From Minisyncoccia bacterium (lineage in GTDB: Bacteria > Patescibacteriota > Minisyncoccia > Phycocordibacterales > CALRBL01), in assembly GCA_038230075.1 (NCBI GenBank), contig JBBRNV010000001.1:114667-178666 (forward strand): 64,000 bases of DNA, given 5' to 3'. Within the stretch, counting starts at the first letter, position 1; each line of letters starts with the position of its first letter. The position numbers and the translations under genes were made by a program. This document shows, piece after piece, positions 1 to 64,000 of the stretch. The notes beneath the pieces were generated by a model that did no database searches, was not told where the DNA came from, and was given only the letters and a program-made list of their open reading frames with translations.

Positions 1-284
1 AGGCTAGTTTGGAAACATTAGCTATTGTTCTCTATAGAGGTCCGGCAAATCGTCGAGAAATAGAACATATTCGAGGAGTAAATTGTCAAAGCATCTTACG
101 ATCACTTGAAACAAGAGGCTTAATTGAGCGAGTTGATGAAAGTGGAAGAAGTCCTAAATATAAAGGATCAATGGAATTATTGTCGATGCTTGGTATCAGT
201 TCTTGGAATGATATGCCTGAATTTGAAACTATTCAAAAGGAATTAACAAAAGTTGTAGAGGTGGTGATAACAGAACAGGAGTAA
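1..284 (+). CDS. scpB: Segregation and condensation protein B, C-terminal part; the 5' end lies outside the window
   Basis: The translation ...ETLAIVLYRGPANRREIEHIRGVNCQSILRSLETRGLIERV... matches the ScpB winged-helix repeat pattern. The frame is open to the window edge. Confidence 0.7.
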   Translation, partial: ASLETLAIVLYRGPANRREIEHIRGVNCQSILRSLETRGLIERVDESGRSPKYKGSMELLSMLGISSWNDMPEFETIQKELTKVVEVVITEQE

Positions 285-285
285 T

Positions 286-1227
286 ATGAATAAGCGATGG
301 TCATTATACATAGTCTCACTACTTACCATCGTTACTCTTTCGGTGCTTGTTGTATATATTCCTCAAAAACAACACGCAGAGGAAGAAAGACAGGCTCAAA
401 TTGCGTACGAACAAAAAGTTGCTGAGTGGAAAACACTTAGTCAACTCACTTTCAAAAACACACCGACTCAAGCAAAAGCTATTGCGATTTATAATATTGA
501 ACGAAAAGAACTTTTATACGGACAAAATGAAAATACTCCGCTTCCACTTGCTTCAATTACAAAGTTAATGACAGCACTTGTTTCAGCAATGAATTTAGAT
601 AGAAATGAAGTGGTAACCGTAACAGACCAAGCACTACAAGAAGAGGGTGAATACGGATTACAAAAAGATGAACGATGGAGTAGGGGACAACTTAACGATT
701 TCACTCTTATTAATTCATCAAATGACGGAGCAAAAGCTCTCGCAATTGCAACGGAAATAAAAACAGGGAGAAGATTTGAAAAAAGTATGAATGAAGAAGC
801 GACGTTACTTCAACTAAAAAGTATGCATTTTAATAATCCAACAGGTTTAGACATTGAAGAAGTACATCGAGCAGGTGGATACGGAAGCGCGCTCGATGCT
901 GCAAAACTAGAAGCTTATATACTAGACGCATATCCAGACGTTCTTGAGAAAACTTCAACTGCACACACAACAATTACATCACTTGCCGGTATTCCTCATT
1001 TTGCTGACAATACAAACGAAGCGATTACTCAAATACCAAACATAATTGCGTCGAAAACTGGCTTTACCACATTAGCAGGAGGAAACTTAGTCTTCACCAT
1101 ACGCATTAACAACGAACGATATGTAATCTCAATATTAGGCTCTACCAAAGATGCACGCTTTAGTGATGCAATCGCACTGGCATCATCCACAAGAGCAGTT
1201 TTGCAAAATCAGCCAAAAAGCCTATAA
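286..1227 (+). CDS. Serine-type D-Ala-D-Ala carboxypeptidase (peptidase S11, PBP5/6-like)
   Basis: N-terminal TM or signal sequence. SxxK motif (SITK), SxN motif (NSSNDGAKALA) and KTG motif (SKTGFT) in the canonical order. Confidence 0.8.
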   Translation: MNKRWSLYIVSLLTIVTLSVLVVYIPQKQHAEEERQAQIAYEQKVAEWKTLSQLTFKNTPTQAKAIAIYNIERKELLYGQNENTPLPLASITKLMTALVSAMNLDRNEVVTVTDQALQEEGEYGLQKDERWSRGQLNDFTLINSSNDGAKALAIATEIKTGRRFEKSMNEEATLLQLKSMHFNNPTGLDIEEVHRAGGYGSALDAAKLEAYILDAYPDVLEKTSTAHTTITSLAGIPHFADNTNEAITQIPNIIASKTGFTTLAGGNLVFTIRINNERYVISILGSTKDARFSDAIALASSTRAVLQNQPKSL

Positions 1228-1234
1228 TTGAGCC

Positions 1235-2302
1235 ATGATTTTAAGCGTAGTCAAAGTCTTTATTCCAGCCGTCTTATCGTTTTTTATTGGCATCGCAACA
1301 ACTCCTTTCTTAACAGACTTTTTCTACAGACATAAACTGTGGAAACGACGACCTCGAAGTATTGAAAGAACAGAAGAATGGAAAGATCAACTCTCACCAG
1401 ATTTTAAAAAAATTCATGATAGGGAAAAAGAATTATCAACTCCTCGAGTGGGGGGAATCATTATTTGGCTTTCGGTCTTAATCACTATTATTCTTTTGTA
1501 TCTTAACGGTATTATTTTTAAAACTGATCTTTCACTTAAATTAAACTTCTTAAGTAAGAATCAAACAATTCTTCCACTCATCGCTTTATTTTTTGGTTCA
1601 ATCATTGGATTATTTGATGACCTCCTTCAAATTTACGGAGATGCAACTATTCATGCCGACGGCCTTTCTCGTAAGTATCGCATCTGGATCATTCTTCTTA
1701 TTGCATCAGTGAGCGCGTGGTGGTTTTTCTTTAAACTAGGAAGTTTCTCAACCCATATTCCATTTGTTGGCGATATTGATCTTGGCCTCTTTTTCATTCC
1801 ATTCTTTATTCTGGTTATGCTTGGAGTATTTTCAGGATCAGTCATTGATGGAATTGATGGCTTAGCCGGCGGGGTAATGGCATCTATTTTTGGAGCATAT
1901 ATGGTGATTGCATTCATGCAGAGCCAAATCGACATAGCAGCATTTTGTGCCGTAGTTATTGGAGGAATATTGGCTTTTCTTTGGTTCAACATTCCGCCAG
2001 CTCGATTTATTATGGGTGAAACCGGTATGTTAGGACTTACCGTAACGATTTCAATCGTGGCATTCTTAACAAAACAAGTACTGGTACTTCCTATCATTGC
2101 GTTTCCACTGTTAGCGACATCACTTTCATCAAGTATTCAAATGTTTTCAAAGAAGTATTTCAAGAAAAAAGTATTTCTTGTTGCACCGCTTCATCATCAT
2201 TTCGAAGCATTAGGGTGGCCATCATATAAAGTAACAATGCGATACTGGATCATTTCAATCATCTGCGCAATGCTTGGTATCATGTTTGCATTGGTTGGTT
2301 AA
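1235..2302 (+). CDS. mraY: Phospho-N-acetylmuramoyl-pentapeptide transferase
   Basis: Polytopic membrane protein with the APLHHHFEALGW motif typical of MraY. Size is ~355 aa. Adjacent to ftsW and murG. Confidence 0.9.
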   Translation: MILSVVKVFIPAVLSFFIGIATTPFLTDFFYRHKLWKRRPRSIERTEEWKDQLSPDFKKIHDREKELSTPRVGGIIIWLSVLITIILLYLNGIIFKTDLSLKLNFLSKNQTILPLIALFFGSIIGLFDDLLQIYGDATIHADGLSRKYRIWIILLIASVSAWWFFFKLGSFSTHIPFVGDIDLGLFFIPFFILVMLGVFSGSVIDGIDGLAGGVMASIFGAYMVIAFMQSQIDIAAFCAVVIGGILAFLWFNIPPARFIMGETGMLGLTVTISIVAFLTKQVLVLPIIAFPLLATSLSSSIQMFSKKYFKKKVFLVAPLHHHFEALGWPSYKVTMRYWIISIICAMLGIMFALVG

Positions 2303-2343
2303 AAGTTTACTCGGTTTGTGTTAGCGGCGAACAGAACATTATC

Positions 2344-3462
2344 ATGTCATCACTTCTTTCAAAAAAATTACACGTCGATCGACCACTTCTCATTGGAGTA
2401 TTTGTGCTCATTGTTGTTGGTCTTCTTGTCTTTAGTTCAGCGTCACTGGGTCTTCTTGCTCGAAATCCTGAAATCTTTAAGTCGGTAAAAATGAATCAAC
2501 TTGTTCTTGGTTTAGGATGCGGATCTATTGCTATGTTTATTGCTGTGAGACTTCCGTATCGAATCTATCGAACATACGCTTTATGGATTTATATTATAGG
2601 AATTATTTCACTTATCGCAGTTTTTATTCCACATATTGGAATGAATCACGGAGGAGCACGTCGTTGGGTGGATATAGGATCATTTTCATTTCAGCCATCA
2701 GAAGTATACAAACTGGCTTTCATTATTTATTTCGCAACGTGGCTTGCGGGAGTTAAACAAAAAGTCACAACTTTTAAATACGGCATGCTTCCGTATCTTA
2801 TTGTTACTGGAATTTCAGGTGCGCTTATTTTGGCCCAACCAGACACCGCAACATTTGGAGTAATCGCCATGGCAGGAACTGCAATGTATATAAGTGCCGG
2901 AGCAAAGTGGCGTTATATTTTTGCCATGGGTTTAATTGGAATATTGGCAATTGGAATTCTTGCGCTCACGAGACCATATATTAGAGATCGAATTCACACC
3001 TTCATTAATCCAACCAATGATCCAAGTGGTAAAGGATATCAAATTCAACAATCATTAATTGCCATAGGATCAGGTGGTGTGCTTGGAAGAGGCTTCGGAC
3101 AAAGTGTGCAAAAATTTGGATTCGTTCCTGAACCAATTGGAGACTCAATTTTCGCAATCGCAGGAGAAGAGTTCGGTTTTGTTGGCTCATCGCTTATTAT
3201 TTTGCTCTATCTCTTTTTTGCACTTCGAGGTCTCGTTATTGCGTCTCGAATTCAAGACGCATTTGGTAGACTGCTTATCATTGGAATTGTTATACTAATA
3301 ACCGCAGGTTCAATGGTAAATATTGCCTCCATGCTCGGTATCATTCCACTGTCAGGTATTCCGCTTTTGTTTATGAGCCACGGAGGAACAGCTTTATTCT
3401 TTACCCTTATCTCAGTTGGTATCATGTTGAACGTCTCAAAATATCAAGTCAAAAAAATATAA
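2344..3462 (+). CDS. ftsW: SEDS-family peptidoglycan glycosyltransferase FtsW/RodA
   Basis: About 10 TM segments, ~370 aa, located between mraY and murG. SEDS-like conserved loops are present (e.g. PEPIGDSIFA). Confidence 0.85.
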   Translation: MSSLLSKKLHVDRPLLIGVFVLIVVGLLVFSSASLGLLARNPEIFKSVKMNQLVLGLGCGSIAMFIAVRLPYRIYRTYALWIYIIGIISLIAVFIPHIGMNHGGARRWVDIGSFSFQPSEVYKLAFIIYFATWLAGVKQKVTTFKYGMLPYLIVTGISGALILAQPDTATFGVIAMAGTAMYISAGAKWRYIFAMGLIGILAIGILALTRPYIRDRIHTFINPTNDPSGKGYQIQQSLIAIGSGGVLGRGFGQSVQKFGFVPEPIGDSIFAIAGEEFGFVGSSLIILLYLFFALRGLVIASRIQDAFGRLLIIGIVILITAGSMVNIASMLGIIPLSGIPLLFMSHGGTALFFTLISVGIMLNVSKYQVKKI

Positions 3463-3463
3463 T

Positions 3464-4621
3464 ATGAAAATCTTATTAACAGGAGGAGCAACAGGTGGTC
3501 ACTTTTATCCACTCATTGCAGTTGCTGAGGAAATCAGAGAAGTGGCACGAGAACGAAAACTACTTTCACCAAAACTCTATTTCATGTCGAACACTCCATA
3601 TAACCCGAGTATCTTATTTGATAATGATATTACATATGTGTATGCCGGGGCAGGGAAGATACGAAGAAACATGGGTCCGCTCAATTTGATTAAAAACTTC
3701 TTTGATCTTTTCGCAACTTTTTTTGGCATCGTCAAAGCAACTATTACCATGTTCTCAATTTATCCAGACGTTGTTTTTGGAAAAGGAGGATATGCAAGTT
3801 TTCCAGCTCTTTTTGCAGCAAAACTTCTTCGAATTCCCGTTGTCATTCACGACAGCGATTCACAACCTGGCATGGTTACAACGTGGGCTGGAAAGTTTGC
3901 AGAGCGAGTTGCACTTTCATATCCTGATGCTGCAGATTACTTTCCCATCGCAAAAAAGAAAAATCGAATTGCTTGGACGGGAAATCCTATTCGACGAGAA
4001 ATAATTACGCCCATCACCTCTGGTGCACATGAATTTTTAAATCTCGAAGAAAATACTCCTGTTATTTTAGTCTATTGTGGTTCACAAGGTTCTCAATTTA
4101 TTAACGATGCAATTCTTCGAGCACTTCCAAAATTAGTTGAGAAATTTCAAATCATTCACACAACAGGAAAATTAAATTATAAAGAAGTGAAGGGTGAGGC
4201 AGATGTTATTTTAGAAGGAAACTTAAAGAGCGGGCGATACAAAGCATTCGATTATTTAAACGCATTATCACTTCGAATGTCAGTTGGTGTTTCAAATCTT
4301 GTCATCGCGCGAGCTGGATCTTCTATTTTTGAAATTGCTGCGTGGGGGCTTCCAAGTATTATTGTTCCCATTCCAGAAAGCGTCAGTCACGATCAGAAAC
4401 ATAATGCATTTAACTATGCACGAACAGGAGCAGCTGTAGTAATTGAACAAAACAATCTAACGCCTGAAATATTAATTTCTGAATGTGAACGAATTATTGA
4501 AAACAAAGAAAAGACTCAAAAAATGAGTGATGCCGCAAGAAAATTCGCCAAATTAGATGCAGGCAAGAAAGTAGCAGAAGCTATCATAGAAATTGCTTTG
4601 AAACACGAGAGTAAAGACTAA
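3464..4621 (+). CDS. murG: Undecaprenyl-PP-MurNAc-pentapeptide UDP-GlcNAc transferase
   Basis: N-terminal GGTGGHFYP motif and GT-B fold length (385 aa). Start overlaps the ftsW stop. Confidence 0.9.
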   Translation: MKILLTGGATGGHFYPLIAVAEEIREVARERKLLSPKLYFMSNTPYNPSILFDNDITYVYAGAGKIRRNMGPLNLIKNFFDLFATFFGIVKATITMFSIYPDVVFGKGGYASFPALFAAKLLRIPVVIHDSDSQPGMVTTWAGKFAERVALSYPDAADYFPIAKKKNRIAWTGNPIRREIITPITSGAHEFLNLEENTPVILVYCGSQGSQFINDAILRALPKLVEKFQIIHTTGKLNYKEVKGEADVILEGNLKSGRYKAFDYLNALSLRMSVGVSNLVIARAGSSIFEIAAWGLPSIIVPIPESVSHDQKHNAFNYARTGAAVVIEQNNLTPEILISECERIIENKEKTQKMSDAARKFAKLDAGKKVAEAIIEIALKHESKD

Positions 4622-4650
4622 TCGTAACTTTGCGAGATTAAAGATATTTC

Positions 4651-6087
4651 TTGTCTAAAAAGCATGATATAGTAGGCCTACAGCGCCCAAACAGGGCCAT
4701 AAAAGACACAATGGATACATTACACTCAAATACTCAAAAGGTAGTCACACGCTTCGCTCCAAGCCCTACAGGCCTTTTCCACTCTGGTAGCTATCGAACA
4801 GCTGTATTTTCATATTTATATGCCAAAAAATATAATGGTGAATTCATACTTCGAATCGAAGATACCGACAAAGAGCGTTCAACAAAAGAATATGAAGAAA
4901 ATATTATTGAAAGTTTGAAATGGCTCGATCTTCCACATGACCATTTCTATCGACAATCAGATAATGTTGCGCGTCACAAAGAAGTCTTGCTGCAAATGAT
5001 TGCAGACGATAAAGCCTACATTTCAAAAGAAGAACCAAAAGTTGAAGGTGGCAGAACCGAAGTAATTCGATTTCGAAATCCAAATCGAGTTGTAACTTTT
5101 CACGACATCATTCGAGGAGACATCAGCTTCGATACAACTGAATTAAAAGATTTTGTCATTGCAAAAAGTTTCGACGAACCACTTTTTCACCTTGCAGTTG
5201 TTGTTGATGACTTTGATGAAGGAGTAACTCACATCATTCGAGGAGAAGATCATATTTCAAATACTCCACGGCAAATTCTTATTCAAGAAGCAATTGGCGC
5301 AGCAACTCCTATGTATGCACATCTTCCACTTGTTCTTGCAGCTGATCGAACAAAACTTTCAAAACGAAAAGGAGCACTTTCAATGACTGAGTATCGAAAA
5401 AAAGGATACGAAGCTGCTGCGTTATTAAATTATATGTCACTTATTGGTTGGAATCCTGGCACTGATCGAGAATATTTTACAAAAGACGAATTAATCGTTG
5501 AATTCGATCTTGCACGTGTACAAAAAAGTGGAGCAATATTTGATGATGTAAAACTACAATCAATCAACAGACATTATCTTTTAGAACTTAGTGATGAAGA
5601 ATTTGAAAAGCGAACAAAAGAATTCTTACCGGAATCGATCACTTCACTTCCTACATTTAATACTCGAAAGGAAAAGTTCTTCAAGAATCTTCGAGAGCGC
5701 ATTTCATATTTCGGAGAAGTCACAACTCTTTCTGATCTTGGTGAATTTGATTACTTCTTCTCAGACCCCGTGTATGCAGTCGAACAACTCTTGTGTTCAG
5801 AAAAGATGAGAAAAAACGTGGTAATTACCATGTCTGATATTTCAACATATCTATCTGGTGTCGTCGAAGTTCTTGAAAATTTGAACAATGAAGCATTTGA
5901 TCATTCAGAAACGGTCAAGGAAGCATTAATGCCTTATGCAGACTCACTTCATCGAGGTGGGGTATTATGGGCTACTCGAATGGCATTATCAGGAAAGGAA
6001 AAGTCTCCTGATCCATTCACCCTTATCTCACTATTTGGAAAAGATGATTCTATAACTCGTTTAAAGGCTGCGGTTGCCAAAATCTAG
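4651..6087 (+). CDS. gltX: Glutamyl-tRNA synthetase
   Basis: RFAPSPTG...H HIGH-type motif and KLSKRKG KMSKS motif. The true start may be an internal Met near 4711. Confidence 0.9.
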   Translation: MSKKHDIVGLQRPNRAIKDTMDTLHSNTQKVVTRFAPSPTGLFHSGSYRTAVFSYLYAKKYNGEFILRIEDTDKERSTKEYEENIIESLKWLDLPHDHFYRQSDNVARHKEVLLQMIADDKAYISKEEPKVEGGRTEVIRFRNPNRVVTFHDIIRGDISFDTTELKDFVIAKSFDEPLFHLAVVVDDFDEGVTHIIRGEDHISNTPRQILIQEAIGAATPMYAHLPLVLAADRTKLSKRKGALSMTEYRKKGYEAAALLNYMSLIGWNPGTDREYFTKDELIVEFDLARVQKSGAIFDDVKLQSINRHYLLELSDEEFEKRTKEFLPESITSLPTFNTRKEKFFKNLRERISYFGEVTTLSDLGEFDYFFSDPVYAVEQLLCSEKMRKNVVITMSDISTYLSGVVEVLENLNNEAFDHSETVKEALMPYADSLHRGGVLWATRMALSGKEKSPDPFTLISLFGKDDSITRLKAAVAKI

Positions 6088-6105
6088 AGATAGAATTGTT
6101 ATTTA

Positions 6106-7437
6106 TTGTATACTAGAACGATGAAGAAAGGCTTTTTATACATTCTTTTCATCGCAATTTCTTTTTCACTTATTCTTTCAAAGGATAGTCTTTATACTGC
6201 TGGATTTTCTTCGACACCAGTATATGCAGATGATGCAGCAGATCTTAAAAAGCAGATCGATGAACGAAATAAGAATATTGCACAACTTGAACAAGAAATT
6301 GCTGAATATACAAAATTGGTTGATAAAACAAGTGGACAAGCAAAAACACTTGCAACAAGTATTAAATCACTTCAAACACAAGGAAAAAAACTTGATCTTG
6401 ATATTAAGCTTACCAATACAAAAATCACCAACACACAACAGAAAATTACACTTCTAACCGACGATATTTCTCAAAAACAACAAGATATTGATAGAGAAAA
6501 GTCTGCTTTAATTGAAACAATAAATGCAATAGATCAGATCGACTCAACACATCCTCTTATTGCGTTTGCGAGCGCTGAAGGTGGACATTCAAAAATTGAT
6601 GGTTTATTTCAAAATGCATATTTAGGAAGCGCTATTCGTGACGATATTCAAAATCTTTTAGTTTTGAAAACAGATCTGCAAGGCAAACAAAAAGATTCAA
6701 TCGCACAGAAAGCAGATCTCATGACACTTCAAGACAATTTGAAAGATCAAAAAAGTTTAGTCTTAGATAATCAGAAACAACAAGATCAACTATTAAAAGA
6801 TACAAAAAACCAAGAATCAACGTATCAACAAATTGTGGTAGATAAACAAAAAAAGAAGGCACAGTTTGAAAAAGAGTTGTTCGACTATGAAGCTCAGCTT
6901 CAATACATTTTAAATCCTTCAAGTCTTCCAACCTCAGGATCAAGTCCACTTGCATGGCCACTTGATTCAATTTACATCACTCAACTTTTTGGAAAAACAG
7001 AAGCATCAGGAAGATTGTATGTGTCAGGAACGCATAACGGTGTCGATTTTAAAGCGACACAAGGAACAGCAGTTAAAGCAATGGGCTCAGGAACTGTTCT
7101 TGGGGTAGGTGACACCGATGTTACTTGTCCTCGGGCATCATTTGGAAGATGGGTTTTTATTAAATATAACAACGGCCTTTCTTCAACATTCGGACACCTT
7201 TCAGTTATCAAAGCTCAAATAGGAGACAAAGTAAAAACAGGGGATATTGTTGGATACAGCGGAAACACCGGATATTCAACTGGTGCCCATCTTCACGTTT
7301 CTATCTATGCTTCAGACGGGGTAGAGGTACAAACACTTCCAAGTAAGGCATGTAATGGAAAGCTCTACACTATGCCAATAGCCGCACTTAACGCCTATCT
7401 TGACCCAATGTTGTATTTTCCTCCCTATAAGAAATAA
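6106..7437 (+). CDS. M23-family metallopeptidase with N-terminal signal/TM and coiled-coil (EnvC-like)
   Basis: Long Q/K/E-rich coiled-coil region, then HNGVDF and GYSTGAHLH metal-ligand motifs of peptidase M23. Confidence 0.8.
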   Translation: MYTRTMKKGFLYILFIAISFSLILSKDSLYTAGFSSTPVYADDAADLKKQIDERNKNIAQLEQEIAEYTKLVDKTSGQAKTLATSIKSLQTQGKKLDLDIKLTNTKITNTQQKITLLTDDISQKQQDIDREKSALIETINAIDQIDSTHPLIAFASAEGGHSKIDGLFQNAYLGSAIRDDIQNLLVLKTDLQGKQKDSIAQKADLMTLQDNLKDQKSLVLDNQKQQDQLLKDTKNQESTYQQIVVDKQKKKAQFEKELFDYEAQLQYILNPSSLPTSGSSPLAWPLDSIYITQLFGKTEASGRLYVSGTHNGVDFKATQGTAVKAMGSGTVLGVGDTDVTCPRASFGRWVFIKYNNGLSSTFGHLSVIKAQIGDKVKTGDIVGYSGNTGYSTGAHLHVSIYASDGVEVQTLPSKACNGKLYTMPIAALNAYLDPMLYFPPYKK

Positions 7438-7491
7438 GAATGGAATATCGGCAAGTATCAGAAGTAGAGCCTAATATGCTATTGTGTAGCA

Positions 7492-9363
7492 ATGTGTGGA
7501 ATCGCAGGAATACTAGGAAAAACCAATAAAGGCGAGCATTTAATTCACGAAATGGTGGATGCAATAACGCATCGTGGACCAGATGAGTTCGGATACTATA
7601 CTGACAAAGATTTTTCAATGGGAATGAGGCGGCTAAGTATTATCGATCTTGGCGGAGGTCATCAACCAATTGAAAATGAAGATGGAAATCTAACCATTGT
7701 TTTCAACGGAGAAATTTATAACTATCGAGAGCTTCGAAAGACTCTTAAACAGAAAGGTCATCAGTTTACAACTCAAAGTGATACAGAGGTTGTTCTTCAT
7801 CTATATGAAGAATATGGATCGAAAATGTTAACACTTCTTCGAGGAATGTTTACGTTTGCAATTTACAACAAAACAACCAAAGAAGTTTTTATCGCTAGAG
7901 ATTACTTTGGTATCAAACCACTTTACTATTTAGTTGATAGAAACAATGTCGTAGCCTTCGCTTCAGAAATTAAAAGTTTACTACTTCATCCAGCTGCACG
8001 AAAAGAAGTAAATGAAGAAGCGATCTTTCAATATCTTTCATATCAATATAATCCTCTTCAAGAAACATTCTTCAAAAATATTTGGAAATTGCCCCCAGGA
8101 CATTTTCTTCGAGTAAATATTGCTGAGCTTAAAGTGTGCGAACAACAGTATTGGGGCTATCAATTTCATCAAGAAAACATTTCTGAAAAAGTATTAGCAA
8201 AACAACTTCTTGAACACCTGCGAGAAAGCGTTCGTGCTCACATGATTGCCGATGTTCCTGTTGGAGCATTCCTAAGTGGAGGAATCGACAGTGCTGTCAT
8301 TGTTTCATTAATGGCCAGAGAAACGGAGCAGAAAATTAATACCTTTACGGTAACCTTCGATTCAGTCAGCGAAGCAAATGAAGCTCGTGTCATCGCAAAA
8401 GCCTTAAAGACAAACCACCAAGAAATAAATGTTACTCGAGCTGATTTCATGAACGCGCTTCCTAACATGGTGTGGCATTTTGACGAACCTGTCGCAGACC
8501 CTTCTGCGGTTGGTCTTTATTTCTTAGCAAAAGAAGCTCGAAAGAAAGTAAAGGTTGTTCTTTCTGGCGAAGGATCAGATGAATTATTTGGTGGTTACAA
8601 TATTTATCGAGAGCCACTTGCGCTTTCTGTTAGTAACTTTATTCCGAAGTTTTTACGAAAATTGATTATCAAACCTCTTGTTACTTCAAGTCTGAACTTC
8701 TACGGAAAGAACTATCTAAAACGTTTTTTAACACCTGTCGAAGAACGATATATTGGAAATGCTCGCGTCTTTCAACCAGATGAAGTCAAAAAGCTATGGA
8801 GAGGAAGAAACTATATTCAAGAGGCAGGTTCATTTGAAAAAACTCTTCCCAGTATGCAAGCGTACAAACAAGCTGAACGAAATGGAGCCCATTCAGATTC
8901 TGCCAAAATGCAATACATCGATATTAATTATTGGATGCCAGGAGACATTCTTCAAAAGGCTGACAAAATGACCATGGCTCATTCACTCGAACTACGAGTG
9001 CCGTTTCTCGATATAGATATTGCTCGAATTTCTTCACGAATTCCAGATTCACTCAAGTATAAGAATGGCATGACAAAGTATATTCTTCGTCGAGCAGTCA
9101 GGGGCATTATTCCTAAAGAGTCTTCAAACAGAAAGAAACTTGGCTTTCCAACAGCGCTTAAATTGTGGCTTCGAGAAGATCCAGTGATGCTCAAAACTAT
9201 TCGTGATACAATTTCATCTAACAGACATTTAAAGAAATATATCGATCTTGCCTCAGTTATGGGAATGATTGAAGAACACAGTAAAACAAATGCTGATCAT
9301 TCACGAAAAATATATTTACTGTACATCTTGTCGTTATGGTTTAATAAATTTTTAGATAAGTAA
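7492..9363 (+). CDS. asnB: Asparagine synthetase (glutamine-hydrolysing) family amidotransferase
   Basis: N-terminal MCGIAG Ntn-nucleophile and SGGIDS PP-loop ATP pyrophosphatase motif. Length 623 aa. Confidence 0.85.
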   Translation: MCGIAGILGKTNKGEHLIHEMVDAITHRGPDEFGYYTDKDFSMGMRRLSIIDLGGGHQPIENEDGNLTIVFNGEIYNYRELRKTLKQKGHQFTTQSDTEVVLHLYEEYGSKMLTLLRGMFTFAIYNKTTKEVFIARDYFGIKPLYYLVDRNNVVAFASEIKSLLLHPAARKEVNEEAIFQYLSYQYNPLQETFFKNIWKLPPGHFLRVNIAELKVCEQQYWGYQFHQENISEKVLAKQLLEHLRESVRAHMIADVPVGAFLSGGIDSAVIVSLMARETEQKINTFTVTFDSVSEANEARVIAKALKTNHQEINVTRADFMNALPNMVWHFDEPVADPSAVGLYFLAKEARKKVKVVLSGEGSDELFGGYNIYREPLALSVSNFIPKFLRKLIIKPLVTSSLNFYGKNYLKRFLTPVEERYIGNARVFQPDEVKKLWRGRNYIQEAGSFEKTLPSMQAYKQAERNGAHSDSAKMQYIDINYWMPGDILQKADKMTMAHSLELRVPFLDIDIARISSRIPDSLKYKNGMTKYILRRAVRGIIPKESSNRKKLGFPTALKLWLREDPVMLKTIRDTISSNRHLKKYIDLASVMGMIEEHSKTNADHSRKIYLLYILSLWFNKFLDK

Positions 9364-9367
9364 TATT

Positions 9368-9586
9368 ATGAAAAGAAATACACAACAAGGAGGTTTTATT
9401 CAACTATTAGTTTTTTTAGTAATTGTTATCTTACTTATTAAGTTTACTCCTGTTGGAAATTTCTTCACAAAAATTGTTCCTGTTGATGCATTAAACTATT
9501 TTGTAAACTTTGTTATTGGCATTTTGAAAACAGTCTTTGATTTATTTATTAAAGTTCTTGAATATTTAAAAAGTTTGATTAGTTAA
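9368..9586 (+). CDS. Small hydrophobic protein, unknown function
   Basis: 72-aa ORF with two hydrophobic segments, directly following asnB. No recognisable family. Confidence 0.4.
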   Translation: MKRNTQQGGFIQLLVFLVIVILLIKFTPVGNFFTKIVPVDALNYFVNFVIGILKTVFDLFIKVLEYLKSLIS

Positions 9587-9596
9587 TGAAAATGTA

Positions 9597-9986
9597 ATGA
9601 ACTTTGACTTACCAACACCTGAAAGACACATATCTGAAACTGAGTGGGAATCTGTATTTGAAGAATGCTCAGTCATTCTTGAGAAGATTAAAGCTAAACC
9701 TGGGCCAGTAAGTTCAAGCTTTGAACACATCACAAACAATTGGCTCTCTACACTTAATTTTAAAGAATATTCAAAAGACATACCAGACATGAGAAGTCCA
9801 AAAATGTATGATGCTATTGTTAGTACAGTCAAAAAAGCAAAAAAATATCTAGCTCTTTTAGAAGAATTTCCCGATTTTGCCGCGAAAGAATTAAGTGAAG
9901 GAAGAGGATGCTTTCCAGAAATATACGACGAAACTCCTGATACAGAGCGACTTATTGATGGATACGAAGCGAGGTTGAGACAATAA
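9597..9986 (+). CDS. Hypothetical protein
   Basis: 129-aa ORF with coding-like composition, followed by the hairpin ataacaaaa...ttttgttat at ~10027-10060. Confidence 0.45.
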   Translation: MNFDLPTPERHISETEWESVFEECSVILEKIKAKPGPVSSSFEHITNNWLSTLNFKEYSKDIPDMRSPKMYDAIVSTVKKAKKYLALLEEFPDFAAKELSEGRGCFPEIYDETPDTERLIDGYEARLRQ

Positions 9987-10199
9987 AAATTCCTCAAAGA
10001 AACAATAGGGAAGTGAGTCCCCTACAAAATAACAAAAACTGTTTACGGTAATTTTGTTATAGATTTATTGAGTTAGAAGAACAGTAAAAAAGTATTTTGA
10101 TAATTCTGCTACCAGAATCTCATAGTTTAAACATGAATGTAGTCTAGACTTAACAGACCACACAGAGATTATTAAATTTAATTACACATAGAAGGTATG

Positions 10200-10700
10200 G
10201 GCTATATAGTAATGTCGCAAAAGATATATTGTGCGACATAGATATGTAGACTAACCGCTCGAGGATACATACACCTGTTAAGGTTTCGTACAATCCCCGA
10301 GCGATTCTGACGATGGTGAAATTTTAAAATACCAGGTGATTGAAAGTTAACGTCGCTTGACGGTAACTGGGATAGCCAAACCGCCAGCTCGACTGTGAAG
10401 GTACACAGGGTACGGCACGAAACGTTTGATCGACGGAAGGATCGTGATTTCGTCACCTTGAAGAGTTACGACCTCTTGCAGGTTCAGATATTCTGTTACA
10501 CGAGCAGTATGTGGTCCGAACCTTCGTGTCGCTCTCCTACCCAAGCGCCGTCTGATTTCGAAGTTGAACTGACCTTCAGATATCGTTTTGTTCGTTCCCC
10601 GAGGTTTTTGCTGACGCAGCACTTCGAGACATGCTCCAAAGACGATTCGAAGATCTTTTGGCAATCCTTTGCCATTTTGGTGATCATGTGATCTGTATTT
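10200..10700. other. GC-elevated ORF-poor island; candidate structured RNA or decayed gene
   Basis: About 500 nt with visibly higher GC than the flanks. Multiple local hairpins (atgtcgca/tgcgacat; cgtc..gacg; ggtac..gtac). Only short overlapping ORFs on both strands; no recognisable protein. Confidence 0.3.
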
Positions 10701-10762
10701 ATTATGCAACTAACAGTACTTGACGTAAAGTGTTATGTGTGTTGTTTCGTTTTATATGTACA

Positions 10763-12253
10763 CTACGCTTCAGCAAAGATTTCAACATCCTTACTTCCCT
10801 CCTCCTCTTTTTTACTAACTCTAATAAAGAGTGCGAGTATTGCTCCAAGTACTAACAATGCCGCTGCGCATTCAAACACGATTGCATATGAGGAAATTTG
10901 AGCTTTAAGAATAATAAGTGCCACAAACTGTTTATAGTTATCGGTAGTTTTAACAACGAGCTGACTCACTTCACTAATTCGTTGCACGTTTCCTTCAATA
11001 GTGTTTGTAAGGAGTGTTGCAAATATTGCTACCCCAAAGGCTCCTGCAATATTTCTAACAAGAGCAAGCACCGACGATGCCATTCCAATTTCAGATATCG
11101 GAACTGCAGAAGCAATAGCTTGGGTTCGTTGTGCCATTCCAAGTCCAAGGAAAAAGGCCATGATACCGAGAGGGATCATGATGTCATATGCAGACGATCG
11201 AGCATCAAGAAATGAAAAGAGAAACATTCCAACTGCTGCCCCAAATGTACTTATTGCAATTACATATCGTGCTTGAATCTTTCCAATTAAACTACTGCCG
11301 AATGGAGCTGCAACGAGAAGACAAAATGCCATCGGAATAAATAGGTATCCCGCATGAGTGGCGTCGTATCCTAAAAATGTTTGTGCAAAAAGTGGAATAA
11401 GAAAGACTACTCCAATGAGGCCCATAAATGAAAGGAAATTATTAAGCAGCGTAAGTACAAATACTCGATTCTTGAAAAAGTTCAAATTAACCATTGGCTC
11501 TGGAGCTTTTATTTCTGTAAAGTAGAAATATACAGAACTAACAACCAGCACTACATATGAAATAAGACTCTTTACTGATACCCATCCCCAATCTGTTCCC
11601 TTGTCGAGCACGAGCACCATTGCAGAGAGAGCGATGCCTAGCGAAATTGCACCCGCCCAATCAAAATACATACTCTTCTTTTCAGAAACAGACTCCTTAA
11701 TGTATCGAAGTGCCATGACCAATCCAATAACTCCTATGGGAAGATTAACGAGAAAAACTGATCTCCATCCAAATGAATCAATAAGTGGTCCTCCTAAAAG
11801 CGGACCGAACACAGAAGCAGCTGCAAATGATGATGACCAAATTCCAAGTGCGCGGGCTCGTTCTTTTCCTTCACCAAAAGTAACTGCCAAAATTGCCATA
11901 GCTGTTGGATAATCGGCAGAACCAGCAATAGCTTGAATCACTCGAAACACAATCATTGATGAAAGATTCCAGGCAAAACCTGCAAGTACTGATCCAACAA
12001 TAAAGAGTGTGAATCCCCAGATATATACTTTCTTTCTCCCCCATGTGTCCCCTAACTTTCCCCAAATAGGAACAAAAATAGCATTTGCAAGAATATATGC
12101 TGTTGCAATCCAACCACCAGAAGTAACTGAGATTCCAAAATCGGAAACAATTTTAGGAAGTGCTAAATTAACAATAGTTTGATCAAGTCTTCCAAGAAAA
12201 GTTCCAACAATAACAGTAATTAAAATAAGCCACTTTGTTCGTTGTGATGGCAT
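10763..12253 (-). CDS. MFS transporter, 14-TMS drug:H+ antiporter (DHA2/EmrB-like)
   Basis: 496 aa, ~14 hydrophobic segments and the MFS signature GKLGDTWGRKKV. Confidence 0.85.
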   Translation of the reverse strand: MPSQRTKWLILITVIVGTFLGRLDQTIVNLALPKIVSDFGISVTSGGWIATAYILANAIFVPIWGKLGDTWGRKKVYIWGFTLFIVGSVLAGFAWNLSSMIVFRVIQAIAGSADYPTAMAILAVTFGEGKERARALGIWSSSFAAASVFGPLLGGPLIDSFGWRSVFLVNLPIGVIGLVMALRYIKESVSEKKSMYFDWAGAISLGIALSAMVLVLDKGTDWGWVSVKSLISYVVLVVSSVYFYFTEIKAPEPMVNLNFFKNRVFVLTLLNNFLSFMGLIGVVFLIPLFAQTFLGYDATHAGYLFIPMAFCLLVAAPFGSSLIGKIQARYVIAISTFGAAVGMFLFSFLDARSSAYDIMIPLGIMAFFLGLGMAQRTQAIASAVPISEIGMASSVLALVRNIAGAFGVAIFATLLTNTIEGNVQRISEVSQLVVKTTDNYKQFVALIILKAQISSYAIVFECAAALLVLGAILALFIRVSKKEEEGSKDVEIFAEA

Positions 12254-12259
12254 TGTTTT

Positions 12260-12928
12260 TTACTTTTTATAAATAACAATCTTTGCTGACATTCCCTGCT
12301 TTAATTCAGGATATGCGTTTTGATCGTATCCAATTTTGATATCAAATTGCTTAACTTCTCGTTTATCAGAAATATTAAATACGACATCATTTTGATGAGT
12401 TGCTTCACTGATTGAATATACTGTTCCGTCAAATTTCTTTCCAGGAAATGCATCGACGGTAAATGATGCGTCTTGTCCAACATGAATTTGATCGAGTCCT
12501 TTATCTTCATCTAAATGCCCTACGATTCGAAGTTTTGATGGATCAATCATTTGAACCACTGTTTGAGAAGGAGCGAAAATTTCACCGATAGTATTTTGAA
12601 CACTGATAACGATTCCACCTGTTTGAGTTTTAATGAGTGCATCCCCTACCCGAGCAACTGGCTGAAACGGAAGAACAGTATCACCTTCAGATACATATAA
12701 TTCTTTCAAAACTCCAGGGTTTGCAGGCGCCAAGTTAATAACTGGCGCAGATACTTCTGACTTATCAATTGAAATTCGAGTTTGAACAACCAACACATAG
12801 TAGAGACCAACCGCGAGAGCTAGTAAACCCAAAACCACACCCCCAATTATGAGAATGTTGCTTCGAGACCCGTCTCCTGCTTCTTTTTTATGTTCTTGCT
12901 CTGTTTTATGTGTTGTTTCTTGTGCCAT
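12260..12928 (-). CDS. HlyD-family membrane-fusion (periplasmic adaptor) protein, short form
   Basis: N-terminal TM followed by beta-barrel/lipoyl-like sequence. Immediately downstream of the MFS gene and co-oriented with it, i.e. an EmrAB-like pair. Confidence 0.7.
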   Translation of the reverse strand: MAQETTHKTEQEHKKEAGDGSRSNILIIGGVVLGLLALAVGLYYVLVVQTRISIDKSEVSAPVINLAPANPGVLKELYVSEGDTVLPFQPVARVGDALIKTQTGGIVISVQNTIGEIFAPSQTVVQMIDPSKLRIVGHLDEDKGLDQIHVGQDASFTVDAFPGKKFDGTVYSISEATHQNDVVFNISDKREVKQFDIKIGYDQNAYPELKQGMSAKIVIYKK

Positions 12929-13011
12929 ATAAGTGAATACTGTTGATGGTTGACTTGTTAACTATCATACTAAATTACTCGAAATAAGGCAAATGTATTC
13001 ATATAAATGAA

Positions 13012-13046
13012 GAGACCGAGGAGCGACAGGTGCGCGCCTCGGTCTC
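13012..13046 (-). terminator. Perfect 10-bp GC-rich hairpin (GAGACCGAGG...CCTCGGTCTC) flanked by A/T tracts
   Basis: Read directly from the sequence. Lies 3' of the 13100..13420 minus-strand ORF. Confidence 0.5.
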
Positions 13047-13099
13047 GAAAGACTGAAGAAAAAAACTGGGGGTAAAAAAGAACTGGTGGTGAGGTGATG

Positions 13100-13420
13100 C
13101 TAGGCGGCCACAAAGCCCTTGCTGGGGACGCACCTGATCTGCTTCAGCGTCTCGAGGGCAATGAGCGCCTTCTGGACCCACGAATCGCGAACCCGTCCGA
13201 AAACGGCCTTCAACGTCTCGATAATCCGAGTGCGTCCGATGGGGTGACTGAACGACTTGATGCACGCCAGGACTTTCGCCTTAATGTGCATGTGAAGCTC
13301 GTTGGGAGCAGTCTCCAGATGGGAGTGCTTCTTGGCGAGCTTACGGAGATTCGCTTCCGGCACCACATCAGTGGCGAGGTGTCCGGAGGAGTGGTTACCA
13401 ACAGAGGGCTTTGAAGCCAT
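13100..13420 (-). CDS. Small protein of unknown function in a GC3-rich island
   Basis: 106-aa ORF with GC3 ~75% in a ~35% GC genome. It has its own downstream hairpin. No confident family assignment. Confidence 0.5.
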   Translation of the reverse strand: MASKPSVGNHSSGHLATDVVPEANLRKLAKKHSHLETAPNELHMHIKAKVLACIKSFSHPIGRTRIIETLKAVFGRVRDSWVQKALIALETLKQIRCVPSKGFVAA

Positions 13421-13563
13421 GGATGCTTAATTTTACTAGGTGGGAACAAGAACCTTCGCGCAATGGCGCTTAAGTTCGGTGATGGAATCAAACTGACTTC
13501 CAAGGTAAAATGATACCTTACCTTTTAAAAAGGTCAAGGTGTGAATAGTATTTAATGTATATT

Positions 13564-14721
13564 TTAAGCCAAATCAATTAACACGATTTCTGATTTTGTA
13601 AATGTTCGAATTGGTGGTCCCCAGGTTCCTGCACCACTAGAAGTAATTACCTGTAAATCCCCCACTGGCTTTATGCCATAGTCATATCCTTTGAATACTT
13701 TTCTTGTGAGGTATCTAAATGGCCACACCTGACCTTGGTGAGTGTGTCCTGACATTTGAATTCCATTTCCAATTTGCTTAGACAAATCAATATTATCAGG
13801 AACATGTTTTAAATATAAAACAGGAGCTGCAAAAGGAATTTCTTCATCTTCTTTAAGAGTCACAATATCGTCTGCCAATTTTTCTATTTCTTCTGCAAAT
13901 AAATTTCGAGTTTCAGTAGTTTTATAACTTGAGCCTGCAATCACTAATCCATCAACCACAACTGCATTGTCTTCGAGTACTTTAATGCCTGCATTATCAA
14001 GCGCTTTAACATACAACTGATCATCTCCAAAACTTTCATGGTTCCCTGTGATGGCATATATACCAAATGGTGCATTAATTTTGGCGAACTCTAATGCTAA
14101 TTCGTCAACACTCACTTTCATTCCGTCGTAAAAATCGCCCCCATGAAGCACAATATCGGGCGAGAGGCCTTGAATAATACCAACAAGTTTCTTTGCAGTT
14201 CCCAACCTTCTCACTTGCCCGAAATGGGTGTCTGAGATAAAAACAACCTTTCTCCCCTTCCACTGTTCAGGAAGGTTTGGAAGCGATACTGAATACCTTG
14301 TTACCACCACTTTATTAGCGTTTAAAATGCCGTACACTGTAAGCGCAACAGGGATAATGAGAAGTAGTGCAAAAACAACTGGATCGATTGTTATAAACGA
14401 AGATACGAGGCCTAAAATAATTGAAAAACCGAATAGATAGAAAAAGAGTCCCATCCATCCTACCGATATTTTATAGAATATTCGAGAAAATGTATTATCT
14501 TTATATCGAGTCAAAACGGTTGAGATCAAGAAAATAAAACTCAAAACAAAGAATTTAACCATGCCATAAGTTGCCCATACTCCTGTAAGACCAAGCCCTT
14601 GAACGATCACTTTTCCTGTAAGCCAATGAGTGCTAAGTAAAATAACTTGTACTAACACAATAAAAAAAATGAAAAAGGTAGGCATTACGGCGATTGTAAC
14701 ATAAAACAAAAAGCCTCTCAC
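13564..14721 (-). CDS. Membrane-anchored calcineurin-like metallophosphoesterase
   Basis: Four N-terminal TM helices, then DxH (SDTHFG), GD (HGGDFYDG), GNHE and GHTH motifs in order. Confidence 0.85.
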   Translation of the reverse strand: MRGFLFYVTIAVMPTFFIFFIVLVQVILLSTHWLTGKVIVQGLGLTGVWATYGMVKFFVLSFIFLISTVLTRYKDNTFSRIFYKISVGWMGLFFYLFGFSIILGLVSSFITIDPVVFALLLIIPVALTVYGILNANKVVVTRYSVSLPNLPEQWKGRKVVFISDTHFGQVRRLGTAKKLVGIIQGLSPDIVLHGGDFYDGMKVSVDELALEFAKINAPFGIYAITGNHESFGDDQLYVKALDNAGIKVLEDNAVVVDGLVIAGSSYKTTETRNLFAEEIEKLADDIVTLKEDEEIPFAAPVLYLKHVPDNIDLSKQIGNGIQMSGHTHQGQVWPFRYLTRKVFKGYDYGIKPVGDLQVITSSGAGTWGPPIRTFTKSEIVLIDLA

Positions 14722-14757
14722 ACGAGAGGCTTTTTGTTTGGTTTTTTATTTCTTATA

Positions 14758-15369
14758 TTAACTATTACTTACACTTGATGTCTTATCGATACTCGCAGTA
14801 AATGAAGGAGCTTTTTGCTCTTTCTTAGTTTGTGAGTGATCCCAACATGGAGCTGATGCACTCCAAGGAGCTACACCTTGCTGATCATATAGATACTGAG
14901 CGTATTGCAAGTTTCCTTTGAGAGTATAGATATCATATCCCATACTCTTAGCGGTTTTAGCGTGATATCTTTCGTTGATCTGCATTACTCCAACATCTCT
15001 AGGGTTTACGATTCCTCGTATGATTGAGCCTGTTGTAGTGAATTGTCGAAATTCAGATTCACATCGAGCAACTTCTGCCAAAATAGGAGTATCTTCGAAA
15101 AAGTCTCGAACAAACTCTTCGACTGACTTTTTAAAGGTTATCTGACCATTTGGAAATGTTGCTGTGGTGCTTGCATTTATCACTGCAGAAGTAAAAATCG
15201 CTGTTTTTATCTTGTTCTGTTTGTCGTCGTTTGAACTAGTAAAGGCTGAAACGTTCAAGATAGGACTTGAAAGATTGTTAGCCAATATTTTAGTTGATGA
15301 ACCGTCTACTGAAACCGCATAGACCTCTGGTACGCCGCTCACAAGCGAGCTTAGCATAACAATAGCCAA
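14758..15369 (-). CDS. Secreted lytic transglycosylase (SLT/lysozyme-like domain) protein
   Basis: Signal peptide. C-terminal CESEF ... GVMQI ... AQYLYD pattern resembles the SLT family-1 catalytic Glu and GLMQ motifs. Confidence 0.6.
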   Translation of the reverse strand: MAIVMLSSLVSGVPEVYAVSVDGSSTKILANNLSSPILNVSAFTSSNDDKQNKIKTAIFTSAVINASTTATFPNGQITFKKSVEEFVRDFFEDTPILAEVARCESEFRQFTTTGSIIRGIVNPRDVGVMQINERYHAKTAKSMGYDIYTLKGNLQYAQYLYDQQGVAPWSASAPCWDHSQTKKEQKAPSFTASIDKTSSVSNS

Positions 15370-15623
15370 TAGATATTTAGAAAACTTGATTCGTAAAATA
15401 AGCCTAGATTTAGCTGATAATGCACATGTCGTTACTCAATCGTGTTGTGTGCTTCATCTCGTCTTACAGAAGTTCCGGGAACCGAAGTTCGAGGAGCGAG
15501 AAATAAAAAACCAGAGCTGTTCTGGTATGTCCAGATAATAGCAGTTTTCAGTCAAAAAGTCAATCATGAGACACGGGAAAACGACCATACGACTACGTCA
15601 AAAATGGCTCTATATATGAATAT

Positions 15624-16085
15624 TTACTTCATTCCAAGCTTTACAATTTTATCAAAGTGTGACCTAATAACTGGCATCACTGAGAGTCTCATTCCCCGCT
15701 TCGCAACGAGCATGTTTTTGAGGTCAGAATCAAACTTAATGTGGGTCAAAAGTACTGGTTTTTTGAAGGAATATTTGTATGAAATGTCTGCCCCAAACCA
15801 AATTGGCTTATCTTTCGTAGCCTTTGGGTCAAAATGTTCATCTTTCTTATCGAGACCTGTTAAGTCAGGGTGTGCAGCACCAACGACTTCAGCAACTCCA
15901 ACAATTCCTGTCTCCTCTCCCCCATTTGAATGATAGAAAAGAATAAGATCGCCGACTTTCATGTCATTAGTCATGTAATTTCGGGCTTGATAGTTTCGAA
16001 TGCCTGTCCATTGAGTAACCTTAGCCTTCTTTAAGTCGTCGATGGAATAACAAGCCCCTTCAGATTTGAGTAACCAATAGTTCAT
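15624..16085 (-). CDS. EVE (PUA-like) domain protein
   Basis: MNYWLLKSE...YSIDDL...W.GIRNYQARNYM...GDLILFYHS... is the canonical EVE / thymocyte-nuclear-protein-like pattern. 153 aa. Confidence 0.8.
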   Translation of the reverse strand: MNYWLLKSEGACYSIDDLKKAKVTQWTGIRNYQARNYMTNDMKVGDLILFYHSNGGEETGIVGVAEVVGAAHPDLTGLDKKDEHFDPKATKDKPIWFGADISYKYSFKKPVLLTHIKFDSDLKNMLVAKRGMRLSVMPVIRSHFDKIVKLGMK

Positions 16086-16247
16086 CTCGTTAGTATATCA
16101 AATACAACTCGATTTGACTGAAATCAAATAATGTTGCAATATCTGTGAAAGGTAGTTCATTTAAAAGGCTTTGGTTTAGGGATAGATTTTTGAAACCAAT
16201 ATTGGTGCTGAAAATCTGTCTCTCAACCATCAACCCGAATCGCAGTT

Positions 16248-16631
16248 ATGCAAACCACTACTCAACCCCACAAAGCCGTTGCTTCGCTCGAAGGCTTCGT
16301 TGTTTTTATGATCTTCATCACAACCTTTAGTGCCGGCATTGGCATGACAGGATTCATTCAAGCTCCCGTTCTCTTCATCGGTGTCGCCATGTTGGCCACA
16401 CTGAATCGAAAGGTTACGTTGGTTTTCCTGGTCATCGTCGCCATTGTTAGTAGCCAAGGTTGTCTTGTCTGGCTTCATCATCACTACCGAAACTCCGACT
16501 TTTTCGTGATGCATTTTGCCTCGATGATCGCAACCGTCACCGCGTGCGCATCGGGTTACAACATCGCACCCCACATCGGTTGGATCCGAAGGTTTATCGC
16601 ACACATTAAAAGCGAAGACAGGAGGGTCTGA
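16248..16631 (+). CDS. Small membrane protein (uncertain strand; mirrored by a 141-aa antisense ORF)
   Basis: Three hydrophobic helices. A hairpin (aatcctccg...cggaggatt, 16672-16700) plus T-run lies downstream. The antisense ORF 16230..16655 is Asp/Glu/Asn/His-rich, as expected for the shadow of a hydrophobic ORF. Confidence 0.35.
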   Translation: MQTTTQPHKAVASLEGFVVFMIFITTFSAGIGMTGFIQAPVLFIGVAMLATLNRKVTLVFLVIVAIVSSQGCLVWLHHHYRNSDFFVMHFASMIATVTACASGYNIAPHIGWIRRFIAHIKSEDRRV

Positions 16632-16707
16632 CCACCTCAAATTGTCACGAGTCAAAACAACAAAATCCTCCGCCTAGCACCCGGAGGATTTGCAGTTTTC
16701 AGTGTAG

Positions 16708-16801
16708 GAAAATAAAAATACCTTGTTTGGAACGATTCCGCAGACCCTGTTCAAATTTATGGGTCGAGGACTTAGTAACAAAACAAGGTATTTTTATTTT
16801 C
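16708..16801. repeat. Long-stem/conserved-loop palindromic element, copy A
   Basis: 21-bp perfect AT-rich inverted repeat (gaaaataaaaataccttgttt / aaacaaggtatttttattttc). It encloses a 52-nt loop, GGAACGATTCCGCAGACCC...GGGTCGAGGACTTAGTAACA. It ends 3 nt from the rpmA stop. Confidence 0.6.
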
Positions 16802-16804
16802 TAT

Positions 16805-17077
16805 CTAGACAATGTGAACGATTTTTCGAACAGTTGTTGAACCGTCAAAATTTCCTTTTCGCTTCTTTCCAAATTCAACTTTTCCGTCTTTGAGAGCAAA
16901 GAGTGTGTGATCTCGTCCTACTCCAACATTCTTTCCAGCCATGATTTTTGTTCCTCGTTGTCGCACAATAATAGAGCCCGTCTTAGCGATTTCTCCATCA
17001 TACAATTTAACACCAAGAAACTTTGGTTTTGAGTCTGTTAGGTTTTTAGCTGTTCCTCCTGCTTTTTTACTTGCCAT
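16805..17077 (-). CDS. rpmA: 50S ribosomal protein L27
   Basis: MASKKAGG...[23 protein letters not shown] matches L27 end-to-end. Confidence 0.95.
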
Positions 17078-17117
17078 AGTGTGAGTATAGTAATAGATTA
17101 GGCCCTTTTATGCAAGC

Positions 17118-17564
17118 TTACGCTGCGGCCTGAACTATAAGTTTAAATGTTGCTGTTTTATCTTGAACTTTGACTTCCATATCAAATTCTCCAACTTCTT
17201 TGATAGGCTTTGGCATAACAAGGTAGTCTGCCAATACATCGACATGTGTCTGTTCTTTGATCGCAGGAATAATTTCTTCTTTGTGAATACCGGCAAAAAG
17301 ATGACCTTTTTCATTGGCTGAATGAGTAACGGTAACAGTAACTCCTTCAATGCTTTTGAGGTTCTTAATAAGAAGGTCTTCGTGAATTGACCGATCTGCA
17401 TCGTGCACAGCCTTCATTTTATCGAGTCGGGCCATTGCCTTATCTGATGCCATTTCTGCTAATTTTTTAGGAAAGAGAAAGTTCAAAGCATGGCCATCTG
17501 CCACGTCTTTTACTTCAAATCGCTTGCCAACTGCTGGAACGTCTTTTAACAAAATTACTTTCAT
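17118..17564 (-). CDS. rplI: 50S ribosomal protein L9
   Basis: MKVILLKDV..G..G..V.V..GHALNFLFP N-domain plus a C-domain of the right length (148 aa). This is L9, not L21. Confidence 0.85.
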   Translation of the reverse strand: MKVILLKDVPAVGKRFEVKDVADGHALNFLFPKKLAEMASDKAMARLDKMKAVHDADRSIHEDLLIKNLKSIEGVTVTVTHSANEKGHLFAGIHKEEIIPAIKEQTHVDVLADYLVMPKPIKEVGEFDMEVKVQDKTATFKLIVQAAA

Positions 17565-17607
17565 AGGTTAGTTAGTATATCGATTTTTAGCCATTTGTCT
17601 ACCAATC

Positions 17608-18936
17608 TTATTTACCTGTTTTTACGAACTCAACTGCTCGGTCTAATTGTGGATCTTTAGCGTTAGTAAAGTCGTCTCGGGTCAAATCAACGTTAATATC
17701 AGGGCTTAGTCCTCCATCTGAGATAGAAACGCCATTTGGAGTCAACCATCGGGCTACAGTGACCTTGAGCATAGTGTCAGAAGTGATAGGAACAAGCTCT
17801 TGAACAGATCCTTTTCCAAATGATCGAGTTCCAATTAATTTCGCCTTTCCGTATTCACTAAGTGCACCAGCTAAGATTTCTGAAGCAGATGCTGAACCTC
17901 CGTTGATAAGAATAGCAAACTTCAAATCGTCGGTGAAAATGTCATACCCCTTACTTCGTGAATCTTTTTCATCACTTCCCTTACTTGAAACTTCTCGAAC
18001 TACCACTTTTCCATTTGGAAGGAACCATGAGGCAATATCAACTGCAGCATCTAGGTATCCTCCTGGATTTCCTCGAAGATCGAGAACAAGTTTATTTGAA
18101 TTTGAATTTACAAATTCTCGAAGTGCATTTCTAAACAAGTTTGGAGACTCTGCGGTGAAGCTATAGAGGCGAATGACGAATACTCCATCTGATCGAAGTT
18201 TGTAATCGATTGTTGGAATACTAATAGTATCTCGAACAACCTTAATCACACGTGGCTCTTTTTCATCTCCTCGAACAATACTAAAAACGACTTCTGTTCC
18301 TTTTGGACCCCGAATCAAATTAACCGCTTGATCTACTGAAAGACCTGCGGCCAGAGTGTCATTAATTTTGTATAACTTATCACCAGTTGTTAAGCCGGCT
18401 TTATCTGCAGGAGTACCAGGAAGCGCCGTCACCACAGTCAGAATGCCATCTTTAATACCCATTTCCATTCCCACCCCTTCAAAGTTGCCACTTATTTCAC
18501 TTTTGAAAATTTTTGATTCTTCAGGACTAAAGAAAACAGTGTACGGATCACCAAGAGAAGCAACCATTCCTTTAATGGCACCGAGTAATCGTTCTTTGGG
18601 TGTGTCTGATGTGAGTGGAGAACTTGTTGATGTTGATGAGGCATGATGAGTTGCTACATATTTTTTATCAATCAAAGCCCATGTTTGCCAAAAAGGAGAA
18701 AAATCAACAGTGTCTGACTGACCAACATCTTTCGAAACAACCGATGTTACGTCGAGGGCTGGATCGTGATGTGAATGTCCGATGTATACACCAACTCCGA
18801 ACGCTCCAGCGACTAAGAGAATTGCACAAAGTGGAAAAATAATTTTTGAAACGAACGAGCCAGAAGAATTCATATCGTTGAGTATCTCAAATTGAGATGA
18901 CGAGGTCAATCGATTGCGATATAATAGTTTGCACAT
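17608..18936 (-). CDS. ctpA: Carboxyl-terminal processing protease (S41) with PDZ domain
   Basis: N-terminal TM, PDZ region, RGNPGG and GGSASASEI catalytic-domain motifs. The start may be at the internal Met ~18873. Confidence 0.85.
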   Translation of the reverse strand: MCKLLYRNRLTSSSQFEILNDMNSSGSFVSKIIFPLCAILLVAGAFGVGVYIGHSHHDPALDVTSVVSKDVGQSDTVDFSPFWQTWALIDKKYVATHHASSTSTSSPLTSDTPKERLLGAIKGMVASLGDPYTVFFSPEESKIFKSEISGNFEGVGMEMGIKDGILTVVTALPGTPADKAGLTTGDKLYKINDTLAAGLSVDQAVNLIRGPKGTEVVFSIVRGDEKEPRVIKVVRDTISIPTIDYKLRSDGVFVIRLYSFTAESPNLFRNALREFVNSNSNKLVLDLRGNPGGYLDAAVDIASWFLPNGKVVVREVSSKGSDEKDSRSKGYDIFTDDLKFAILINGGSASASEILAGALSEYGKAKLIGTRSFGKGSVQELVPITSDTMLKVTVARWLTPNGVSISDGGLSPDINVDLTRDDFTNAKDPQLDRAVEFVKTGK

Positions 18937-19858
18937 GGTTAAAAAACATCAGTACAAAGATTTGGTTTGGTATGATCTTGAAAAACCAACACATGACGAA
19001 GTTCGAGAACTGATGGAAGCTTTTAATATTGATCCTCTCGCTGCAGAAGAGTTGCTCACAAAAACTGTGAAGCCAAAAGTAGACATGACTGAAGATCATA
19101 TTTATATGGTGCTTCACTTCCCCATGATTCATCAAAACATGCATCGTGGCCTACAATCTGAAATAAGCCAAGAAATAGACTTTATTATTGGTGAAAAATT
19201 TCTTATCACTGCCCACTATGACCACATCGATGCCCTCGATAATTTCTCTCATATATTTGAAACAGAAGGAAGATTAGCAAAACATCGATTTGGAAATCAC
19301 GCTGGATATATCTTCTTTTATATTTTACGCGACCTCTATCGATCAATGGTGCATGAACTTGAATCAATTCGTGAATCACTTCGAAGTATTGAAAATAAAA
19401 TTTTTCATGATGAAGAAAAAAAGATGGTGTACAGTTTGTCACGAATCAATCGAGATCTTTTAACTTTCAAAGAAGCGACCAATCTACACAAAAGTGTTTT
19501 GGAATCATTTGAAATTGCCTCAAAGAAATTATTTGGCGACGATTTCGCTCCTCAAATGCAAAGTATTATGAATGAATACTATCGAAATCATGCAGCAATT
19601 CAAGAAAGTAAAGAATTTCTAGACGAACTTCGAAAAACAAATGACTCACTTCTCGCAGCAAGACAGAACGAAACAATCAAAATCTCAAATATTTTAGCAA
19701 CCATTTTCCTTCCCCCCTCTTTTATTTTGTGGCTTTTTTCAATTCGATCACCTATCCCCTTCCTTGAGCATGAATATTCATTCTGGATTGTAGCCGCATG
19801 TCTTTTTGTCTTAGGGTGTTGTATCTTTGTATTCTACAAATTCAAACGCTGGCTTTAA
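18914..19858 (+). CDS. CorA-family divalent-cation transporter-like protein (lacks the GMN motif)
   Basis: CorA-like N-terminal domain (VWYDLEKPTHDEVRELMEAFNIDPLAAEEL) and two C-terminal TM helices. The canonical YGMNF is absent. Confidence 0.65.
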   Translation: MRYNSLHMVKKHQYKDLVWYDLEKPTHDEVRELMEAFNIDPLAAEELLTKTVKPKVDMTEDHIYMVLHFPMIHQNMHRGLQSEISQEIDFIIGEKFLITAHYDHIDALDNFSHIFETEGRLAKHRFGNHAGYIFFYILRDLYRSMVHELESIRESLRSIENKIFHDEEKKMVYSLSRINRDLLTFKEATNLHKSVLESFEIASKKLFGDDFAPQMQSIMNEYYRNHAAIQESKEFLDELRKTNDSLLAARQNETIKISNILATIFLPPSFILWLFSIRSPIPFLEHEYSFWIVAACLFVLGCCIFVFYKFKRWL

Positions 19859-19888
19859 TACTAAATAAGAGAATAATAGAGACATCAT

Positions 19889-21319
19889 ATGAAAGATATC
19901 CCCATCAAGCTTCACAACACCTTAACTGGAACAACTGACACCTTTTCTTCTCTCACCGACCATCGTGTTGGTATGTATCATTGTGGTCCGACGGTATATC
20001 ACTATGCACACATTGGAAACCTTCGTTCATATATATTAGCCGACACACTTAGACGAATGTTTGAAGTTAACGGATATTCAGTAAATCAAGTTATCAACCT
20101 CACCGATGTTGGACACCTCACCGGCGACAACTTAGGTGATGCTAATAGCGGTGAAGATCGAGTTGAAAAAGAAGCAAAGAAAGAAGGAAAAACTGCACAA
20201 GAAATTACCTCATTTTATATTGATGCTTTTTTCAAAGACTTACAAGCACTCAATATTGAAACTGAAGGAACACATTTTCCAAAACCAACTGATCATATTC
20301 CTGAGCAAATTAAAATGATTCAAGAACTTGAAGCAAAAGATGCTGTATACAGAATTTCAGACGGTATGTATTTTGATACATCAAAATATCCTCACTATGG
20401 AAAACTAGGTAATATCAATATCGAAGGACAAAAAGAAGGGGCACGTGTTGAAAGTACAGGAGAAAAACGAAATCCTTCAGACTTTGCGTTGTGGAAATTC
20501 TCTCCCGAAAATGAAAAACGGCAACAAGAGTGGGAATCTCCATGGGGAATTGGTTTTCCTGGTTGGCACATTGAGTGCTCTGCCATGAGTATGAAATATC
20601 TTGGCGAAACATTTGATGTTCACACTGGTGGTATCGATCATATTCCCGTACATCACAACAATGAAATTGCTCAATCTGAACTCGTGACAGGAAAACCTTT
20701 TGCCAACTACTGGCTACACAATGCCTTCGTTAATGTTAATGGAGGAAAGATTGGAAAATCTCTTGGTACCAGCGTGCTTCTTCAAGAAATTATTGAGAAG
20801 GGCTACTCTCCTCTTGATTATCGATATCTTCTTTTGCTTGCTCGATATAGTCAGCAAGTAAATTTTACCTATGAAATTTTAGATGCCGCTCGTGCAGCGA
20901 GAGAACGATTAGTAAAACATGCAAGTATGATTATTAATAAAGTCGACAATTCAAAATTAGAGTATGTTGAAAAATTTGTTGAGATCATTAATAACGACCT
21001 TGATACTCCTCAATTGATTGCCGAACTCTGGAATTCTCTCAAAAACGAATCAATTTCTGATGAAGAAAAACTAAATTACATTTATACCGTTGATAAACTT
21101 ACAGGACTTACCTTACTTACATCTGCAAAAGAATTGGCTCAAAAAGTGGTATCTCACATTCCTGAAAATATTATGTCGCTTATTCAACAACGCCTCGCTG
21201 CTCGTGAACAAAAAGCTTGGACAACATCAGACAAATTACGAGACCAAATCAATTCATTAGGTTACGATATCAAAGATATCCCAGACTCTCCTTTTTACAT
21301 TCTCGAATCAACACAATAA
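19889..21319 (+). CDS. cysS: Cysteinyl-tRNA synthetase
   Basis: MYHCGPTVYHYAHIGN HIGH motif, Zn-ligand Cys, KIGKSLG KMSKS motif. 476 aa. Confidence 0.95.
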   Translation: MKDIPIKLHNTLTGTTDTFSSLTDHRVGMYHCGPTVYHYAHIGNLRSYILADTLRRMFEVNGYSVNQVINLTDVGHLTGDNLGDANSGEDRVEKEAKKEGKTAQEITSFYIDAFFKDLQALNIETEGTHFPKPTDHIPEQIKMIQELEAKDAVYRISDGMYFDTSKYPHYGKLGNINIEGQKEGARVESTGEKRNPSDFALWKFSPENEKRQQEWESPWGIGFPGWHIECSAMSMKYLGETFDVHTGGIDHIPVHHNNEIAQSELVTGKPFANYWLHNAFVNVNGGKIGKSLGTSVLLQEIIEKGYSPLDYRYLLLLARYSQQVNFTYEILDAARAARERLVKHASMIINKVDNSKLEYVEKFVEIINNDLDTPQLIAELWNSLKNESISDEEKLNYIYTVDKLTGLTLLTSAKELAQKVVSHIPENIMSLIQQRLAAREQKAWTTSDKLRDQINSLGYDIKDIPDSPFYILESTQ

Positions 21320-21411
21320 AACACACATAGTACAGATGGAGCGATTCCGCACGCCTTCTATTAGATTTTCTAGACCGAAGACTTAGTGACACTGTGTACT
21401 ATATGTGTTTT
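21318..21411. repeat. Long-stem/conserved-loop palindromic element, copy B
   Basis: About 17-bp imperfect inverted repeat (aaaacacacatagtacag / ctgtgtactatatgtgtttt). It encloses a 56-nt loop, GGAGCGATTCCGCACGCC...GACCGAAGACTTAGTGACA, sharing the core with copy A. It starts inside the cysS stop codon. Confidence 0.55.
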
Positions 21412-22928
21412 GTTATGTTGATAACTCAGTGGACAACCTGTTCAAAACTCTTCTCATTCTTACTTTGTCCCCCTCCTTCGCTTCGTGTTACAATCACCTC
21501 AACATGCAGCCTGATATCCAAACTCAAAACTTCCCTAAAAACAGAACTGCTACTTTAAATATGACAGGTGTTCGTCTTCCCCCTCAAAATCTCGACTCTG
21601 AAAAAGCTTTTCTTGGTTCTATTATGCTTCGACCAGAATCAATTCATGAAGTAATGGATGTGATTAGTTACGAAACATTCTATTCTGATCGACATCGAAT
21701 CATTTATACAGCTATGCTCGATTTGTTTAATAAAGGCGAACCAATCGACTTTGTTTCCCTTTCTGCAAAACTTCGAGAAAAAGGATTATTCGAACAATCA
21801 GGTGGAGCAAGTTACTTAACTGAACTTGTTCACATTGTTCCCTCATCAGCAAACATCAAACACTATGCAGGCACCATCGACAAAAAGCATCGAATGCGAA
21901 AGTTGATTGAAGCTGCAGAACATATTGAAAGAATTGGATACGACGAAAGCGGTGAGATTGAAGAATTACTCGACGAAGCAGAAAAAAAGATTTTCTCTGT
22001 TACAAACTATCAAGGAACTCACAAATTTATTCACCTCAAAGACACACTCGGAGAAGCACTCGAAAGACTCGATACGCTTCATAAAAACCAAGATCAAGTA
22101 CGAGGTGTACGAACAGGATTCAAAGATCTTGATAGTAAACTCTCTGGATTTCAAAAATCAGACCTTGTTATTCTTGCTGCTCGACCTTCTATGGGAAAAA
22201 CATCTCTCGCCCTCGATCTCGCTCGAAATGCAGCTGTGCAACACAATCATCCTGTAGCAATCTTCTCTCTTGAAATGAGTTCTCAGCAATTGGTTGATCG
22301 TATGCTTGCGGCTCAAGGAAACGTTGACTCATGGAAAATTCGAACAGGACACGGCACAACTGAAGACGATTTCATGCGACTTCGAGATGCAAGTGACAAA
22401 CTTTCAAAAGCTCCTATATTCATTGATGACCAACCTGGAAATAATATTGTAAAAATGAGAGCAGTTTGCAGACGACTGAAAGCTGAACACGGGCTCGATA
22501 TGATTATCGTCGATTATTTGCAGCTCATGAATCCAGTTTCTAATAGATTTGCTGACAGTATGGTGAATCAAGTAACAGAAATTTCTAAATCACTAAAACA
22601 ACTCGCCCGAGAAATGGACGTGCCTGTTATTGCACTTTCTCAGTTAAACCGAGCAGTTGAAGCTCGAGGTGGAGAACCTCGACTATCTGACCTTCGAGAT
22701 TCAGGTTCTATTGAACAAGATGCTGACGTTGTTATGTTTATTCACCGAGAAGATAAATACAATAAAGAATCTGATAAACCAGGTATTGCAAGAATCATGA
22801 TTGAAAAACATCGAAATGGTCCGACAGGTGCTGTTGAGCTCTACTTCAACGAAAAGAAAACCTCATTTCAAAATATTGATAAGAGTGAATTTAATATGGG
22901 AAGTGCTGGAGCCTTCGGTTCGTTTTAG
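21405..22928 (+). CDS. dnaB: Replicative DNA helicase DnaB (start uncertain; possibly ~21505 or ~21562)
   Basis: DnaB N-domain (LPPQNLDSEKAFLGSIML), Walker A (RPSMGKTSLALDLA), RecA-like C-domain. The first ~50 codons overlap element B and are probably not translated. Confidence 0.9.
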   Translation: MFCYVDNSVDNLFKTLLILTLSPSFASCYNHLNMQPDIQTQNFPKNRTATLNMTGVRLPPQNLDSEKAFLGSIMLRPESIHEVMDVISYETFYSDRHRIIYTAMLDLFNKGEPIDFVSLSAKLREKGLFEQSGGASYLTELVHIVPSSANIKHYAGTIDKKHRMRKLIEAAEHIERIGYDESGEIEELLDEAEKKIFSVTNYQGTHKFIHLKDTLGEALERLDTLHKNQDQVRGVRTGFKDLDSKLSGFQKSDLVILAARPSMGKTSLALDLARNAAVQHNHPVAIFSLEMSSQQLVDRMLAAQGNVDSWKIRTGHGTTEDDFMRLRDASDKLSKAPIFIDDQPGNNIVKMRAVCRRLKAEHGLDMIIVDYLQLMNPVSNRFADSMVNQVTEISKSLKQLAREMDVPVIALSQLNRAVEARGGEPRLSDLRDSGSIEQDADVVMFIHREDKYNKESDKPGIARIMIEKHRNGPTGAVELYFNEKKTSFQNIDKSEFNMGSAGAFGSF

Positions 22929-22946
22929 ACATATTCATAAATTTAA

Positions 22947-23585
22947 ATGGATCCAATCACCCGACTCTCAGAAATATTTCGACACTTTCCAGGAATTGGT
23001 CCGCGGCAAGCAAAACGTTTCGTCTACTATCTTCTAACACGTGACAAAAAAGTATTAAAAGAATTATCTGACCATCTTCTTGAACTACGAGACATTGTTC
23101 GAATGTGTGAAGATTGCTATCGATTTTTTGAATTCAAACCACACACATCTGCAACATCAGATGCCAAATGCTCAATTTGTCGAAACACTCATCGTGATCG
23201 AACACTTATTATGATTGTGGCTAAAGATCAAGATTTAGAAACTATTGAAAAAAGTAAAACATTTCATGGGGTGTACTTTGTACTTGGTGGAACGATTCCC
23301 TTATTAGATAAAGCGCCTGAACAAGCAGTTCGATTACGTGAATTTCGAAAACGAATTGAAAAAGGAATCAAAGAAGACAATTTGGCTGAAGTAATTATTG
23401 CTCAAAACATGAATACTGAAGGAGAATATACTTCAAGTTTTATTCAAGGAGAATTGGAAGAAATGAAACAGAAACATCCTTTTATTATTTCCCTTCTTGG
23501 CCGAGGTCTTTCAACAGGCACCGAACTTGAATATTCTGACTCTGAAACACTTAAATTTGCACTAGGTTCAAGAATTAAGCGATAA
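22947..23585 (+). CDS. recR: Recombination protein RecR
   Basis: HhH (FPGIGPRQAKRFVYYLL), C4 zinc finger (CEDC...CSIC), Toprim domain. Confidence 0.9.
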   Translation: MDPITRLSEIFRHFPGIGPRQAKRFVYYLLTRDKKVLKELSDHLLELRDIVRMCEDCYRFFEFKPHTSATSDAKCSICRNTHRDRTLIMIVAKDQDLETIEKSKTFHGVYFVLGGTIPLLDKAPEQAVRLREFRKRIEKGIKEDNLAEVIIAQNMNTEGEYTSSFIQGELEEMKQKHPFIISLLGRGLSTGTELEYSDSETLKFALGSRIKR

Positions 23586-23597
23586 GATAAAGTCTCA

Positions 23598-23678
23598 CTA
23601 AAATAACAAAAGACCTTTCTTCAACGTCCTCGGCCTTACAGCCTGCGAATGCTTCAGAAAGGTCTTTTGTTATTTTAG
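23598..23678. repeat. Long-stem/conserved-loop palindromic element, copy C (short-loop variant, inverted)
   Basis: 23-bp perfect inverted repeat (ctaaaataacaaaagacctttct / agaaaggtcttttgttattttag) with a 35-nt loop. The reverse complement of the loop (GAAGCATTCGCAGGC...GGCCGAGGACGTTGA) resembles the A/B core. It sits between the convergent recR and rplU stops. Confidence 0.5.
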
Positions 23679-24152
23679 CTATGCTAACTTTTCAATCTGA
23701 ACTTGAAAGAATGGCTGTCGGTGTCCGTTTTTCTTGAAGTATCTACTCTTCTGTTTGTATTTGATGATAGTAACTTTTGCATGTCGTCCGATCTTCACAA
23801 GCTTTGAAGTAACCTTTGTTCCAGTAAATGGAGCTCCAACAGTTGTTGTTGTTCCAGTGTTTGAAAGAAGTACATTATCGAATGAGATAGTATCTCCTTC
23901 TTTGTATTCTCCAAGCATCTTTTCAATCTTTAAAAGATCACCAACATGAACTACATATTGCTTTCCACCTGTCATGATAATAGCGAAATCTGTAGCATTT
24001 TCTGCCTTTTCTGCTTTTTTATAATGTTTGATCAAAGATTTAGAAGTTGTTGATGCCGTTGTTTCTGTAGAAACTGTTGCAACATCTGCCTTTTTAGCCT
24101 TTGGAGCTGCTTTTTTCTTAGTTATTTCTTTTGCCATAAGTTCAAGCATCAT
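23679..24152 (-). CDS. rplU: 50S ribosomal protein L21 with ~55-aa Lys/Ala-rich N-terminal extension
   Basis: FAIIMTGGKQYVVHVGD...RHAKVTIIKYKQKSRYFKKNGHRQPF matches L21. It is preceded by a KKAAPKAKK-type tail. Confidence 0.85.
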   Translation of the reverse strand: MMLELMAKEITKKKAAPKAKKADVATVSTETTASTTSKSLIKHYKKAEKAENATDFAIIMTGGKQYVVHVGDLLKIEKMLGEYKEGDTISFDNVLLSNTGTTTTVGAPFTGTKVTSKLVKIGRHAKVTIIKYKQKSRYFKKNGHRQPFFQVQIEKLA

Positions 24153-24249
24153 AACCTAAAAGGTTAATTGGCGCAATATATACCCTTCCTTTATAAAAAC
24201 TGACAACCGCCCGACCCTCAACGAAGAGAGTGGGCGGTCAAAGATCGGC

Positions 24250-24588
24250 TTATCGCCGGTCTGGGTGAATGGGGAGACGTCTTACGCGCCAATTATAGCG
24301 GTGGGAACGAACGTCCATAGCGTGACAACTTGGACACTCTGACCTAACTGTTGCCATTTGTTTTCCACAACCGTCGTCCGGTTCGTAAAACAATTCAATC
24401 ACCTTCTCCTTCTTAAGAAGACTGCTGCATTTCAAACACTTCGGAAGTGAGAGGAAGTGAAGCAGAAGCCAAAGTGCCGAGCCAGCCAAAAGAATAAGGC
24501 TTACCCAACTTAGAAACATGAGGAATTGCATTGTATTAGAAACCGAGGTGTTCTGTTTCGCGATCGAGACAGCAAAGATTTCGAGCAT
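24250..24588 (-). CDS. Small membrane protein with C-terminal zinc-ribbon (CxxC...CxxC); start probably internal
   Basis: TM helix (LMFLSWVSLILLAGSALWLLL), then CLKC ... CPSC. The 3' end overlaps nested inverted repeats, so the C-terminal tail is doubtful. Confidence 0.4.
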   Translation of the reverse strand: MLEIFAVSIAKQNTSVSNTMQFLMFLSWVSLILLAGSALWLLLHFLSLPKCLKCSSLLKKEKVIELFYEPDDGCGKQMATVRSECPSCHAMDVRSHRYNWRVRRLPIHPDRR

Positions 24589-24673
24589 TGGAAAAAGGGG
24601 TTGAGGTGAACCAATTTAAAAAACAGCTTTCAATACTATACAATAAGTTCAAGCTTTGTACAGAAAAACTCTA

Positions 24674-25762
24674 TTACTCCCCTCCCTCAATTAATGGTTT
24701 TTCAATCGTATTAATTTCAAGTTCAACCGTTGAACCAGTGATGCGTGTAATATCTTTATTTATTTTCTTAAATTCTTTGTTGGTCGCATTGAAATGATTA
24801 ACCACCGTTCCAAGTGCTCCACCAAGTTTTGTATGATATTCCTCATAGCTTCGAAGATGTCGTGCAAGCTCTTCAACATTTTCTCGGATTTCTTTTGCTG
24901 ATTCTTCAACCTGAAGCGCTTTCAATCCTTGAAGAACAGTTTGAAGATATGCCAAAAACGATGTTGGAGAAACAATAATCACTCTTTTATCTTTAAAGGC
25001 ATATTCAATTAAATCTCTCGTATTCATTTTTACCGCACCCACCTCTGATACGAGAAGATCATAATAAAGTGCTTCGTGTGGAATAAACATGAAAGCGAAA
25101 TCCATTGTTCCCTCACTTGGTTTTACATACTTAGCAGTTTCATCAATTCTATTTTTTAGATCTGCTTTAAATGCTCGTTCAAGTCGTTCTTGTTCTGATG
25201 GATCATGCGCACCAAGCAAACGATTATAGTTTTCAAGAGAAAATTTTGAGTCGATAGGAATAATTTTTTCTTTAATAAACACCACCGCATCAACTATTGT
25301 TCCGTCTTTAAATGTGTACTGCATTTGATAGCTTCCTGTTGGTAATACATTTTTAAGAAGTGTTTCTAAATAGTATTCACCTAAAATTCCTCGCTGTTTT
25401 GGATTCTTTAGAATGTCTTGAAGTGACTGCAACTGATCAGCGAAAGAAACAACTTGTTTATTAGTCTCGTCGAGGCGTGTTAATTTTTCAGTGATATCTC
25501 GAACAATTTTTACTGTCTCACCCGCTTGAAATCGCATTGATTCCTGCATATCTTTCGCTGATGTTCCAATCTTGTGATCAACAGTTCGTGAGAGTTCATT
25601 CATTTGAGCAAGAATCAGTTCGAGTCCTTTGTCGTTTCCATTCATTTTTTCGAGATCATTGCGTGTTCCAATCTTTTTACTCATGAACCACAAGATTCCA
25701 CCAACAATAAGAACTTGCAGAATGATAACCACTGCAACAATGAGAATGAAAGATGAATTCAT
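24674..25762 (-). CDS. rmuC: DNA recombination protein RmuC
   Basis: N-terminal TM, long coiled-coil, C-terminal nuclease-like domain with FMFIPHEALYYDLL (RmuC signature). Confidence 0.8.
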   Translation of the reverse strand: MNSSFILIVAVVIILQVLIVGGILWFMSKKIGTRNDLEKMNGNDKGLELILAQMNELSRTVDHKIGTSAKDMQESMRFQAGETVKIVRDITEKLTRLDETNKQVVSFADQLQSLQDILKNPKQRGILGEYYLETLLKNVLPTGSYQMQYTFKDGTIVDAVVFIKEKIIPIDSKFSLENYNRLLGAHDPSEQERLERAFKADLKNRIDETAKYVKPSEGTMDFAFMFIPHEALYYDLLVSEVGAVKMNTRDLIEYAFKDKRVIIVSPTSFLAYLQTVLQGLKALQVEESAKEIRENVEELARHLRSYEEYHTKLGGALGTVVNHFNATNKEFKKINKDITRITGSTVELEINTIEKPLIEGGE

Positions 25763-25805
25763 GTGGTCAGTATATCAAAAAGTGAAGGTATGCTAAAATT
25801 CACTT

Positions 25806-26276
25806 ATGAATCAAGACACCGTACAACAATCAATTAAAAATCAGATTAAAGATGCAATGCTCGCAAAAGACGCACTTCGACTAAGTGTGCTTCGCGGACT
25901 CGCATCAATGTTCACAAACGAACTCGTTGCAAAAGGATTAAAGCCTCAAGAAGTATTGAAAGACGAAGATGCTCTTGCTGTTATTAGACGAGCTATTAAA
26001 CAACGAAAAGACTCTATCGAACAGTTTGAGAAAGGAGGACGAGCAGATTTAGCCGCAGACGAAAAAGCGGAATTAGCAATTCTTGAAACATTTGTTCCTG
26101 CTCAAATGAGCAAAGAAGATGTAGAAAAGGTTGTTGCCGCTAAAAAGGCTGAAATGGGAGCTGACGGTGCTGATAAGACCAAAATGGGCCTATTAATGCG
26201 TGCTGTGATGACAGAACTCAAAGGAAAGGCTGATGGAATGGTGGTTAAAGAGGTAGTTGACTCTTCTTTCAATTAG
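25806..26276 (+). CDS. yqeY: GatB/YqeY domain protein
   Basis: Typical YqeY layout (IKDAMLAKDALRLSVLRGL...) and size (156 aa). Confidence 0.8.
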   Translation: MNQDTVQQSIKNQIKDAMLAKDALRLSVLRGLASMFTNELVAKGLKPQEVLKDEDALAVIRRAIKQRKDSIEQFEKGGRADLAADEKAELAILETFVPAQMSKEDVEKVVAAKKAEMGADGADKTKMGLLMRAVMTELKGKADGMVVKEVVDSSFN

Positions 26277-26351
26277 TGGGATAATTGAGGCCAGATAGCA
26301 GCACTTTGTTATTCCCCTTCTACATTTGCTCACCAACAAACTCCAAACAAA

Positions 26352-26555
26352 ATGCCCGAACAGAACACCCTTGAAGGAGCCTTGGCCCGCCTTCGTTCCA
26401 CAATGAAAGACGTTGGCGAAGTGCGAGCAACAGCTCAACAACTTCAGACAAGAAAGCACACTTTCGTCTCAGGGGCGTGGAAAAACGCCACCCGAATCGA
26501 AAGATCGCAACCACGCGACTCTCTCGATTATCTCATCGAAAAAGACGGTTGGTGA
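26352..26555 (+). CDS. Small hypothetical protein (67 aa) in a GC-elevated segment
   Basis: Coding-like codon pattern, followed by two hairpins including a strong intrinsic terminator. No family recognised; could alternatively be an ncRNA. Confidence 0.3.
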   Translation: MPEQNTLEGALARLRSTMKDVGEVRATAQQLQTRKHTFVSGAWKNATRIERSQPRDSLDYLIEKDGW

Positions 26556-26575
26556 AAACCAACCGAAACCAAGGA

Positions 26576-26607
26576 GCCCGACCTCGCGTCGGGCCTTTCC
26601 TTTTTAT
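26576..26607 (+). terminator. Rho-independent terminator (GCCCGAC CTCGC GTCGGGC + CTTTCCTTTTTATAT)
   Basis: Perfect 7-bp GC stem followed by a T-tract. It also lies 3' of the convergent SGNH hydrolase gene. Confidence 0.7.
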
Positions 26608-26613
26608 ATAAAA

Positions 26614-27213
26614 CTATTTCAACAAACTTTTAAGAACTGGATACACTCGATCGGCAATCTTTGCATATCCAATATCATTAGGATGCACTGCGTCAGACAT
26701 ATATTCTGAATGAGTCACCAAACCATCAAGCACATTTGAAACATACCCAACTCCCTTTCGCTTCGCTAAGTCTTTAAATAATGATTCAAACTGGTCTGAG
26801 AAAATTCCTCCTTGAACACCGAGAAGTAACACAATAGAACCTGACTCTTGAAGCTTAGTCACGATAGTTTCTAAATTTTTAAATGTTTGTTCTTTAGGAA
26901 CTTTCTTTAAATAATCATTTCCTCCAAGAAGCACGATCACTATTTGTGGCTTCATTTCAATCACCGCATCAATTCGCGCAAGACCGTCTGCTGTTGTGTT
27001 TCCAGATACTCCAAGATTAACAATTGGTTGTGCTATCTTTTTTGAGAGATCACTAACTAAATCGTTTCCATTTGTTGCGCCAATTCCTTCAATTAAGCTA
27101 TCACCGCGAAGTCTGTCGACTTGATGTCGAAAGAAGTCACCGTAAGACTGATCAACGCCTACTGAGAAGAAGTGGATCGGTTGGTTAACCCAAAGGGCGG
27201 TGCGCATACGCAC
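26614..27213 (-). CDS. SGNH/GDSL-family hydrolase
   Basis: GGND block (IVIVLLGGNDYL) and C-terminal DxxH (DAVHPN). The N-terminal Ser block is degenerate. Confidence 0.6.
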   Translation of the reverse strand: MRMRTALWVNQPIHFFSVGVDQSYGDFFRHQVDRLRGDSLIEGIGATNGNDLVSDLSKKIAQPIVNLGVSGNTTADGLARIDAVIEMKPQIVIVLLGGNDYLKKVPKEQTFKNLETIVTKLQESGSIVLLLGVQGGIFSDQFESLFKDLAKRKGVGYVSNVLDGLVTHSEYMSDAVHPNDIGYAKIADRVYPVLKSLLK

Positions 27214-27248
27214 CGCCCTTTGTTTGTTATTATTTTTTTATTGAATGA

Positions 27249-27977
27249 TTACTTCAAACTATCGATGTGAAAAGTGACTACATAATCTTCTTGATTCAAT
27301 TTTATTGTTGAATATTTTGTAGGAGAAACATCACTGATTCCTATCTTGTATCTACTGAATGAATATGTTGGTTGGTTTGAAATCAAGTCAAATGTTCTTG
27401 TTACCGTGCTATCTGTTAATGTGACATTTACCGTAACTGAGCCTGCTTGAATACACTGAACATCAACAGCACAACGACTGTCACTTACAATTCCATTTAG
27501 TTTTATTCTGACATCCGAATTTTCTACCGTTGTTGCAGCTCCAACTTTTAATGAAATATTTGCTGAGACGTATCCTGTACTTGTTGCAACAGGAGTTGTT
27601 CCTTCTCGAACAACAAATGAAAGAATAGTTGGAATTCCCTGCGAATCAATTGTGTAAGTGAAATCAGCTACATACGCATTGTGGCCATCTTCGTATGAGA
27701 CAGCACCGACTCCTTTATGTGATTCAATGTGGGTAACATAGAATGTTCCACCAAGTGTTGGAGACTTTGGAGAAAGATTTGAAATATTCGTTGTGATATA
27801 TGTTTCGATAGTTTGGCTTTCAACTGGAATTTGTACTTGAGCTCCTGTTGAGGTTGAAGTTTGATTTCCGACAATTCCCGTACTTATCAAACTATTACTT
27901 GCGATATAGGCATAGACAAAAAGCCCGACGATAATAACGGTAATAATTGAAAGAGTGAGTGTAATGTTTTTAGTCAT
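27249..27977 (-). CDS. Membrane-anchored Thr/Ser-rich beta-rich protein, unknown function
   Basis: N-terminal TM, then a T/S/V-rich extracellular region with a Cys pair (CAVDVQC). Confidence 0.5.
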   Translation of the reverse strand: MTKNITLTLSIITVIIVGLFVYAYIASNSLISTGIVGNQTSTSTGAQVQIPVESQTIETYITTNISNLSPKSPTLGGTFYVTHIESHKGVGAVSYEDGHNAYVADFTYTIDSQGIPTILSFVVREGTTPVATSTGYVSANISLKVGAATTVENSDVRIKLNGIVSDSRCAVDVQCIQAGSVTVNVTLTDSTVTRTFDLISNQPTYSFSRYKIGISDVSPTKYSTIKLNQEDYVVTFHIDSLK

Positions 27978-28047
27978 GTTTATGCAGTAAATATAATAAG
28001 GTCTACCTAGTTAAGACGGTTGAATACGTGAAGCATGACAATGTCTG

Positions 28048-28119
28048 CGACCCTACAGGGAGTCGAACCCTGCTTTAAGCCTTGAGAAGGCTTCGTCCTA
28101 ACCGATAGACGATAGGGCC
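28048..28119 (-). tRNA. tRNA-Glu (anticodon CUC)
   Basis: Manual cloverleaf: acceptor GGCCCUA/UAGGGUC, D-stem GUCU/GGAC, anticodon stem AAGCC/GGCUU with loop UUCUCAA, T-arm CAGGG-UUCGACU-CCCUG. CCA is not encoded. Confidence 0.85.
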
Positions 28120-28224
28120 ATTACTGGCAGAGTAACTTTATACCATTAAAAGCCCTGTAGCAAAGCCAAGGTGTTTACGAAATAAAATAAGAGTATACTT
28201 ATAAAAGCTTTCTGTTCCCTATGT

Positions 28225-28515
28225 ATGAAGCGAAGAACTCATAGAGCTTCTCGAGTTTTACAGAGTCAACTTGAAACACAACTTGGTCATCCGTTTGTTG
28301 TGTATCATAAGAAGCTTGTTTACGAATTGGGATTCACCCTTTACGCAATTAGACTTCAGACTCGTTTTAACTTACGACGAAGCGCATTGTTAATTAGATA
28401 CCATCAACCAATGGATGAAGAAACGCGAGAAATTGCTCGGCGTCAATATGGCGAGACGTGTGTCATCGGCCACTATTTGTGGCAATTGTATCTAGGCGAT
28501 TCAACGCCGCCTTAA
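28225..28515 (+). CDS. Hypothetical basic protein (96 aa)
   Basis: ORF followed by a plus-oriented terminator; no family recognised. Confidence 0.3.
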   Translation: MKRRTHRASRVLQSQLETQLGHPFVVYHKKLVYELGFTLYAIRLQTRFNLRRSALLIRYHQPMDEETREIARRQYGETCVIGHYLWQLYLGDSTPP

Positions 28516-28540
28516 TATCACCCTCAATCGAAGACGTAGA

Positions 28541-28566
28541 GGCGCGTACAAAAACGCGCCTTTTAC
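28541..28566 (+). terminator. Rho-independent terminator (GGCGCGT ACAAAAA ACGCGCC TTTTAC)
   Basis: 7-bp GC stem followed by a T-run on the plus strand. Confidence 0.65.
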
Positions 28567-28575
28567 AATAACGAA

Positions 28576-30285
28576 CTACCGATCAGGTGGAATTTGATAA
28601 TAGTTAATCAAAAACTTGGTGAGATCAACGAATGCAGGACCGAGTGATTCTGATGAGTACTGCGCTCCCTTAGGATCAGTAACGTACAGGAGCACTAAAA
28701 ACTTTGAATCGAATGCGGGAAGGTATCCGAAGAAGGTGTGGAGATACTTATCTTCGTAATACCCTTTTCCATTAGGAAGTGCAATTTGAGCTGTTCCTGT
28801 TTTTTCTGCAATAGTGTATCGATCATTTTTTGACTTTCCATTTTGAAAATATTGATCGAAGTCAGTCACAAGCATTCGTGTAATATCTTCTGAGGTTTGC
28901 TGTTTAATAACCTGTTCACCAATTGGATACTGAATGTCTTTGGTATATCCAAGCGAATATCTGATTGATTTAGCAATGTGAGGTGTCACTAAGTATCCAC
29001 CATTTGCAAGTGCTGCGACGGCTCGTGCAGCAGCAACAGGAGTGAAAGCAATTCCCTGTCCGAATGATGCAGTAGCATATTCAATTTCTCGCGGACTATT
29101 TAAGTTATCAATCAACCCCCTCGCTTCATTCGGCAAATCGATGCCGGTTTTTTCACCCAAACCAAACGCTTTAAAATATTTCGCAAGATTTTCTTTTCCA
29201 ATTGCGCGTTCAATATATACGAAACCAGTGTTTAAAGACTGTCCAAGCGCTTGTTGCAATGTAATGGTTCCTCTTCCTTTTTTGTCGAAGTTATAGATAG
29301 TACTTTTTTCAACATTCACATACCCTTTGTCATCATAGGTACTATTTGCAGTTAGCTTTCCTGAATCAATGCCAGCTGCCATAGTGAGAGGTTTAATAAT
29401 CGAACCCATCTCTTTCACCGTCTCAACAACATCATTACTATAAATTGCTGGATTAGTCTGAAGATTTGATTCATTTAAATTAAATGAAGGACGAAGTGAC
29501 ATGGCATATATCTCTCCATTTTTTGGATTCATAATAATTCCTCCGGCATTTTCTGCATTATACTTTTCTTTAACAGCTTGAAGTGTTTCATCGAGATTTG
29601 CCTGAACACTTGGTTCAATGGTGGTCACAATGTCTCCTTCGAGCGAATCGTCACTTGAGATACTTTTTTTAATATTTGAAAACATTTCTGCGAAGTAGTT
29701 TGTAAAACTATTATCGTTCGTTCTTCGAAGTGTTGTTTCGTATGTTCGCTCTACGCCATATCTTCCTTCCAAATTATCTTTATTATATGCAACAAAGCCA
29801 ACTGTTTGTGATGCTAATGCATCACCAGGATAATATCTCCACTTTTCCTTGTAGATAATGACACCAGGAATTTTTGCGTTCACTACTGGTGTAATTTCAC
29901 TTTCATCTATTCGCTTAGTAATTTCTTCATATGAATCACCTTTCTTACTTGCCTTTGCCACAAATTGAACACAATCAAGTTCGAGTACGCTTTTTTTAAT
30001 TGTTGCACATACTTTTTCAGGATCAACTATTTTTGTTGGAGTAATGGCAATTGAATATCCTGTTTTTAATGTTGCAGCAGAAACTTCGTTTCCATCTTTG
30101 TCGGTAAAATAAATAGAGCCACGATCAAACACGGCTTGGCTTGTGTGAACATATTGTCTGTCCCCTTTCTCTTTCAACTCTGATCCGTGAACAATCTGAA
30201 GAATATATAATTTAGAAATAAGAATAAGAGCAACGAAGGCAATGACTCCAGAAATCAACCTAATACGGAAACGAACATCTTTCAT
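28576..30285 (-). CDS. ftsI: Peptidoglycan D,D-transpeptidase (class B PBP, FtsI/PBP2-like)
   Basis: N-terminal TM, then SxxK (SIIKP), SxN (QSLNTGF) and KTG (KTGTA) motifs. Downstream of ftsL and rsmH. Confidence 0.9.
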   Translation of the reverse strand: MKDVRFRIRLISGVIAFVALILISKLYILQIVHGSELKEKGDRQYVHTSQAVFDRGSIYFTDKDGNEVSAATLKTGYSIAITPTKIVDPEKVCATIKKSVLELDCVQFVAKASKKGDSYEEITKRIDESEITPVVNAKIPGVIIYKEKWRYYPGDALASQTVGFVAYNKDNLEGRYGVERTYETTLRRTNDNSFTNYFAEMFSNIKKSISSDDSLEGDIVTTIEPSVQANLDETLQAVKEKYNAENAGGIIMNPKNGEIYAMSLRPSFNLNESNLQTNPAIYSNDVVETVKEMGSIIKPLTMAAGIDSGKLTANSTYDDKGYVNVEKSTIYNFDKKGRGTITLQQALGQSLNTGFVYIERAIGKENLAKYFKAFGLGEKTGIDLPNEARGLIDNLNSPREIEYATASFGQGIAFTPVAAARAVAALANGGYLVTPHIAKSIRYSLGYTKDIQYPIGEQVIKQQTSEDITRMLVTDFDQYFQNGKSKNDRYTIAEKTGTAQIALPNGKGYYEDKYLHTFFGYLPAFDSKFLVLLYVTDPKGAQYSSESLGPAFVDLTKFLINYYQIPPDR

Positions 30286-30289
30286 GCCT

Positions 30290-30625
30290 TTATTCTACCC
30301 GAGAAGCGACGAGAGAACTATCTGCGCGACCAAGTGTTGTTCGGTTAACGAACGAAGTATTTTGTGCAGTCAACTCTTTAAATCCCATCTTACGTGCATC
30401 AGCAATATTAACTGCTTGTTTTTTACTCATGTATTCTGATTCTAATTTTCCAATATCACTATGTAAATCAGCGAGCTTATTTTCAAGTGTTTGTCGTGAA
30501 GCGACATTCCAAACAGTTTGATTAACGAAGTACACATATACCGAAACCAACATGGCAAGAACGCCTAAAAGGCTAAAAAAGATCATGCCGCTATATTTTG
30601 TGTTTTTATATAAAATTTTCTTCAT
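30290..30625 (-). CDS. ftsL: FtsL-like cell-division protein
   Basis: 111 aa, single TM plus coiled-coil, in the canonical slot between rsmH and ftsI. Confidence 0.55.
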   Translation of the reverse strand: MKKILYKNTKYSGMIFFSLLGVLAMLVSVYVYFVNQTVWNVASRQTLENKLADLHSDIGKLESEYMSKKQAVNIADARKMGFKELTAQNTSFVNRTTLGRADSSLVASRVE

Positions 30626-30634
30626 TGTATTCGT

Positions 30635-31546
30635 TTATCGCTTACTGATTACTCGCAATTTCGCGCTCCGTGACCGGGGGTTTCTTTGCACCTCTTCATC
30701 TGTTGGAATGAGAGGCTTTTTTGTGACGATATCCGCTTTTCCTTCATCACTCCATTTTTTAAATGTTTGCTTAACAATTCTGTCTTCTAAACTATGAAAT
30801 GATATGACAGCGATTCTTCCTTCAGGCCGTAATGCAACGAAGGCTTTTTCTAAACCTTGTGACACCGCCTGTAGCTCATCATTAACCGCAATGCGAAGTG
30901 CTTGGAACGTTTTAGTTGCAGGATGAATCTTTCGCATCCACGAAGGCATTTTGCCAACAGTGTTTTCAATGATGCGAACCAAGTCTCCTGTTGTTTCAAG
31001 TGGTTGAGCATATCGCGCCTCAACTATTGCTTTTGCAATCTTTCGAGCCTTTGTTTCTTCACCATATCCGTAAATAACATTTGCAATACTTTCTTCGCTC
31101 CATGTATTTAAAATATCTTTTGCAGTAAAACCTGTACCTTTCTTTTCACCGAAGGTCATAAGAAGCGGTTCGTCTTTTTGAAAACTAAACCCTCTTCCTG
31201 ATGCTTCAAGTTGAAATGATGAGAAACCAAGATCAAGAATCATTCCTCCGATGTGTTCAATTCCTAATTCAGCAAGAACAACATCAAGATTTCTATATGA
31301 ATCATGAACAAGGGTGAAGTGACCAACAACTTTTGATAGTCTATCGGTTGTTTTATTAATGGCATGTTCGTCCCAATCTAATCCGATGATTCGAATTGAT
31401 GTGCCGAACTTTTTTGCGAGCGCTTCAGTGTGACCTCCACCTCCAAGCGTACCATCAATAACAACATCTCCTGGTTTCAAGATGAGTGAATCGACTGTCT
31501 CTTGTAAAAGAACTGAAACGTGTGATGCATTCTCGTATGGATTCAT
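30635..31546 (-). CDS. rsmH: 16S rRNA (cytosine1402-N4)-methyltransferase
   Basis: LDGTLGGGGH SAM-binding motif, 303 aa, follows mraZ. Confidence 0.9.
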   Translation of the reverse strand: MNPYENASHVSVLLQETVDSLILKPGDVVIDGTLGGGGHTEALAKKFGTSIRIIGLDWDEHAINKTTDRLSKVVGHFTLVHDSYRNLDVVLAELGIEHIGGMILDLGFSSFQLEASGRGFSFQKDEPLLMTFGEKKGTGFTAKDILNTWSEESIANVIYGYGEETKARKIAKAIVEARYAQPLETTGDLVRIIENTVGKMPSWMRKIHPATKTFQALRIAVNDELQAVSQGLEKAFVALRPEGRIAVISFHSLEDRIVKQTFKKWSDEGKADIVTKKPLIPTDEEVQRNPRSRSAKLRVISKR

Positions 31547-31550
31547 ATAA

Positions 31551-31985
31551 TTAGAGCGCGCCGATTTCTCCTAACTTTTCGGCTAATTCATCGGCGTGTT
31601 CCATAACAGACTTTTTGTATGTAGCCCAACGTTCTTCATTCCATAATTCCACTCGATTGTGAACACCAGCAAATACAACTTTCTGACCAAGTGAAGCAAA
31701 TTCTTTTAAAAAATCAGGAATCAAGATACGACCTGCGCTATCTACATCAATTTCAGCGGCACCTGCGAGCATGAATCTATTGAATCCTCGGGTGTTTGCC
31801 TGACCAATTGAGAGATTGCCTAACTTCTCAGATATTTTTTGCCATTCTTTTAGTGGGTACAAGAATAAACAATTATCCAAGCCGTGAGTGATCACCACTT
31901 TCTTCCCTACCTCTTTTCGAAACTTAATCGGCAAAGAGATACGTTTCTTTTCATCTTGGCTGTGTGTGTATTCACCTATTAACAT
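31551..31985 (-). CDS. mraZ: Transcriptional regulator MraZ
   Basis: 144 aa with the duplicated MraZ fold pattern (MLIGEYTHSQDEKKRISLP...; second half GRILIP). First gene of the minus-strand dcw-like cluster. Confidence 0.85.
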   Translation of the reverse strand: MLIGEYTHSQDEKKRISLPIKFRKEVGKKVVITHGLDNCLFLYPLKEWQKISEKLGNLSIGQANTRGFNRFMLAGAAEIDVDSAGRILIPDFLKEFASLGQKVVFAGVHNRVELWNEERWATYKKSVMEHADELAEKLGEIGAL

Positions 31986-32070
31986 ATTTCATTCTGACCG
32001 GGCTAACGATATCGCTAACGTGAGCCATTTTTAATTATTCCAACACCAACTTTCTTACGTTTTTCTATTT

Positions 32071-32086
32071 ACCACTCTTTCCCACT
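32071..32086 (-). promoter_or_regulatory. Candidate MraZ operator (GTGGG-N5-GTGGT direct repeat) upstream of mraZ
   Basis: The minus strand reads aaGTGGGaaagaGTGGTaaa about 85 nt upstream of the mraZ start. MraZ proteins are known to bind spaced GTGG repeats in their own promoter. Confidence 0.3.
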
Positions 32087-32314
32087 TGAAGACACTATAT
32101 AACAGTACTTACTACCCAACAACATACTTATCCACAAAAATTCACCAATTGTGCACAAGGACACGATTTGAGGAAAGTGAAAGTGAACGATCGTACATAG
32201 AAAAAAACAGCAGATATGTAGTTTGAGGTGAATTCGCAGGCTTTTGTTCCGCAAAGAACAAAGACCGAGGACTTAATGACAAACTACATATCTGCTGTTT
32301 TTTGTGATCTCAGA

Positions 32315-33781
32315 CTATCGTGGGCGCATTGTTGGGAAGAAAATCACTTCCTTAATATTCTTTGTATTTGTAAGAAGCATGACCAGTCTATCGATTCCGA
32401 TACCAACTCCTCCCGCAGGTGGCATACCGTGTTCCATTGCTTCAATAAAATCTTCATCTAAACTTTGTGCGTCTTTCTCGCCCTCAGCCTTACTCTTCTC
32501 CTGTTCCTCAAATCGAGATCGTTGATCAATAGGATCATTCAACTCTGAAAAAGCCTTAACGAGTTCAACTCCTGCAATTACAAGTTGAAATGCTTCAACG
32601 AATTGTGGTGCTGATTTTTTTCGTTTCGCCAAAGGAAGATATTCTGCGGGATAATCGATAATGAAGGTTGGTTGAATCAGTGCCGGTCGTGCTGATTTTT
32701 TATACAAATTATCAAGCATTTTTGCACGTGAGTCTCCTTTATCTACCGTTATTCCATATTCATGGCACTTTTCAGTAAGATCAGCGAGTGAGATAGTTTC
32801 TGGATCAGATATTCCTGCAAATTTATTGAGAAGACTGAAATATGAAACAACACTAAATTCTTTTGAGAAATCAACACTGTTTTCTCCAAGTTCGAGAACT
32901 TCAGTCTTTAGAACATCTTTAACGATTCTTCGAATCATTTGCTCAGTAAATTTCATTTGTTTATCGGCATCGCTATATGCCTCGTAGAATTCGAGCATGG
33001 TAAATTCTGGATTATGTGTCATATCAATTCCTTCATTTCTAAAATCTCGAGCGATTTCATATACTTTTGGAAAACCAGCTACGAGCATTCTCTTGAGATA
33101 TAACTCATCAGAAATTCGAAGATATAAACGCATATCGAGTGCGTTGTGATGTGTTACAAAAGGTTCAGCTGAAGCTCCTCCATATAAAGGTTGTAGAGCA
33201 GGAGTTTCAACTTCTAAATACCCTGCTCCGTCGAGAATAGTTCTAATTAGTGTAACTATTTTTGATCGAACAATGAAGCGTTCTCGAACTTCATCTGCCA
33301 TGAGTGCATCAAGATATCGTTTTCGGAATCGTTCTTCAACATCTTGTAGGCCGTGCCATTTTTCAGGAAGTGGAAGTAAGCTCTTTGAGAGCATGTTCCA
33401 TGTTTGAACTTGAACAGTCTGCTGACCTCGTTTTGTAGTAAACAATGTTCCAGTTACTTCGACAAAATCTCCAATGTCGACAGTGTCATTAAACAAGTCG
33501 AACATTCCTTCAACTGATTCATCTTTTTTAAGGAGTGATTGAAAGCGAGCAGTTCCATCGAAAAGATCAAAGAAGATTAATCCTCCTTGTGCACGAAATG
33601 ACATAACTCGCCCCCCAACAGTTACTGATGTTTGAGCTGCTGACCATGTATCGAAATTCTTCTGAGTGTCGAGAAGTGAATGTTCAATGTGAGATGTTGC
33701 AGGATATGCATCAACTCCTTTTTCTTTTAAAAGGCTCAGTTTTGCAAGCCGTGATTGTCGTTGTTCTTCAAGAGATGCCAT
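32315..33781 (-). CDS. lysS: Lysyl-tRNA synthetase (class II)
   Basis: N-terminal OB anticodon-binding domain and class II motifs 1-3. 488 aa. Confidence 0.95.
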   Translation of the reverse strand: MASLEEQRQSRLAKLSLLKEKGVDAYPATSHIEHSLLDTQKNFDTWSAAQTSVTVGGRVMSFRAQGGLIFFDLFDGTARFQSLLKKDESVEGMFDLFNDTVDIGDFVEVTGTLFTTKRGQQTVQVQTWNMLSKSLLPLPEKWHGLQDVEERFRKRYLDALMADEVRERFIVRSKIVTLIRTILDGAGYLEVETPALQPLYGGASAEPFVTHHNALDMRLYLRISDELYLKRMLVAGFPKVYEIARDFRNEGIDMTHNPEFTMLEFYEAYSDADKQMKFTEQMIRRIVKDVLKTEVLELGENSVDFSKEFSVVSYFSLLNKFAGISDPETISLADLTEKCHEYGITVDKGDSRAKMLDNLYKKSARPALIQPTFIIDYPAEYLPLAKRKKSAPQFVEAFQLVIAGVELVKAFSELNDPIDQRSRFEEQEKSKAEGEKDAQSLDEDFIEAMEHGMPPAGGVGIGIDRLVMLLTNTKNIKEVIFFPTMRPR

Positions 33782-33816
33782 ATATGATTTCTATAAATTA
33801 ATGTCTCTATTATAAC

Positions 33817-33847
33817 AGAAAACAACGATTGTGAATCGTTGTTTTCT
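33817..33847 (-). terminator. 14-bp hairpin (agaaaacaacgatt gtg aatcgttgttttct) 3' of greA
   Basis: Read directly; lies between the greA stop and the lysS start. Confidence 0.55.
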
Positions 33848-33876
33848 AAAGCATTCGTCAGTCTTTTAGTGTCTTT

Positions 33877-34344
33877 TTATGCAATATCAACAACGGAGTA
33901 TGAGACTTCTCCTTTTGGAGCTTTGAAACTAAACTTATCACCCTTCTTCTTTCCCATCATTGATTCTCCGAGTGGAGATTTAAATGAAAGTTTTTCTGTG
34001 GCCATGTCTGCTTCTTCAGCACCTACAATTTTAAAAGTTTGCTTTGTTTTTTCTCCCACCTTCTGAACAGTTACTGTTGAACCGATATCAACTAGTGTGC
34101 TGTGGTGATGAGTAATAATTTCTGCCTGTTTAAGAATTGATTCAATTTTTGCGATTCGATCTTCAACCTCAGCTTGTTCTTCTCGAGCTTCATGGTATTC
34201 AGCATTTTCTGAAAGATCACCCAAAGATTTAGCAAACTCAAGTTTGTCTGCAACTTCTTTACGACGACTCGAAATAAGAGCGTCATGCTCTTTTACTAGT
34301 TGGTCATATTTTTCTTTTGTTAAATATTCCCTGTCGTTGTTCAT
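33877..34344 (-). CDS. greA: Transcription elongation factor GreA
   Basis: N-terminal coiled-coil (YLTKEKYDQLVKE...) and C-terminal FKBP-like domain. 155 aa. Confidence 0.9.
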   Translation of the reverse strand: MNNDREYLTKEKYDQLVKEHDALISSRRKEVADKLEFAKSLGDLSENAEYHEAREEQAEVEDRIAKIESILKQAEIITHHHSTLVDIGSTVTVQKVGEKTKQTFKIVGAEEADMATEKLSFKSPLGESMMGKKKGDKFSFKAPKGEVSYSVVDIA

Positions 34345-34475
34345 TTCTGTGAGATTAGTTAATAAAAATACCTAGCATTCCAGCTGGGCTGTTAAAAGCA
34401 AGATATATAATATACGGGCTGATTCTACTTCTTTTACTATCAAAGTCAATTTCGGAATATATGAAAAAGTGTGGT

Positions 34476-35771
34476 CTAATGCGGAGGACTATCAACATAC
34501 TGCACATTCTTTTTGATGTAATCGAGAAGTGCCGCAATATCATGATCTCTGTCATCACTTTTTAAAATAACGAGAGCAAATGTTTTTGTGATCAATTTTG
34601 GAGCAACAGCAACTTTTTTTGGAAGAGTCGAAGATGAAGATGTTGCTATTGTTGAAGATGCTTCGAGTAGAATTTCAGGAATTTGAACATCAAACAATGA
34701 TACAGTTGTTTTTTTTGCTTCATCAATAAAACCATTCTTCCCTCCTTTGAAGTTGGAGTACGTAAGTGAGTGATTTTGGTTTTTCCATGCATGTTTAAAA
34801 ATAGTGTATTCTCGAACTCGTGTTATGTCCCAAATCTCAGGGTGATTCTTTTTTACATATTGTCCTAATCTAAATAGATCAGTTACAGTGCTTACATTAT
34901 TTGGAGAAAGCCCACTTGGGTCTTCATAGAAAGTACTTGCCATACCAATTTCTGCTGCTTTTAGATTCATGAGATTCATAAAATCTTGATGACCATAATC
35001 ATATGCCAACACCTCTGCTCCTTTATTACTTGATTCAATTAATAATGGATACATTAAATCTCCTGTTAGTATTTGTTCACCTGGATTTAGTTCTCCTTCA
35101 TTTCCAAATGTTGCATACGCTTCTTTGGTGACCACTGCTTCATGTTGAAGATCAATGTTTTCTTTGGTCACTACCGCGGTCATTAATTTACTGACCGATG
35201 CCATCGGAGAAACGAGAGTTTCATTTTTTGAGATAACCACTTCTCCTGTATTTATATCTCCAATTAAATATGCAGGACTAAACATTTGGAGAGATTTTTT
35301 TGTATCTATCAATTCGTAATGAGTATTGTCTTTGGTTACGGGATAATCGGTTGTAACAACATCGTCGTCTGATCCTAATCCATTTGTTACTCCTGAATTT
35401 CGAGGAAGTAGCGTAAAGCTAGTTGATGTTGCTTGAATTGCCAAATTGGTTTCAGGATTATTTCTATGAATATATCCACCAACAATTGCAACAGTTTTTT
35501 GAAGACCTTCAGTTGCTGCCCCCCCAATAATAACAGCGAATAATACCCAAATAAGAACTCCTAATCGTTTAGTTTCGCTTTGAACAGGAATGACCACCTT
35601 CTTCACATATTTTTCAATTCGTTTTTGTTCTATCTTTTCCTTAATCAATTCTTGATCTTTTGTGTGCGGACCAAGACTTCCATAGAATGTCCGTTGTTTG
35701 TTTACATCAAGAATACTTAAATCTTCTTCAAGATTTGGCATGTCGTGATCGTGTATTGTTTCGTCATTCAT
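34476..35771 (-). CDS. Membrane-anchored serine-type D-Ala-D-Ala carboxypeptidase (peptidase S11), second copy
   Basis: N-terminal TM, then SxxK (SVSKLMTAVV), SxN (SSNKGAEVLA) and KTG-like (KGGKNGF) motifs. Confidence 0.8.
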   Translation of the reverse strand: MNDETIHDHDMPNLEEDLSILDVNKQRTFYGSLGPHTKDQELIKEKIEQKRIEKYVKKVVIPVQSETKRLGVLIWVLFAVIIGGAATEGLQKTVAIVGGYIHRNNPETNLAIQATSTSFTLLPRNSGVTNGLGSDDDVVTTDYPVTKDNTHYELIDTKKSLQMFSPAYLIGDINTGEVVISKNETLVSPMASVSKLMTAVVTKENIDLQHEAVVTKEAYATFGNEGELNPGEQILTGDLMYPLLIESSNKGAEVLAYDYGHQDFMNLMNLKAAEIGMASTFYEDPSGLSPNNVSTVTDLFRLGQYVKKNHPEIWDITRVREYTIFKHAWKNQNHSLTYSNFKGGKNGFIDEAKKTTVSLFDVQIPEILLEASSTIATSSSSTLPKKVAVAPKLITKTFALVILKSDDRDHDIAALLDYIKKNVQYVDSPPH

Positions 35772-35774
35772 ATA

Positions 35775-36668
35775 TTAATGTGTTGTCGAAGCAGTTGAAG
35801 TTGATGTGATGCTCGTTGTGGTTCCTCGTGGGAGATAAAAAATCTTATTACCATATCTCGCATCAATATAGTATGCACTTCGAACTTCTGATTGAGATAA
35901 GATCATTTTAATATTTTCAAGCGTTTTATCATAGGGGCGTTGATCTGAAAATTTGAGACTTTCATTATTATCAAAAAAGAGTTCATATTCACCAATTGAA
36001 GGAGACACTAATCGAACGGGTTTAATTCCATAATTTCTTGTGTAATCACCGACGTCTTTAATAAATGTCGTTAAATCATGATACGCCTGTGGTAAAACAT
36101 AGTGCTGTCTTATTGCATCTCCATCTTTTAAAGATCCTTCGAAAATTAGAAATGTTGAGCTGATACCACTATCACTTTCAGAAGTGAGGCTCGAGGTTCC
36201 AAAAACATATCCATCTTTATCCATAACAAAACACGACTCAGGACTCTCTAGAACACCCTCACACCACAATGCCGTCGCTCTTCGTTCATTAACAAAAGCT
36301 CGAATTGAAGGATGTTCAGAAAAACTCCACACCGAATTAATGGCGACTGATTCTATTTCAGGAAATTGATTAAGTAACTCTCCTTGAACTCGAGCATGAG
36401 ATGAAAAAACAATATTATTGGTTGATATAAAATGTAGAATTTTATATTTTAATGTTGTATTGATCGATGAAACAACTTCATCTTTCGAAACAAGATTGGT
36501 TCCTTCTACTTGTATATCACCGTAGGCAAGTCGCTCGGTAATAAAATAATATATTCCAAAAAGCACAGATAGAAGAAATATCAAAAGAAGAGTGATTCGA
36601 ATAATTCGGCTTCTTCTTCGCTGTCTTTGACGATCGCGAATTGTTAATGGCTTTTTCAGTCCCCTCAT
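35775..36668 (-). CDS. ftsQ: FtsQ/DivIB-like cell-division protein (POTRA)
   Basis: Arg-rich cytoplasmic N-terminus, single TM, then an I.V.G...VS..EV pattern typical of the FtsQ POTRA domain. It is not adjacent to the other fts genes. Confidence 0.5.
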   Translation of the reverse strand: MRGLKKPLTIRDRQRQRRRSRIIRITLLLIFLLSVLFGIYYFITERLAYGDIQVEGTNLVSKDEVVSSINTTLKYKILHFISTNNIVFSSHARVQGELLNQFPEIESVAINSVWSFSEHPSIRAFVNERRATALWCEGVLESPESCFVMDKDGYVFGTSSLTSESDSGISSTFLIFEGSLKDGDAIRQHYVLPQAYHDLTTFIKDVGDYTRNYGIKPVRLVSPSIGEYELFFDNNESLKFSDQRPYDKTLENIKMILSQSEVRSAYYIDARYGNKIFYLPRGTTTSITSTSTASTTH

Positions 36669-37930
36669 TTAATGTGTGTTCTGCCACCCATATATGGTCG
36701 AAGAACTTCTGGAATAAGAATTGATCCGTCTGCTTGCTGGTAGTTTTCAACAATCGATACCAACACTCGTGGGGTGGCAATTGCAGTGTTGTTCAGTGAA
36801 TGCACAAATTTCATCTTTCCATCATCATCTCGATATCGAATATTTAATCGTCGTGTCTGAAAATCATGAAAATATGAAGCTGAATGAGTTTCTCTATATG
36901 TTCCTTCAGATGGAACCCACGCCTCGATATCGTATTTCTTTACTTGTCCGAGCCCAAGATCTCCTCCACAAATTAAAAGAAGTCTATGCGGTAAATTAAG
37001 TGCCTGCATTAATTCTTCTGCATTTGCTGTTACTTCTTCATGAAATGTAACAGATGTTTGATGGTTGGCTTCGCATAAAATAACTTGTTCAAGTTTAAAA
37101 AATTCATGCACTCGAATAAGACCTTTCGTATCTTTTCCATGACTTCCCGCTTCTCTTCGAAAACAAGGTGAGAAAGAAATAAACTTTAAAGGAAGGTCTT
37201 CTTTTTTAATAACTTCATCTGAATAATATGACATTGTTGCAACCTCTCCGGTTCCTGCTAAATAATCACCGTCTTGAGTTTTATACAAATCTTCTTCACC
37301 TTGAGGAATATAACCACTTCCAACCAATGTCTCTCGCCGAACAAGTGATGGGACAATCATCGGCTGAAAGTTTTTCTTAACCAATGAATCAAGAACAAAC
37401 TGCCACACTGCAAAGTTAAGAAGTGCTCCGTCGTTTTTAAGAAAATAGCCTCGAAAACCTGAAACTTTTGTTCCTCGTTCAAGATCGATCATGTTGAGTT
37501 TGGTCATCAAATCAACATGACTCTTTGGAACGAAATCAAATTTTGTTGGTTTTCCCCACACTTTGTATTCTTGATTTTCTTTTTCAGTGGCTCCTTCAGG
37601 AACTGACATGTCGGGAACATTAGGAACCGCAACCATCAATTTTTGCCACTCTTTCATAATTTCTCGAAGTTCATCTTCTTCTTTCTGAAGATGTTCTTTA
37701 ACAATTCGCATCGAGTCAATCAGTTCTTGTCGCTTCTCACCTTGAGGTGTATTAACGATCATGTCACCGACTGCATTTTGTTCTGCTTTTTTTGCTTCAA
37801 CCTGTGTCAGTTTTTCTCGCCGTTTATCGTCGAGTGCAATTAAGGCGTCAACATCAAATTCAATATGCTTTTTTCGAGCACCTTCTTTCACCACCTCTTT
37901 ATTTTCGCGAATAAATTTTATATCGAGCAT
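36665..37930 (-). CDS. serS: Seryl-tRNA synthetase
   Basis: N-terminal coiled-coil arm plus class II core. 421 aa. Confidence 0.95.
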   Translation of the reverse strand: MLDIKFIRENKEVVKEGARKKHIEFDVDALIALDDKRREKLTQVEAKKAEQNAVGDMIVNTPQGEKRQELIDSMRIVKEHLQKEEDELREIMKEWQKLMVAVPNVPDMSVPEGATEKENQEYKVWGKPTKFDFVPKSHVDLMTKLNMIDLERGTKVSGFRGYFLKNDGALLNFAVWQFVLDSLVKKNFQPMIVPSLVRRETLVGSGYIPQGEEDLYKTQDGDYLAGTGEVATMSYYSDEVIKKEDLPLKFISFSPCFRREAGSHGKDTKGLIRVHEFFKLEQVILCEANHQTSVTFHEEVTANAEELMQALNLPHRLLLICGGDLGLGQVKKYDIEAWVPSEGTYRETHSASYFHDFQTRRLNIRYRDDDGKMKFVHSLNNTAIATPRVLVSIVENYQQADGSILIPEVLRPYMGGRTHIK

Positions 37931-38039
37931 ATAGTTTCTTCAGTTTTATTTTAGTTTCACTTTCTATACTAACGTAACTTCAATATATCCATACTATCAG
38001 GAAAAAGAAGGCCTAACAATATGCCAATAATTTAGATTT

Positions 38040-38927
38040 ATGAACATTTCAACCATCACACACAACCTGTTTCCTCCCCTTTTACAAGAAATATATGATC
38101 CTCCGGAAGATTTATCGATCCGTGGGGTCGATTTCTGGAATTCACCCAAATATGAAAACACCACATTTCTTACCGTTGTTGGCACTCGTCACGCAACAAC
38201 ATATGGAAAAGAAGTTGTAAATAAACTAGTGAGCGATTTGCAAGGTCTCGATATTTGCCTCGTTTCAGGATTAGCCTATGGCATTGATACAGAAGTTCAT
38301 AAAGCTGCTTTAGAATATAATCTCAAAACAATTGCAGTGCTAGGTTCTGGTCTACATGATTCAGTGTTGTATCCAAAAGTGAATGTGAGGTTGGCACATG
38401 CAATTATTGAGTCGGGTGGCGCACTAATTTCTGAAAGTGACACCTACTTTCAGGCACAAACGTGGTCTTTTCCAAAACGAAACAGAATTATGGCAGGAAT
38501 GTCAGAAGCCACCCTGGTTATTGAAGCATCACTTGAAAGTGGAACGTTGGTCACTGCACATTTAGCACTCGATTATAATAGAGAGGTCTTAGCCGTTCCC
38601 GGATCAATCTTTTCATCACAAAGTAAAGGTGTTCATTATTTACTCAAAGAAGGAGCAACATGTATTGAACATTCAAAAGATCTTCTGTATGCACTTGGCT
38701 TTAGTGAAGAAGAATCTACGGAGCAAAAACTTGAAACCAGCGTCGCCAACCTATCTCGTGAAGAGCAATTAATGCTTGAAGAAATAAACGACGGAATTTC
38801 AAAAGAAGCCTTGATTCAAAAACTTTCCACAACTCAAAGTATTTCACAAGTTGTGGTTTGTATTTCAAAATTAGAGATAGAAAATATCATTAAGGAAGAA
38901 GGAGGATATATACGAAAAGTACACTAA
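38040..38927 (+). CDS. dprA: DNA-processing protein DprA/Smf
   Basis: Rossmann-like DprA core (GTRHATTYGKEV...GLAYGIDTEVHKAAL...). 295 aa. Confidence 0.85.
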   Translation: MNISTITHNLFPPLLQEIYDPPEDLSIRGVDFWNSPKYENTTFLTVVGTRHATTYGKEVVNKLVSDLQGLDICLVSGLAYGIDTEVHKAALEYNLKTIAVLGSGLHDSVLYPKVNVRLAHAIIESGGALISESDTYFQAQTWSFPKRNRIMAGMSEATLVIEASLESGTLVTAHLALDYNREVLAVPGSIFSSQSKGVHYLLKEGATCIEHSKDLLYALGFSEEESTEQKLETSVANLSREEQLMLEEINDGISKEALIQKLSTTQSISQVVVCISKLEIENIIKEEGGYIRKVH

Positions 38928-39011
38928 TTATTTTTTATGTTTTTATTGCGTTGTTTGTAAAAAGAAAGGAAATCGTGTAATACTGCAAAGAACAAGCAAT
39001 AAAAACAACTC

Positions 39012-41333
39012 ATGGCAAAAAAATCTTCAGCAGAAAAAACAAATAAAATGAAACTCCTTATTGTAGAGTCTCCGGCCAAAGCAAAAACAATTGCTGGCTA
39101 TTTAAATGAGATGAAAGAACCAGGAGTCACCTACAAAGTAGTAGCCTCTGTTGGTCATGTTCGCGATCTTCCAAAGAACAATAAAAAAGCTATCGACATT
39201 GAACATGGCTTTACTCCCCATTACGAAATTTCTGCCGGAAAAGAGAAGGTTATTGCTGAAATTAAGCATTTAGCAAAAGAGGCTGACGAAGTCATTCTTG
39301 CGACTGACCCCGACCGAGAAGGAGAAGCTATTGCGTGGCACATTAAAGAAGCAGTTGGTCTTAAAAATCCTAAACGCGTTGTTTTTCACGAAATTACAAA
39401 AGACGCGGTACAAGAAGCAATCAAACACCCACGAGATATTGATGACAACTTAAAACAGGCGCAAGAAGCACGACGAGTACTCGATCGACTTGTAGGCTAC
39501 GATCTCTCTGGTCTTATTTGGAAAAAAGTTCGATACGGACTATCTGCAGGACGAGTACAATCTCCTGCCTTACGAATTCTCATGGAACGAGAACGTGAAA
39601 TTCGAGCATTCATTCCTGAAACATATTTTGCAATTACCGCAAACACTCATCTTGGAAAAAATTCTAAAGAAGTAACAGTTTTTAATTGTGCTGAAGAACC
39701 TCGTGACAAAAAAGAGGCTGAACGAATTGTTGAACTTGGAAATAATGCCGCAAAAAAGAATGAATGGACAATTACCGATGTCGCCGAAAGTGAAGTTAAA
39801 AGATCTCCAAAAGCTCCCTTCATTACTTCAACACTTCAACAAGCAGCTAGTTCACGATTGGGTTTTAGTCCTTCGCGAACCATGGGCTTAGCTCAACGAC
39901 TATATGAATCGGGATACATCACGTATATGCGAACAGACAGCCCAAACTTAAGTAAAGTTGCTATTGGTCAAACAGCCACATATATAGAGAAGGAATATGG
40001 AAAAAATTATCTCCAGATTCGCGCATATGCATCAAAGAGTAAAAATGCGCAAGAAGCACACGAAGCTATTCGACCAACAAACATGAGTGCACTTAGTCTT
40101 GGAGCTGATGAATCACAAAAAAAGCTCTATGAACTCATTTGGGCTCGAACTGTGGCATCTCAGATGAAAGATGCGCTTCTTTCTCGAACAAAAATCACCG
40201 CAAACATTTCTGACTCATTTCTAAAATCACAAAAAGAAAAAGAAATTCCTGACTTTTCAGTTACTGGTTCTCGAATTATGTTCGACGGATGGTTAAAAGC
40301 CGACCCAGGAGCGCGAGGTGAAGATGTTATTCTTCCTCAGGTCAAAAAAAATGAGTCACTCGATGTAACTGAGGTTATTTCTGAACAGAAACAAACTGAA
40401 CCTCCTTCTCGATATTCAGAAGCTGGTCTCATTAAAGAATTAGAAAAACGAGGCATTGGTCGCCCATCAACCTATGCTGCTATTATTAAAACTATTGAAG
40501 AACGAGGGTATGTTGAGAAAATCAACAAATCACTCAAGCCAACAGACACAGGAGATGTGGTAAGTAGTTTCCTTGAATCAAACTTCACCGATTACATCAG
40601 TGACTCATTCACTGCCGAAATGGAAGACAAACTCGACAATATTGCAGACGGAAAAGCAGAATACATTAAAACTCTTTCAGATTTCTATGGTCCATTTTTG
40701 AAAGATGTTAAAGCAAAAGACAAAATAGAAAAACTAACAAACTTGGGTGACGCTGATCCAAAGTTCACTTGTCCAAAATGTGGATCAGCTATGGTTATCA
40801 AACTTAGTCGTGGAGGAAAGTTTGTTTCTTGTTCACGATTTCCCGAATGTGATGGAGCACTTACTATTGATGGTCAACAAATTAAACGAGATGAGCCTCT
40901 TGGAAAAGATCCAGAAACTGGAATGGATATTTTTGTAAAAATCGGACGATTTGGCCCTTATGTACAATTAGGTGATGGAACTCAATTAGAAGAAGTGGAG
41001 AAGGTTTCGAAAAAAGGAAAGGTGACAAAAAAGAAAGTGAAAGCTAAACCAAAGATGGCTAGTATTCCAAAAACAGTAAAACCTGAAGAAGTTACGATTG
41101 AACAAGCTCTTACTTACCTCACCCTTCCTCGAGATTTAGGAAAGCATCCAGTTACCGGAAAAAAGATAGTTGCGAATGTTGGAAGATTTGGTCCGTACAT
41201 TATGCATGATGGAGATTTTCGATCATTGAAGACAGATAACGTATACACAATTACTACTGAACGAGCATTGGCGATTTTAGCTGAAGAAAAAAAGGTGCGA
41301 CGTGGTGGGTTTAAGAAAAAAGAAAACAGCTAA
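39012..41333 (+). CDS. topA: DNA topoisomerase I
   Basis: Toprim (LLIVESPAKAKTI), catalytic Tyr region, C-terminal zinc ribbons (CPKCG...C..C) and Lys-rich tail. 773 aa. Confidence 0.95.
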   Translation: MAKKSSAEKTNKMKLLIVESPAKAKTIAGYLNEMKEPGVTYKVVASVGHVRDLPKNNKKAIDIEHGFTPHYEISAGKEKVIAEIKHLAKEADEVILATDPDREGEAIAWHIKEAVGLKNPKRVVFHEITKDAVQEAIKHPRDIDDNLKQAQEARRVLDRLVGYDLSGLIWKKVRYGLSAGRVQSPALRILMEREREIRAFIPETYFAITANTHLGKNSKEVTVFNCAEEPRDKKEAERIVELGNNAAKKNEWTITDVAESEVKRSPKAPFITSTLQQAASSRLGFSPSRTMGLAQRLYESGYITYMRTDSPNLSKVAIGQTATYIEKEYGKNYLQIRAYASKSKNAQEAHEAIRPTNMSALSLGADESQKKLYELIWARTVASQMKDALLSRTKITANISDSFLKSQKEKEIPDFSVTGSRIMFDGWLKADPGARGEDVILPQVKKNESLDVTEVISEQKQTEPPSRYSEAGLIKELEKRGIGRPSTYAAIIKTIEERGYVEKINKSLKPTDTGDVVSSFLESNFTDYISDSFTAEMEDKLDNIADGKAEYIKTLSDFYGPFLKDVKAKDKIEKLTNLGDADPKFTCPKCGSAMVIKLSRGGKFVSCSRFPECDGALTIDGQQIKRDEPLGKDPETGMDIFVKIGRFGPYVQLGDGTQLEEVEKVSKKGKVTKKKVKAKPKMASIPKTVKPEEVTIEQALTYLTLPRDLGKHPVTGKKIVANVGRFGPYIMHDGDFRSLKTDNVYTITTERALAILAEEKKVRRGGFKKKENS

Positions 41334-42409
41334 AGAGAAAAATTCCTCACTGAATAAATATCAGGATCCTCTTCTTTCTCTTTAGGAACTTCAGGTATTG
41401 GTTCTGCAATATCTTTGTCGGTAAGTGGAACTTCCTCAGAAATGTATTGCTCTGAACTTTGTGCTTCAACTTGTGGTGAATTGGCGTTAGCCTCAGCAGA
41501 ACTTGCGATACTTGCCTGCACAGTTTTCATAATATGTTCAACATGTTTATCTAACATATTTTCTGGTGCCTTGATTTTATTAGTGTGAATCAAACTCAGA
41601 ATAGTTCGAAGATCTTCTGCAGAAAAGAAGTCGATAGTTACTTTTCCTCCACTTCCTTCTTGTTTGGTTTCAATTTGTACACGAGTACCTAAACTTTCGG
41701 TGAGTTTTTCTTCAAGTTCGATAATTTCAGGATCAAGCACTCTCTCTTTCTTTCGAGCGCGATCTGTTGCGATCTTTCGAGCAATCAGTTCTGCTTCTCG
41801 AACATTTAATTTTTTATATAAAATTTCTTTAAACAAAGTGTCTTGTTCAAGTGGTCGGTCAGTTAACATCAGAAGTGGTCGAGTGTGTCCTTCGCTAATT
41901 TTTTGTTCTGAAAGTGCTTGGAGCATGTGTTCAGGTAAAAGCAAAATTCGAAGTGTGTTTGAAACGTACTCTCGACTCTTTCCAACCTTATCTGCAACTT
42001 CGACATGTTTGAATCCAAATTCTTTCACCAATTGTTGAAATGATTTAGCTCGATCAACAGGATTCAGATCTTCTCGTTGAATATTTTCAATAATAGCGAG
42101 CTCAAGCTTCATTAAGTTATTCTCTTCTCCTGATCTTATAAGAACAGGTACTTGTGCAAGACCTGCGAGCTTTGATGCACGAAGTCGTCTCTCTCCTGCG
42201 ATAAGTTCATACTCAACAGCGATGCCTCCATCTTCTTTTTGAATTTCTTTTCGAGTCACCACAAGAGCCTGAAGAACTCCGTATTGTCTAATCGAATCCG
42301 CGAGGCTTTGTAATGCGACTGGATCGAATTCCCGTCGTGGTTGATAGGGGTTGGGTTTGATCTTGTCGACCTCAACCCAGAAAATTGCATCGTTATAAAA
42401 CTGTGACAT
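41330..42409 (-). CDS. parB: ParB/Spo0J-family partition protein with acidic/Pro-rich C-terminal extension
   Basis: ParB box (KIKPNPYQPRREFD; LIAGERRLRA), HTH, then a ~70-aa low-complexity tail. Overlaps the topA stop by 4 nt (convergent). Confidence 0.9.
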   Translation of the reverse strand: MSQFYNDAIFWVEVDKIKPNPYQPRREFDPVALQSLADSIRQYGVLQALVVTRKEIQKEDGGIAVEYELIAGERRLRASKLAGLAQVPVLIRSGEENNLMKLELAIIENIQREDLNPVDRAKSFQQLVKEFGFKHVEVADKVGKSREYVSNTLRILLLPEHMLQALSEQKISEGHTRPLLMLTDRPLEQDTLFKEILYKKLNVREAELIARKIATDRARKKERVLDPEIIELEEKLTESLGTRVQIETKQEGSGGKVTIDFFSAEDLRTILSLIHTNKIKAPENMLDKHVEHIMKTVQASIASSAEANANSPQVEAQSSEQYISEEVPLTDKDIAEPIPEVPKEKEEDPDIYSVRNFSL

Positions 42410-42547
42410 GGAGTGAGTATATCATGATGAATACTTCCGCAACATTTTACTTTTAACCAATTTAGTTTTAGAATCGAGTCCGATAGTCTTTTATCTCATT
42501 TCACAAAAAGTCAGTCAAAAGACCTTCAAAATAGAATAGGAAAACAT

Positions 42548-42629
42548 GCCAGAGTGACGAAATTGGTATACGTACTCGACTCAAAATCGAGCGTCGAAAG
42601 ACATGAGGGTTCGACTCCCTCCTCTGGCA
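42548..42629 (+). tRNA. tRNA-Leu (anticodon CAA), class II long variable arm
   Basis: Acceptor GCCAGAG/CUCUGGC, anticodon loop CUCAAAA, 14-nt variable arm, GGGTTCGACTCCC T-arm. Close overall match to canonical tRNA-Leu(CAA). Confidence 0.9.
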
Positions 42630-42652
42630 CATGTGTTGGGAATCTGCTGTTT

Positions 42653-43720
42653 CTACAGATAGAAAATTTCAGGTTCAATTTCAAGATCTAATCCAAATTC
42701 TTTTTTTACCCTGTCTTTTATATAGTCTGATAAAGTGAACAACTCATCAGTTTGAGCATTACCATTTGAAGTAAGAACAAGTGCGTTTTTTTCATATACA
42801 CCAACATTCCCTCTTTGATATCCCTTAAGTCCAACCTGTTCAATCAACCAACCTGTTGGAATTTTTACTGTCTTTTCGTCTATATAAAATAAAGGAATAT
42901 TTGGATATGCATTTTTTAATACTTCGGCAACGTTTATTTCAACCAAACAATTCTTAAAGAATGATCCAACATTTGGAATCACTTGTGGTTTTGGAAGCTT
43001 CGACCAACGAATATCAGTAATGACATTTCGAATCTTTTGCTGAAGCGACATCGCAGACAAGTTGCCTGACCTTTCTTGCTCAATAAGACTTAATTCAAAC
43101 TTTTGAATTGCTTCTTGGACACCTGTATACGTTGGCATAATAGGTTGTCTTTTAGTCAGCTTATATCGAACTGAAGTAATTAACACTCTTCCTTTTTCGA
43201 ATCTTTTAAAAACACTATCTCGATATGAAAACTGACACTCTTCATTTGTCATCATTATTACTTTTCCTGTCACCATGTCAAAAATTTCTACCTCATGGAT
43301 AACTTCTGAAACCTCTTTTCCATACGCTCCAATATTTTGTATAGGACTTGCGCCAACAGTTCCTGGAATTGCAGACAACGCTTCGACTCCTGACAAATTG
43401 TGGATAACGGCGTACTCAACAAAGTCGTCCCACACTTCACCTGACGCAACTTCAATAATTGCAAAGTCTTCATTTTCTTCGATAATATGTATTCCTTTGT
43501 TTTCTATTTTGAGTGTGCATATTTCTGGGAGCACATCTTTAACGACAACGTTTGATCCTCCCCCCAGTATAAAAAGTGGAACATTCAATTCTTTTAATTT
43601 TTCCTTAAGTTCTGGAAGATCTTGTGTGTTTTGTAATCGAGAGAAGTAGAGCGAGTTCCCTCCAAGTTTTAAGGTCGTGAAATCGCGAAGGAGAACGTTT
43701 TTTTCAAGAAATAAGGCCAT
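42653..43720 (-). CDS. murB: UDP-N-acetylenolpyruvoylglucosamine reductase (long form)
   Basis: FAD-binding N-domain (ILGGGSNVVV) and MurB C-domain. 355 aa. Confidence 0.85.
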   Translation of the reverse strand: MALFLEKNVLLRDFTTLKLGGNSLYFSRLQNTQDLPELKEKLKELNVPLFILGGGSNVVVKDVLPEICTLKIENKGIHIIEENEDFAIIEVASGEVWDDFVEYAVIHNLSGVEALSAIPGTVGASPIQNIGAYGKEVSEVIHEVEIFDMVTGKVIMMTNEECQFSYRDSVFKRFEKGRVLITSVRYKLTKRQPIMPTYTGVQEAIQKFELSLIEQERSGNLSAMSLQQKIRNVITDIRWSKLPKPQVIPNVGSFFKNCLVEINVAEVLKNAYPNIPLFYIDEKTVKIPTGWLIEQVGLKGYQRGNVGVYEKNALVLTSNGNAQTDELFTLSDYIKDRVKKEFGLDLEIEPEIFYL

Positions 43721-43727
43721 GCATTGA

Positions 43728-43760
43728 ATATATCATACATGATATATTTGTGATATATTA
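43728..43760. promoter_or_regulatory. Interrupted palindrome ATATCAT-AC-ATGATAT plus downstream TGATATAT repeat in the murB/murA divergent promoter region
   Basis: Read directly. Lies 5-40 nt upstream of the HTH-murA start. Confidence 0.3.
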
Positions 43761-43766
43761 CTTTTT

Positions 43767-45302
43767 ATGAAAACAACGAGCACAGCGAAAGAAAGCCCCG
43801 TAAAGAAGATTGGTTTTTTTATAAAAACACTACGAGAGGATAAAGGAATTACACAGGCAGATTTTGCGAAGGCACTTTCAACTTCACAGAGTGCTGTTGC
43901 TCGAATGGAAAAAGGCGAACAAAACTTTAGTACCGAGCAACTCTCAAAAATAAGTAAGGTGCTTGGACGAAGTTTAATGCGACTTGAAAACTCAACAGAT
44001 GATTTTGAAATTAATGGTGGAAAAAAACTATCAGGAACGATTCAAACTAACTATTCAAAAAACGGCGCGCTCGGGCTTTTTTGCGCCGCACTATTAAACA
44101 AAGGAATCACTACTCTTCATGGAATTCCTCGAATTGAAGAAATTGCTCGTATTGTTGAAATCTTTGAAAGTATCGGTGTAGAAGTTAAGTGGATGGGAAA
44201 AAACACAGTGTGCATAACTCCTCCAAAAGTTTTCTGTCTTGAAAACATGAATCATGGTGCAGCCGCTCGTATTCGATCTGTTCTTATGATGATTGGATCG
44301 CTCACTCACCACATTCCTTCATTTTCAATCCCTCATGCTGGTGGATGCAAAATGGGACAACGAACAATTGCTGCCCATCGATATGCACTTGAAGCACTTG
44401 GCATTAATATTTCAACCAAATCAGACAGATACACTATTAATCGAAAGAAATTTAAACCTGCAGATGTGGTTATGTACGAAGCAAGTGACACCGCAACAGA
44501 GAACGCCATTATTGCAGCTGCACTTATTCCTGGAAAAACCACTCTTCGTTTTACTCCTCCAAATTATCAGGTGCAAGAAGTATGTTTCTTTTTAGAAAAA
44601 TGTGGGGTGAAGATTGAAGGAGTTGGATCAACTACTCTAACAATTCATGGCATCAAAGAAATTGACATGACAATTGAGTACACCAACAGTGAAGATCCTG
44701 TTGAATCAATGATGTTTTTGTCTGCTGGAATTGTGACTGAATCAACACTAACGGTTACTCGATGCCCCATCGAATTTCTTGCTGTTGAACTTTTAAAATT
44801 AGAAAAGATGGGTTTGAAATATACCTCAACAAAAGAATATTTCGCAGAGAATGGAAGAACAAAATTGGTAGACATCACTATTCATCCATCAAAACTGAAA
44901 GCGCCGTTAGACAAAATTCATGCTCTGCCATATCCTGGAATTAATACTGACAACCTTCCCTTTTTTGTTCCTATCGCAACCTTGGCTGTTGGAACAACAC
45001 TTATTCACGACTGGATGTGGGAAAATCGCGCAATCTATTTCACTGAACTTAACCGCCTCGGTGCAAATGTGGTTTTAGCAGACCCTCACCGAGTATTTGT
45101 CCAAGGTCCAACCAAACTTCGAGGATCTCAAATCGTATGCCCTCCAGCGCTTCGTCCTGCCATGATTATCTTAATCGCCATGCTTGCAGCTGAAGGAACC
45201 TCGATTTTGCGAAACGTATATGCTATAAATCGCGGATATGAAGATATTGCAGAACGCCTCAACTCGATTGGAGCAGACATCAGCATCATCAGCGACTTCT
45301 AA
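43767..45302 (+). CDS. murA: XRE-family HTH domain fused to UDP-N-acetylglucosamine 1-carboxyvinyltransferase (MurA)
   Basis: Residues ~15-70 are IKTLREDKGITQADFAKALSTSQSAVARMEKGEQNFSTEQLSKISKVLG, a Cro/C1-type HTH. The remaining ~436 aa are MurA, including the active-site Cys in GGCKMGQR. Confidence 0.85.
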   Translation: MKTTSTAKESPVKKIGFFIKTLREDKGITQADFAKALSTSQSAVARMEKGEQNFSTEQLSKISKVLGRSLMRLENSTDDFEINGGKKLSGTIQTNYSKNGALGLFCAALLNKGITTLHGIPRIEEIARIVEIFESIGVEVKWMGKNTVCITPPKVFCLENMNHGAAARIRSVLMMIGSLTHHIPSFSIPHAGGCKMGQRTIAAHRYALEALGINISTKSDRYTINRKKFKPADVVMYEASDTATENAIIAAALIPGKTTLRFTPPNYQVQEVCFFLEKCGVKIEGVGSTTLTIHGIKEIDMTIEYTNSEDPVESMMFLSAGIVTESTLTVTRCPIEFLAVELLKLEKMGLKYTSTKEYFAENGRTKLVDITIHPSKLKAPLDKIHALPYPGINTDNLPFFVPIATLAVGTTLIHDWMWENRAIYFTELNRLGANVVLADPHRVFVQGPTKLRGSQIVCPPALRPAMIILIAMLAAEGTSILRNVYAINRGYEDIAERLNSIGADISIISDF

Positions 45303-45312
45303 ATCTGACTCG

Positions 45313-46218
45313 ATGCAAAACAATACGAAGTTGCCTAAAGTTGTTGCTGTTATCGGACCAACAGCAACGGGAAAGACATCTATCTCAATTCGATTAGCAA
45401 AACTCTTTAATGGAGAGATTGTGTCTGCTGATTCGAGACAAGTATATAAAGGAATGAATCTTGGCACCGGAAAGGTCCTAAAAAAAGAAATGGAAGGAAT
45501 CAAACATCATCTTTTAGATGTTGCATCACCCACTAAGCAATACACCGTCGCAAAATATAAAAACGATTCAGAGAAAGCAGTTCTTCAAGTGTTCAAGAAT
45601 AATCACCTCCCCATTATTTGTGGTGGTACAGGATTTTATGTTGATGCACTTCTTGAAGGAATAATTCTTCCAGAAGTAAAAGTGAATCTTGCTTTTAGAA
45701 AAAAATTAGAGAAGTTAAGTGTAGAGGAACTATTTGCAAAGCTTATCAAATCAGATCCTGAGCGAGCAAAATCTATCGACCACCACAATAAAGTTCGCAT
45801 TATTCGCGCGCTTGAAATTGTTCAAGCTGTAGGAAAAGTTCCAAAAGTAAAAACTGAGAAAAAGTATGATGTCCTCTATGTAGGAATTGATCTTCCTGAT
45901 GAAGTACTCAAAGAAAAAATTTACACTCGCCTTAACGACAGAATGAAGAAGGGAATGCTTCGTGAAGTTGTACGCTTACATGCTAATGGTATGAGTTGGA
46001 AACGAATGTCTGAGATGGGCCTTGAATATAGATACCTTGCACTTCTTGCTCAGAAGAAAATAACAAAAGAAGAATGTTTAAAACAATTAGAGGTCGAAAT
46101 TTGGCACTACGCAAAGCGACAACGGACATGGTTCAAGCGAAATCAGAACATCGAATGGTTTAAGCACACAGACCTCAACAAAATATCAAGAAAAGTTAAA
46201 ACTTTCCTAAAAGAATAG
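45313..46218 (+). CDS. miaA: tRNA dimethylallyltransferase
   Basis: P-loop VIGPTATGKTS at the N-terminus. Start taken at ATG 45313 (the 45238 ORF extension overlaps murA). Confidence 0.9.
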   Translation: MQNNTKLPKVVAVIGPTATGKTSISIRLAKLFNGEIVSADSRQVYKGMNLGTGKVLKKEMEGIKHHLLDVASPTKQYTVAKYKNDSEKAVLQVFKNNHLPIICGGTGFYVDALLEGIILPEVKVNLAFRKKLEKLSVEELFAKLIKSDPERAKSIDHHNKVRIIRALEIVQAVGKVPKVKTEKKYDVLYVGIDLPDEVLKEKIYTRLNDRMKKGMLREVVRLHANGMSWKRMSEMGLEYRYLALLAQKKITKEECLKQLEVEIWHYAKRQRTWFKRNQNIEWFKHTDLNKISRKVKTFLKE

Positions 46219-46897
46219 CTTTTCGTCTTTTTTCCTCAACTCGTTCGATTGCGTATCGAAGAGTGGTTCGAGCAAGGTTTGAATAATGTTTTTTAAGAAA
46301 TACAAGCATTCTCTTTTCGTCTTTCTTCCCCGCTTCTCGTAACACCCATCCAACTGCTTTATGCATCAAATCATGTTTTTCTTTAAGAAGAGCTTCCGCA
46401 ACTTTATATGGTAGATCAAGACTCTTCATTTTCACAAAATGAAGCATTGAAACAATTGAGATTCTGCGCTCCCACATATTCTTTGATTTTGAAAGTTTCC
46501 AAATCATCTTTTCATCTTTTAAGTTATTAAAAACGTAATGACCTAGAATATAAGAGGCTGACGAATCAACTAAATCCCAATTGTTGATACCTGCAGTATT
46601 TGCCAAATAAAATGTAACAATGTGCTTCTGCATCTTTGGATCAGCTTTTGTATATCGCATTTCAAGAATCTCAAGAGAGCATGAACGTTCTTCATGAATT
46701 TTACTTTTAAGAAGCTCTGCGATTTCCTCAAGTGGTAAGTCTTTGTACTCTTTTGCAACAGAACTAACACCAGCACTGTTGATTCCTATGAAAATATCAC
46801 CTTCTCCATATTCTCCTTTTCCCGTCTTAAAGTACTTAGCAACAGCTAGTGCCTTTTCTTTATTTGCTAGTTTTTTGAGAGTTGAAGAAACTGACAT
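46196..46897 (-). CDS. DNA alkylation repair enzyme (AlkD/AlkC-like HEAT-repeat glycosylase family)
   Basis: YFKTGKGEYGEGDIFIGI signature of the DNA-alkylation-repair family. 233 aa. Confidence 0.8.
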   Translation of the reverse strand: MSVSSTLKKLANKEKALAVAKYFKTGKGEYGEGDIFIGINSAGVSSVAKEYKDLPLEEIAELLKSKIHEERSCSLEILEMRYTKADPKMQKHIVTFYLANTAGINNWDLVDSSASYILGHYVFNNLKDEKMIWKLSKSKNMWERRISIVSMLHFVKMKSLDLPYKVAEALLKEKHDLMHKAVGWVLREAGKKDEKRMLVFLKKHYSNLARTTLRYAIERVEEKRRKAILLGKF

Positions 46898-46901
46898 ATT
46901 G

Positions 46902-46973
46902 CGGGCCCAGTAGGACTCGAACCTACAACTACAGTTTTGGAGACCGTTGTTTTACCATTGAAACTATGGACCC
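46902..46973 (-). tRNA. tRNA-Trp (anticodon CCA)
   Basis: Acceptor GGGUCCA/UGGGCCC, anticodon stem ACGGU/ACUGU with loop CUCCAAA, T-arm GUAGG-UUCGAGU-CCUAC. Confidence 0.85.
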
Positions 46974-47075
46974 GTATCTTACTCAAATAAAGACTTTCGA
47001 ATTCGAGTGATGCCTCACAATAACAAAAAATCCCCTCTTTTGAAAGGGATCTCCGCTCTGGCTTTTTTCTGCTAA

Positions 47076-47231
47076 TTATTTCTTAGCTTCTTTGAATTTA
47101 ACGTGTTTTCGAAGTTTTTTACTATACTTACTAAGCTCAATTTTTCGTTGAACTTTTCTTCGGTTTTTACGAGTGTTGATCACTTCGCCCGTTTCCTTAT
47201 TTCGAAGCATGATGAGGTTATCTTGTGACAT
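47076..47231 (-). CDS. rpmG: 50S ribosomal protein L33
   Basis: A 51-aa ORF not in the supplied track (below 60 aa): MSQDNLIMLRNKETGEVINTRKNRRKVQRKIELSKYSKKLRKHVKFKEAKK. This is the L33 pattern. A terminator-like hairpin lies at ~47030-47060. Confidence 0.8.
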   Translation of the reverse strand: MSQDNLIMLRNKETGEVINTRKNRRKVQRKIELSKYSKKLRKHVKFKEAKK

Positions 47232-47324
47232 GGGGGTTACTATAGCCTACTTCTTTCGAAAAATCAAACATCAATTTTTGGGTAATGAGGCCTGGTTTTC
47301 GCCTTCAAATCAGATCATTCATTG

Positions 47325-47408
47325 TGCGCAGGGAAGGATTCGAACCTTCGTAGGCCATAGGCCGACAGATTTACAGTCTGTTGTAATTGACCGCTCTACC
47401 ACCTGCGC
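47325..47408 (-). tRNA. tRNA-Tyr (anticodon GUA), long variable arm
   Basis: Acceptor GCGCAGG/CCUGCGC, anticodon loop CUGUAAA, long variable arm, GGTTCGAATCC T-loop. Confidence 0.9.
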
Positions 47409-47506
47409 GTAGCCTCCACGGTATCATAAAATATGAAGGCTGGAAAGCACAAAATCACTAGTGTTGCTAGTGATTTTGTTGCCAAATATTAAGTTTATTG
47501 ATCGAC

Positions 47507-50191
47507 TTAAACAGTTACCTCCTCTGTCTCTTTAAGCTGAAGACTCTTTCTTCCTTTCTTAACATCGAAGATGAATTCCCCTGTTTTCGTATTCATGCCC
47601 ACTTTTACTGAACCTCCCTTTCCTACTCCATCTTTTACAATATGAGAAGCAACAGTCGTGAGAATCTTATTTTGAATTAATCGCTTAAGTGGTCGAGCTC
47701 CGTATTTAGGATCGTACCCTTCTTTTGCAAGATAAACCAAAACATCTTTTGATACTTCGAGATTAATTTCTTTTTGTGCCAACCGCTCAATCACTCGTTT
47801 AACTTCAATTCCTACAATTGTTTCAATACTTTCAGGACTGAGCACATCGAACATAACAATTTCATCGAGTCGGTTAATGAATTCTGGTCGGAAATAATCT
47901 TTCATACTTTCAAGCACTTTTCCTTTCACCTCATCATAATTTTGCTTTTCTGTTTGATCGGTGCTGAAGCCAATCTTTTCCATTTTGTCGATAAACTGAG
48001 CACCAATGTTTGATGTCAGAATAATAACAGTGTTTTTAAAGTTTACTGTTTTGCCTTTTGCATCAGTTAGTCGACCGTTGTCGAGTACTTGTAAGAGCAA
48101 GTTGAACACTTCAGGATGAGCTTTTTCAATTTCATCGAAAAGAATAACAGAATATGGTCTGTGACGAACCATTTCAGTGAGTTGACCTCCTTCTTCGTAT
48201 CCAACATATCCAGCTGGTGCACCAATTAACTTTGAGACTGAGTGCTTTTCCATAAATTCAGACATGTCTACTCGAATGAGAGCTTTGTCGTCATCGAAAA
48301 GAAATTCTGCGAGTGCCTTGGTGAGTTCTGTTTTTCCAACTCCAGTAGGACCAAGAAAAATAAATGAACCAATCGGTCGACTAGGATCAGCCACACCTGC
48401 ACGAGATCGTTTAATGGTGTCGGTAATTTTCTGAACCGCATTGTCTTGCCCCACCACTCGCTGTTTCAAATGTTCATCCATTCGATTTAATTTTTGTCTT
48501 TCTTCTTCAAGCATTCGAGAAACAGGAATTCCCGTCCAACGAGAAACTACATCTGCAATTTCATTTGCTGTTACTTCTTCTTTCAAAATTCTTCGCGAGC
48601 TCTGAAGTTTTTTTAATTTTTTTGATTTAATTTCTAAATCTTTTTCAAGTGCGGGAATTCTTCCATATCGAATTTCAGCAGCTTTTGAAAGATCGGCACG
48701 CGCTTCTGCTCCTTCTGCCTCTAATCGTGACGTTTCTAGCTGTTTTTTGATGGTTTTGATTTCTGAATACGTCTCTTTTTCATTCCTCCATTTAAGCTCA
48801 ATGTCGCCAGTTTTATCTTTCAAATTGGCAATTTCTTCTTGAATTTCTTTCAGTCGTTCTTTTGTTGCTTTGCTTCCATTGTGTTCATTTGCTAATGCTT
48901 CTTTTTCAATTTCGAGTCGAGTGATTCGTCGATGTGCTTCTTCAAGAGCTTGCGGTTTATTTTCAAGAGAAATTTTCAAGTGTGATGCAGATTCATCAAT
49001 TAAGTCGACAGCTTTATCAGGAAGGAATCTATCAGCAATATATCGTGATGAAAGTTCAACTGCGGCAACAAGTGCGTCGTCAGTGATATGAACTCCATGA
49101 TATAGCTCGTATTTTTCTTTCAAACCTCGAAGAATTGAAACAGCATCTTCAATTGAAGGCTCATTAACATATACAGGTTGAAATCGTCGCGTAAGTGCCG
49201 GGTCTTTTTCAATATATTTTTGATATTCTTTAATTGTTGTTGCGCCAATTGCTCGAAGTTCACCTCGAGAAAGTGCTGGTTTTAACATATTTGATGCATC
49301 AAGTGAGCCTTCGGCTGCACCTGCGCCTACAATGGTGTGAATTTCATCGATGAAAAGAATAACCTTGTCCCCTGCTCGCTCGATTTCTTTCAAAATATTC
49401 TTAAGTCGCTCTTCAAATTCTCCTCGATATTTTGTTCCAGCAACAAGTGATCCCATATCAAGCGATACAAGATCTTTGTCTTTTAATGATTCAGGAACAT
49501 CGCCAAGTGCAATTCTATTAGCCAATCCTTCAACGATGGCAGTTTTTCCAACTCCCGCTTCTCCAATTAGTATTGGATTATTTTTTGTTCTTCGTGACAA
49601 AATTTGAATGACACGATTAATTTCTGAGTCTCGGCCAATAACAGGGTCCAACTTATTATCTTTTGCCAGTGCGGTTAAATTGCGAGTGTATTTATGAAGC
49701 GCTTTAAACTTTTTGTTTCCTCCTGTTGATTCTCCGTGACCTTTTCCTGCTTTTATTTCTTCAAGTACTGCAACAATAGAATGTTTGTCGAGTTTGAACT
49801 TTGTCATTAATTCTCGTGCCGGACTCGGTGTGTCGAAAAAGGCTAGAAACAAGTGTTCTACTGAAACAAACTCTTCTTTCATGGCAATAGCCACTTTTTC
49901 TGAGTTCTCTATAATATGAGCGAGTTCTGGAGTGAGATAAAGCTGATATGAGGCCGAAAGAGTGGCTCCTGTCTCTCCTGATTCGATTGATTCCAAGAGT
50001 GAATCTGATAATAAAATGGTATCTATCTCTAACTTATCGAGCACAGACGAAATAACACTCTCTTCTTGAATAATGAGAGCGGTAAGCATATGAAGAGGGT
50101 TAACATGGTTCTGTCCTCGTTCAATGGCTAATTCGTGGGCTCGTCTAATTGCTTCCTTGGCTTTTGTTGTAAATTTTTGAAATGGTGGCAT
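47507..50191 (-). CDS. clpB: ATP-dependent chaperone ClpB
   Basis: N-domain, two AAA+ modules with Walker A motifs ([16 protein letters not shown]) and a long M-domain coiled-coil between them. 894 aa. Confidence 0.95.
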
Positions 50192-50269
50192 GTATATATG
50201 TTTGTTTTATATGATTCTTCCTCCATTATAACACCCCTGTCAAGTCTTTCGCCAAATTACCAATATTTC

Positions 50270-50680
50270 TTATTTATTGATCAAAGCATCTCTCTCAACA
50301 ATTGCCTTAGCAAGTGTTGAGTTAGTATTTAAATACTCTATATAGAGTATATGTGATTTATTGATATCGAGGGTTGATTTTGGTGATTGTGGCTCTTCTT
50401 GAAGTGACAACACCTGAAGACTTTGAGCACCTGTTGTTGTTGCCCCATCTTGAGGTCGTACATAGTACACGTGTCGAAGTGTGACCGTGTCACTAAATGG
50501 AAGCCACCATCCCTTTCCAAAATAAACTTGACCGTTATCAATAAAAACAGCTTTCCATGAAGATGCACTTGAAATCAAGCCAACAAAAAACCACAAAATA
50601 AGAACCACAATAGCAATCAAACTGATTCTTGAGATAAGTGGTTTTTTTAAAAAAACAAAGATGTTGTTGATGTATTTCAT
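50270..50680 (-). CDS. Small membrane-anchored protein, unknown function (last gene of the surface locus)
   Basis: N-terminal TM. Co-directional with the giant gene and immediately 3' of it. Confidence 0.45.
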   Translation of the reverse strand: MKYINNIFVFLKKPLISRISLIAIVVLILWFFVGLISSASSWKAVFIDNGQVYFGKGWWLPFSDTVTLRHVYYVRPQDGATTTGAQSLQVLSLQEEPQSPKSTLDINKSHILYIEYLNTNSTLAKAIVERDALINK

Positions 50681-50721
50681 ATATATGATTTCTACTATAC
50701 CCTATTTTTTATGATTAATGT

Positions 50722-53700
50722 CTATGTTGATGAACCTGTATCTGACGGCGCAGCCGGAGCTGTATCTACTGGTGCGGAAGGTGTCGAATCTGCAGGTGTT
50801 GTCGCAGGTGTCGCAGGTTCGGGCGTTGGCGTTGGATCAGTAACCGTTTGCTGAGTGTTATTAACCGGAGTATCAGCAGATGGAGTTATCACAGGATCAT
50901 TCGAATGATCGACAGGTGAAGTGGTTGTTCCAGACGATGTTGCATTTCCAGGATCTGATCCATTAATAGTTGTTGAGGCAGATGTTGTTGTTGAAGTTTC
51001 TACAGGCGCTGCAACATAATCACCATCAGATGAAACATTCGTTATTGTTGTAGTTCCAACTGAAGATGTTGTGGAGCTATTATCTTCAATAGTAATAATT
51101 GGAGGTGTACTTGTTCCTGTTGAGCTAGCATTCGCAGTTTCTGGGTCGTACGTATTGATCATGAACCAACTGAAGGTGACGACATTTGTTTGAGATCGTG
51201 CCATTCGAACCGTGAATCCTACTCCTGGAGTAATGTCTGTTACATAAAGAGGACTATCCACGGCTGATGTTGGAGTGATTGAAATCAAACTTCCTTCTGT
51301 CACTTGTCGATTTGAAATTGTAACCATAAATTGTCCTTCAGGAATACTTCCACTTCCAGCAATTTGCTGAGAACCTCGAGGAATGGTTAGTGTTCCACCA
51401 GGAATAACAGTTAAGTCTTTTACAAAGAGTGATGAAATATTAGCAACAAGTGCAGACATTTTATTAGTGATGAAGTATGCCAAGTTATCTGCTTTATTGA
51501 GAACCATGAATGCGATGTCACTGATTGCAGTATTTACTGATTCAACAAATTCTCCAACGGTTCCATTTGTTCCTGAAGATAATTCATCAGTTACTGCAGC
51601 TGCATCTGTTCGAGCTTGCTGAATATCATTCCATGTCACACTTTCGACACCGAGAAACACTGTTACTGATGGATCTTCTCCTTCAGCTCCACTATATGGT
51701 GACAACGCTCGTCCAAGAACTCGTCCTGGTTTTGTTGCTTTTGCTCCAACTCCACCAACTGTTGAAGCGGTGATGTAATCTCCAATTGCAATTGGACCAT
51801 TTTCTAAGCTCACCGTTACTGGTACTCGTCCAGCAAGAGCAATAGGAATTGCACGTGCACCGTCAATTAGTGTTGAACTCTGACTTAATCTGAAAGCAGG
51901 ATCTTTTGAATACACTCCAATAACATATGCATCATCTTTTCCAACTGATTTTCGAACCATTCCTTTTTCTCGCGTATCAATACTTACAATGTCGCCTGCG
52001 GCCAAACTGTCGTCTCGAGTTGGATAATCTTCAGCAACGTCGTACGCACCAATAGCAGAGGTTATTCCGTGACTGAAAACAAACTTACCGTTGTTAGTAT
52101 TTCCTGTTCCATCACTATTTGTGTTTCCTGCAACAAACTTAATATCACCGTAGTTTTTAAATCCGTTAAGTTCTGACTCTGAAGTTGTTGCTGCAGCATT
52201 AAATTCAAGAGCATATGATTCAGAGTCTGCCACGTTATAACTAAACACTTGTGTTGCACTTACTTTTTCTGTTCCAACAAACAAACTGTCTCCAGCTTGA
52301 ACGAGTGCAGTGACACCGTCGGCTGTTGTTGAAGCATTTACTTTTGAAACATATCCAGCGGTACTACTTGAAACTCGAGTCCAATTTGTTCCACCAGAAT
52401 ACTTATACAAAATCGCGCCGGCTGGTTCGTATATACCCACATACAATGAATCTTTATATATACTCATCGCAGATACTCTGTCGAGGTTTTGTGTAGCAAC
52501 ATTTGTTTCAATCGTACCAACAGTTGAACTTGAGACTTGTGTAAATGAGTTTCCAGCCGCTACTGTTCCGTCGAATCGAACCACTTGTGCAGTATTTGCA
52601 CCATCGTCGATACCAATATACGTAGCACCATTGTACACAGCCATGGTTCTAATATTGTCGACAGCAGTTGAGGCGCCGAATGTTCCTACTGCACTATTCA
52701 TCAAAAGCATCGGGGTTGCAGCGTTCGAACCTTCATATCGATATACCGCAGCGGAGTTCAATTTTGAAACACCGACATATAGCGCTCCATTATCAATAGA
52801 CATCGCATTAACACTATTCACAAGAGTAGCGGCTCCGAATGTTCCCGCGCCTGTTGCAACAACGGTGTTGTTTACACGTGTCCATTGTGTAGACGAAGAA
52901 GTATTCAATCCGTTAAATCGATACACTTCAGCACCACCTGTTTTAGCGGTTCCGATATAAAGTTGTCCATTATAGATGGCCATCGCACTGACAGAGTCAA
53001 TTGCAGTTGTTGTTGCATTTCCTCCGATTGATCCGGCGGTCGTACTTGAAACTTTCGTCCATGTACTATTTCCTTCGTATCGATACACTTCAGCGCCTCC
53101 AGTTTTAGCGGTTCCGATATAAAGTTGTCCGTTATACACCGCCATTGAAGCAATTGAGGCAATGGTGTTCGTTTGTGTACCCGATCCTCCGATAACTCCA
53201 GCTGTTGTACTTGAAACTTTTGTCCAACCTGTTCCTCCGTTGTATCGATACACTTCTGCAGCTCCTGTTTTCATCACACCGGCATATACTGATCCGTTCC
53301 AAACAGCCATGGCTGTTGTAGTAGAGAGTGATGCAGTTCCTCCTGATTGAATAGTTCCTGTAGTATTGATTAAATCAGTATAAGTTCCTGTAGCGTTAAC
53401 ACGTTTTCCAATAAGCACATTTCCTCCTTCAATAGTTAATCGTTCAGTTGGAGATGTTGTTCCAATTCCAACATTACCTGTAGTTCCATCCGTGAAAATA
53501 CTGGTGACGTTTGAAGTGGTACTGAATACGCTAAATGTTCCAGCGGTAGTCAGTGTTTGTGCTGCTGATGTTGTTCCGATACCAACCGAACCATTAGTAC
53601 CATTAAAATAAATATTTGTTCCACTCGTTGTCCATTGTGTTCCTGAACCGTTTGTTGCAACAAGGGTTCCGTTTTGATACAAGTTTCCTGTGAAGTTAAT

Positions 53701-56700
53701 GTCTCCAGCAACACCAAGTTTAAATGTTGCTGTTGGAGTTGTTGTACCAACTCCAACTGTTCCGTTTGCCAATACTGTCAACAACGTTGAACCTGTTGTT
53801 GATGCAACAGTGAAGAGTGATGTTGTTGGTGCGGTTGTCGTTCCTTGAATCGTAAAGACAGATGAAGTTGATGTGGTTCCAAGTGAAATATTTCGAGCGA
53901 TCAAATCTCTCCATGTTCCGAGTGTTCCATTATTAACTTCAAGTATTCCTTGGCCAGTTCTTCCAAGACCTGTTGCAACTTGGAATGAGTAATTTGAACC
54001 ATCATTTGAGAATGTTACCAATCCGTTACTTGTAACTTGTACTGCCGCAGAACCTCCGGCAAATCCAGCACCAATGCCAAAAAACGGAGCATTGTTAAAT
54101 GACAACGTTTTATTGTATACCTGCGTAGAGTAACTTCCTCCGTTCACGTAGACAAGTGTCACATCCCAAGAACTTACACCGTCCGAAATAAATTCATATC
54201 GAACAAAGTTTCCTGTTCCTGATGGTCCTTGAAATTGTGTGTTTGTATCAGTTGTTAACCCTCCCAACGTATCAGAACCTCCTCTTATAAATTTAAGGTA
54301 ATTTGAAATTGTTGGTTTACCATTTGAATAGACATAAAGCTTTCGTCCATTTGTATAACTACTAGCAGCTGGGAGAGTAATAGTTCGAATAGCAGTAAAT
54401 GCCGCCGTAAGATTCAAAACATCTGTTGTTGTTGCAACTGTTTTGTTAGCGTCTCCCATTGTATCAAGTGTATTGATATCGTATGCGTTTGAAACAGCAA
54501 CAGCTGCACCTCCACCGTTTCCTTTTAGTACAGAACTTGTTGTTGGGATAATTCCAAGTGATGAGGTTGCAACCCATTGAGTAACAGATCCTGTAGTTTG
54601 AAGTATTTGTCCGTTTGATCCTGCTGAACCATTTGCTTTAAATGCGCCAGTTAAGTTGAATGAGCCGGTGACTGAGAGTGTGTCTGATGGAGATGAGGTA
54701 CCAATCCCCACATTACCTGCAAAATAGTTGTTACCAGAACCATAAGTTCTAATAATTCCGTTTGTTGTATCTTTCAAATCAAGTTGACCACTTGTAAAAA
54801 GATTCATTACGTCACTTCCATTTGAAGCATCTCCTGATGAATCACTGTTTCTCCAGCTAAATTTACCTACTCCTGGGTTTCCCGGATCCATATACATTGC
54901 AAATGTCCACTCTTGAATTCCGAATCCCCATCGTTGACCTCCACCGCCGCTGTAAAGATTTATTTTGTCTCCAAGGGATGTGGCGAAAGTAAGAGGTGCA
55001 TCAGGACTAGTAATACCAATCCCCACATTTCCGTTTTGAAGAATCGTAAATAAATTTAATCCTGTTGAAGAAGCAACTGCAAAAGGATTGAGGCCTGCTG
55101 AGCCCTTCACGTTAAATGTTGTTGCTGAAGATGTTGCATTCACTCCTGCAACTGTTCCGTCGTCGATGAATAATCCTGTTGAAAGTGTTGAAGCTCCCGT
55201 CCATCGAGCAAGGTATCCGTTGGTTCCTCCTGATAATCCAGCACCACCAGAAATTCCAAGGGAAGAAGTGGCAACCCATTGTGTTCCTGATCCTGTAGTC
55301 TGAAGAACCATTCCACTTGATCCTGCTGATCCGTTTGCTTTGAAAGCGCCGGTTAAGTTGAATGAGCCGGTGACTGAGAGTGTGTCTGATGGAGTTGACG
55401 AACCAATTCCAAAGTTTCCATTTTGAAGAAGGGTTAAAAGGTGAGTTCCTGTTGATGATGCGATGATGAAAGGATTTGTTCCTCCAGTTCCAGTAAGGGC
55501 AAGTTGCGCAATTGGAGACGATGTTCCGATTCCAACATTTCCCTGAACAATGAGTCCATTTGTTGGTGCAGCGATTCCCGCATATGACGCTCCAATACCT
55601 GCTCGCCCATTTAAACTGAGAGTGTTTGTGGTGGTGGTTGTTCCAACCCCAATTGCTCCACCAGTACTTATAACAAATCTGTCGACATAGCCCGTACCAT
55701 CATATGATTGGAAGGTAAGATTTCCAGTAGGATGAACACTTCCTTGAATTGGAACAAGAAACGCCCTAAACGACACTGGTGAACTTGCTGGATCAAATGT
55801 TTCGTAACCATTACCCATCCATGTGATTGCAGGAGAATATTGTTGAAAGCCGTTTGTTGCGACAGTTGTGTTTGTTAATGCAATTCCATTTGTTGCAGCG
55901 CCAAGAGTTGGTGAAGTTGTTGTGCCTAATCCGTCAGATCGAATTTCAAGTTTTGCATAAAATGGATTTGTAATTCCAATTCCAACATTTCCATTTTGAG
56001 CAACAGTAAACAAACTCAAACCAGTCGATGATGCAACATTAAAAGCATTAACTCCGGCATTACCCGCAACATTAAATGTCGTTGTTGAAGATGTTGCGTT
56101 GATTCCAGAAACAGTTCCGTTGTCGATGAATAATCCTGTCGATAATGTTGAAGCTGATGTCCACCGAGCAACATAGCCAAGTGTTCCTCCTGAGAGCGAT
56201 GCTCCAATACCGAGTGATGATGTTGAGACCCATTGTGTTCCTGTTCCTGTTGTTTGAAGTATTTGTCCGTTTGATCCTGCTGAACCATTAGCTTTGAAGG
56301 CTCCGGTTAGATTCATCGATCCCACAACAGTAAATTTGTCTGATGCAGTAGTTGTACCTACTCCAACATTTCCGCCTGCTGTTGCCAAACTAATTTTTCC
56401 GTACACACCACCAGCAACTCCAGCATTAATTACTACATTTCCTCCGAAGGCACCGAATCCCCCGGCACCTCCTCCTGTAATATTTACATTTCCTCCGTAA
56501 GCACTCGATCCACTGAGTCCTGCTGTAAAGTTTAAATCTCCTCCTGTACCTCCTGATGCTGATGCATCACCTCCCGTTAAATTAATGGCACCTCCTGTAC
56601 CATCACTTCCTCCTCCTGCTTTAATATCAATATATCCTCCGGCACCAGAAGCTGCATTTCCTGATCTTAAAATAATATTTCCTCCAGACACTGCACCAGA

Positions 56701-58602
56701 TGCACCGTATACAGCAAGAGCGTCGGGAACAAATCCACCAATTCCTCCTGAGGTAGGTCCAACGAGCGAGAGTGTTGCGTTAGGAGATGAAGAGCCGATG
56801 CCAACATTTCCATTTGCAAGAACTGAAACGTATGATGCACCTGATGATGAAGCAATGCTTAACAATGAAACATTTGGCGAAGTAGATGCTCCTTGAATAT
56901 TAAATAAAGACACCCCGGTTGAAGTACCAATATTTACTGTTGCACCTTTCAAAAGCAGATTTCTATTTACTCCTGTTCCAAGAGCGGTTACACCAACCTC
57001 TAAAACATTCCCATTCCAGTTAATTGAACCTCGTTCGTAGTTCGTTGTGTTTGTGTATGCATTATATAATTCCAATCCTCCAGATGAGATGGTTGATCCC
57101 GACCCATCTGTAAATCTGACACCCGCACCGAAGGTTGCTGCAGGGTACATAAAATTCCCACTTAAGGCAAATGGATTTCCTGAAATTCTTCCACCTGATA
57201 TATTTCCAGTATTCGTTGTAAAGTTTCCAGTTACTGAGACGTCTCCGTTTTGTTCAATCGTAAATAAGTTTGTTCCCGTCGATGATGCAACGGCAAATGG
57301 GTTGAGCCCTGCTGTTCCTCGAATATTAAATGTCGTTGTTGCACTTGTTGCATTAATTCCTGCAACTGTTCCGTCGTCGATGAATAATCCTGTTGAAAGT
57401 GTTGAAGCTCCCGTCCATCGAGCAAGGTATCCGTTGGCACCTCCTGATAAACCAAACCCCAATGATGATGTCGACACATATGTTGGAATTCCTGTAGGTC
57501 CCGTTGACTGAAGAAGTTGTCCTGCAGTTCCTGCAGAACCACCAGCGTTAAGTGGTCCACTGAAAGAAAGTCCTCCAGAAAACGTTCCTGTTGCCGCTGT
57601 TAAATTTCCGCCATTTAAGTTAAGTGGTGTTGCTCCTCCTGATGCCAAGAAGCCAAGGTTGATTAGGCCTTGTCGGAGATCAGTGTTGTTTGCTAATTGA
57701 ACAATAGGAGTTGCACCAAAGAAACCGAGTTTTTGATTTGTTGCGGTACCAAGTTGTGTTCCTGTGCCTGTTCCTAACACAATATTTTTTGCATCAGCGA
57801 TTGAGAGACCATTGCTTGCAGTGATGAGTCCTGCAGCAGATAAGGCATTTGAGAATGTTGAAGTTCCTGTTGTTGATGCTGAGGTGATAATTCCAGTGAA
57901 ATACGCATCACCATTCACTGTTAACTTTGAAAAAGGCGTCGACGACCCCACCCCCACATTCCCATTGTTCAAAAGTGACAACACTGATGTTGTTGCTGGT
58001 CCGAAAAACTCAGCGAGCTTTCCTGCTCCGTTTTGTTGCACTTGAAAAAAGGTTGCAGCAGATGATGTTGAATTAAGTACATCACTTCGAAGAAATTGTT
58101 GATCGCTGTATCCGTTCAGTGAGAGTGCAGTGAGCGCAGAAGGAGCTGATGCAAGTGCTTTTCGTGGTGACATTTCTCCATCCCACGCAGGAGATGATGT
58201 TCCCCCAATGTTCACTGAGAGATAGAGTTGTTGATTGAAGTTAATTGAAGCAAGAGAAGTGACATTTCCAAGAAGAACACTAAAGAGTCCGTTTGTGACG
58301 GTGACTTTGTTTGCACTGGTTCGACTTTCAACCCATAAACACTGGGCGTCTCCAGAACATGTTCCTTGAGAAGAACCGACCGAGGTTGATGACGCATAGA
58401 GTTTGAACTCAATGTTGTATGTTCCGTTTGGAACAGCAACACTTGATGAGGCGTATAGCTTTCCTTGGTAGTTGATGGTTTGGGGGGCTGCTGCTTCAAC
58501 TTTTGCAACAGAAAAAGACGTTCCCAGTAAGCCGAAGGCTGGCCCAAAAATGAGAGAAAAGATGACAGAAAAAACAGTAATTTTGAAGGCGTGCAACTTC
58601 AT
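50722..58602 (-). CDS. Giant secreted repeat protein (2626 aa), putative surface adhesin/fibre
   Basis: 7.9-kb uninterrupted ORF with a signal peptide and Gly/Thr/Ser/Asn-rich beta-repeat modules. One ~100-aa module occurs at least three times (LSGGTNGYLARWTGASTLSTGLFIDDGTVAGINATS...). There are ~6 propeller-like repeats (AEVYRYEGNSTWTKVSSTTAG) and a Pro/Thr-rich C-terminal tail. Confidence 0.85.
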   Translation of the reverse strand: MKLHAFKITVFSVIFSLIFGPAFGLLGTSFSVAKVEAAAPQTINYQGKLYASSSVAVPNGTYNIEFKLYASSTSVGSSQGTCSGDAQCLWVESRTSANKVTVTNGLFSVLLGNVTSLASINFNQQLYLSVNIGGTSSPAWDGEMSPRKALASAPSALTALSLNGYSDQQFLRSDVLNSTSSAATFFQVQQNGAGKLAEFFGPATTSVLSLLNNGNVGVGSSTPFSKLTVNGDAYFTGIITSASTTGTSTFSNALSAAGLITASNGLSIADAKNIVLGTGTGTQLGTATNQKLGFFGATPIVQLANNTDLRQGLINLGFLASGGATPLNLNGGNLTAATGTFSGGLSFSGPLNAGGSAGTAGQLLQSTGPTGIPTYVSTSSLGFGLSGGANGYLARWTGASTLSTGLFIDDGTVAGINATSATTTFNIRGTAGLNPFAVASSTGTNLFTIEQNGDVSVTGNFTTNTGNISGGRISGNPFALSGNFMYPAATFGAGVRFTDGSGSTISSGGLELYNAYTNTTNYERGSINWNGNVLEVGVTALGTGVNRNLLLKGATVNIGTSTGVSLFNIQGASTSPNVSLLSIASSSGASYVSVLANGNVGIGSSSPNATLSLVGPTSGGIGGFVPDALAVYGASGAVSGGNIILRSGNAASGAGGYIDIKAGGGSDGTGGAINLTGGDASASGGTGGDLNFTAGLSGSSAYGGNVNITGGGAGGFGAFGGNVVINAGVAGGVYGKISLATAGGNVGVGTTTASDKFTVVGSMNLTGAFKANGSAGSNGQILQTTGTGTQWVSTSSLGIGASLSGGTLGYVARWTSASTLSTGLFIDNGTVSGINATSSTTTFNVAGNAGVNAFNVASSTGLSLFTVAQNGNVGIGITNPFYAKLEIRSDGLGTTTSPTLGAATNGIALTNTTVATNGFQQYSPAITWMGNGYETFDPASSPVSFRAFLVPIQGSVHPTGNLTFQSYDGTGYVDRFVISTGGAIGVGTTTTTNTLSLNGRAGIGASYAGIAAPTNGLIVQGNVGIGTSSPIAQLALTGTGGTNPFIIASSTGTHLLTLLQNGNFGIGSSTPSDTLSVTGSFNLTGAFKANGSAGSSGMVLQTTGSGTQWVATSSLGISGGAGLSGGTNGYLARWTGASTLSTGLFIDDGTVAGVNATSSATTFNVKGSAGLNPFAVASSTGLNLFTILQNGNVGIGITSPDAPLTFATSLGDKINLYSGGGGQRWGFGIQEWTFAMYMDPGNPGVGKFSWRNSDSSGDASNGSDVMNLFTSGQLDLKDTTNGIIRTYGSGNNYFAGNVGIGTSSPSDTLSVTGSFNLTGAFKANGSAGSNGQILQTTGSVTQWVATSSLGIIPTTSSVLKGNGGGAAVAVSNAYDINTLDTMGDANKTVATTTDVLNLTAAFTAIRTITLPAASSYTNGRKLYVYSNGKPTISNYLKFIRGGSDTLGGLTTDTNTQFQGPSGTGNFVRYEFISDGVSSWDVTLVYVNGGSYSTQVYNKTLSFNNAPFFGIGAGFAGGSAAVQVTSNGLVTFSNDGSNYSFQVATGLGRTGQGILEVNNGTLGTWRDLIARNISLGTTSTSSVFTIQGTTTAPTTSLFTVASTTGSTLLTVLANGTVGVGTTTPTATFKLGVAGDINFTGNLYQNGTLVATNGSGTQWTTSGTNIYFNGTNGSVGIGTTSAAQTLTTAGTFSVFSTTSNVTSIFTDGTTGNVGIGTTSPTERLTIEGGNVLIGKRVNATGTYTDLINTTGTIQSGGTASLSTTTAMAVWNGSVYAGVMKTGAAEVYRYNGGTGWTKVSSTTAGVIGGSGTQTNTIASIASMAVYNGQLYIGTAKTGGAEVYRYEGNSTWTKVSSTTAGSIGGNATTTAIDSVSAMAIYNGQLYIGTAKTGGAEVYRFNGLNTSSSTQWTRVNNTVVATGAGTFGAATLVNSVNAMSIDNGALYVGVSKLNSAAVYRYEGSNAATPMLLMNSAVGTFGASTAVDNIRTMAVYNGATYIGIDDGANTAQVVRFDGTVAAGNSFTQVSSSTVGTIETNVATQNLDRVSAMSIYKDSLYVGIYEPAGAILYKYSGGTNWTRVSSSTAGYVSKVNASTTADGVTALVQAGDSLFVGTEKVSATQVFSYNVADSESYALEFNAAATTSESELNGFKNYGDIKFVAGNTNSDGTGNTNNGKFVFSHGITSAIGAYDVAEDYPTRDDSLAAGDIVSIDTREKGMVRKSVGKDDAYVIGVYSKDPAFRLSQSSTLIDGARAIPIALAGRVPVTVSLENGPIAIGDYITASTVGGVGAKATKPGRVLGRALSPYSGAEGEDPSVTVFLGVESVTWNDIQQARTDAAAVTDELSSGTNGTVGEFVESVNTAISDIAFMVLNKADNLAYFITNKMSALVANISSLFVKDLTVIPGGTLTIPRGSQQIAGSGSIPEGQFMVTISNRQVTEGSLISITPTSAVDSPLYVTDITPGVGFTVRMARSQTNVVTFSWFMINTYDPETANASSTGTSTPPIITIEDNSSTTSSVGTTTITNVSSDGDYVAAPVETSTTTSASTTINGSDPGNATSSGTTTSPVDHSNDPVITPSADTPVNNTQQTVTDPTPTPEPATPATTPADSTPSAPVDTAPAAPSDTGSST

Positions 58603-58669
58603 GAATTTACATCACAAATTATAGCACGTAAAATTTAAAAAAACCTTAGTTATCAACAGAAAATCGAAA

Positions 58670-59635
58670 TCAGAGAACGTATCGAACGAAGACAAAACTG
58701 AGTATAAAAATAGTCAAAATAAGGAGTAAATATTCGAGCACATTTTGATACACAAATGTCATCAAAAGTGACCACTTCGAAAGAGGGGTTGACTGATAAA
58801 GAAATTTATATTGCATTGTACTTGTAGGAGTGATGATCATTGTTCCAGTTTGTGTACTTCGTAGGCTAGAAGTTGAGTTTCTTAAATTTAAATCGAAAAA
58901 TGACGTGTCAACACCAAATCCATTTTGATCTATAGTATTAAATGTTTTATCTTGACTCGATATTGAGATATTTGAACTAGAAGTAGACGTATCAGTATTT
59001 TGTTTCATAATTTTACTCACAAAAACTGATGCATATGAACCCCAAGAATATTTTCCTGTAGATGGATCTTTTACAAACAATGAGTAAAAGTAGCGAATTC
59101 CATTTTCGACATCAGTATCAAAAAATGTTGTCCCCCTTCCTTCATATACAACAATTCCTTCATCAAGAGGACCTGTAGGGAACCCTGTCGTACTTCGAAG
59201 TATTCGAACAAATGGATTTGGCTGAAGAAATGAAGGTACGAGAGGATACTCATTCAACCTTGGAGGTGTCCACAACAAAAGAACATTGCCGAAAAAGTTA
59301 TATGCATAGAAATCTTTTGCCATGTTTAAACTTTGTCGTATCTGTTCCTCACTTCCTCTTGAAGTTCCTCCTATGGGTGCAGATTGAATAGGTGCTTCAG
59401 GAATTATAGAAGGAGTAGAAGTAGAACTTGTTGCAACAGCTTCGCAATCTGATGGACACGAATCGAATACTTCTCCAGCATCACACATGAGATCGTAATT
59501 ACATTGAACAACATTCAACTGCACATTTATTGAGTTAATATTTCTTGCTTGTGCCGAAACTTGCATTGGTGAATGAAGAAAAAGTAAAAAAAATCCTATT
59601 GTAGTGATTAAAATTGTAGAAAATATTCTACTCAT
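58670..59635 (-). CDS. Secreted protein with C-terminal TM anchor, unknown function
   Basis: Signal peptide, Cys cluster (CNYDLMCDAGEVFDSCPSDCE), Ser/Thr-rich region, C-terminal hydrophobic anchor. Confidence 0.6.
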   Translation of the reverse strand: MSRIFSTILITTIGFFLLFLHSPMQVSAQARNINSINVQLNVVQCNYDLMCDAGEVFDSCPSDCEAVATSSTSTPSIIPEAPIQSAPIGGTSRGSEEQIRQSLNMAKDFYAYNFFGNVLLLWTPPRLNEYPLVPSFLQPNPFVRILRSTTGFPTGPLDEGIVVYEGRGTTFFDTDVENGIRYFYSLFVKDPSTGKYSWGSYASVFVSKIMKQNTDTSTSSSNISISSQDKTFNTIDQNGFGVDTSFFDLNLRNSTSSLRSTQTGTMIITPTSTMQYKFLYQSTPLSKWSLLMTFVYQNVLEYLLLILTIFILSFVFVRYVL

Positions 59636-60390
59636 GGAGCAATTGCAGTTACAATAACTGTTGCCTGATAATTTGCCGCATCCTGAATTTTTGAACTTCC
59701 AACTCCTGCAACAAAACGAACGGTTGTAGTTGCTCCAATAGGATAATTGGCAGCAACAACCGAACTAATCAGTCTATCAGTGGTACTTAATCCATCATAA
59801 CAAGTGTTGGTATTATTTCCTGACCCTGTATTACATGCAGATCCGTTATCTTTATATCTTGAAACGATATCATTTCCTTCGGGTGAAAAACCGAATGTCG
59901 AAGATGCGGCACCAACAGTAAATGCGTAGTCGGGCGAAGCGCCTGTCGGAACATAATCAGCAAAACTAGAATTTGTCGTAGTTGCCTTAAGTGATGGAGA
60001 CGAAGTTGAACGAATATACAACGAATATCCTACTGGATCATTTGTTGAAACATTCCACGAAGCGGTTCCTGATGCTTGGTTTGCTCCAATACCACTAATC
60101 GATGAGAGAGTAAGGTTTGGGGCCACGGAAATTGCAATAAAATAAGTATCGTTCTGCTGATATCCGGCACTAATTGAATAATTGGTACTTGAAGAATCAC
60201 CAGTCGAAAGCTCTCCTAGCGTATCTTCGGTTCCGTAATTTGTACTTGAAGAAATGACTCCTCCTGAGTTTATTGAATCGAAGTTAATACTATAATTTGA
60301 GCTTTGCATTACCTGCGCATACGAAGCGTACATCGTTGAAAGATATACCGTAGCACACATTATACATATTGCTTGGATAAGAAACTTCAT
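59632..60390 (-). CDS. Small secreted beta-rich protein, paralog B (SCPU-pilin-like / WxL-like)
   Basis: Signal peptide, S/T/A/N-rich, an internal Cys pair, an ASWNV motif and the C-terminus ...NYQATVIVTAIAP. Paralogous to 61472..62131. Confidence 0.65.
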   Translation of the reverse strand: MKFLIQAICIMCATVYLSTMYASYAQVMQSSNYSINFDSINSGGVISSSTNYGTEDTLGELSTGDSSSTNYSISAGYQQNDTYFIAISVAPNLTLSSISGIGANQASGTASWNVSTNDPVGYSLYIRSTSSPSLKATTTNSSFADYVPTGASPDYAFTVGAASSTFGFSPEGNDIVSRYKDNGSACNTGSGNNTNTCYDGLSTTDRLISSVVAANYPIGATTTVRFVAGVGSSKIQDAANYQATVIVTAIAP

Positions 60391-60406
60391 TTTTTAATTG
60401 TGTAAA

Positions 60407-61384
60407 TTACTTTCGTCTGATGTCAAAGTTTCTGAAAACGTATCTAAATATAACCAACATGAGAATGATCAGAATAAATATCGCGAGCAAGATTTTCCAT
60501 GGAATAACAACAAAGGTAATTGTTTTTGAATCAATTTCATCTTTATGACCTGGGTTATTATATGCTTTATGTAATTCTAAATGAGCTCGATAAATACCGA
60601 AGAGCCCTGATCCATCAATGTTTACTTGCCGATATCGTTTTGATTGAGGAAGAGAATAGTATGCATCAATAGGAGCACTTGCTACCGTTTTACCAAAAAT
60701 ATTGTTAACGGTTACTTGTCCGTATGGTGCGAGGTGTACATTTCCTGTGTTTGAAAACATTGTTTCAAAGCCGAAAGTTCCTGGTTCGTAAATAAAATGA
60801 TGTGGAGTGATTCTAAAGTCTTCTACCTTTCCTTCTTCTTTTGCTTCTCCGTTAACTCGAATAAAAAGAAGTGAGCCTGCACGGGAAACCGCATGAGTCG
60901 TTGCCCCTTCACTTCCACCCTTCGCTTGCCCTATCTCATTTGAAACAATAATAGAAGTGTAAAAACCACCAGGTGCCGCGTCTGCAGGAACTTTAATCGT
61001 TACGGGAATAGTTATTCTCTCACCAAATTTTAAATTAAATTGAGTAACTTCAGGAATGATACTGTCTCGAATTGAAAGAGGGTTTTTATCTGCTCCCATC
61101 AGTTGAATAGGGTTATCAATTTGATCAGTACCACCAAAGTCTTCAAGGTCAATTTTAAAGGTCGTAGGCTCTGTCACACGGCTTGTGACAGTTATTTCTT
61201 TAGTAACAGTCTCTCCTGGGTTAATAAAGATTTCTTGTCGAGCAGGACCAACCACAAAGTCTTGTAAAGGGTCTACTTTTCCCATATTAAAAATAGTAAC
61301 TGCTTGAGTAAATTGAGGAATCAAAAACGCACCAAGTAGTAATAGAGAAATGCGCCTTGATGCGCCGTAGCCAATTGATTTCAT
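60407..61384 (-). CDS. Secreted Ig/beta-sandwich-like protein with C-terminal TM anchor and basic tail
   Basis: Signal peptide, beta-rich ectodomain, C-terminal TM (ILLAIFILIILMLVIF) plus RYVFRNFDIRRK. The layout recalls the DUF916-type partners of WxL proteins. Confidence 0.65.
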   Translation of the reverse strand: MKSIGYGASRRISLLLLGAFLIPQFTQAVTIFNMGKVDPLQDFVVGPARQEIFINPGETVTKEITVTSRVTEPTTFKIDLEDFGGTDQIDNPIQLMGADKNPLSIRDSIIPEVTQFNLKFGERITIPVTIKVPADAAPGGFYTSIIVSNEIGQAKGGSEGATTHAVSRAGSLLFIRVNGEAKEEGKVEDFRITPHHFIYEPGTFGFETMFSNTGNVHLAPYGQVTVNNIFGKTVASAPIDAYYSLPQSKRYRQVNIDGSGLFGIYRAHLELHKAYNNPGHKDEIDSKTITFVVIPWKILLAIFILIILMLVIFRYVFRNFDIRRK

Positions 61385-61471
61385 ATTGCTTCAATTGTAC
61401 ATGAGTATTATTAATAAAACAAAAGATCTCCTTGTGGAGATCTTTTGTTTTATGCTTGACTAGTAGCTTTT

Positions 61472-62131
61472 TTATTGTGCGATAGCGGTAGCAGTAATTG
61501 TTGCGTTATATGTTCCTGATGGAATATAGATTCCTTTCTGCTCAACTGCGTAACAAACTGTTGCTGTTTCTCCAGCTGTTGTAGTAGTTGCCGTTGATGA
61601 GGCGATTGCTCTATCAGTAGTTTTAAAGTTTTGATATTTAAGAGTCGTACTTGGATCATTTCCGGTACCTCCTGAACACACTGCTCCGGTTCCCCATGTT
61701 GCTGTTGGAACTTTTGTTCCAAAAGCAGAGTATCCAAATACTGCAGTTCCTGCACCTGGATTCCATAATTCTGGAACATCAGTACCTCCTGGTGCATAGT
61801 TTGCAATTGATGACGTTGCGCTATTCATAGCTGGTGTAGAACTTGCCCGAACATAGAGAATGTATCCTCCTCCGGCATTTGTTCGAACTGTCCATGAAGA
61901 TGTTGCAACTGCAGTATTTGCAACCGAGTCAAGATTTCGACTCATTGTTGTATTTGTTGCTGCTGTGATTGTGATGTCTGAAAGCACTGTTAATGTAACA
62001 ACGATAGTGTTAGAAGCGCTTGTTGCTGCTGCAATTGCAGTATCGACCTGAAGAGATTGATATGCAAACGGACTAAGTATTGTTAGTACTAATGCGAAAG
62101 CAACAATTTCATAAAACTTTCTTAAATTCAT
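61472..62131 (-). CDS. Small secreted beta-rich protein, paralog A (SCPU-pilin-like / WxL-like)
   Basis: Signal peptide, an alternating hydrophobic/Thr N-terminal strand (TIVVTLTVLSDITITAAT), an SSWTV motif, a Cys pair and the C-terminus ...TYNATITATAIAQ. Confidence 0.65.
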   Translation of the reverse strand: MNLRKFYEIVAFALVLTILSPFAYQSLQVDTAIAAATSASNTIVVTLTVLSDITITAATNTTMSRNLDSVANTAVATSSWTVRTNAGGGYILYVRASSTPAMNSATSSIANYAPGGTDVPELWNPGAGTAVFGYSAFGTKVPTATWGTGAVCSGGTGNDPSTTLKYQNFKTTDRAIASSTATTTTAGETATVCYAVEQKGIYIPSGTYNATITATAIAQ

Positions 62132-62227
62132 AAATAATGATTACAGACAACTAATAATTTTTCTTAAATACTTTTACGTATGAAAATAGTATACCACTCT
62201 TTACGTTTAGAATGATTTTGAAATAAG

Positions 62228-63430
62228 CTATTCTGTGGATAACTTCTTTAAGATATCTATTGTTTTTATAATATCTTTTTTTGTTGTTTCTCTTCCCATT
62301 GAAAATCGTATTGATGAACTTGCACATTCTTTTTTTCCAATCGCTTCAAGTACATATGACGAAGAATCTTCATTCAAATTTTGACAACTACTCACCGCAG
62401 AACAAGAAACATTATGAACATCAAGAGAAATAACTAGAAATTCTGAATCTCTTCCCTTAAAACAAACATTGAGTATATTTGGTAGCATATTCGGGCCATT
62501 TTCTCCGTTTATTTCAACATGTTTGATATTTGTTTTTACTTCTTCGATAAAAAAATCTTTCAAGGTTTGCATTCGAACAGATTCGGTGCTTTTGAGAGAA
62601 ATGGCTATAGATAACGCTTCAGCAAAGCCTATAACTAAAGGAATATTCTCAGTTCCAGGTCGTAATCCTGCTTCCTGCCCACCTCCAAACAGTATTGGCT
62701 GAAGTGTGGTTGTTCGTTTTTTAAAAAGCATTCCAACACCTCTTGGGCCATACATCTTCATTCCATCAAGTGTCATAAGATCTAATCCCAAACTCTGTAC
62801 TGAAATATCGAGGTAACATGTTACCTGACTAGCATCAGTATGTAGATATGGAAAATCAGTTAGTGTTCTTTTGTGTTCGTGTTTAAAATTTCTGATAAAC
62901 TTTGCAAGTTCTTTTACAGGTTGAATTGTTCCGATTTCATTATTCGCAAGCATTATTGTCACAAGTATTGTTTCAGCGGTGAGAGCTTGGGCAACATCTT
63001 TTGCCGAAACGAATCCTTTTTCATTTGGAGCAACATGCGTTACTCGACCACCCTTCATTTCAATTTCTTTTAATACATTTCGAACTGATGAATGTTCAAT
63101 AGATGATGCAACAATGTGTGGTGTTTGTATTCCTCTTTTTTTTGCTTCTTCAAAAACTCCGAGAAGTGCAATATTATTTGCTTCTGTTCCACCTGAAGTA
63201 AAAATAATCGTATCAGGTGTTGTGTGTAAAAGATCAGCAACTTTTTTTCGAGATTGATCGAGTACAATTTTTGCCTCCACTCCTTCTTGAGAAAGCGACG
63301 AGGGATTACCAACATAATTAACTAAATAAGGCTGCATTACCTTAAAGACCCGCTTATCGAGTGGTGTGACTGAAGCGTAATCAAGATAAATCCTTTTTCT
63401 ACCAAACATAGATTGTAAGCCCTTATACAT
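62228..63430 (-). CDS. Cysteine desulfurase (class V aminotransferase, NifS/IscS-like)
   Basis: PLP-fold with SGGTEANN, the PLP-Lys region LDGMKMYGPRGVG and a C-terminal active-site Cys region. The start may be the internal Met 9. Confidence 0.85.
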   Translation of the reverse strand: MYKGLQSMFGRKRIYLDYASVTPLDKRVFKVMQPYLVNYVGNPSSLSQEGVEAKIVLDQSRKKVADLLHTTPDTIIFTSGGTEANNIALLGVFEEAKKRGIQTPHIVASSIEHSSVRNVLKEIEMKGGRVTHVAPNEKGFVSAKDVAQALTAETILVTIMLANNEIGTIQPVKELAKFIRNFKHEHKRTLTDFPYLHTDASQVTCYLDISVQSLGLDLMTLDGMKMYGPRGVGMLFKKRTTTLQPILFGGGQEAGLRPGTENIPLVIGFAEALSIAISLKSTESVRMQTLKDFFIEEVKTNIKHVEINGENGPNMLPNILNVCFKGRDSEFLVISLDVHNVSCSAVSSCQNLNEDSSSYVLEAIGKKECASSSIRFSMGRETTKKDIIKTIDILKKLSTE

Positions 63431-63538
63431 AACAATATGCTAACATATTTTAGCAATATGGCTAAAAATCAAGCTATCTTTGAGCTTTAAGCCTTGCAAA
63501 ACCTTGATTTTCGTTATATTGTGAAATTCCAACATCCT

Positions 63539-64000
63539 CATGTCTCAATCTAAAACATCACAAACAAATAGCTCAGTTCCCCGCCCACCAGTTGTCGTTA
63601 TTCTTGGTCATATCGACCACGGAAAATCAACTCTGCTCGATTACATTAGAAGCTCAAATATTGTAGACAAAGAAGTAGGAGGAATCACTCAGCGAATGTC
63701 AGCCTATGAAGTGATTCACAAGACATCAGACAATAAAGAACAAAAAATAACCTTTATCGACACACCAGGTCATGAAGCCTTTCAAGAACTTCGAGGACAA
63801 GGAGCAAAAGTGGCAGACGTTGGCGTTCTTGTCGTATCAGCTGAAGACGGAGTAAAACCTCAAACGCTTGATGCGTATAAAGCAGTGGTAGCAGCAAAAA
63901 TTCCTTTCATTGTGGCAATTAATAAAGTTGATAAACCAGCAGCAAATGTTGAAAAAACAAAACAAAGTTTGGCTGAAAGTGAAATATTAGTAGAAAGCTA
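63539..64000 (+). CDS. infB: Translation initiation factor IF-2, N-terminal part (short form starting at the G domain); 3' end outside the window
   Basis: [17 protein letters not shown]...GGITQ...DTPGHEAF...NKVDKP are the G1-G4 GTPase motifs of IF-2, beginning ~15 aa after the start. Confidence 0.85.

Follow-up and report, generated by a model that had tools for sequence, protein, structure and literature searches.

A 2,626-codon gene of a CPR/Patescibacteria bacterium encodes what is probably (probability of roughly 0.6) a Sec-exported subunit of a long surface fibre that resembles the tail fibres of phages. The gene lies within a 64-kb window, which is the whole stretch of DNA that was analyzed. 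Scans of the whole protein against Pfam, NCBIfam and PHROGs returned nothing above curated thresholds and whole-protein phmmer found no match in PDB; the informative searches were those done with segments and profiles. These searches agree with the tail-fibre-like nature proposed in the first-pass annotation, as they detected phage-tail-fibre-type modules, a MAT-N-like N-terminal domain and a gp12-type chaperone. Since tail-fibre-type parts are encoded here in an operon with a pilus-like anchoring gene set conserved across many CPR, the giant protein is a good candidate structure, plausible by analogy, for gripping host cells. Its predicted parts are listed below, all on the minus strand.

50722..58602, minus strand: giant ORF, with ATG start, 2626 codons plus stop and no internal stop
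58618..58626, minus strand: extended -10-like element TGCTATAAT, whose end lies 15 nt upstream of the ATG, by consensus match only
58492..58602, minus strand: signal peptide, aa 1-37, with predicted cleavage VEA/AAP
58108..58491, minus strand: N-terminal beta-rich domain, MAT-N-like, aa 38-165 (INYQGKL..DGEMSPRK..VP.A)
53329..58107, minus strand: mosaic shaft, aa 166-1758, Gly/Thr/Ser/Asn-rich
57232..57612, minus strand: repeat module copy 1, aa 331-457
55963..56373, minus strand: repeat module copy 2, aa 744-880
55003..55419, minus strand: repeat module copy 3, aa 1062-1200, containing an 80-nt tract identical to copy 1
54550..54717, minus strand: half-module, aa 1296-1351
53923..54549, minus strand: insert, aa 1352-1560, containing a ~100-aa module (TLPAAS..R.GSDT..G..SDGVS.W)
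52198..53328, minus strand: seven-bladed beta-propeller, aa 1759-2135 (AlphaFold2 model)
52042..52197, minus strand: linker, aa 2136-2187, up to the predicted autocleavage site Y2187/D2188 (nt 52041/52042)
51463..52041, minus strand: Peptidase-G2-like intramolecular chaperone, consisting of a beta domain (aa 2188-2322) and helices that reach aa 2380
51157..51360, minus strand: C-terminal beta-sandwich, aa 2415-2482 (model pLDDT 74-88)
50725..51156, minus strand: Thr/Ser/Pro-rich low-complexity tail, aa 2483-2626, with neither TM segment nor sorting motif

An exported protein with a conserved N-terminal end

The giant protein has an identical copy in NCBI (P0001, encoded on a 203-kb contig). 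Its only hydrophobic segment spans aa 1-32 and is followed by the conserved A-x-A-type site VEA/AAP, whose Ala at -1 is nearly invariant in the family and directly after which conservation begins in the family alignment. The intact ORF of 2626 aa, the sole hydrophobic segment at the N terminus and this conserved site bear out the earlier proposal of a secreted protein. The TGCTATAAT element upstream of the ATG is a possible promoter of the giant gene itself; the promoter scan was uninformative, as shuffled sequences had more promoter-like sites than the real DNA, and the terminator scan found no terminator between the giant gene and its downstream neighbor, w136.

The N-terminal stretch aa 30-119 matches the NCBIfam model NF053851 (Bdello_MAT_N) with E 6e-5 and 22.8 bits, against a cut-off of 60. 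The same model is matched by 19 of 21 relatives, the best at 5.8e-10, all below the curated cut-off. These sub-threshold scores are consistent with a distant relationship to the N-terminal domain of Bdellovibrio MAT fibres. The domain is found at the N terminus of about 70 of the 108 homologues of the giant protein, and the N terminus is the conserved, probably anchoring end of the family.

All 108 homologues are 1.5-4.5k aa long and nearly all derive from CPR MAGs, the other source names being Acidoferrales and Terracidiphilus (one each); the closest relatives come from Parcubacteria/Paceibacteria MAGs. [quoted passage not shown] When one strict peptide pattern was applied to GTDB species representatives, it retrieved 340 loci, confirmed by tblastn. 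This pattern search shows the giant family to be widespread.

A chaperone related to phi29 gp12 and the fate of the tail

Peptidase S74 (PF13884), the type of chaperone suggested in the first-pass annotation, found no match at E <= 10 when aa 1-2520 were searched by segment, and a scan of the whole protein (E <= 1), the one that covered the tail (aa 2521-2626), gave none either. In place of an S74-type chaperone, the giant protein carries a module related to the self-cleaving chaperone of phi29 gp12 (Peptidase G2). The profile of this domain (A1) matched gp12 in PDB (6qz9/3gqh) with a marginal E of 1.2e-3. The corresponding Pfam family, PF11962, is matched by eight of 22 relatives (best 3.8e-6), while the segment search of the giant protein itself gave no match at E <= 10. 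The predicted model (pLDDT 85) adopts the fold of the gp12 C-terminal fragment, and the gp12 fragments 3gqh and 3suc rank first and second in the Foldseek search of PDB. BFVD yields 59 viral hits to the domain, among them tail-fibre proteins and proteins named 'preneck appendage', with values down to 2.6e-10. At the residue level, D2188-V-A-E2191 aligns with D692-F-A-E695 of gp12, where the cleavage boundary is S691/D692...E695 and the chain of 3gqh begins at that Asp. The D and E of this D-x-A-E motif are invariant in 22 of 22 aligned members, and D.AE is retained in 58 of 64 copies of the domain. Across the relatives, the G2-like chaperone occurs in 57 proteins and S74 in 22, with both in two.

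The beta-sandwich that comes after the chaperone shows a weak match, below cut-off, to PF24146 (K1-lyase_C, E 1.2e-3), and is shared with P0002-5, P0014 and P0036. The final residues (aa 2507-2626) consist of 25% T, 17% S, 13% P and 10% A. The last ~120 aa had been described as a Pro/Thr-rich stalk that spans the cell wall: the composition holds, and the role is unlikely because the tail lies downstream of the chaperone module and ends with neither a TM segment nor a sorting motif. Cleavage by the G2-like domain, if it takes place, would discard the final 439 aa and with them the supposed stalk.

Alternatively, the fibre may stay uncleaved, with the G2-like domain acting only in trimerization or as a 'cement-like' clamp, and with the beta-sandwich and a possibly glycosylated tail retained as distal end or spacer, which is nearer to the first-pass view of the tail. 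After gp12, the fold also matches non-cleaving decoration or cement proteins of phages (BB1, Pam3 gp6, T1, gpD/SHP), and matches to Pfam XM1_gp53 and Phage_cement are present in relatives. Moreover, a long and variable region with a conserved beta-sandwich follows the domain (133-817 aa in relatives; 439 aa in the giant protein, counted from D2188) and seven relatives have two copies of the domain, both of which are unexpected for a disposable chaperone. Against this stand the conservation of D-x-A-E and its exact alignment to both the catalytic residues of gp12 and the first residue of the cleaved fragment; in addition, a C terminus with no anchor means that the tail cannot be a wall-spanning stalk. 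We therefore consider an uncleaved fibre unlikely, and predict a chaperone that cuts itself.

A seven-bladed propeller as predicted head

The AlphaFold2 model of the region before the linker consists of seven four-stranded blades with pLDDT of 80-93. Propeller-like repeats had been noticed before as six units at residues ~1700-2000; the repeats exist, and the model revises them to seven blades at aa 1759-2135. The further ideas of Kelch or two-component-propeller repeats find no Pfam support in any segment. In PDB, Foldseek retrieves the EPTP domain of LGI1 (TM 0.70), the PLL lectins of Photorhabdus, WD40 proteins and PL25 lyases. The propeller is shared by about eight of the 108 homologues.

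These matches also bear on whether the giant protein is a depolymerase spike rather than an adhesin, in which the propeller or a segment of the shaft would break down a surface polymer of the host as a glycoside hydrolase or lyase, as in phi29 gp12 and the K1F endosialidase. Enzymatic tailspikes typically precede chaperones of the G2 and S74 types (PMC3357383), the GH74 enzyme OXG-RCBH, GH43 enzymes and PL25 ulvan lyases are among the Foldseek matches, and the weak K1-lyase_C match points in the same direction. However, the propeller aligns best with binding modules (LGI1 EPTP, PLL fucose lectins) and with generic WD40s, sharing 9-15% identity. Sequence searches detected no catalytic family, and no conserved active-site pattern was identified. 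An enzymatic spike is thus quite improbable, and we favor a binding head.

A mosaic shaft with in-frame internal repeats

The shaft holds eight [VF]G[IV]G..P...[LF] motifs, which resemble the published MAT consensus with a spacing that is not identical. Its motif NGNVGIGTTTP..KL.V.GN was aligned by profile to the Bdellovibrio MAT protein Bd2439 (PDB 8ol4, E 0.078), and the shaft also matches the tail fibre family phrog_9942 (E 4e-5). The insert at aa 1352-1560 has no match among the 108 homologues. The family of its module has 179 representatives, mostly of 300-800 aa, in 1.84 billion proteins, and one of them is similar to the Pseudanabaena phage Pam5 tail spike (E 2e-18). Sequence searches of PDB with the insert or with its family profile returned nothing meaningful.

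The proposal that a ~100-aa module occurs at least three times is confirmed by three copies (aa 361-457, 779-880 and 1097-1200) with 70-78% protein identity, plus the half-unit. Together with the preceding 'FNLTGAFKANGSAGS..QWV.TSSLG' half, the full units extend over aa 331-457, 744-880 and 1062-1200, so that the size of the module is ~100-140 aa. Exact DNA repeats were also reported in the first-pass annotation; they do exist, slightly out of register with the pairs as originally given, which match at only 19 of 78 and 13 of 43 nucleotides. The maximal exact repeats are of 80 nt (55144-55223 and 57358-57437), 43 nt (54650-54692 and 55352-55394) and 38 nt (54596-54633 and 56252-56289), and all long direct repeats of the window lie within the giant gene. 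Around the 80-nt tract the module copies are otherwise 66-71% identical at the DNA level, and the remaining copy differs from the tract at synonymous sites. The tract looks like the outcome of gene conversion, because its identity goes far beyond chance or protein constraint. The comparison of the copies suggests that the internal repeats arose through duplication of modules and through one or more recent events of intragenic gene conversion. Speaking against an assembly artefact, the module copies are diverged and in frame with unique sequence between them, and orthologues 2301-2449 aa long align colinearly at either end.

The exact repeats had been interpreted as substrates for recombinational variation in length and phase. 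Such a programmed system would draw on the direct repeats of 80, 43 and 38 nt within the gene and on the past intragenic recombination that is implied by 80 identical nucleotides amid copies of 66-71% identity. However, the repeat offsets are 2214, 702 and 1656 nt, respectively, all in frame; being multiples of three, they would allow recombination to shorten the fibre by 738, 234 or 552 codons through in-frame deletions, with no ON/OFF switch. Nor does the rest of the 64-kb window contain a recombinase, an invertible element or a second, silent copy. Since the closest orthologues entirely lack the GYLARW module, copy number changes over evolutionary time-scales and not demonstrably over those of populations. 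Programmed variation is therefore unsupported and very unlikely. An origin of the repeats of the DGR type was dropped, as there is no copy outside the gene and no reverse transcriptase among the part of the window's ORFs that was scanned.

A conserved cassette flanks the giant gene

Five neighboring genes on the same strand accompany the giant gene.

61472..62131, minus strand: w219, paralogue of w252
60407..61384, minus strand: w325, WxLIP/DUF916-family protein with signal peptide and C-terminal TM
59632..60390, minus strand: w252, PamT-like pilin-type protein
58670..59635, minus strand: w321, with signal peptide, Cys motif, FN3-like region and C-terminal TM; PamR-like architecture
50270..50680, minus strand: w136, small protein with N-terminal TM, conserved downstream partner of the giant gene

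The family of w252 has 591 homologues, and w219 is 31-35% identical to w252 orthologues over ~170 aa. The NCBIfam model of the tip pilin PamT (NF058579, CPR_pilus_PamT) is matched by w252 with E 7e-13 and 48.5 bits (cut-off 240). In alignment A4, which holds 24 family members and the paralogue w219, 24 of the 25 sequences match it, down to 2.3e-15. Judged from these scores, w252 is related to PamT but is no equivalog. Besides PamT, w219 and w252 have no match in NCBIfam, and none in Pfam at E <= 0.01, the WxL domain included. The family profile of w325 matches EfmWxLIP1 in PDB (9i25, E 6e-12) and 17 of 27 members of the family match PF06030, while the sequence of w325 alone has no Pfam match. 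Searches of PDB with the family profile of w252 and with w321 gave nothing meaningful.

The six-gene cassette (w219, w325, w252, w321, giant gene, w136) recurs in three genomes (L001, L003, L004), with identities of 38-55% for five genes and only ~27-29% overall for w321. All three contain w321 orthologues, and a 507-aa counterpart with a weak fn3 match is found in L086; w136 orthologues occur in the same three and also in L012 and L024. Among 69 species-level CPR loci, 32 have a WxLIP-like gene directly upstream of the giant gene and 30 have the full trio. Regions similar to w321 are fused to giants in P0034, P0048, P0050 and P0059. The fusion proteins retain both the TM segment and the signal peptide, so they argue for co-expression and co-insertion and are no proof of a physical complex. 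Six-gene synteny, the 32 loci and the fusions uphold the idea that the giant gene is genetically coupled to the upstream locus. This coupling is not obligatory, because the cassette is present at only about half of the giant genes and also occurs with no giant (L086).

Although tail-fibre-type modules are found throughout the protein, with PHROG matches, a G2-like domain known from phage proteins and an insert module seen in a cyanophage tail spike, we rejected an origin as the tail-fibre gene of a prophage or phage remnant, which is extremely unlikely given the flanking housekeeping genes (ClpB, tRNAs, MiaA, cysteine desulfurase, MurB, ParB, TopA), the Sec signal peptide, the synteny with secreted and membrane proteins kept in dozens of CPR species and the lack of any tblastn match of the C-terminal domain in 50,697 phage records.

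Comparison with known systems

The closest parallels are the MAT fibres of Bdellovibrio, which consist of a signal peptide, a conserved ~130-aa N-terminal domain, a trimeric shaft, a variable tip and a chaperone that is cleaved or absent (Caulton et al. 2024, PMC10769870). Their shaft is an intertwined trimeric beta-helix/beta-prism with the capping-loop motif V-G-G/N-pi-x-x-P-x-x-x-L, and two subgroups are distinguished by a C-terminal S74 chaperone/protease (S74) or by a non-cleaved capping domain (NS74) (PMC10769870). The giant protein similarly has a signal peptide, a beta-rich N-terminal domain, a long predicted shaft with motifs of the V-G-x-G..P...L type and swappable distal domains, and its family carries mosaic distal domains on a conserved base. 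Bdellovibrio fibres, too, are used by a small bacterium whose life depends on other bacteria. In contrast to MAT fibres, CPR giants are 2-4 times longer, the chaperone here is of the G2 type (S74 being found in 22 of 108 relatives), the N-terminal match lies below the curated cut-off, and there is linkage to a WxL/Pam-like cassette, not reported for Bdellovibrio MAT genes.

With the C-terminal auto-chaperone of the phi29 pre-neck appendage protein gp12 (MEROPS/Pfam Peptidase G2, PF11962; PDB 3gqh, 3suc), the giant protein shares the D-x-A-E at the start of the domain, aligned to D692/E695, the beta-domain-plus-helix fold, for which gp12 is the top PDB match, and a position C-terminal to the functional part of the fibre or spike. 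It differs in scoring below any Pfam threshold, in belonging to a bacterium and not to a phage, in following a propeller and short linker instead of a beta-helix, and in continuing for ~300 aa after the domain (helices, beta-sandwich and low-complexity tail). A precedent for the order propeller, stalk and cleaved chaperone is provided by the K1F endosialidase (PMC3357383), a trimeric spike with one beta-propeller per chain, a short stalk and a cleaved C-terminal chaperone; its propeller is a six-bladed sialidase with no sequence relationship to that of the giant protein, and its chaperone is of the S74 type.

A 'tail fibre-like protein' is reported to be consistently co-localized with CPR pam operons (Troman et al. 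2026 preprint, 10.64898/2026.03.03.709456). The locus described here likewise places PamT-like, membrane-anchored two-Ig-domain (putatively chaperone-type) and FN3-like C-terminal-TM proteins beside a tail-fibre-like gene. However, the cassette is much smaller (four genes), the resemblance to PamT is remote (48 bits, where the cut-off is 240), and the lineage is Parcubacteria/Paceibacteria-like and not Saccharimonadia. No two-domain major pilins of the PamA/PamB type, which assemble by donor-strand exchange, were identified, w219 and w252 being single paralogues of ~220-250 aa, and ATP synthase, which has been reported near pam operons, is absent from the annotated neighbors of the giant locus. 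PamC/D are membrane-anchored, PapD/FimC-like chaperones; w325, with its signal peptide and C-terminal TM, belongs by sequence to the two-Ig-domain WxLIP family.

The WxL (Csc) clusters of Firmicutes combine small WxL proteins, large WxL proteins with host-binding domains and WxLIP (DUF916-DUF3324-TM) (PMC10599100). The locus resembles them in having a WxLIP homologue with a C-terminal TM (w325) and in the logic of the cluster, which combines small beta-sandwich proteins with an Ig-fold partner anchored in the membrane and, putatively in the giant locus, a large protein that binds the host. It differs in that w219 and w252 lack a WxL match at the Pfam threshold given above and the 'large' protein is a tail-fibre-like giant with no detectable WxL domain. 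Pam pili and WxL clusters may be related by evolution.

Proposed assembly and implications

On export, the signal peptide would be removed after A37, as the sequence and the family alignment suggest. The MAT-type domain (aa 38-165) would form the cell-proximal end and dock the fibre at the envelope; synteny and fusions point to docking most likely onto or beside the w321 anchor, the pilin paralogues w219 and w252, and w325. Three chains would then build the mosaic beta-structured shaft (aa 166-1758), a trimer being suggested by the homology of the N-terminal domain, the shaft motif and the C-terminal chaperone, and the shaft would measure on the order of 50-70 nm if it packs as in solved MAT fibres. 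The G2-like chaperone (aa 2188-2380) would nucleate folding from the C-terminal side and cut itself at Y2187/D2188 with its Asp/Glu pair, releasing the last 439 aa with the tail; we infer this cleavage from the resemblance to phi29 gp12 in profile and fold. The predicted seven-bladed propellers would be left at the distal tip as ligand-binding, possibly glycan-cleaving, heads that touch the host.

How CPR/Patescibacteria recognize and hold their hosts is largely unknown beyond a few cultivated Saccharibacteria. With the architecture proposed here, an unannotated CPR giant gene gains a testable base, shaft, propeller head and self-cleaving chaperone, and residues D2188 and E2191 as well as the domain at aa 1759-2135 become precise experimental targets. 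About half of the sampled giant loci are embedded in the conserved PamT-like/WxLIP cassette. It is conceivable, albeit rather doubtful, that the whole operon builds an as yet undescribed composite attachment organelle, with a short PamT/WxL-like stalk or base of the donor-strand type, a membrane-anchored WxLIP chaperone, an FN3-like tether and a ~60-nm fibre trimer with propeller heads. If true, this would join the Pam pili of CPR, the WxL clusters of Firmicutes and the MAT fibres of Bdellovibrio, which have been treated as separate systems so far, and the organelle would be the main host-recognition device of Paceibacteria-type CPR.

A single reading frame with in-frame repeats

The giant protein is encoded by one uninterrupted frame.

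50722-58602, minus strand: giant gene, ATG start, 2626 codons, uninterrupted

Gly, Thr, Ser, Ala and Asn are abundant in the protein, which has two cysteines. As a whole it had no matches in Pfam, NCBIfam, PHROGs or the PDB, and the informative approaches were analyses of segments, profiles and structures. Searching 5.8 billion proteins yielded 108 homologues, every one of them 1.5-4.5k aa long. CPR MAGs are the source of nearly all; the non-CPR source names were Acidoferrales and Terracidiphilus, one each.

Self-comparison recovered the repeated module reported by the first-pass annotation, in three copies (aa 361-457, 779-880 and 1097-1200) that share 70-78% identity and the core QWV.TSSLG..GG..GY.ARWT.ASTLSTGLFID.GTV.G.NATS...LFT..QNGNVGIG. 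The exact DNA repeats described with it also exist, at positions slightly shifted from those first assigned to them.

aa 331-457, 744-880 and 1062-1200: full repeat units including the N-terminal half (self-comparison)
aa 1296-1351: additional half-unit (self-comparison)
55144-55223 and 57358-57437: exact repeat, 80 nt
54650-54692 and 55352-55394: exact repeat, 43 nt
54596-54633 and 56252-56289: exact repeat, 38 nt
53923-54549, minus strand (aa 1352-1560): insert, unique among the giant homologues

DNA identity among the three module copies is only 66-71%. Within the 80-nt tract copies 1 and 3 are 100% identical while copy 2 differs at synonymous sites, a pattern that reads as the signature of intragenic gene conversion and not of protein constraint. 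Every repeat offset is a multiple of three, and the repeats could at most give in-frame length variants, with predicted deletions of 2214, 1656 or 702 nt. Programmed phase variation, for which they had been proposed as substrates, is unsupported; they appear to record duplication and gene conversion.

The insert, which none of the 108 homologues has, carries a module of about 100 aa (TLPAAS..R.GSDT.NG..SDGVSKW). This module was found in 179 proteins, mostly of 300-800 aa, by exhaustive search of 1.84 billion representatives, and a representative of its family is similar to a protein of Pseudanabaena phage Pam5 annotated as the tail spike (E 2e-18). PDB sequence searches with it gave no related solved structure.

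N-terminal domain and shaft of probable MAT type

The best-supported reading is that the giant protein is a Sec-exported fibre subunit resembling the mosaic adhesive trimer (MAT) fibres of Bdellovibrio. These are trimeric tail-fibre-like adhesins composed of a signal peptide, a conserved N-domain of about 130 aa, a beta-helical shaft and swappable tips, and 13 of 21 Bdellovibrio MAT proteins have a self-cleaving Peptidase S74 chaperone (PMC10769870). The sole hydrophobic segment of the giant protein is aa 1-32, and the region corresponding to aa 1-250 lies at the N-terminus of about 70 of the 108 homologues. Conservation in the family alignment begins directly past a near-invariant Ala (VEA|AAP in the giant protein), which fits cleavage by signal peptidase. 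The N-domain matches the NCBIfam profile Bdello_MAT_N at E 6e-5, as do 19 of 21 relatives (best 5.8e-10), with all scores below the 60-bit cut-off. The shaft has eight [VF]G[IV]G..P...[LF] motifs between aa 216 and 1722; profile alignment places NGNVGIGTTTP..KL.V.GN on the solved MAT fibre Bd2439 (8ol4) at E 0.078, and the shaft matches a PHROG tail-fibre family at E 4e-5.

A chaperone-like domain and a predicted propeller towards the C-terminus

A C-domain at aa 2188-2340 is common to 57 of the 109 family members (the giant protein included). Its profile, built from 22 sequences, matches phi29 gp12 (6qz9, 3gqh) at E 1.2e-3, and Pfam Peptidase_G2 is matched by 8 of the 22 relatives (best 3.8e-6). 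When the domain was modelled separately (pLDDT 85), the top two PDB matches were 3gqh and 3suc, ahead of cement and decoration proteins of phages. Its BFVD matches at E <= 1e-3 are 59 viral proteins (E down to 2.6e-10), among them 'preneck appendage' and tail-fibre proteins. The invariant D2188-x-A-E2191 aligns to D692-F-A-E695 of gp12, where the crystallised cleaved fragment begins at the aligned Asp and the uncleaved 'pre-mature' 3suc has DFAQ. In gp12 this domain is an auto-chaperone removed by cleavage once the trimer has folded, and chains aggregate without it; K1F endosialidase has the same order of propeller, stalk and cleaved chaperone (PMC3357383). By analogy, the G2-like domain would nucleate trimer folding and then remove itself and everything C-terminal to Y2187.

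The main competing reading takes the domain for an uncleaved clamp, with the C-terminal beta-sandwich and tail kept on the mature protein. It is favoured by the extensions that follow the C-domain in relatives, which are long and of variable length (133-817 aa from the domain to the C-terminus), and by the duplication of the domain in some of them (two copies in seven family members); the invariance of the catalytic pair speaks against it. Past the C-domain of the giant protein, long helices are predicted with low confidence (aa 2324-2380), followed by the beta-sandwich (aa 2415-2482), with a K1-lyase_C match under threshold. The C-terminal end is of low complexity, the last 120 aa being 25% T, 17% S and 13% P.

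An AlphaFold2 model of aa 1690-2520, made with nine homologues, contains seven four-stranded blades (aa 1759-2135, pLDDT 80-93). The best PDB matches of this propeller are the LGI1 EPTP domain (TM 0.70), Photorhabdus PLL fucose lectins and WD40 domains, and the matches also include some polysaccharide lyases. The head may be an enzyme (a depolymerase), which would be compatible with the fibre model.

Genomic setting and upstream cassette

The giant gene is set among housekeeping genes. Downstream lie a gene for a 136-aa transmembrane protein, ClpB, tRNA-Tyr and tRNA-Trp, a DNA-alkylation repair gene and MiaA, and farther neighbours encode cysteine desulfurase, MurB, ParB, TopA, DprA, SerRS and PBPs. 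No phage structural genes occur among the annotated neighbours, and a prophage origin is very unlikely.

50270-50680, minus strand: 136-aa protein, one N-terminal transmembrane segment, directly downstream of the giant gene
59632-60390, minus strand: 252-aa PamT-like protein
60407-61384, minus strand: 325-aa WxLIP/DUF916 homologue

Elsewhere in the 64-kb window, a 511-aa frame (43767-45302, plus strand) unusually joins an XRE-type HTH (aa 19-70) to a full EPSP-synthase/MurA-family domain (aa 83-498). An inverted repeat at 32202-32303 (48-nt arms, 79% complementary, 6-nt loop) lies directly 3' of a class II (Asp/Lys/Asn-type) aminoacyl-tRNA synthetase gene (32315-33781, minus strand). No long direct repeats were found in the window outside the giant gene.

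Four same-strand genes precede the giant gene and encode proteins of 219, 325, 252 and 321 aa, with gaps of 87, 16, -4 and 67 nt. The 252-aa protein matches NCBIfam CPR_pilus_PamT (E 7e-13, 48.5 bits against a cut-off of 240 bits), as do 24 of the 25 sequences in its alignment, which comprises 24 family members and its paralogue, the 219-aa protein. The 325-aa protein has a C-terminal transmembrane segment; its family profile matches EfmWxLIP1 of Enterococcus faecium, a solved WxL-interacting protein (E 6e-12), and Pfam WxLIP_PGBD/DUF916 is matched by 17 of 27 family members. A signal peptide, a Cys motif, an FN3-like region and a C-terminal transmembrane segment make up the 321-aa protein, an orthologue of which has a weak fn3 match. 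A perfect extended -10 element (TGCTATAAT, 58618-58626, minus strand) ends 15 nt before the giant ATG, and the gene start has no obvious Shine-Dalgarno sequence, which together suggest that the giant gene may have its own promoter and a very short leader.

The six-gene order recurs in three other genomes, with protein identities of 38-55% for five genes and of only about 27-29% overall for the 321-aa protein. The 136-aa protein is kept directly downstream of the giant gene in at least five other loci (L001, L003, L004, L012 and L024). A pattern scan for the N-domain in GTDB species representatives led to 340 confirmed loci; the 80 best are all in CPR-labelled or unclassified MAGs. Upstream sequence of 4.5 kb or more was available at 69 loci; a WxLIP-like gene precedes the giant gene on its strand by no more than 6 kb at 32 of them, and the complete trio is present at 30. 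In four homologues (P0034, P0048, P0050 and P0059) a part like the 321-aa protein is fused ahead of the giant N-domain, and such in-frame fusions also occur in stop-to-stop frames at nine loci (L014, L016, L023, L026, L033, L038, L041, L058 and L070). The fusions retain the transmembrane helix and a second signal-peptide-like segment, with a basic loop between them. The cassette is an independent unit, since at locus L086 (9254-13389) its four genes (239, 363, 255 and 507 aa) are present with no giant gene downstream and GAPDH directly next. Tandem giants of 3536 and >3939 aa occur without the PamT/WxLIP cassette in a Minisyncoccia MAG (L005, 5866-24476).

A fibre model and its relation to known systems

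The N-domain of the proposed MAT-like subunit would sit at the cell surface, on or beside the PamT/WxLIP/FN3 module, and the long mosaic shaft would project outward the propellers, which may bind the host. The frame, its repeats, the relationships of its domains, the synteny and the fusions are direct findings; trimerisation, cleavage, anchoring by way of the cassette and host binding by the propeller are inferences. All functional statements are predictions for an organism not in culture.

Each part has a known relative: MAT fibres for the N-domain and shaft, gp12 for the chaperone, endosialidase for the propeller head, and PamT/WxLIP proteins for the cassette. The cassette resembles the Pam pilus operon, with its PamT, membrane-anchored chaperones and transmembrane-anchored FnIII protein PamR, and in composition also the Firmicute WxL cluster (PMC10599100). 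A 'tail fibre-like protein' is consistently co-localised with pam operons according to Troman et al. 2026 (10.64898/2026.03.03.709456), a preprint that makes no mention of WxL or DUF916. In the literature searched, four points appear to be undescribed: the assignment of the CPR giant family to a MAT-type architecture; the presence, in roughly half of the family, of a chaperone of G2 type instead of S74 type; the close linkage of the giant gene, by operon and by fusion, with a minimal PamT/WxLIP/FN3 cassette in CPR of Paceibacteria type; and the cassette membrane protein as a WxLIP homologue. The presence of a WxLIP/DUF916 homologue and a PamT-like protein in one cassette hints at a possible evolutionary relationship between the Pam pili of CPR and the WxL (Csc) clusters of Firmicutes.

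Follow-up and report, generated by a model that had tools for sequence, protein, structure and literature searches.

Four genes, here called A, X1, B and X2, lie upstream of a gene for a giant protein within the window (the whole 64,000-nt stretch of DNA analysed). The earlier note had placed four co-directional minus-strand genes here, and its limits coincide exactly with those of the open reading frames (ORFs):

61472-62131, minus strand: A, ORF of 219 aa; candidate shaft (major) pilin
60407-61384, minus strand: X1, ORF of 325 aa; PapD-like/WxLIP-like putative chaperone, membrane-anchored
59632-60390, minus strand: B, ORF of 252 aa; candidate tip subunit, PamT-like paralog of A
58670-59635, minus strand: X2, ORF of 321 aa; candidate terminator and membrane anchor
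50722-58602, minus strand: giant secreted repeat protein, ORF of 2626 aa, downstream of X2

The gaps A/X1, X1/B, B/X2 and X2/giant ORF measure 87, 16, -4 and 67 nt, the start of X2 overlapping the stop of B (ATGA). All four proteins have a signal-peptide-like N-terminus; X1 and X2 also carry a C-terminal hydrophobic transmembrane (TM) segment.

The gene order is conserved in relatives: A-X1-B-X2 recurs in about 80 species-level Patescibacteria genomes, which is far beyond chance. X1 and B are neighbours in 73 of 81 loci, and an X2 ortholog comes next in 58 of 71. An A-type pilin is absent upstream of X1 in about a third of related loci, where the system may form a B-X2 complex only. Where homologs of A, X1 and B bear a name, it is nearly always that of a Patescibacteria, Paceibacterota or Parcubacteria bin; P0018, a homolog of A, carries the label Burkholderiales. 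The B family counts at least 447 homologs and is present in at least 106 species-level genomes, all lineage-specific names among them being of Paceibacteria/Parcubacteria type. CPR bacteria have no outer membrane. No usher is encoded in the conserved block, whose members are a pilin, a chaperone, a tip subunit, an anchor and in some loci a giant protein; neither A, X1, B, X2 nor the giant protein matches an usher family in Pfam.

Paralogous proteins A and B

61985-62011, minus strand: candidate N-terminal donor strand of A (aa 41-49, NTIVVTLTV), alternating hydrophobic, before the first strand of the fold
61416-61451, minus strand: RNA hairpin after the stop codon of A, with a perfect 16-18 bp stem
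60154-60315, minus strand: three-fold S-x-N-Y module of B (aa 26-79), in place of the donor strand of A

In A, the signal peptide is followed by a donor-type strand at the N-terminus and by one Ig-like pilin domain, which ends at TYNATITATAIAQ. Its confident AlphaFold monomer model contains one beta domain of about 165 residues after the short N-terminal strand, with the incomplete Ig fold of a classical chaperone-usher pilin. The best structural matches are donor-strand pilins: CsuA/B, TLP-1, the pilin domain of FimH and the SCPU-type CupE. The TasA fibre (8aur), the Pyrobaculum bundling pilin (7ueg) and CanX match more weakly, below the chaperone-usher pilins. NTIVVTLTV lies outside the modelled monomer fold, whose strands begin at residue 53, and is kept in all A-position pilins as DxVxVTLxV or DQFTVSQTV. 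These residues may serve as a donor strand.

A and B had been described as paralogs, and BLASTP bears this out (36% identity over 169 aa, E = 7e-22); no larger paralog of A is present in the block or the 64-kb window. The common layout proposed for them is real for the signal peptides, the SSWTV (A) and ASWNV (B) motifs, the Cys pair and the C-terminal strands (TYNATITATAIAQ in A, NYQATVIVTAIAP in B), whereas the N-terminal alternating strand belongs to A only. Motifs, C-terminal strands and Cys pair are conserved family-wide; between A and B, the first Cys coincides in position and the second does not.

The earlier note had likened both proteins to SCPU/Csu pilins and to WxL-domain surface proteins. 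The first likeness stands for the fold of A, but not at the level of Pfam: neither A nor B matches SCPU or fimbrial families (E <= 1), and none of 59 family members matches SCPU, fimbrial families or WxL (E <= 0.05). The second is not supported. In addition to the missing Pfam matches, profile-profile comparison (hhalign) of A and B with eight WxL proteins detects no similarity (probability about 1%). W-x-V occurs once in A and B, the C-terminal Trp is absent, and the sole resemblance is a C-terminal "G-T-Y-x-(A/S)-T-(I/L)-T" strand.

B joins a signal peptide and the three-fold S-x-N-Y module to the same pilin domain as A, without a donor strand. The module is the best-conserved part of its family, in which S30, Y33, D38, G44, S49, G59, E60, S68, Y71 and G76 are invariant. 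It falls within the stretch of B that matches the NCBIfam model CPR_pilus_PamT (NF058579; E = 7.4e-13, 48.5 bits; B residues 7-133 on profile positions 6-132 of 241). All 33 B-family members match this model, the best with E = 3.3e-13. The score of B falls short of the equivalog cutoff of 240 bits, and the match is confined to the N-terminal half of the profile; B is a distant homolog of PamT and not an equivalog. PamT belongs to the Pam pilus of Candidatus Mycosynbacter amalyticus. This donor-strand filament has been imaged experimentally; its chaperones are membrane-anchored and it has no usher (Troman et al., bioRxiv 10.64898/2026.03.03.709456).

The hairpin 3' of A has a folding energy of -23.9 kcal/mol (z = -9.4; 0 of 200 shuffles equally stable). 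It could possibly be an attenuator or mRNA stabiliser favouring pilin excess. Hairpins are not enriched at the A/X1 junction of related loci, so this one is a local feature of uncertain meaning.

The anchored protein X1 and WxL clusters

60428-60499, minus strand: transmembrane helix of X1 (aa 296-319), helical in the model and aligned with the TM helix of WxLIPs

X1 has a signal peptide; its structure model shows two beta-sandwich domains (aa 30-177 and 185-293), which together adopt a PapD-like fold, and a C-terminal TM helix. Pfam WxLIP_PGBD/DUF916 is matched by 18 of 59 family members, the family profile finds the solved EfmWxLIP1 with E = 7.6e-7, and hhalign aligns X1 with Firmicute WxLIPs (WxL-interacting proteins, DUF916-DUF3324) at 98% and E = 1e-13. 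By sequence X1 is thus a clear homolog of these proteins, its only significant relatives outside CPR. Model and homology together suggest that it acts as a chaperone. The earlier note had taken X1 and X2 for similar, DUF916-like anchored proteins alternating with the two paralogs. This is correct for X1; X2 is an FnIII-type anchor with a different architecture and no detectable similarity to X1.

WxL clusters of Firmicutes combine WxL proteins with a WxLIP, defined by DUF916 (PF06030), DUF3324 and a TM helix (Hassan et al. 2023, PMC10599100; PDB 9i1y, 9i25). AlphaFold predicts that the WxLIP completes the beta-sandwich of its partner with a strand of its own; its authors read it as a binder of peptidoglycan and host, not as a chaperone (PMC10599100). 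X1 has the same three elements, and the general composition is alike: both include small secreted beta-proteins and a WxLIP-type protein, together with one large surface protein and one small protein that is anchored. The clusters differ from our locus in that they hold at least two WxL-domain proteins (PF13731), of which there is none in A, B or the 59 family members (E <= 0.05), and in their anchor, which is of LPXTG type and not TM/FnIII; LPXTG genes are present in the Firmicute loci L085, L087, L089 and L090. No filament has been reported for WxL systems.

One could picture a non-filamentous complex: X1 permanently holds a single A and/or B at the cell surface by strand complementation, no polymer forms, and X2 is a separate surface protein of FnIII type. 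The exclusive kinship of X1 with WxLIPs favours it, as do the proposal that WxLIP binds and stabilises WxL proteins one-to-one (PMC10599100), the parallel between our gene layout (small secreted proteins, WxLIP, giant surface protein) and Firmicute loci such as L090, and the existence of loci devoid of an A-type pilin. Yet A and B have neither WxL profile similarity nor the dual Trp-x-Leu motif, the fold neighbours of A are polymerising pilins, A possesses both a donor-type strand and an acceptor domain, as self-polymerisation requires, and PamT, the homolog of B, is the tip subunit of a filament that has been imaged. We regard such a complex as unlikely.

X1 and B are naturally fused in six species. 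This bears on another scheme, a fibre of the TasA, archaeal bundling-pilus or cannulae type that self-assembles by donor strands independently of a chaperone, leaving X1 and X2 in unrelated roles. The weaker structural matches of A (8aur, 7ueg, CanX) point that way, and TasA homologs have been reported in Patescibacteria (PMC9245690). These matches nevertheless score under the chaperone-usher pilins, none of the 59 family members matches Peptidase_M73/TasA (PF12389), and the gene for the PapD-like protein is strictly adjacent to, or fused with, that of B; the scheme appears very improbable.

X2 and the giant protein

59510-59536, minus strand: N-terminal strand of mature X2 (aa 34-42, NSINVQLNV), resembling NTIVVTLTV of A
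58673-58738, minus strand: predicted C-terminal hydrophobic anchor of X2 (aa 300-321, LEYLLLILTIFILSFVFVRYVL)

As read from its sequence, X2 begins with a signal peptide and a pilin-mimicking N-terminal strand; a four-Cys module and an FnIII-type domain follow, and a low-complexity linker leads to the C-terminal TM segment. There is no LPXTG motif. The N-terminal strand, a CN..C..SCPxDC module and FnIII are common to its orthologs, which have two FnIII domains by Pfam fn3 matches where X2 has one; relatives match Pfam fn3 and Pur_ac_phosph_N. The C-terminus is hydrophobic in 41 of 68 proteins at the X2 position. With its N-terminal strand, FnIII domain and TM segment, X2 appears to resemble PamR in layout.

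The strands of A and X2 covary. Their similarity is 21.7 within a locus and 16.8 between loci, a value of 21.7 being reached in none of 10,000 permutations; strand classes agree in 36 of 38 loci, and a within-class permutation gives 4 of 10,000, in a test from which phylogenetic non-independence is not fully removed. A static chaperone complex of 1:1 stoichiometry does not account for this mimicry of the A strand by the N-terminus of X2.

The giant protein has no match in Pfam, NCBIfam, PHROG or PDB. Of the 44 loci with enough downstream sequence, 27 have a giant ORF of at least 1000 aa after the block and 17 have none: such an ORF is a frequent but non-obligate neighbour of the module. The earlier note saw the module as feeding this protein; on a reading of that kind, the small proteins, the chaperone and the anchor would serve to fold, display or tether its 2626 residues. 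The genes are co-oriented with short gaps, the giant has a signal peptide and no obvious anchor of its own, and a conserved "tail fibre-like protein" occurs near pam operons (bioRxiv 10.64898/2026.03.03.709456). However, besides the 17 loci without it, the giants contain no segment resembling A, B, X1 or a donor strand (all E > 0.1), the mature N-terminus of ours (APQTINYQGKLY) differs from the A/X2 strand, and no family or structure match suggests a mechanism. Synteny being all that speaks for such feeding, we drop this claim and hold an accessory role to be improbable.

Proposed assembly and related systems

We propose that the product of A-X1-B-X2 is probably a donor-strand pilus, assembled with the help of a chaperone but without an usher, in a monoderm-type CPR (Paceibacteria-like) bacterium. 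This reading rests on several lines: the strand of A is no part of the modelled fold, and every A-position pilin keeps it; X1 joins a two-domain PapD-like fold and a TM helix to homology with WxLIPs; B is homologous to the Pam tip pilin and has no donor strand; X2 appears PamR-like in layout, with a strand that tracks the type of the A strand; X1 and B can be fused and the four-gene order is conserved; and Pam, which comes from another CPR class, has been imaged as a donor-strand filament that has no usher. Set against it are the single domain of A where PamA and PamB have two, the low bit score of B relative to the PamT cutoff, the origin of the nearest relatives of X1 in systems with no reported filament, and the loci in which X1 is not preceded by an A-type pilin. 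Of the earlier suggestions, that of a module assembling a non-covalent surface fibre in a lineage devoid of an outer membrane is retained as the best explanation.

By analogy with Pam, and on the basis of the models, assembly might proceed as follows. Sec would export A, X1, B and X2. X1, held in the cytoplasmic membrane by its C-terminal helix, would capture the incomplete Ig-like domains of A and B. B, with an acceptor domain and the S-x-N-Y module but no donor strand, would start the fibre and become its distal tip, as proposed for PamT. Copies of A would then join singly, each inserting NTIVVTLTV into the groove of the preceding subunit. Finally X2, offering NSINVQLNV but no acceptor domain, would cap the last A, and its FnIII stalk and TM anchor would tie the fibre to the membrane, as proposed for PamR. 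The polymerisation, this order of subunits and the chaperone activity are all predictions.

Pam and our module are both restricted to CPR, with Sec-exported components and no usher, ours being known from genes and monomer models. Ig-like pilins are joined by donor-strand exchange (imaged for Pam, proposed here), a PapD/FimC-like chaperone keeps a C-terminal TM helix (PamC and PamD; X1), a single-domain tip subunit has no donor strand (PamT; its sequence homolog B), an FnIII-type TM-anchored protein with an extra N-terminal strand is the proposed terminator and anchor of the fibre (RbmA-like PamR; X2 may correspond to it), and a large fibre-like protein is encoded nearby. In contrast to the two-domain PamA and PamB, the candidate shaft pilin A has a single domain (about 180 aa when mature) and carries its putative donor strand at the very N-terminus, an arrangement shared with classical chaperone-usher pilins. 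Our locus encodes a single chaperone where Pam has two, X2 combines one FnIII domain with a Cys module, B falls far under the PamT equivalog cutoff, and the lineage is Paceibacteria-type, not Saccharimonadia or Microgenomatia. Relatives of X1 and X2 show no sequence-level link to the Pam models in NCBIfam. The module had been called undescribed, which holds in part: a related pilus appears in the 2026 preprint and its PamT model is weakly matched by B. Most likely, the locus is a single-domain version of the Pam pilus, new relative to that description.

CPR/Patescibacteria live as tiny epibionts, for the most part uncultured, and have to attach to the cells of a host. Before the Pam preprint of 2026, no appendages of theirs were well known apart from type IV pili. 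If our reading is right, usher-less donor-strand pili extend, in a simpler single-domain form, to the B-carrying species-level genomes counted above, from a Paceibacteria/Parcubacteria-type class that the preprint does not highlight (bioRxiv 10.64898/2026.03.03.709456). The locus suggests a minimal set of four parts, namely a pilin, a chaperone with a membrane anchor, a tip and an anchor that mimics the pilin strand. This bears on how donor-strand exchange could be driven and ended without an outer-membrane usher.

Archaic chaperone-usher pili (Csu of Acinetobacter, CupE of Pseudomonas; SCPU, PF05229) share with our module the N-terminal alternating donor-type strand, a C-terminal strand that ends the protein and a chaperone of two-domain PapD/CsuC fold. 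They differ in having an outer membrane with its usher, a soluble chaperone instead of a membrane-anchored one, a pilin-like terminator instead of an FnIII membrane protein, and the SCPU family itself, which is not matched here.

The homology of X1 to WxLIP suggests that the same chaperone-and-strand-complementation logic may apply to the widespread WxL clusters that serve virulence and colonisation in Enterococcus, Listeria and Lactobacillus; if true, this would alter how WxL cluster proteins are studied. Because the module combines a WxLIP-homologous chaperone, a PamT-homologous tip and a pilin of archaic Csu/SCPU fold, we tentatively raise the possibility, short of favouring it, that WxL clusters, Pam pili and the Paceibacteria module are branches of one ancient family of single-membrane bacteria: usher-less donor-strand systems with membrane-anchored chaperones, with the Gram-negative chaperone-usher pathway as their sister. 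In that case WxLIP would act as a chaperone of pilus type and not as a binder of peptidoglycan and host, and WxL proteins would be pilin-like subunits.

TLP-1, among the closest folds to A, forms environmental fibrils (CryoSeek, PDB 9ikj/9ikk), tubules in which the strand is donated by protomer n+4; its closest predicted relatives come from Flavobacteriales, with no chaperone or operon context known (PMC11494351).

Gene block and its surroundings

Reading the ORFs of the window recovered four co-directional genes on the minus strand, with coordinates exactly as the earlier note had claimed, followed by a giant ORF.

Features of the block (window coordinates)
61472-62131, minus strand: gene A, ORF of 219 aa, candidate shaft pilin
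60407-61384, minus strand: gene X1, ORF of 325 aa, candidate membrane-anchored chaperone
59632-60390, minus strand: gene B, ORF of 252 aa, candidate tip subunit
58670-59635, minus strand: gene X2, ORF of 321 aa, candidate terminator and membrane anchor
50722-58602, minus strand: giant ORF, 2626 aa

From A to the giant ORF the intergenic gaps measure 87, 16, -4 (an ATGA overlap) and 67 nt; with spacing this short, the arrangement looks like an operon. A class-V aminotransferase lies upstream of the block, and a 136-aa membrane ORF, ClpB and tRNA genes lie downstream, in a window of ~38% G+C. The 136-aa ORF (50270-50680, minus strand) is found 41 nt past the giant gene and combines an N-terminal TM segment with a small domain; it matched nothing in PHROGs. 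At 43767-45302 on the plus strand, an HTH_3 DNA-binding domain is fused to the N-terminus of a MurA-like enzyme of the EPSP-synthase family, an unusual pairing that also occurs in another Patescibacteria genome (L001:4516-6075).

A perfect 16-18 bp hairpin (61416-61451, minus strand; -23.9 kcal/mol, z = -9.4) comes right after the stop codon of gene A. It was overlooked by the consensus scan, whose promoter and terminator counts did not exceed the shuffled expectation. Since the equivalent junction of related loci shows no enrichment, we dropped the hairpin as a conserved feature downstream of the pilin gene.

All window proteins, which come from an NCBI metagenome bin, were singletons in an exact-sequence look-up. 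Our genome scan covered 106 species-level genomes with a B homologue, from which 80 loci were retained and then searched with our own HMMs. Checking the conservation of gene order, we found that the X1-B adjacency and the position of X2 recur: X1 lies immediately upstream of B in 73 of 81 loci, B is followed by an X2-type gene in 58 of 71 eligible ones, and X1 is preceded by an A-type pilin in 45 of 69 eligible ones. Nearly all named homologues belong to Patescibacteria, Paceibacterota or Parcubacteria, with one A homologue labelled Burkholderiales. Many of the comparison loci L005-L083 come from assemblies by third parties that bear the title 'uncultured Candidatus Saccharibacteria bacterium'; as the independently named relatives are all Paceibacteria/Parcubacteria, these titles may be placeholder taxonomy, not evidence for Saccharimonadia. 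In some loci another giant ORF lies upstream of the block, or the A-type pilin gene is present twice (L020:3-, L075:1-8076, L083:1-; L004:7246-8800, L022:12166-), which suggests local expansion of both gene types.

Secreted proteins A and B

A and B are indeed paralogues, as had been proposed (36% identity over 169 residues, E = 7e-22), and both families conserve the SSWTV/ASWNV motif, the C-terminal strand and, in each protein, a Cys pair; of the pair, only the first Cys shares its position between A and B. The alternating N-terminal strand ascribed to both proteins is present in A only: B carries instead a strongly conserved three-fold S-x-N-Y module.

Membership in the SCPU or WxL families, also suggested for A and B, was not borne out. 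No Pfam match to them was obtained for A, B or 59 family members, the family-wide scan returning scattered chance matches only; A and the 59 members had no match in NCBIfam or among PDB sequences either, and PDB sequence searches with the A and B profiles gave nothing meaningful. An hhalign profile-profile comparison with WxL proteins was not significant; with only 8 sequences in the WxL alignment, a remote relation may have been missed. By sequence, the locus is no member of the SCPU, WxL-domain or TasA families.

Across the five window proteins, Pfam (scanned for SCPU, WxL, DUF916 and DUF3324 among others) and NCBIfam yielded a single significant result: B matches NF058579, 'CPR-type pilus protein PamT' (E = 7.4e-13; 48.5 bits against a cutoff of 240), within the N-terminal half of the profile. 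As 33 of 33 B-family members tested match it too, B is a PamT homologue, the relation being distant though family-wide. PamT, from the donor-strand Pam pilus of CPR bacteria, is described as a single truncated Ig-like domain without donor strand, placed at the pilus tip (bioRxiv 10.64898/2026.03.03.709456). B follows the same logic, with an acceptor domain and no donor strand, and has an extra conserved N-terminal module.

Based on a 59-sequence alignment, AlphaFold2 modelled A confidently (pLDDT 92.3) as a signal-peptide helix, an unstructured stretch (29-52) and a single beta domain reaching the C-terminus. The top Foldseek matches are CfaB, the PapG pilin domain and FimF, all with weak E-values. 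The modelled fold excludes the segment NTIVVTLTV (residues 41-49), an N-terminal strand that all A-position pilins retain in one of two classes, DxVxVTLxV or DQFTVSQTV. As modelled, A has the layout of a classical donor-strand pilin, with this strand as the presumed donor; TLP-1 fibres use an N-terminal donor strand (PMC11494351).

Anchored proteins X1 and X2

A DUF916-like pairing had been seen in both anchored proteins. It stands for the X1 family, in which 18 of 59 members match Pfam PF06030 (WxLIP_PGBD, formerly DUF916), the window protein itself giving no significant Pfam or NCBIfam match; it fails as a common trait. X2 shows no relationship to X1, which rules out reading the locus as a duplicated gene couple of one paralogue and one anchored protein.

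The X1 model is confident (pLDDT 91.6) and shows two beta-sandwich domains, with a TM helix at the C-terminus; residues 168-177, which follow a flexible loop (150-167), would be a candidate strand for insertion into the acceptor groove of A or B. The family profile matches the solved EfmWxLIP1 (E = 7.6e-7), and hhalign aligned it to six WxL-interacting proteins (WxLIPs), taken from WxL loci of Enterococcus and Listeria replicons, with 98.1% probability (E = 1.2e-13) across 252 columns that take in the TM helix. Together with the PF06030 matches, these results identify X1 as a WxLIP homologue of PapD-type chaperone architecture, predicted to be anchored in the membrane. The predicted completion of the partner's beta-sandwich by a WxLIP strand (PMC10599100) is, in effect, donor-strand complementation, a term the authors do not use. 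PamC and PamD, compared here by description, are like X1 anchored PapD-type chaperones (bioRxiv 10.64898/2026.03.03.709456); no Pam model of NCBIfam matched diverse X1 and X2 relatives.

The X2 core (residues ~140-205) is a repeat-type domain that recurs many times in large proteins (HMMER, 1.8 billion representatives), full-length relatives spanning 300-540 aa. These relatives, to which the fourth genes of syntenic loci belong, match Pfam fn3 and Pur_ac_phosph_N; a PDB sequence search with X2 returned nothing meaningful. In X2 and its relatives alike, the mature protein has an alternating strand at its N-terminus, a CN..C..SCPxDC module and a hydrophobic segment at its C-terminus. PamR, with FnIII domains, an N-terminal strand and a TM helix, has been proposed as terminator and anchor (bioRxiv 10.64898/2026.03.03.709456), and the layout of X2, its fold read from sequence, would fit that description. 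A long class at the X2 position (650-1017 aa; for example L038:6927-, L043:3090-, L053:10751-, L058:10756-, L059:10740-, L061:10770-, L065:10764-) keeps the pilin-like strand and FnIII domains, lacks the C-terminal TM segment and ends in a conserved 'FYFLVPPGxYYxTVEEKLPDGSY…' domain; the giant ORF downstream is usually absent.

The mature N-terminal strand of X2 resembles the A strand of its own locus (A/X2: NTIVVTLTV/NSINVQLNV in the window, IEDQFIVSQ/AEDQFIVSQ in L080). The two strands belong to matching classes in 36 of 38 loci. Comparing best 9-mers gives a mean score of 21.7 for pairs from one locus and 16.8 for pairs from different loci; 0 of 10000 permutations reached the within-locus value, and the signal holds within classes (4 of 10000), with phylogenetic non-independence as a caveat. 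Such apparent co-evolution in unrelated proteins is expected if both strands fit one acceptor groove.

In six species X1 and B form a single ORF, in the order chaperone domains, TM helix, B signal peptide, B.

X1-B fusion ORFs (520-556 aa)
L024:9137-10726
L025:9146-10732
L030:8120-9682
L036:3871-5526
L051:9053-10723
L081:8566-10161

These fusions support a direct functional coupling of X1 and B; their gene structure implies that it is co-translational, and the product is probably cleaved by signal peptidase. A short basic loop separates the TM helix from the B signal peptide, which contains an AxA site.

Proposed pilus model and known systems

The folds, homologies, synteny, covariation and fusions observed make an usher-less, chaperone-assisted donor-strand pilus the best-supported model of A-X1-B-X2, and one we consider fairly probable; its polymerization and subunit order we infer. 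A would form the shaft and B the tip, with X1 as membrane-anchored chaperone and X2 as strand-donating terminator and membrane anchor.

The main rival, a static WxL-like surface complex that does not polymerize, seems unlikely to us; it weighs most where an A-type pilin is absent, in roughly a third of the related loci. There (~24 of 69), the gene upstream of X1 encodes a conserved HTH-TM protein of 270-640 aa. Its N-terminal part contains an HTH-like motif (…ISSSRAAKLTGYVNDYIGQLCRDGKL…GRSWYV), a TM segment lies in the middle and the C-terminus reads 'GVITPVFK…DYLYVLVPI' (for example L011:2578-3639, L023:7959-8969, L058:7319-8962, L061:7234-8949). Such loci constitute a second architecture.

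The earlier note had the module feeding the giant protein. Of the 44 loci with enough sequence, 27 have a giant ORF (1000 aa or more) after the block: the association is frequent, not obligate, and the data allow no mechanism for it. Pilin and chaperone HMMs gave nothing below E = 0.1 in the giants, which contain no pilin-like, chaperone-like or donor-strand-like elements. That the module serves the giant protein is compatible with the other readings, and we rate it as highly improbable. The window giant combines a signal peptide with long internal repeats and matched nothing in Pfam, NCBIfam, PHROGs or PDB sequences; as PHROGs gave nothing, the label 'tail fibre-like' is not confirmed for it. 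The Pam preprint also leaves unexplained a 'tail fibre-like protein' conserved in the vicinity of pam operons (bioRxiv 10.64898/2026.03.03.709456).

Without an usher, the locus does not qualify as a classical chaperone-usher system. Its design and one homologous subunit (PamT) are those of the Pam pilus, whose PamA and PamB are highly abundant proteins. Unlike that pilus, the locus has a pilin of one domain with an N-terminal strand, a single chaperone and a distribution of Paceibacteria type, which the preprint did not highlight (bioRxiv 10.64898/2026.03.03.709456). The module had been called undescribed: this holds for the differences, not for the design, so we rate it as a variant of a recently described system.

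Our literature searches turned up nothing that ties WxL to chaperone-usher or donor-strand systems, nor any report of donor strands in Patescibacteria outside the Pam preprint (bioRxiv 10.64898/2026.03.03.709456). At the level of sequence, X1 bridges CPR and Firmicutes. Tentatively, WxL clusters, Pam pili and this module could be one family of monoderm chaperone/donor-strand systems, a connection that we found in no paper.

By eye, WxL 'YVQVTDxRGSxxGWxLSV' and 'YxTTLTWxL' resemble 'WNVxTNNxxGYxLxV' and 'YxATITVTAIxL' of A/B, a likeness not significant in hhalign. The layout of Firmicute WxL loci mirrors the CPR block, with a small WxL protein, a WxLIP, a giant BspA/LRR or internalin surface protein and a small LPXTG-anchored protein, as in L090:4035-10338 (Enterococcus sp. 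plasmid pCREc1) and L087:1548-5891 (Listeria).
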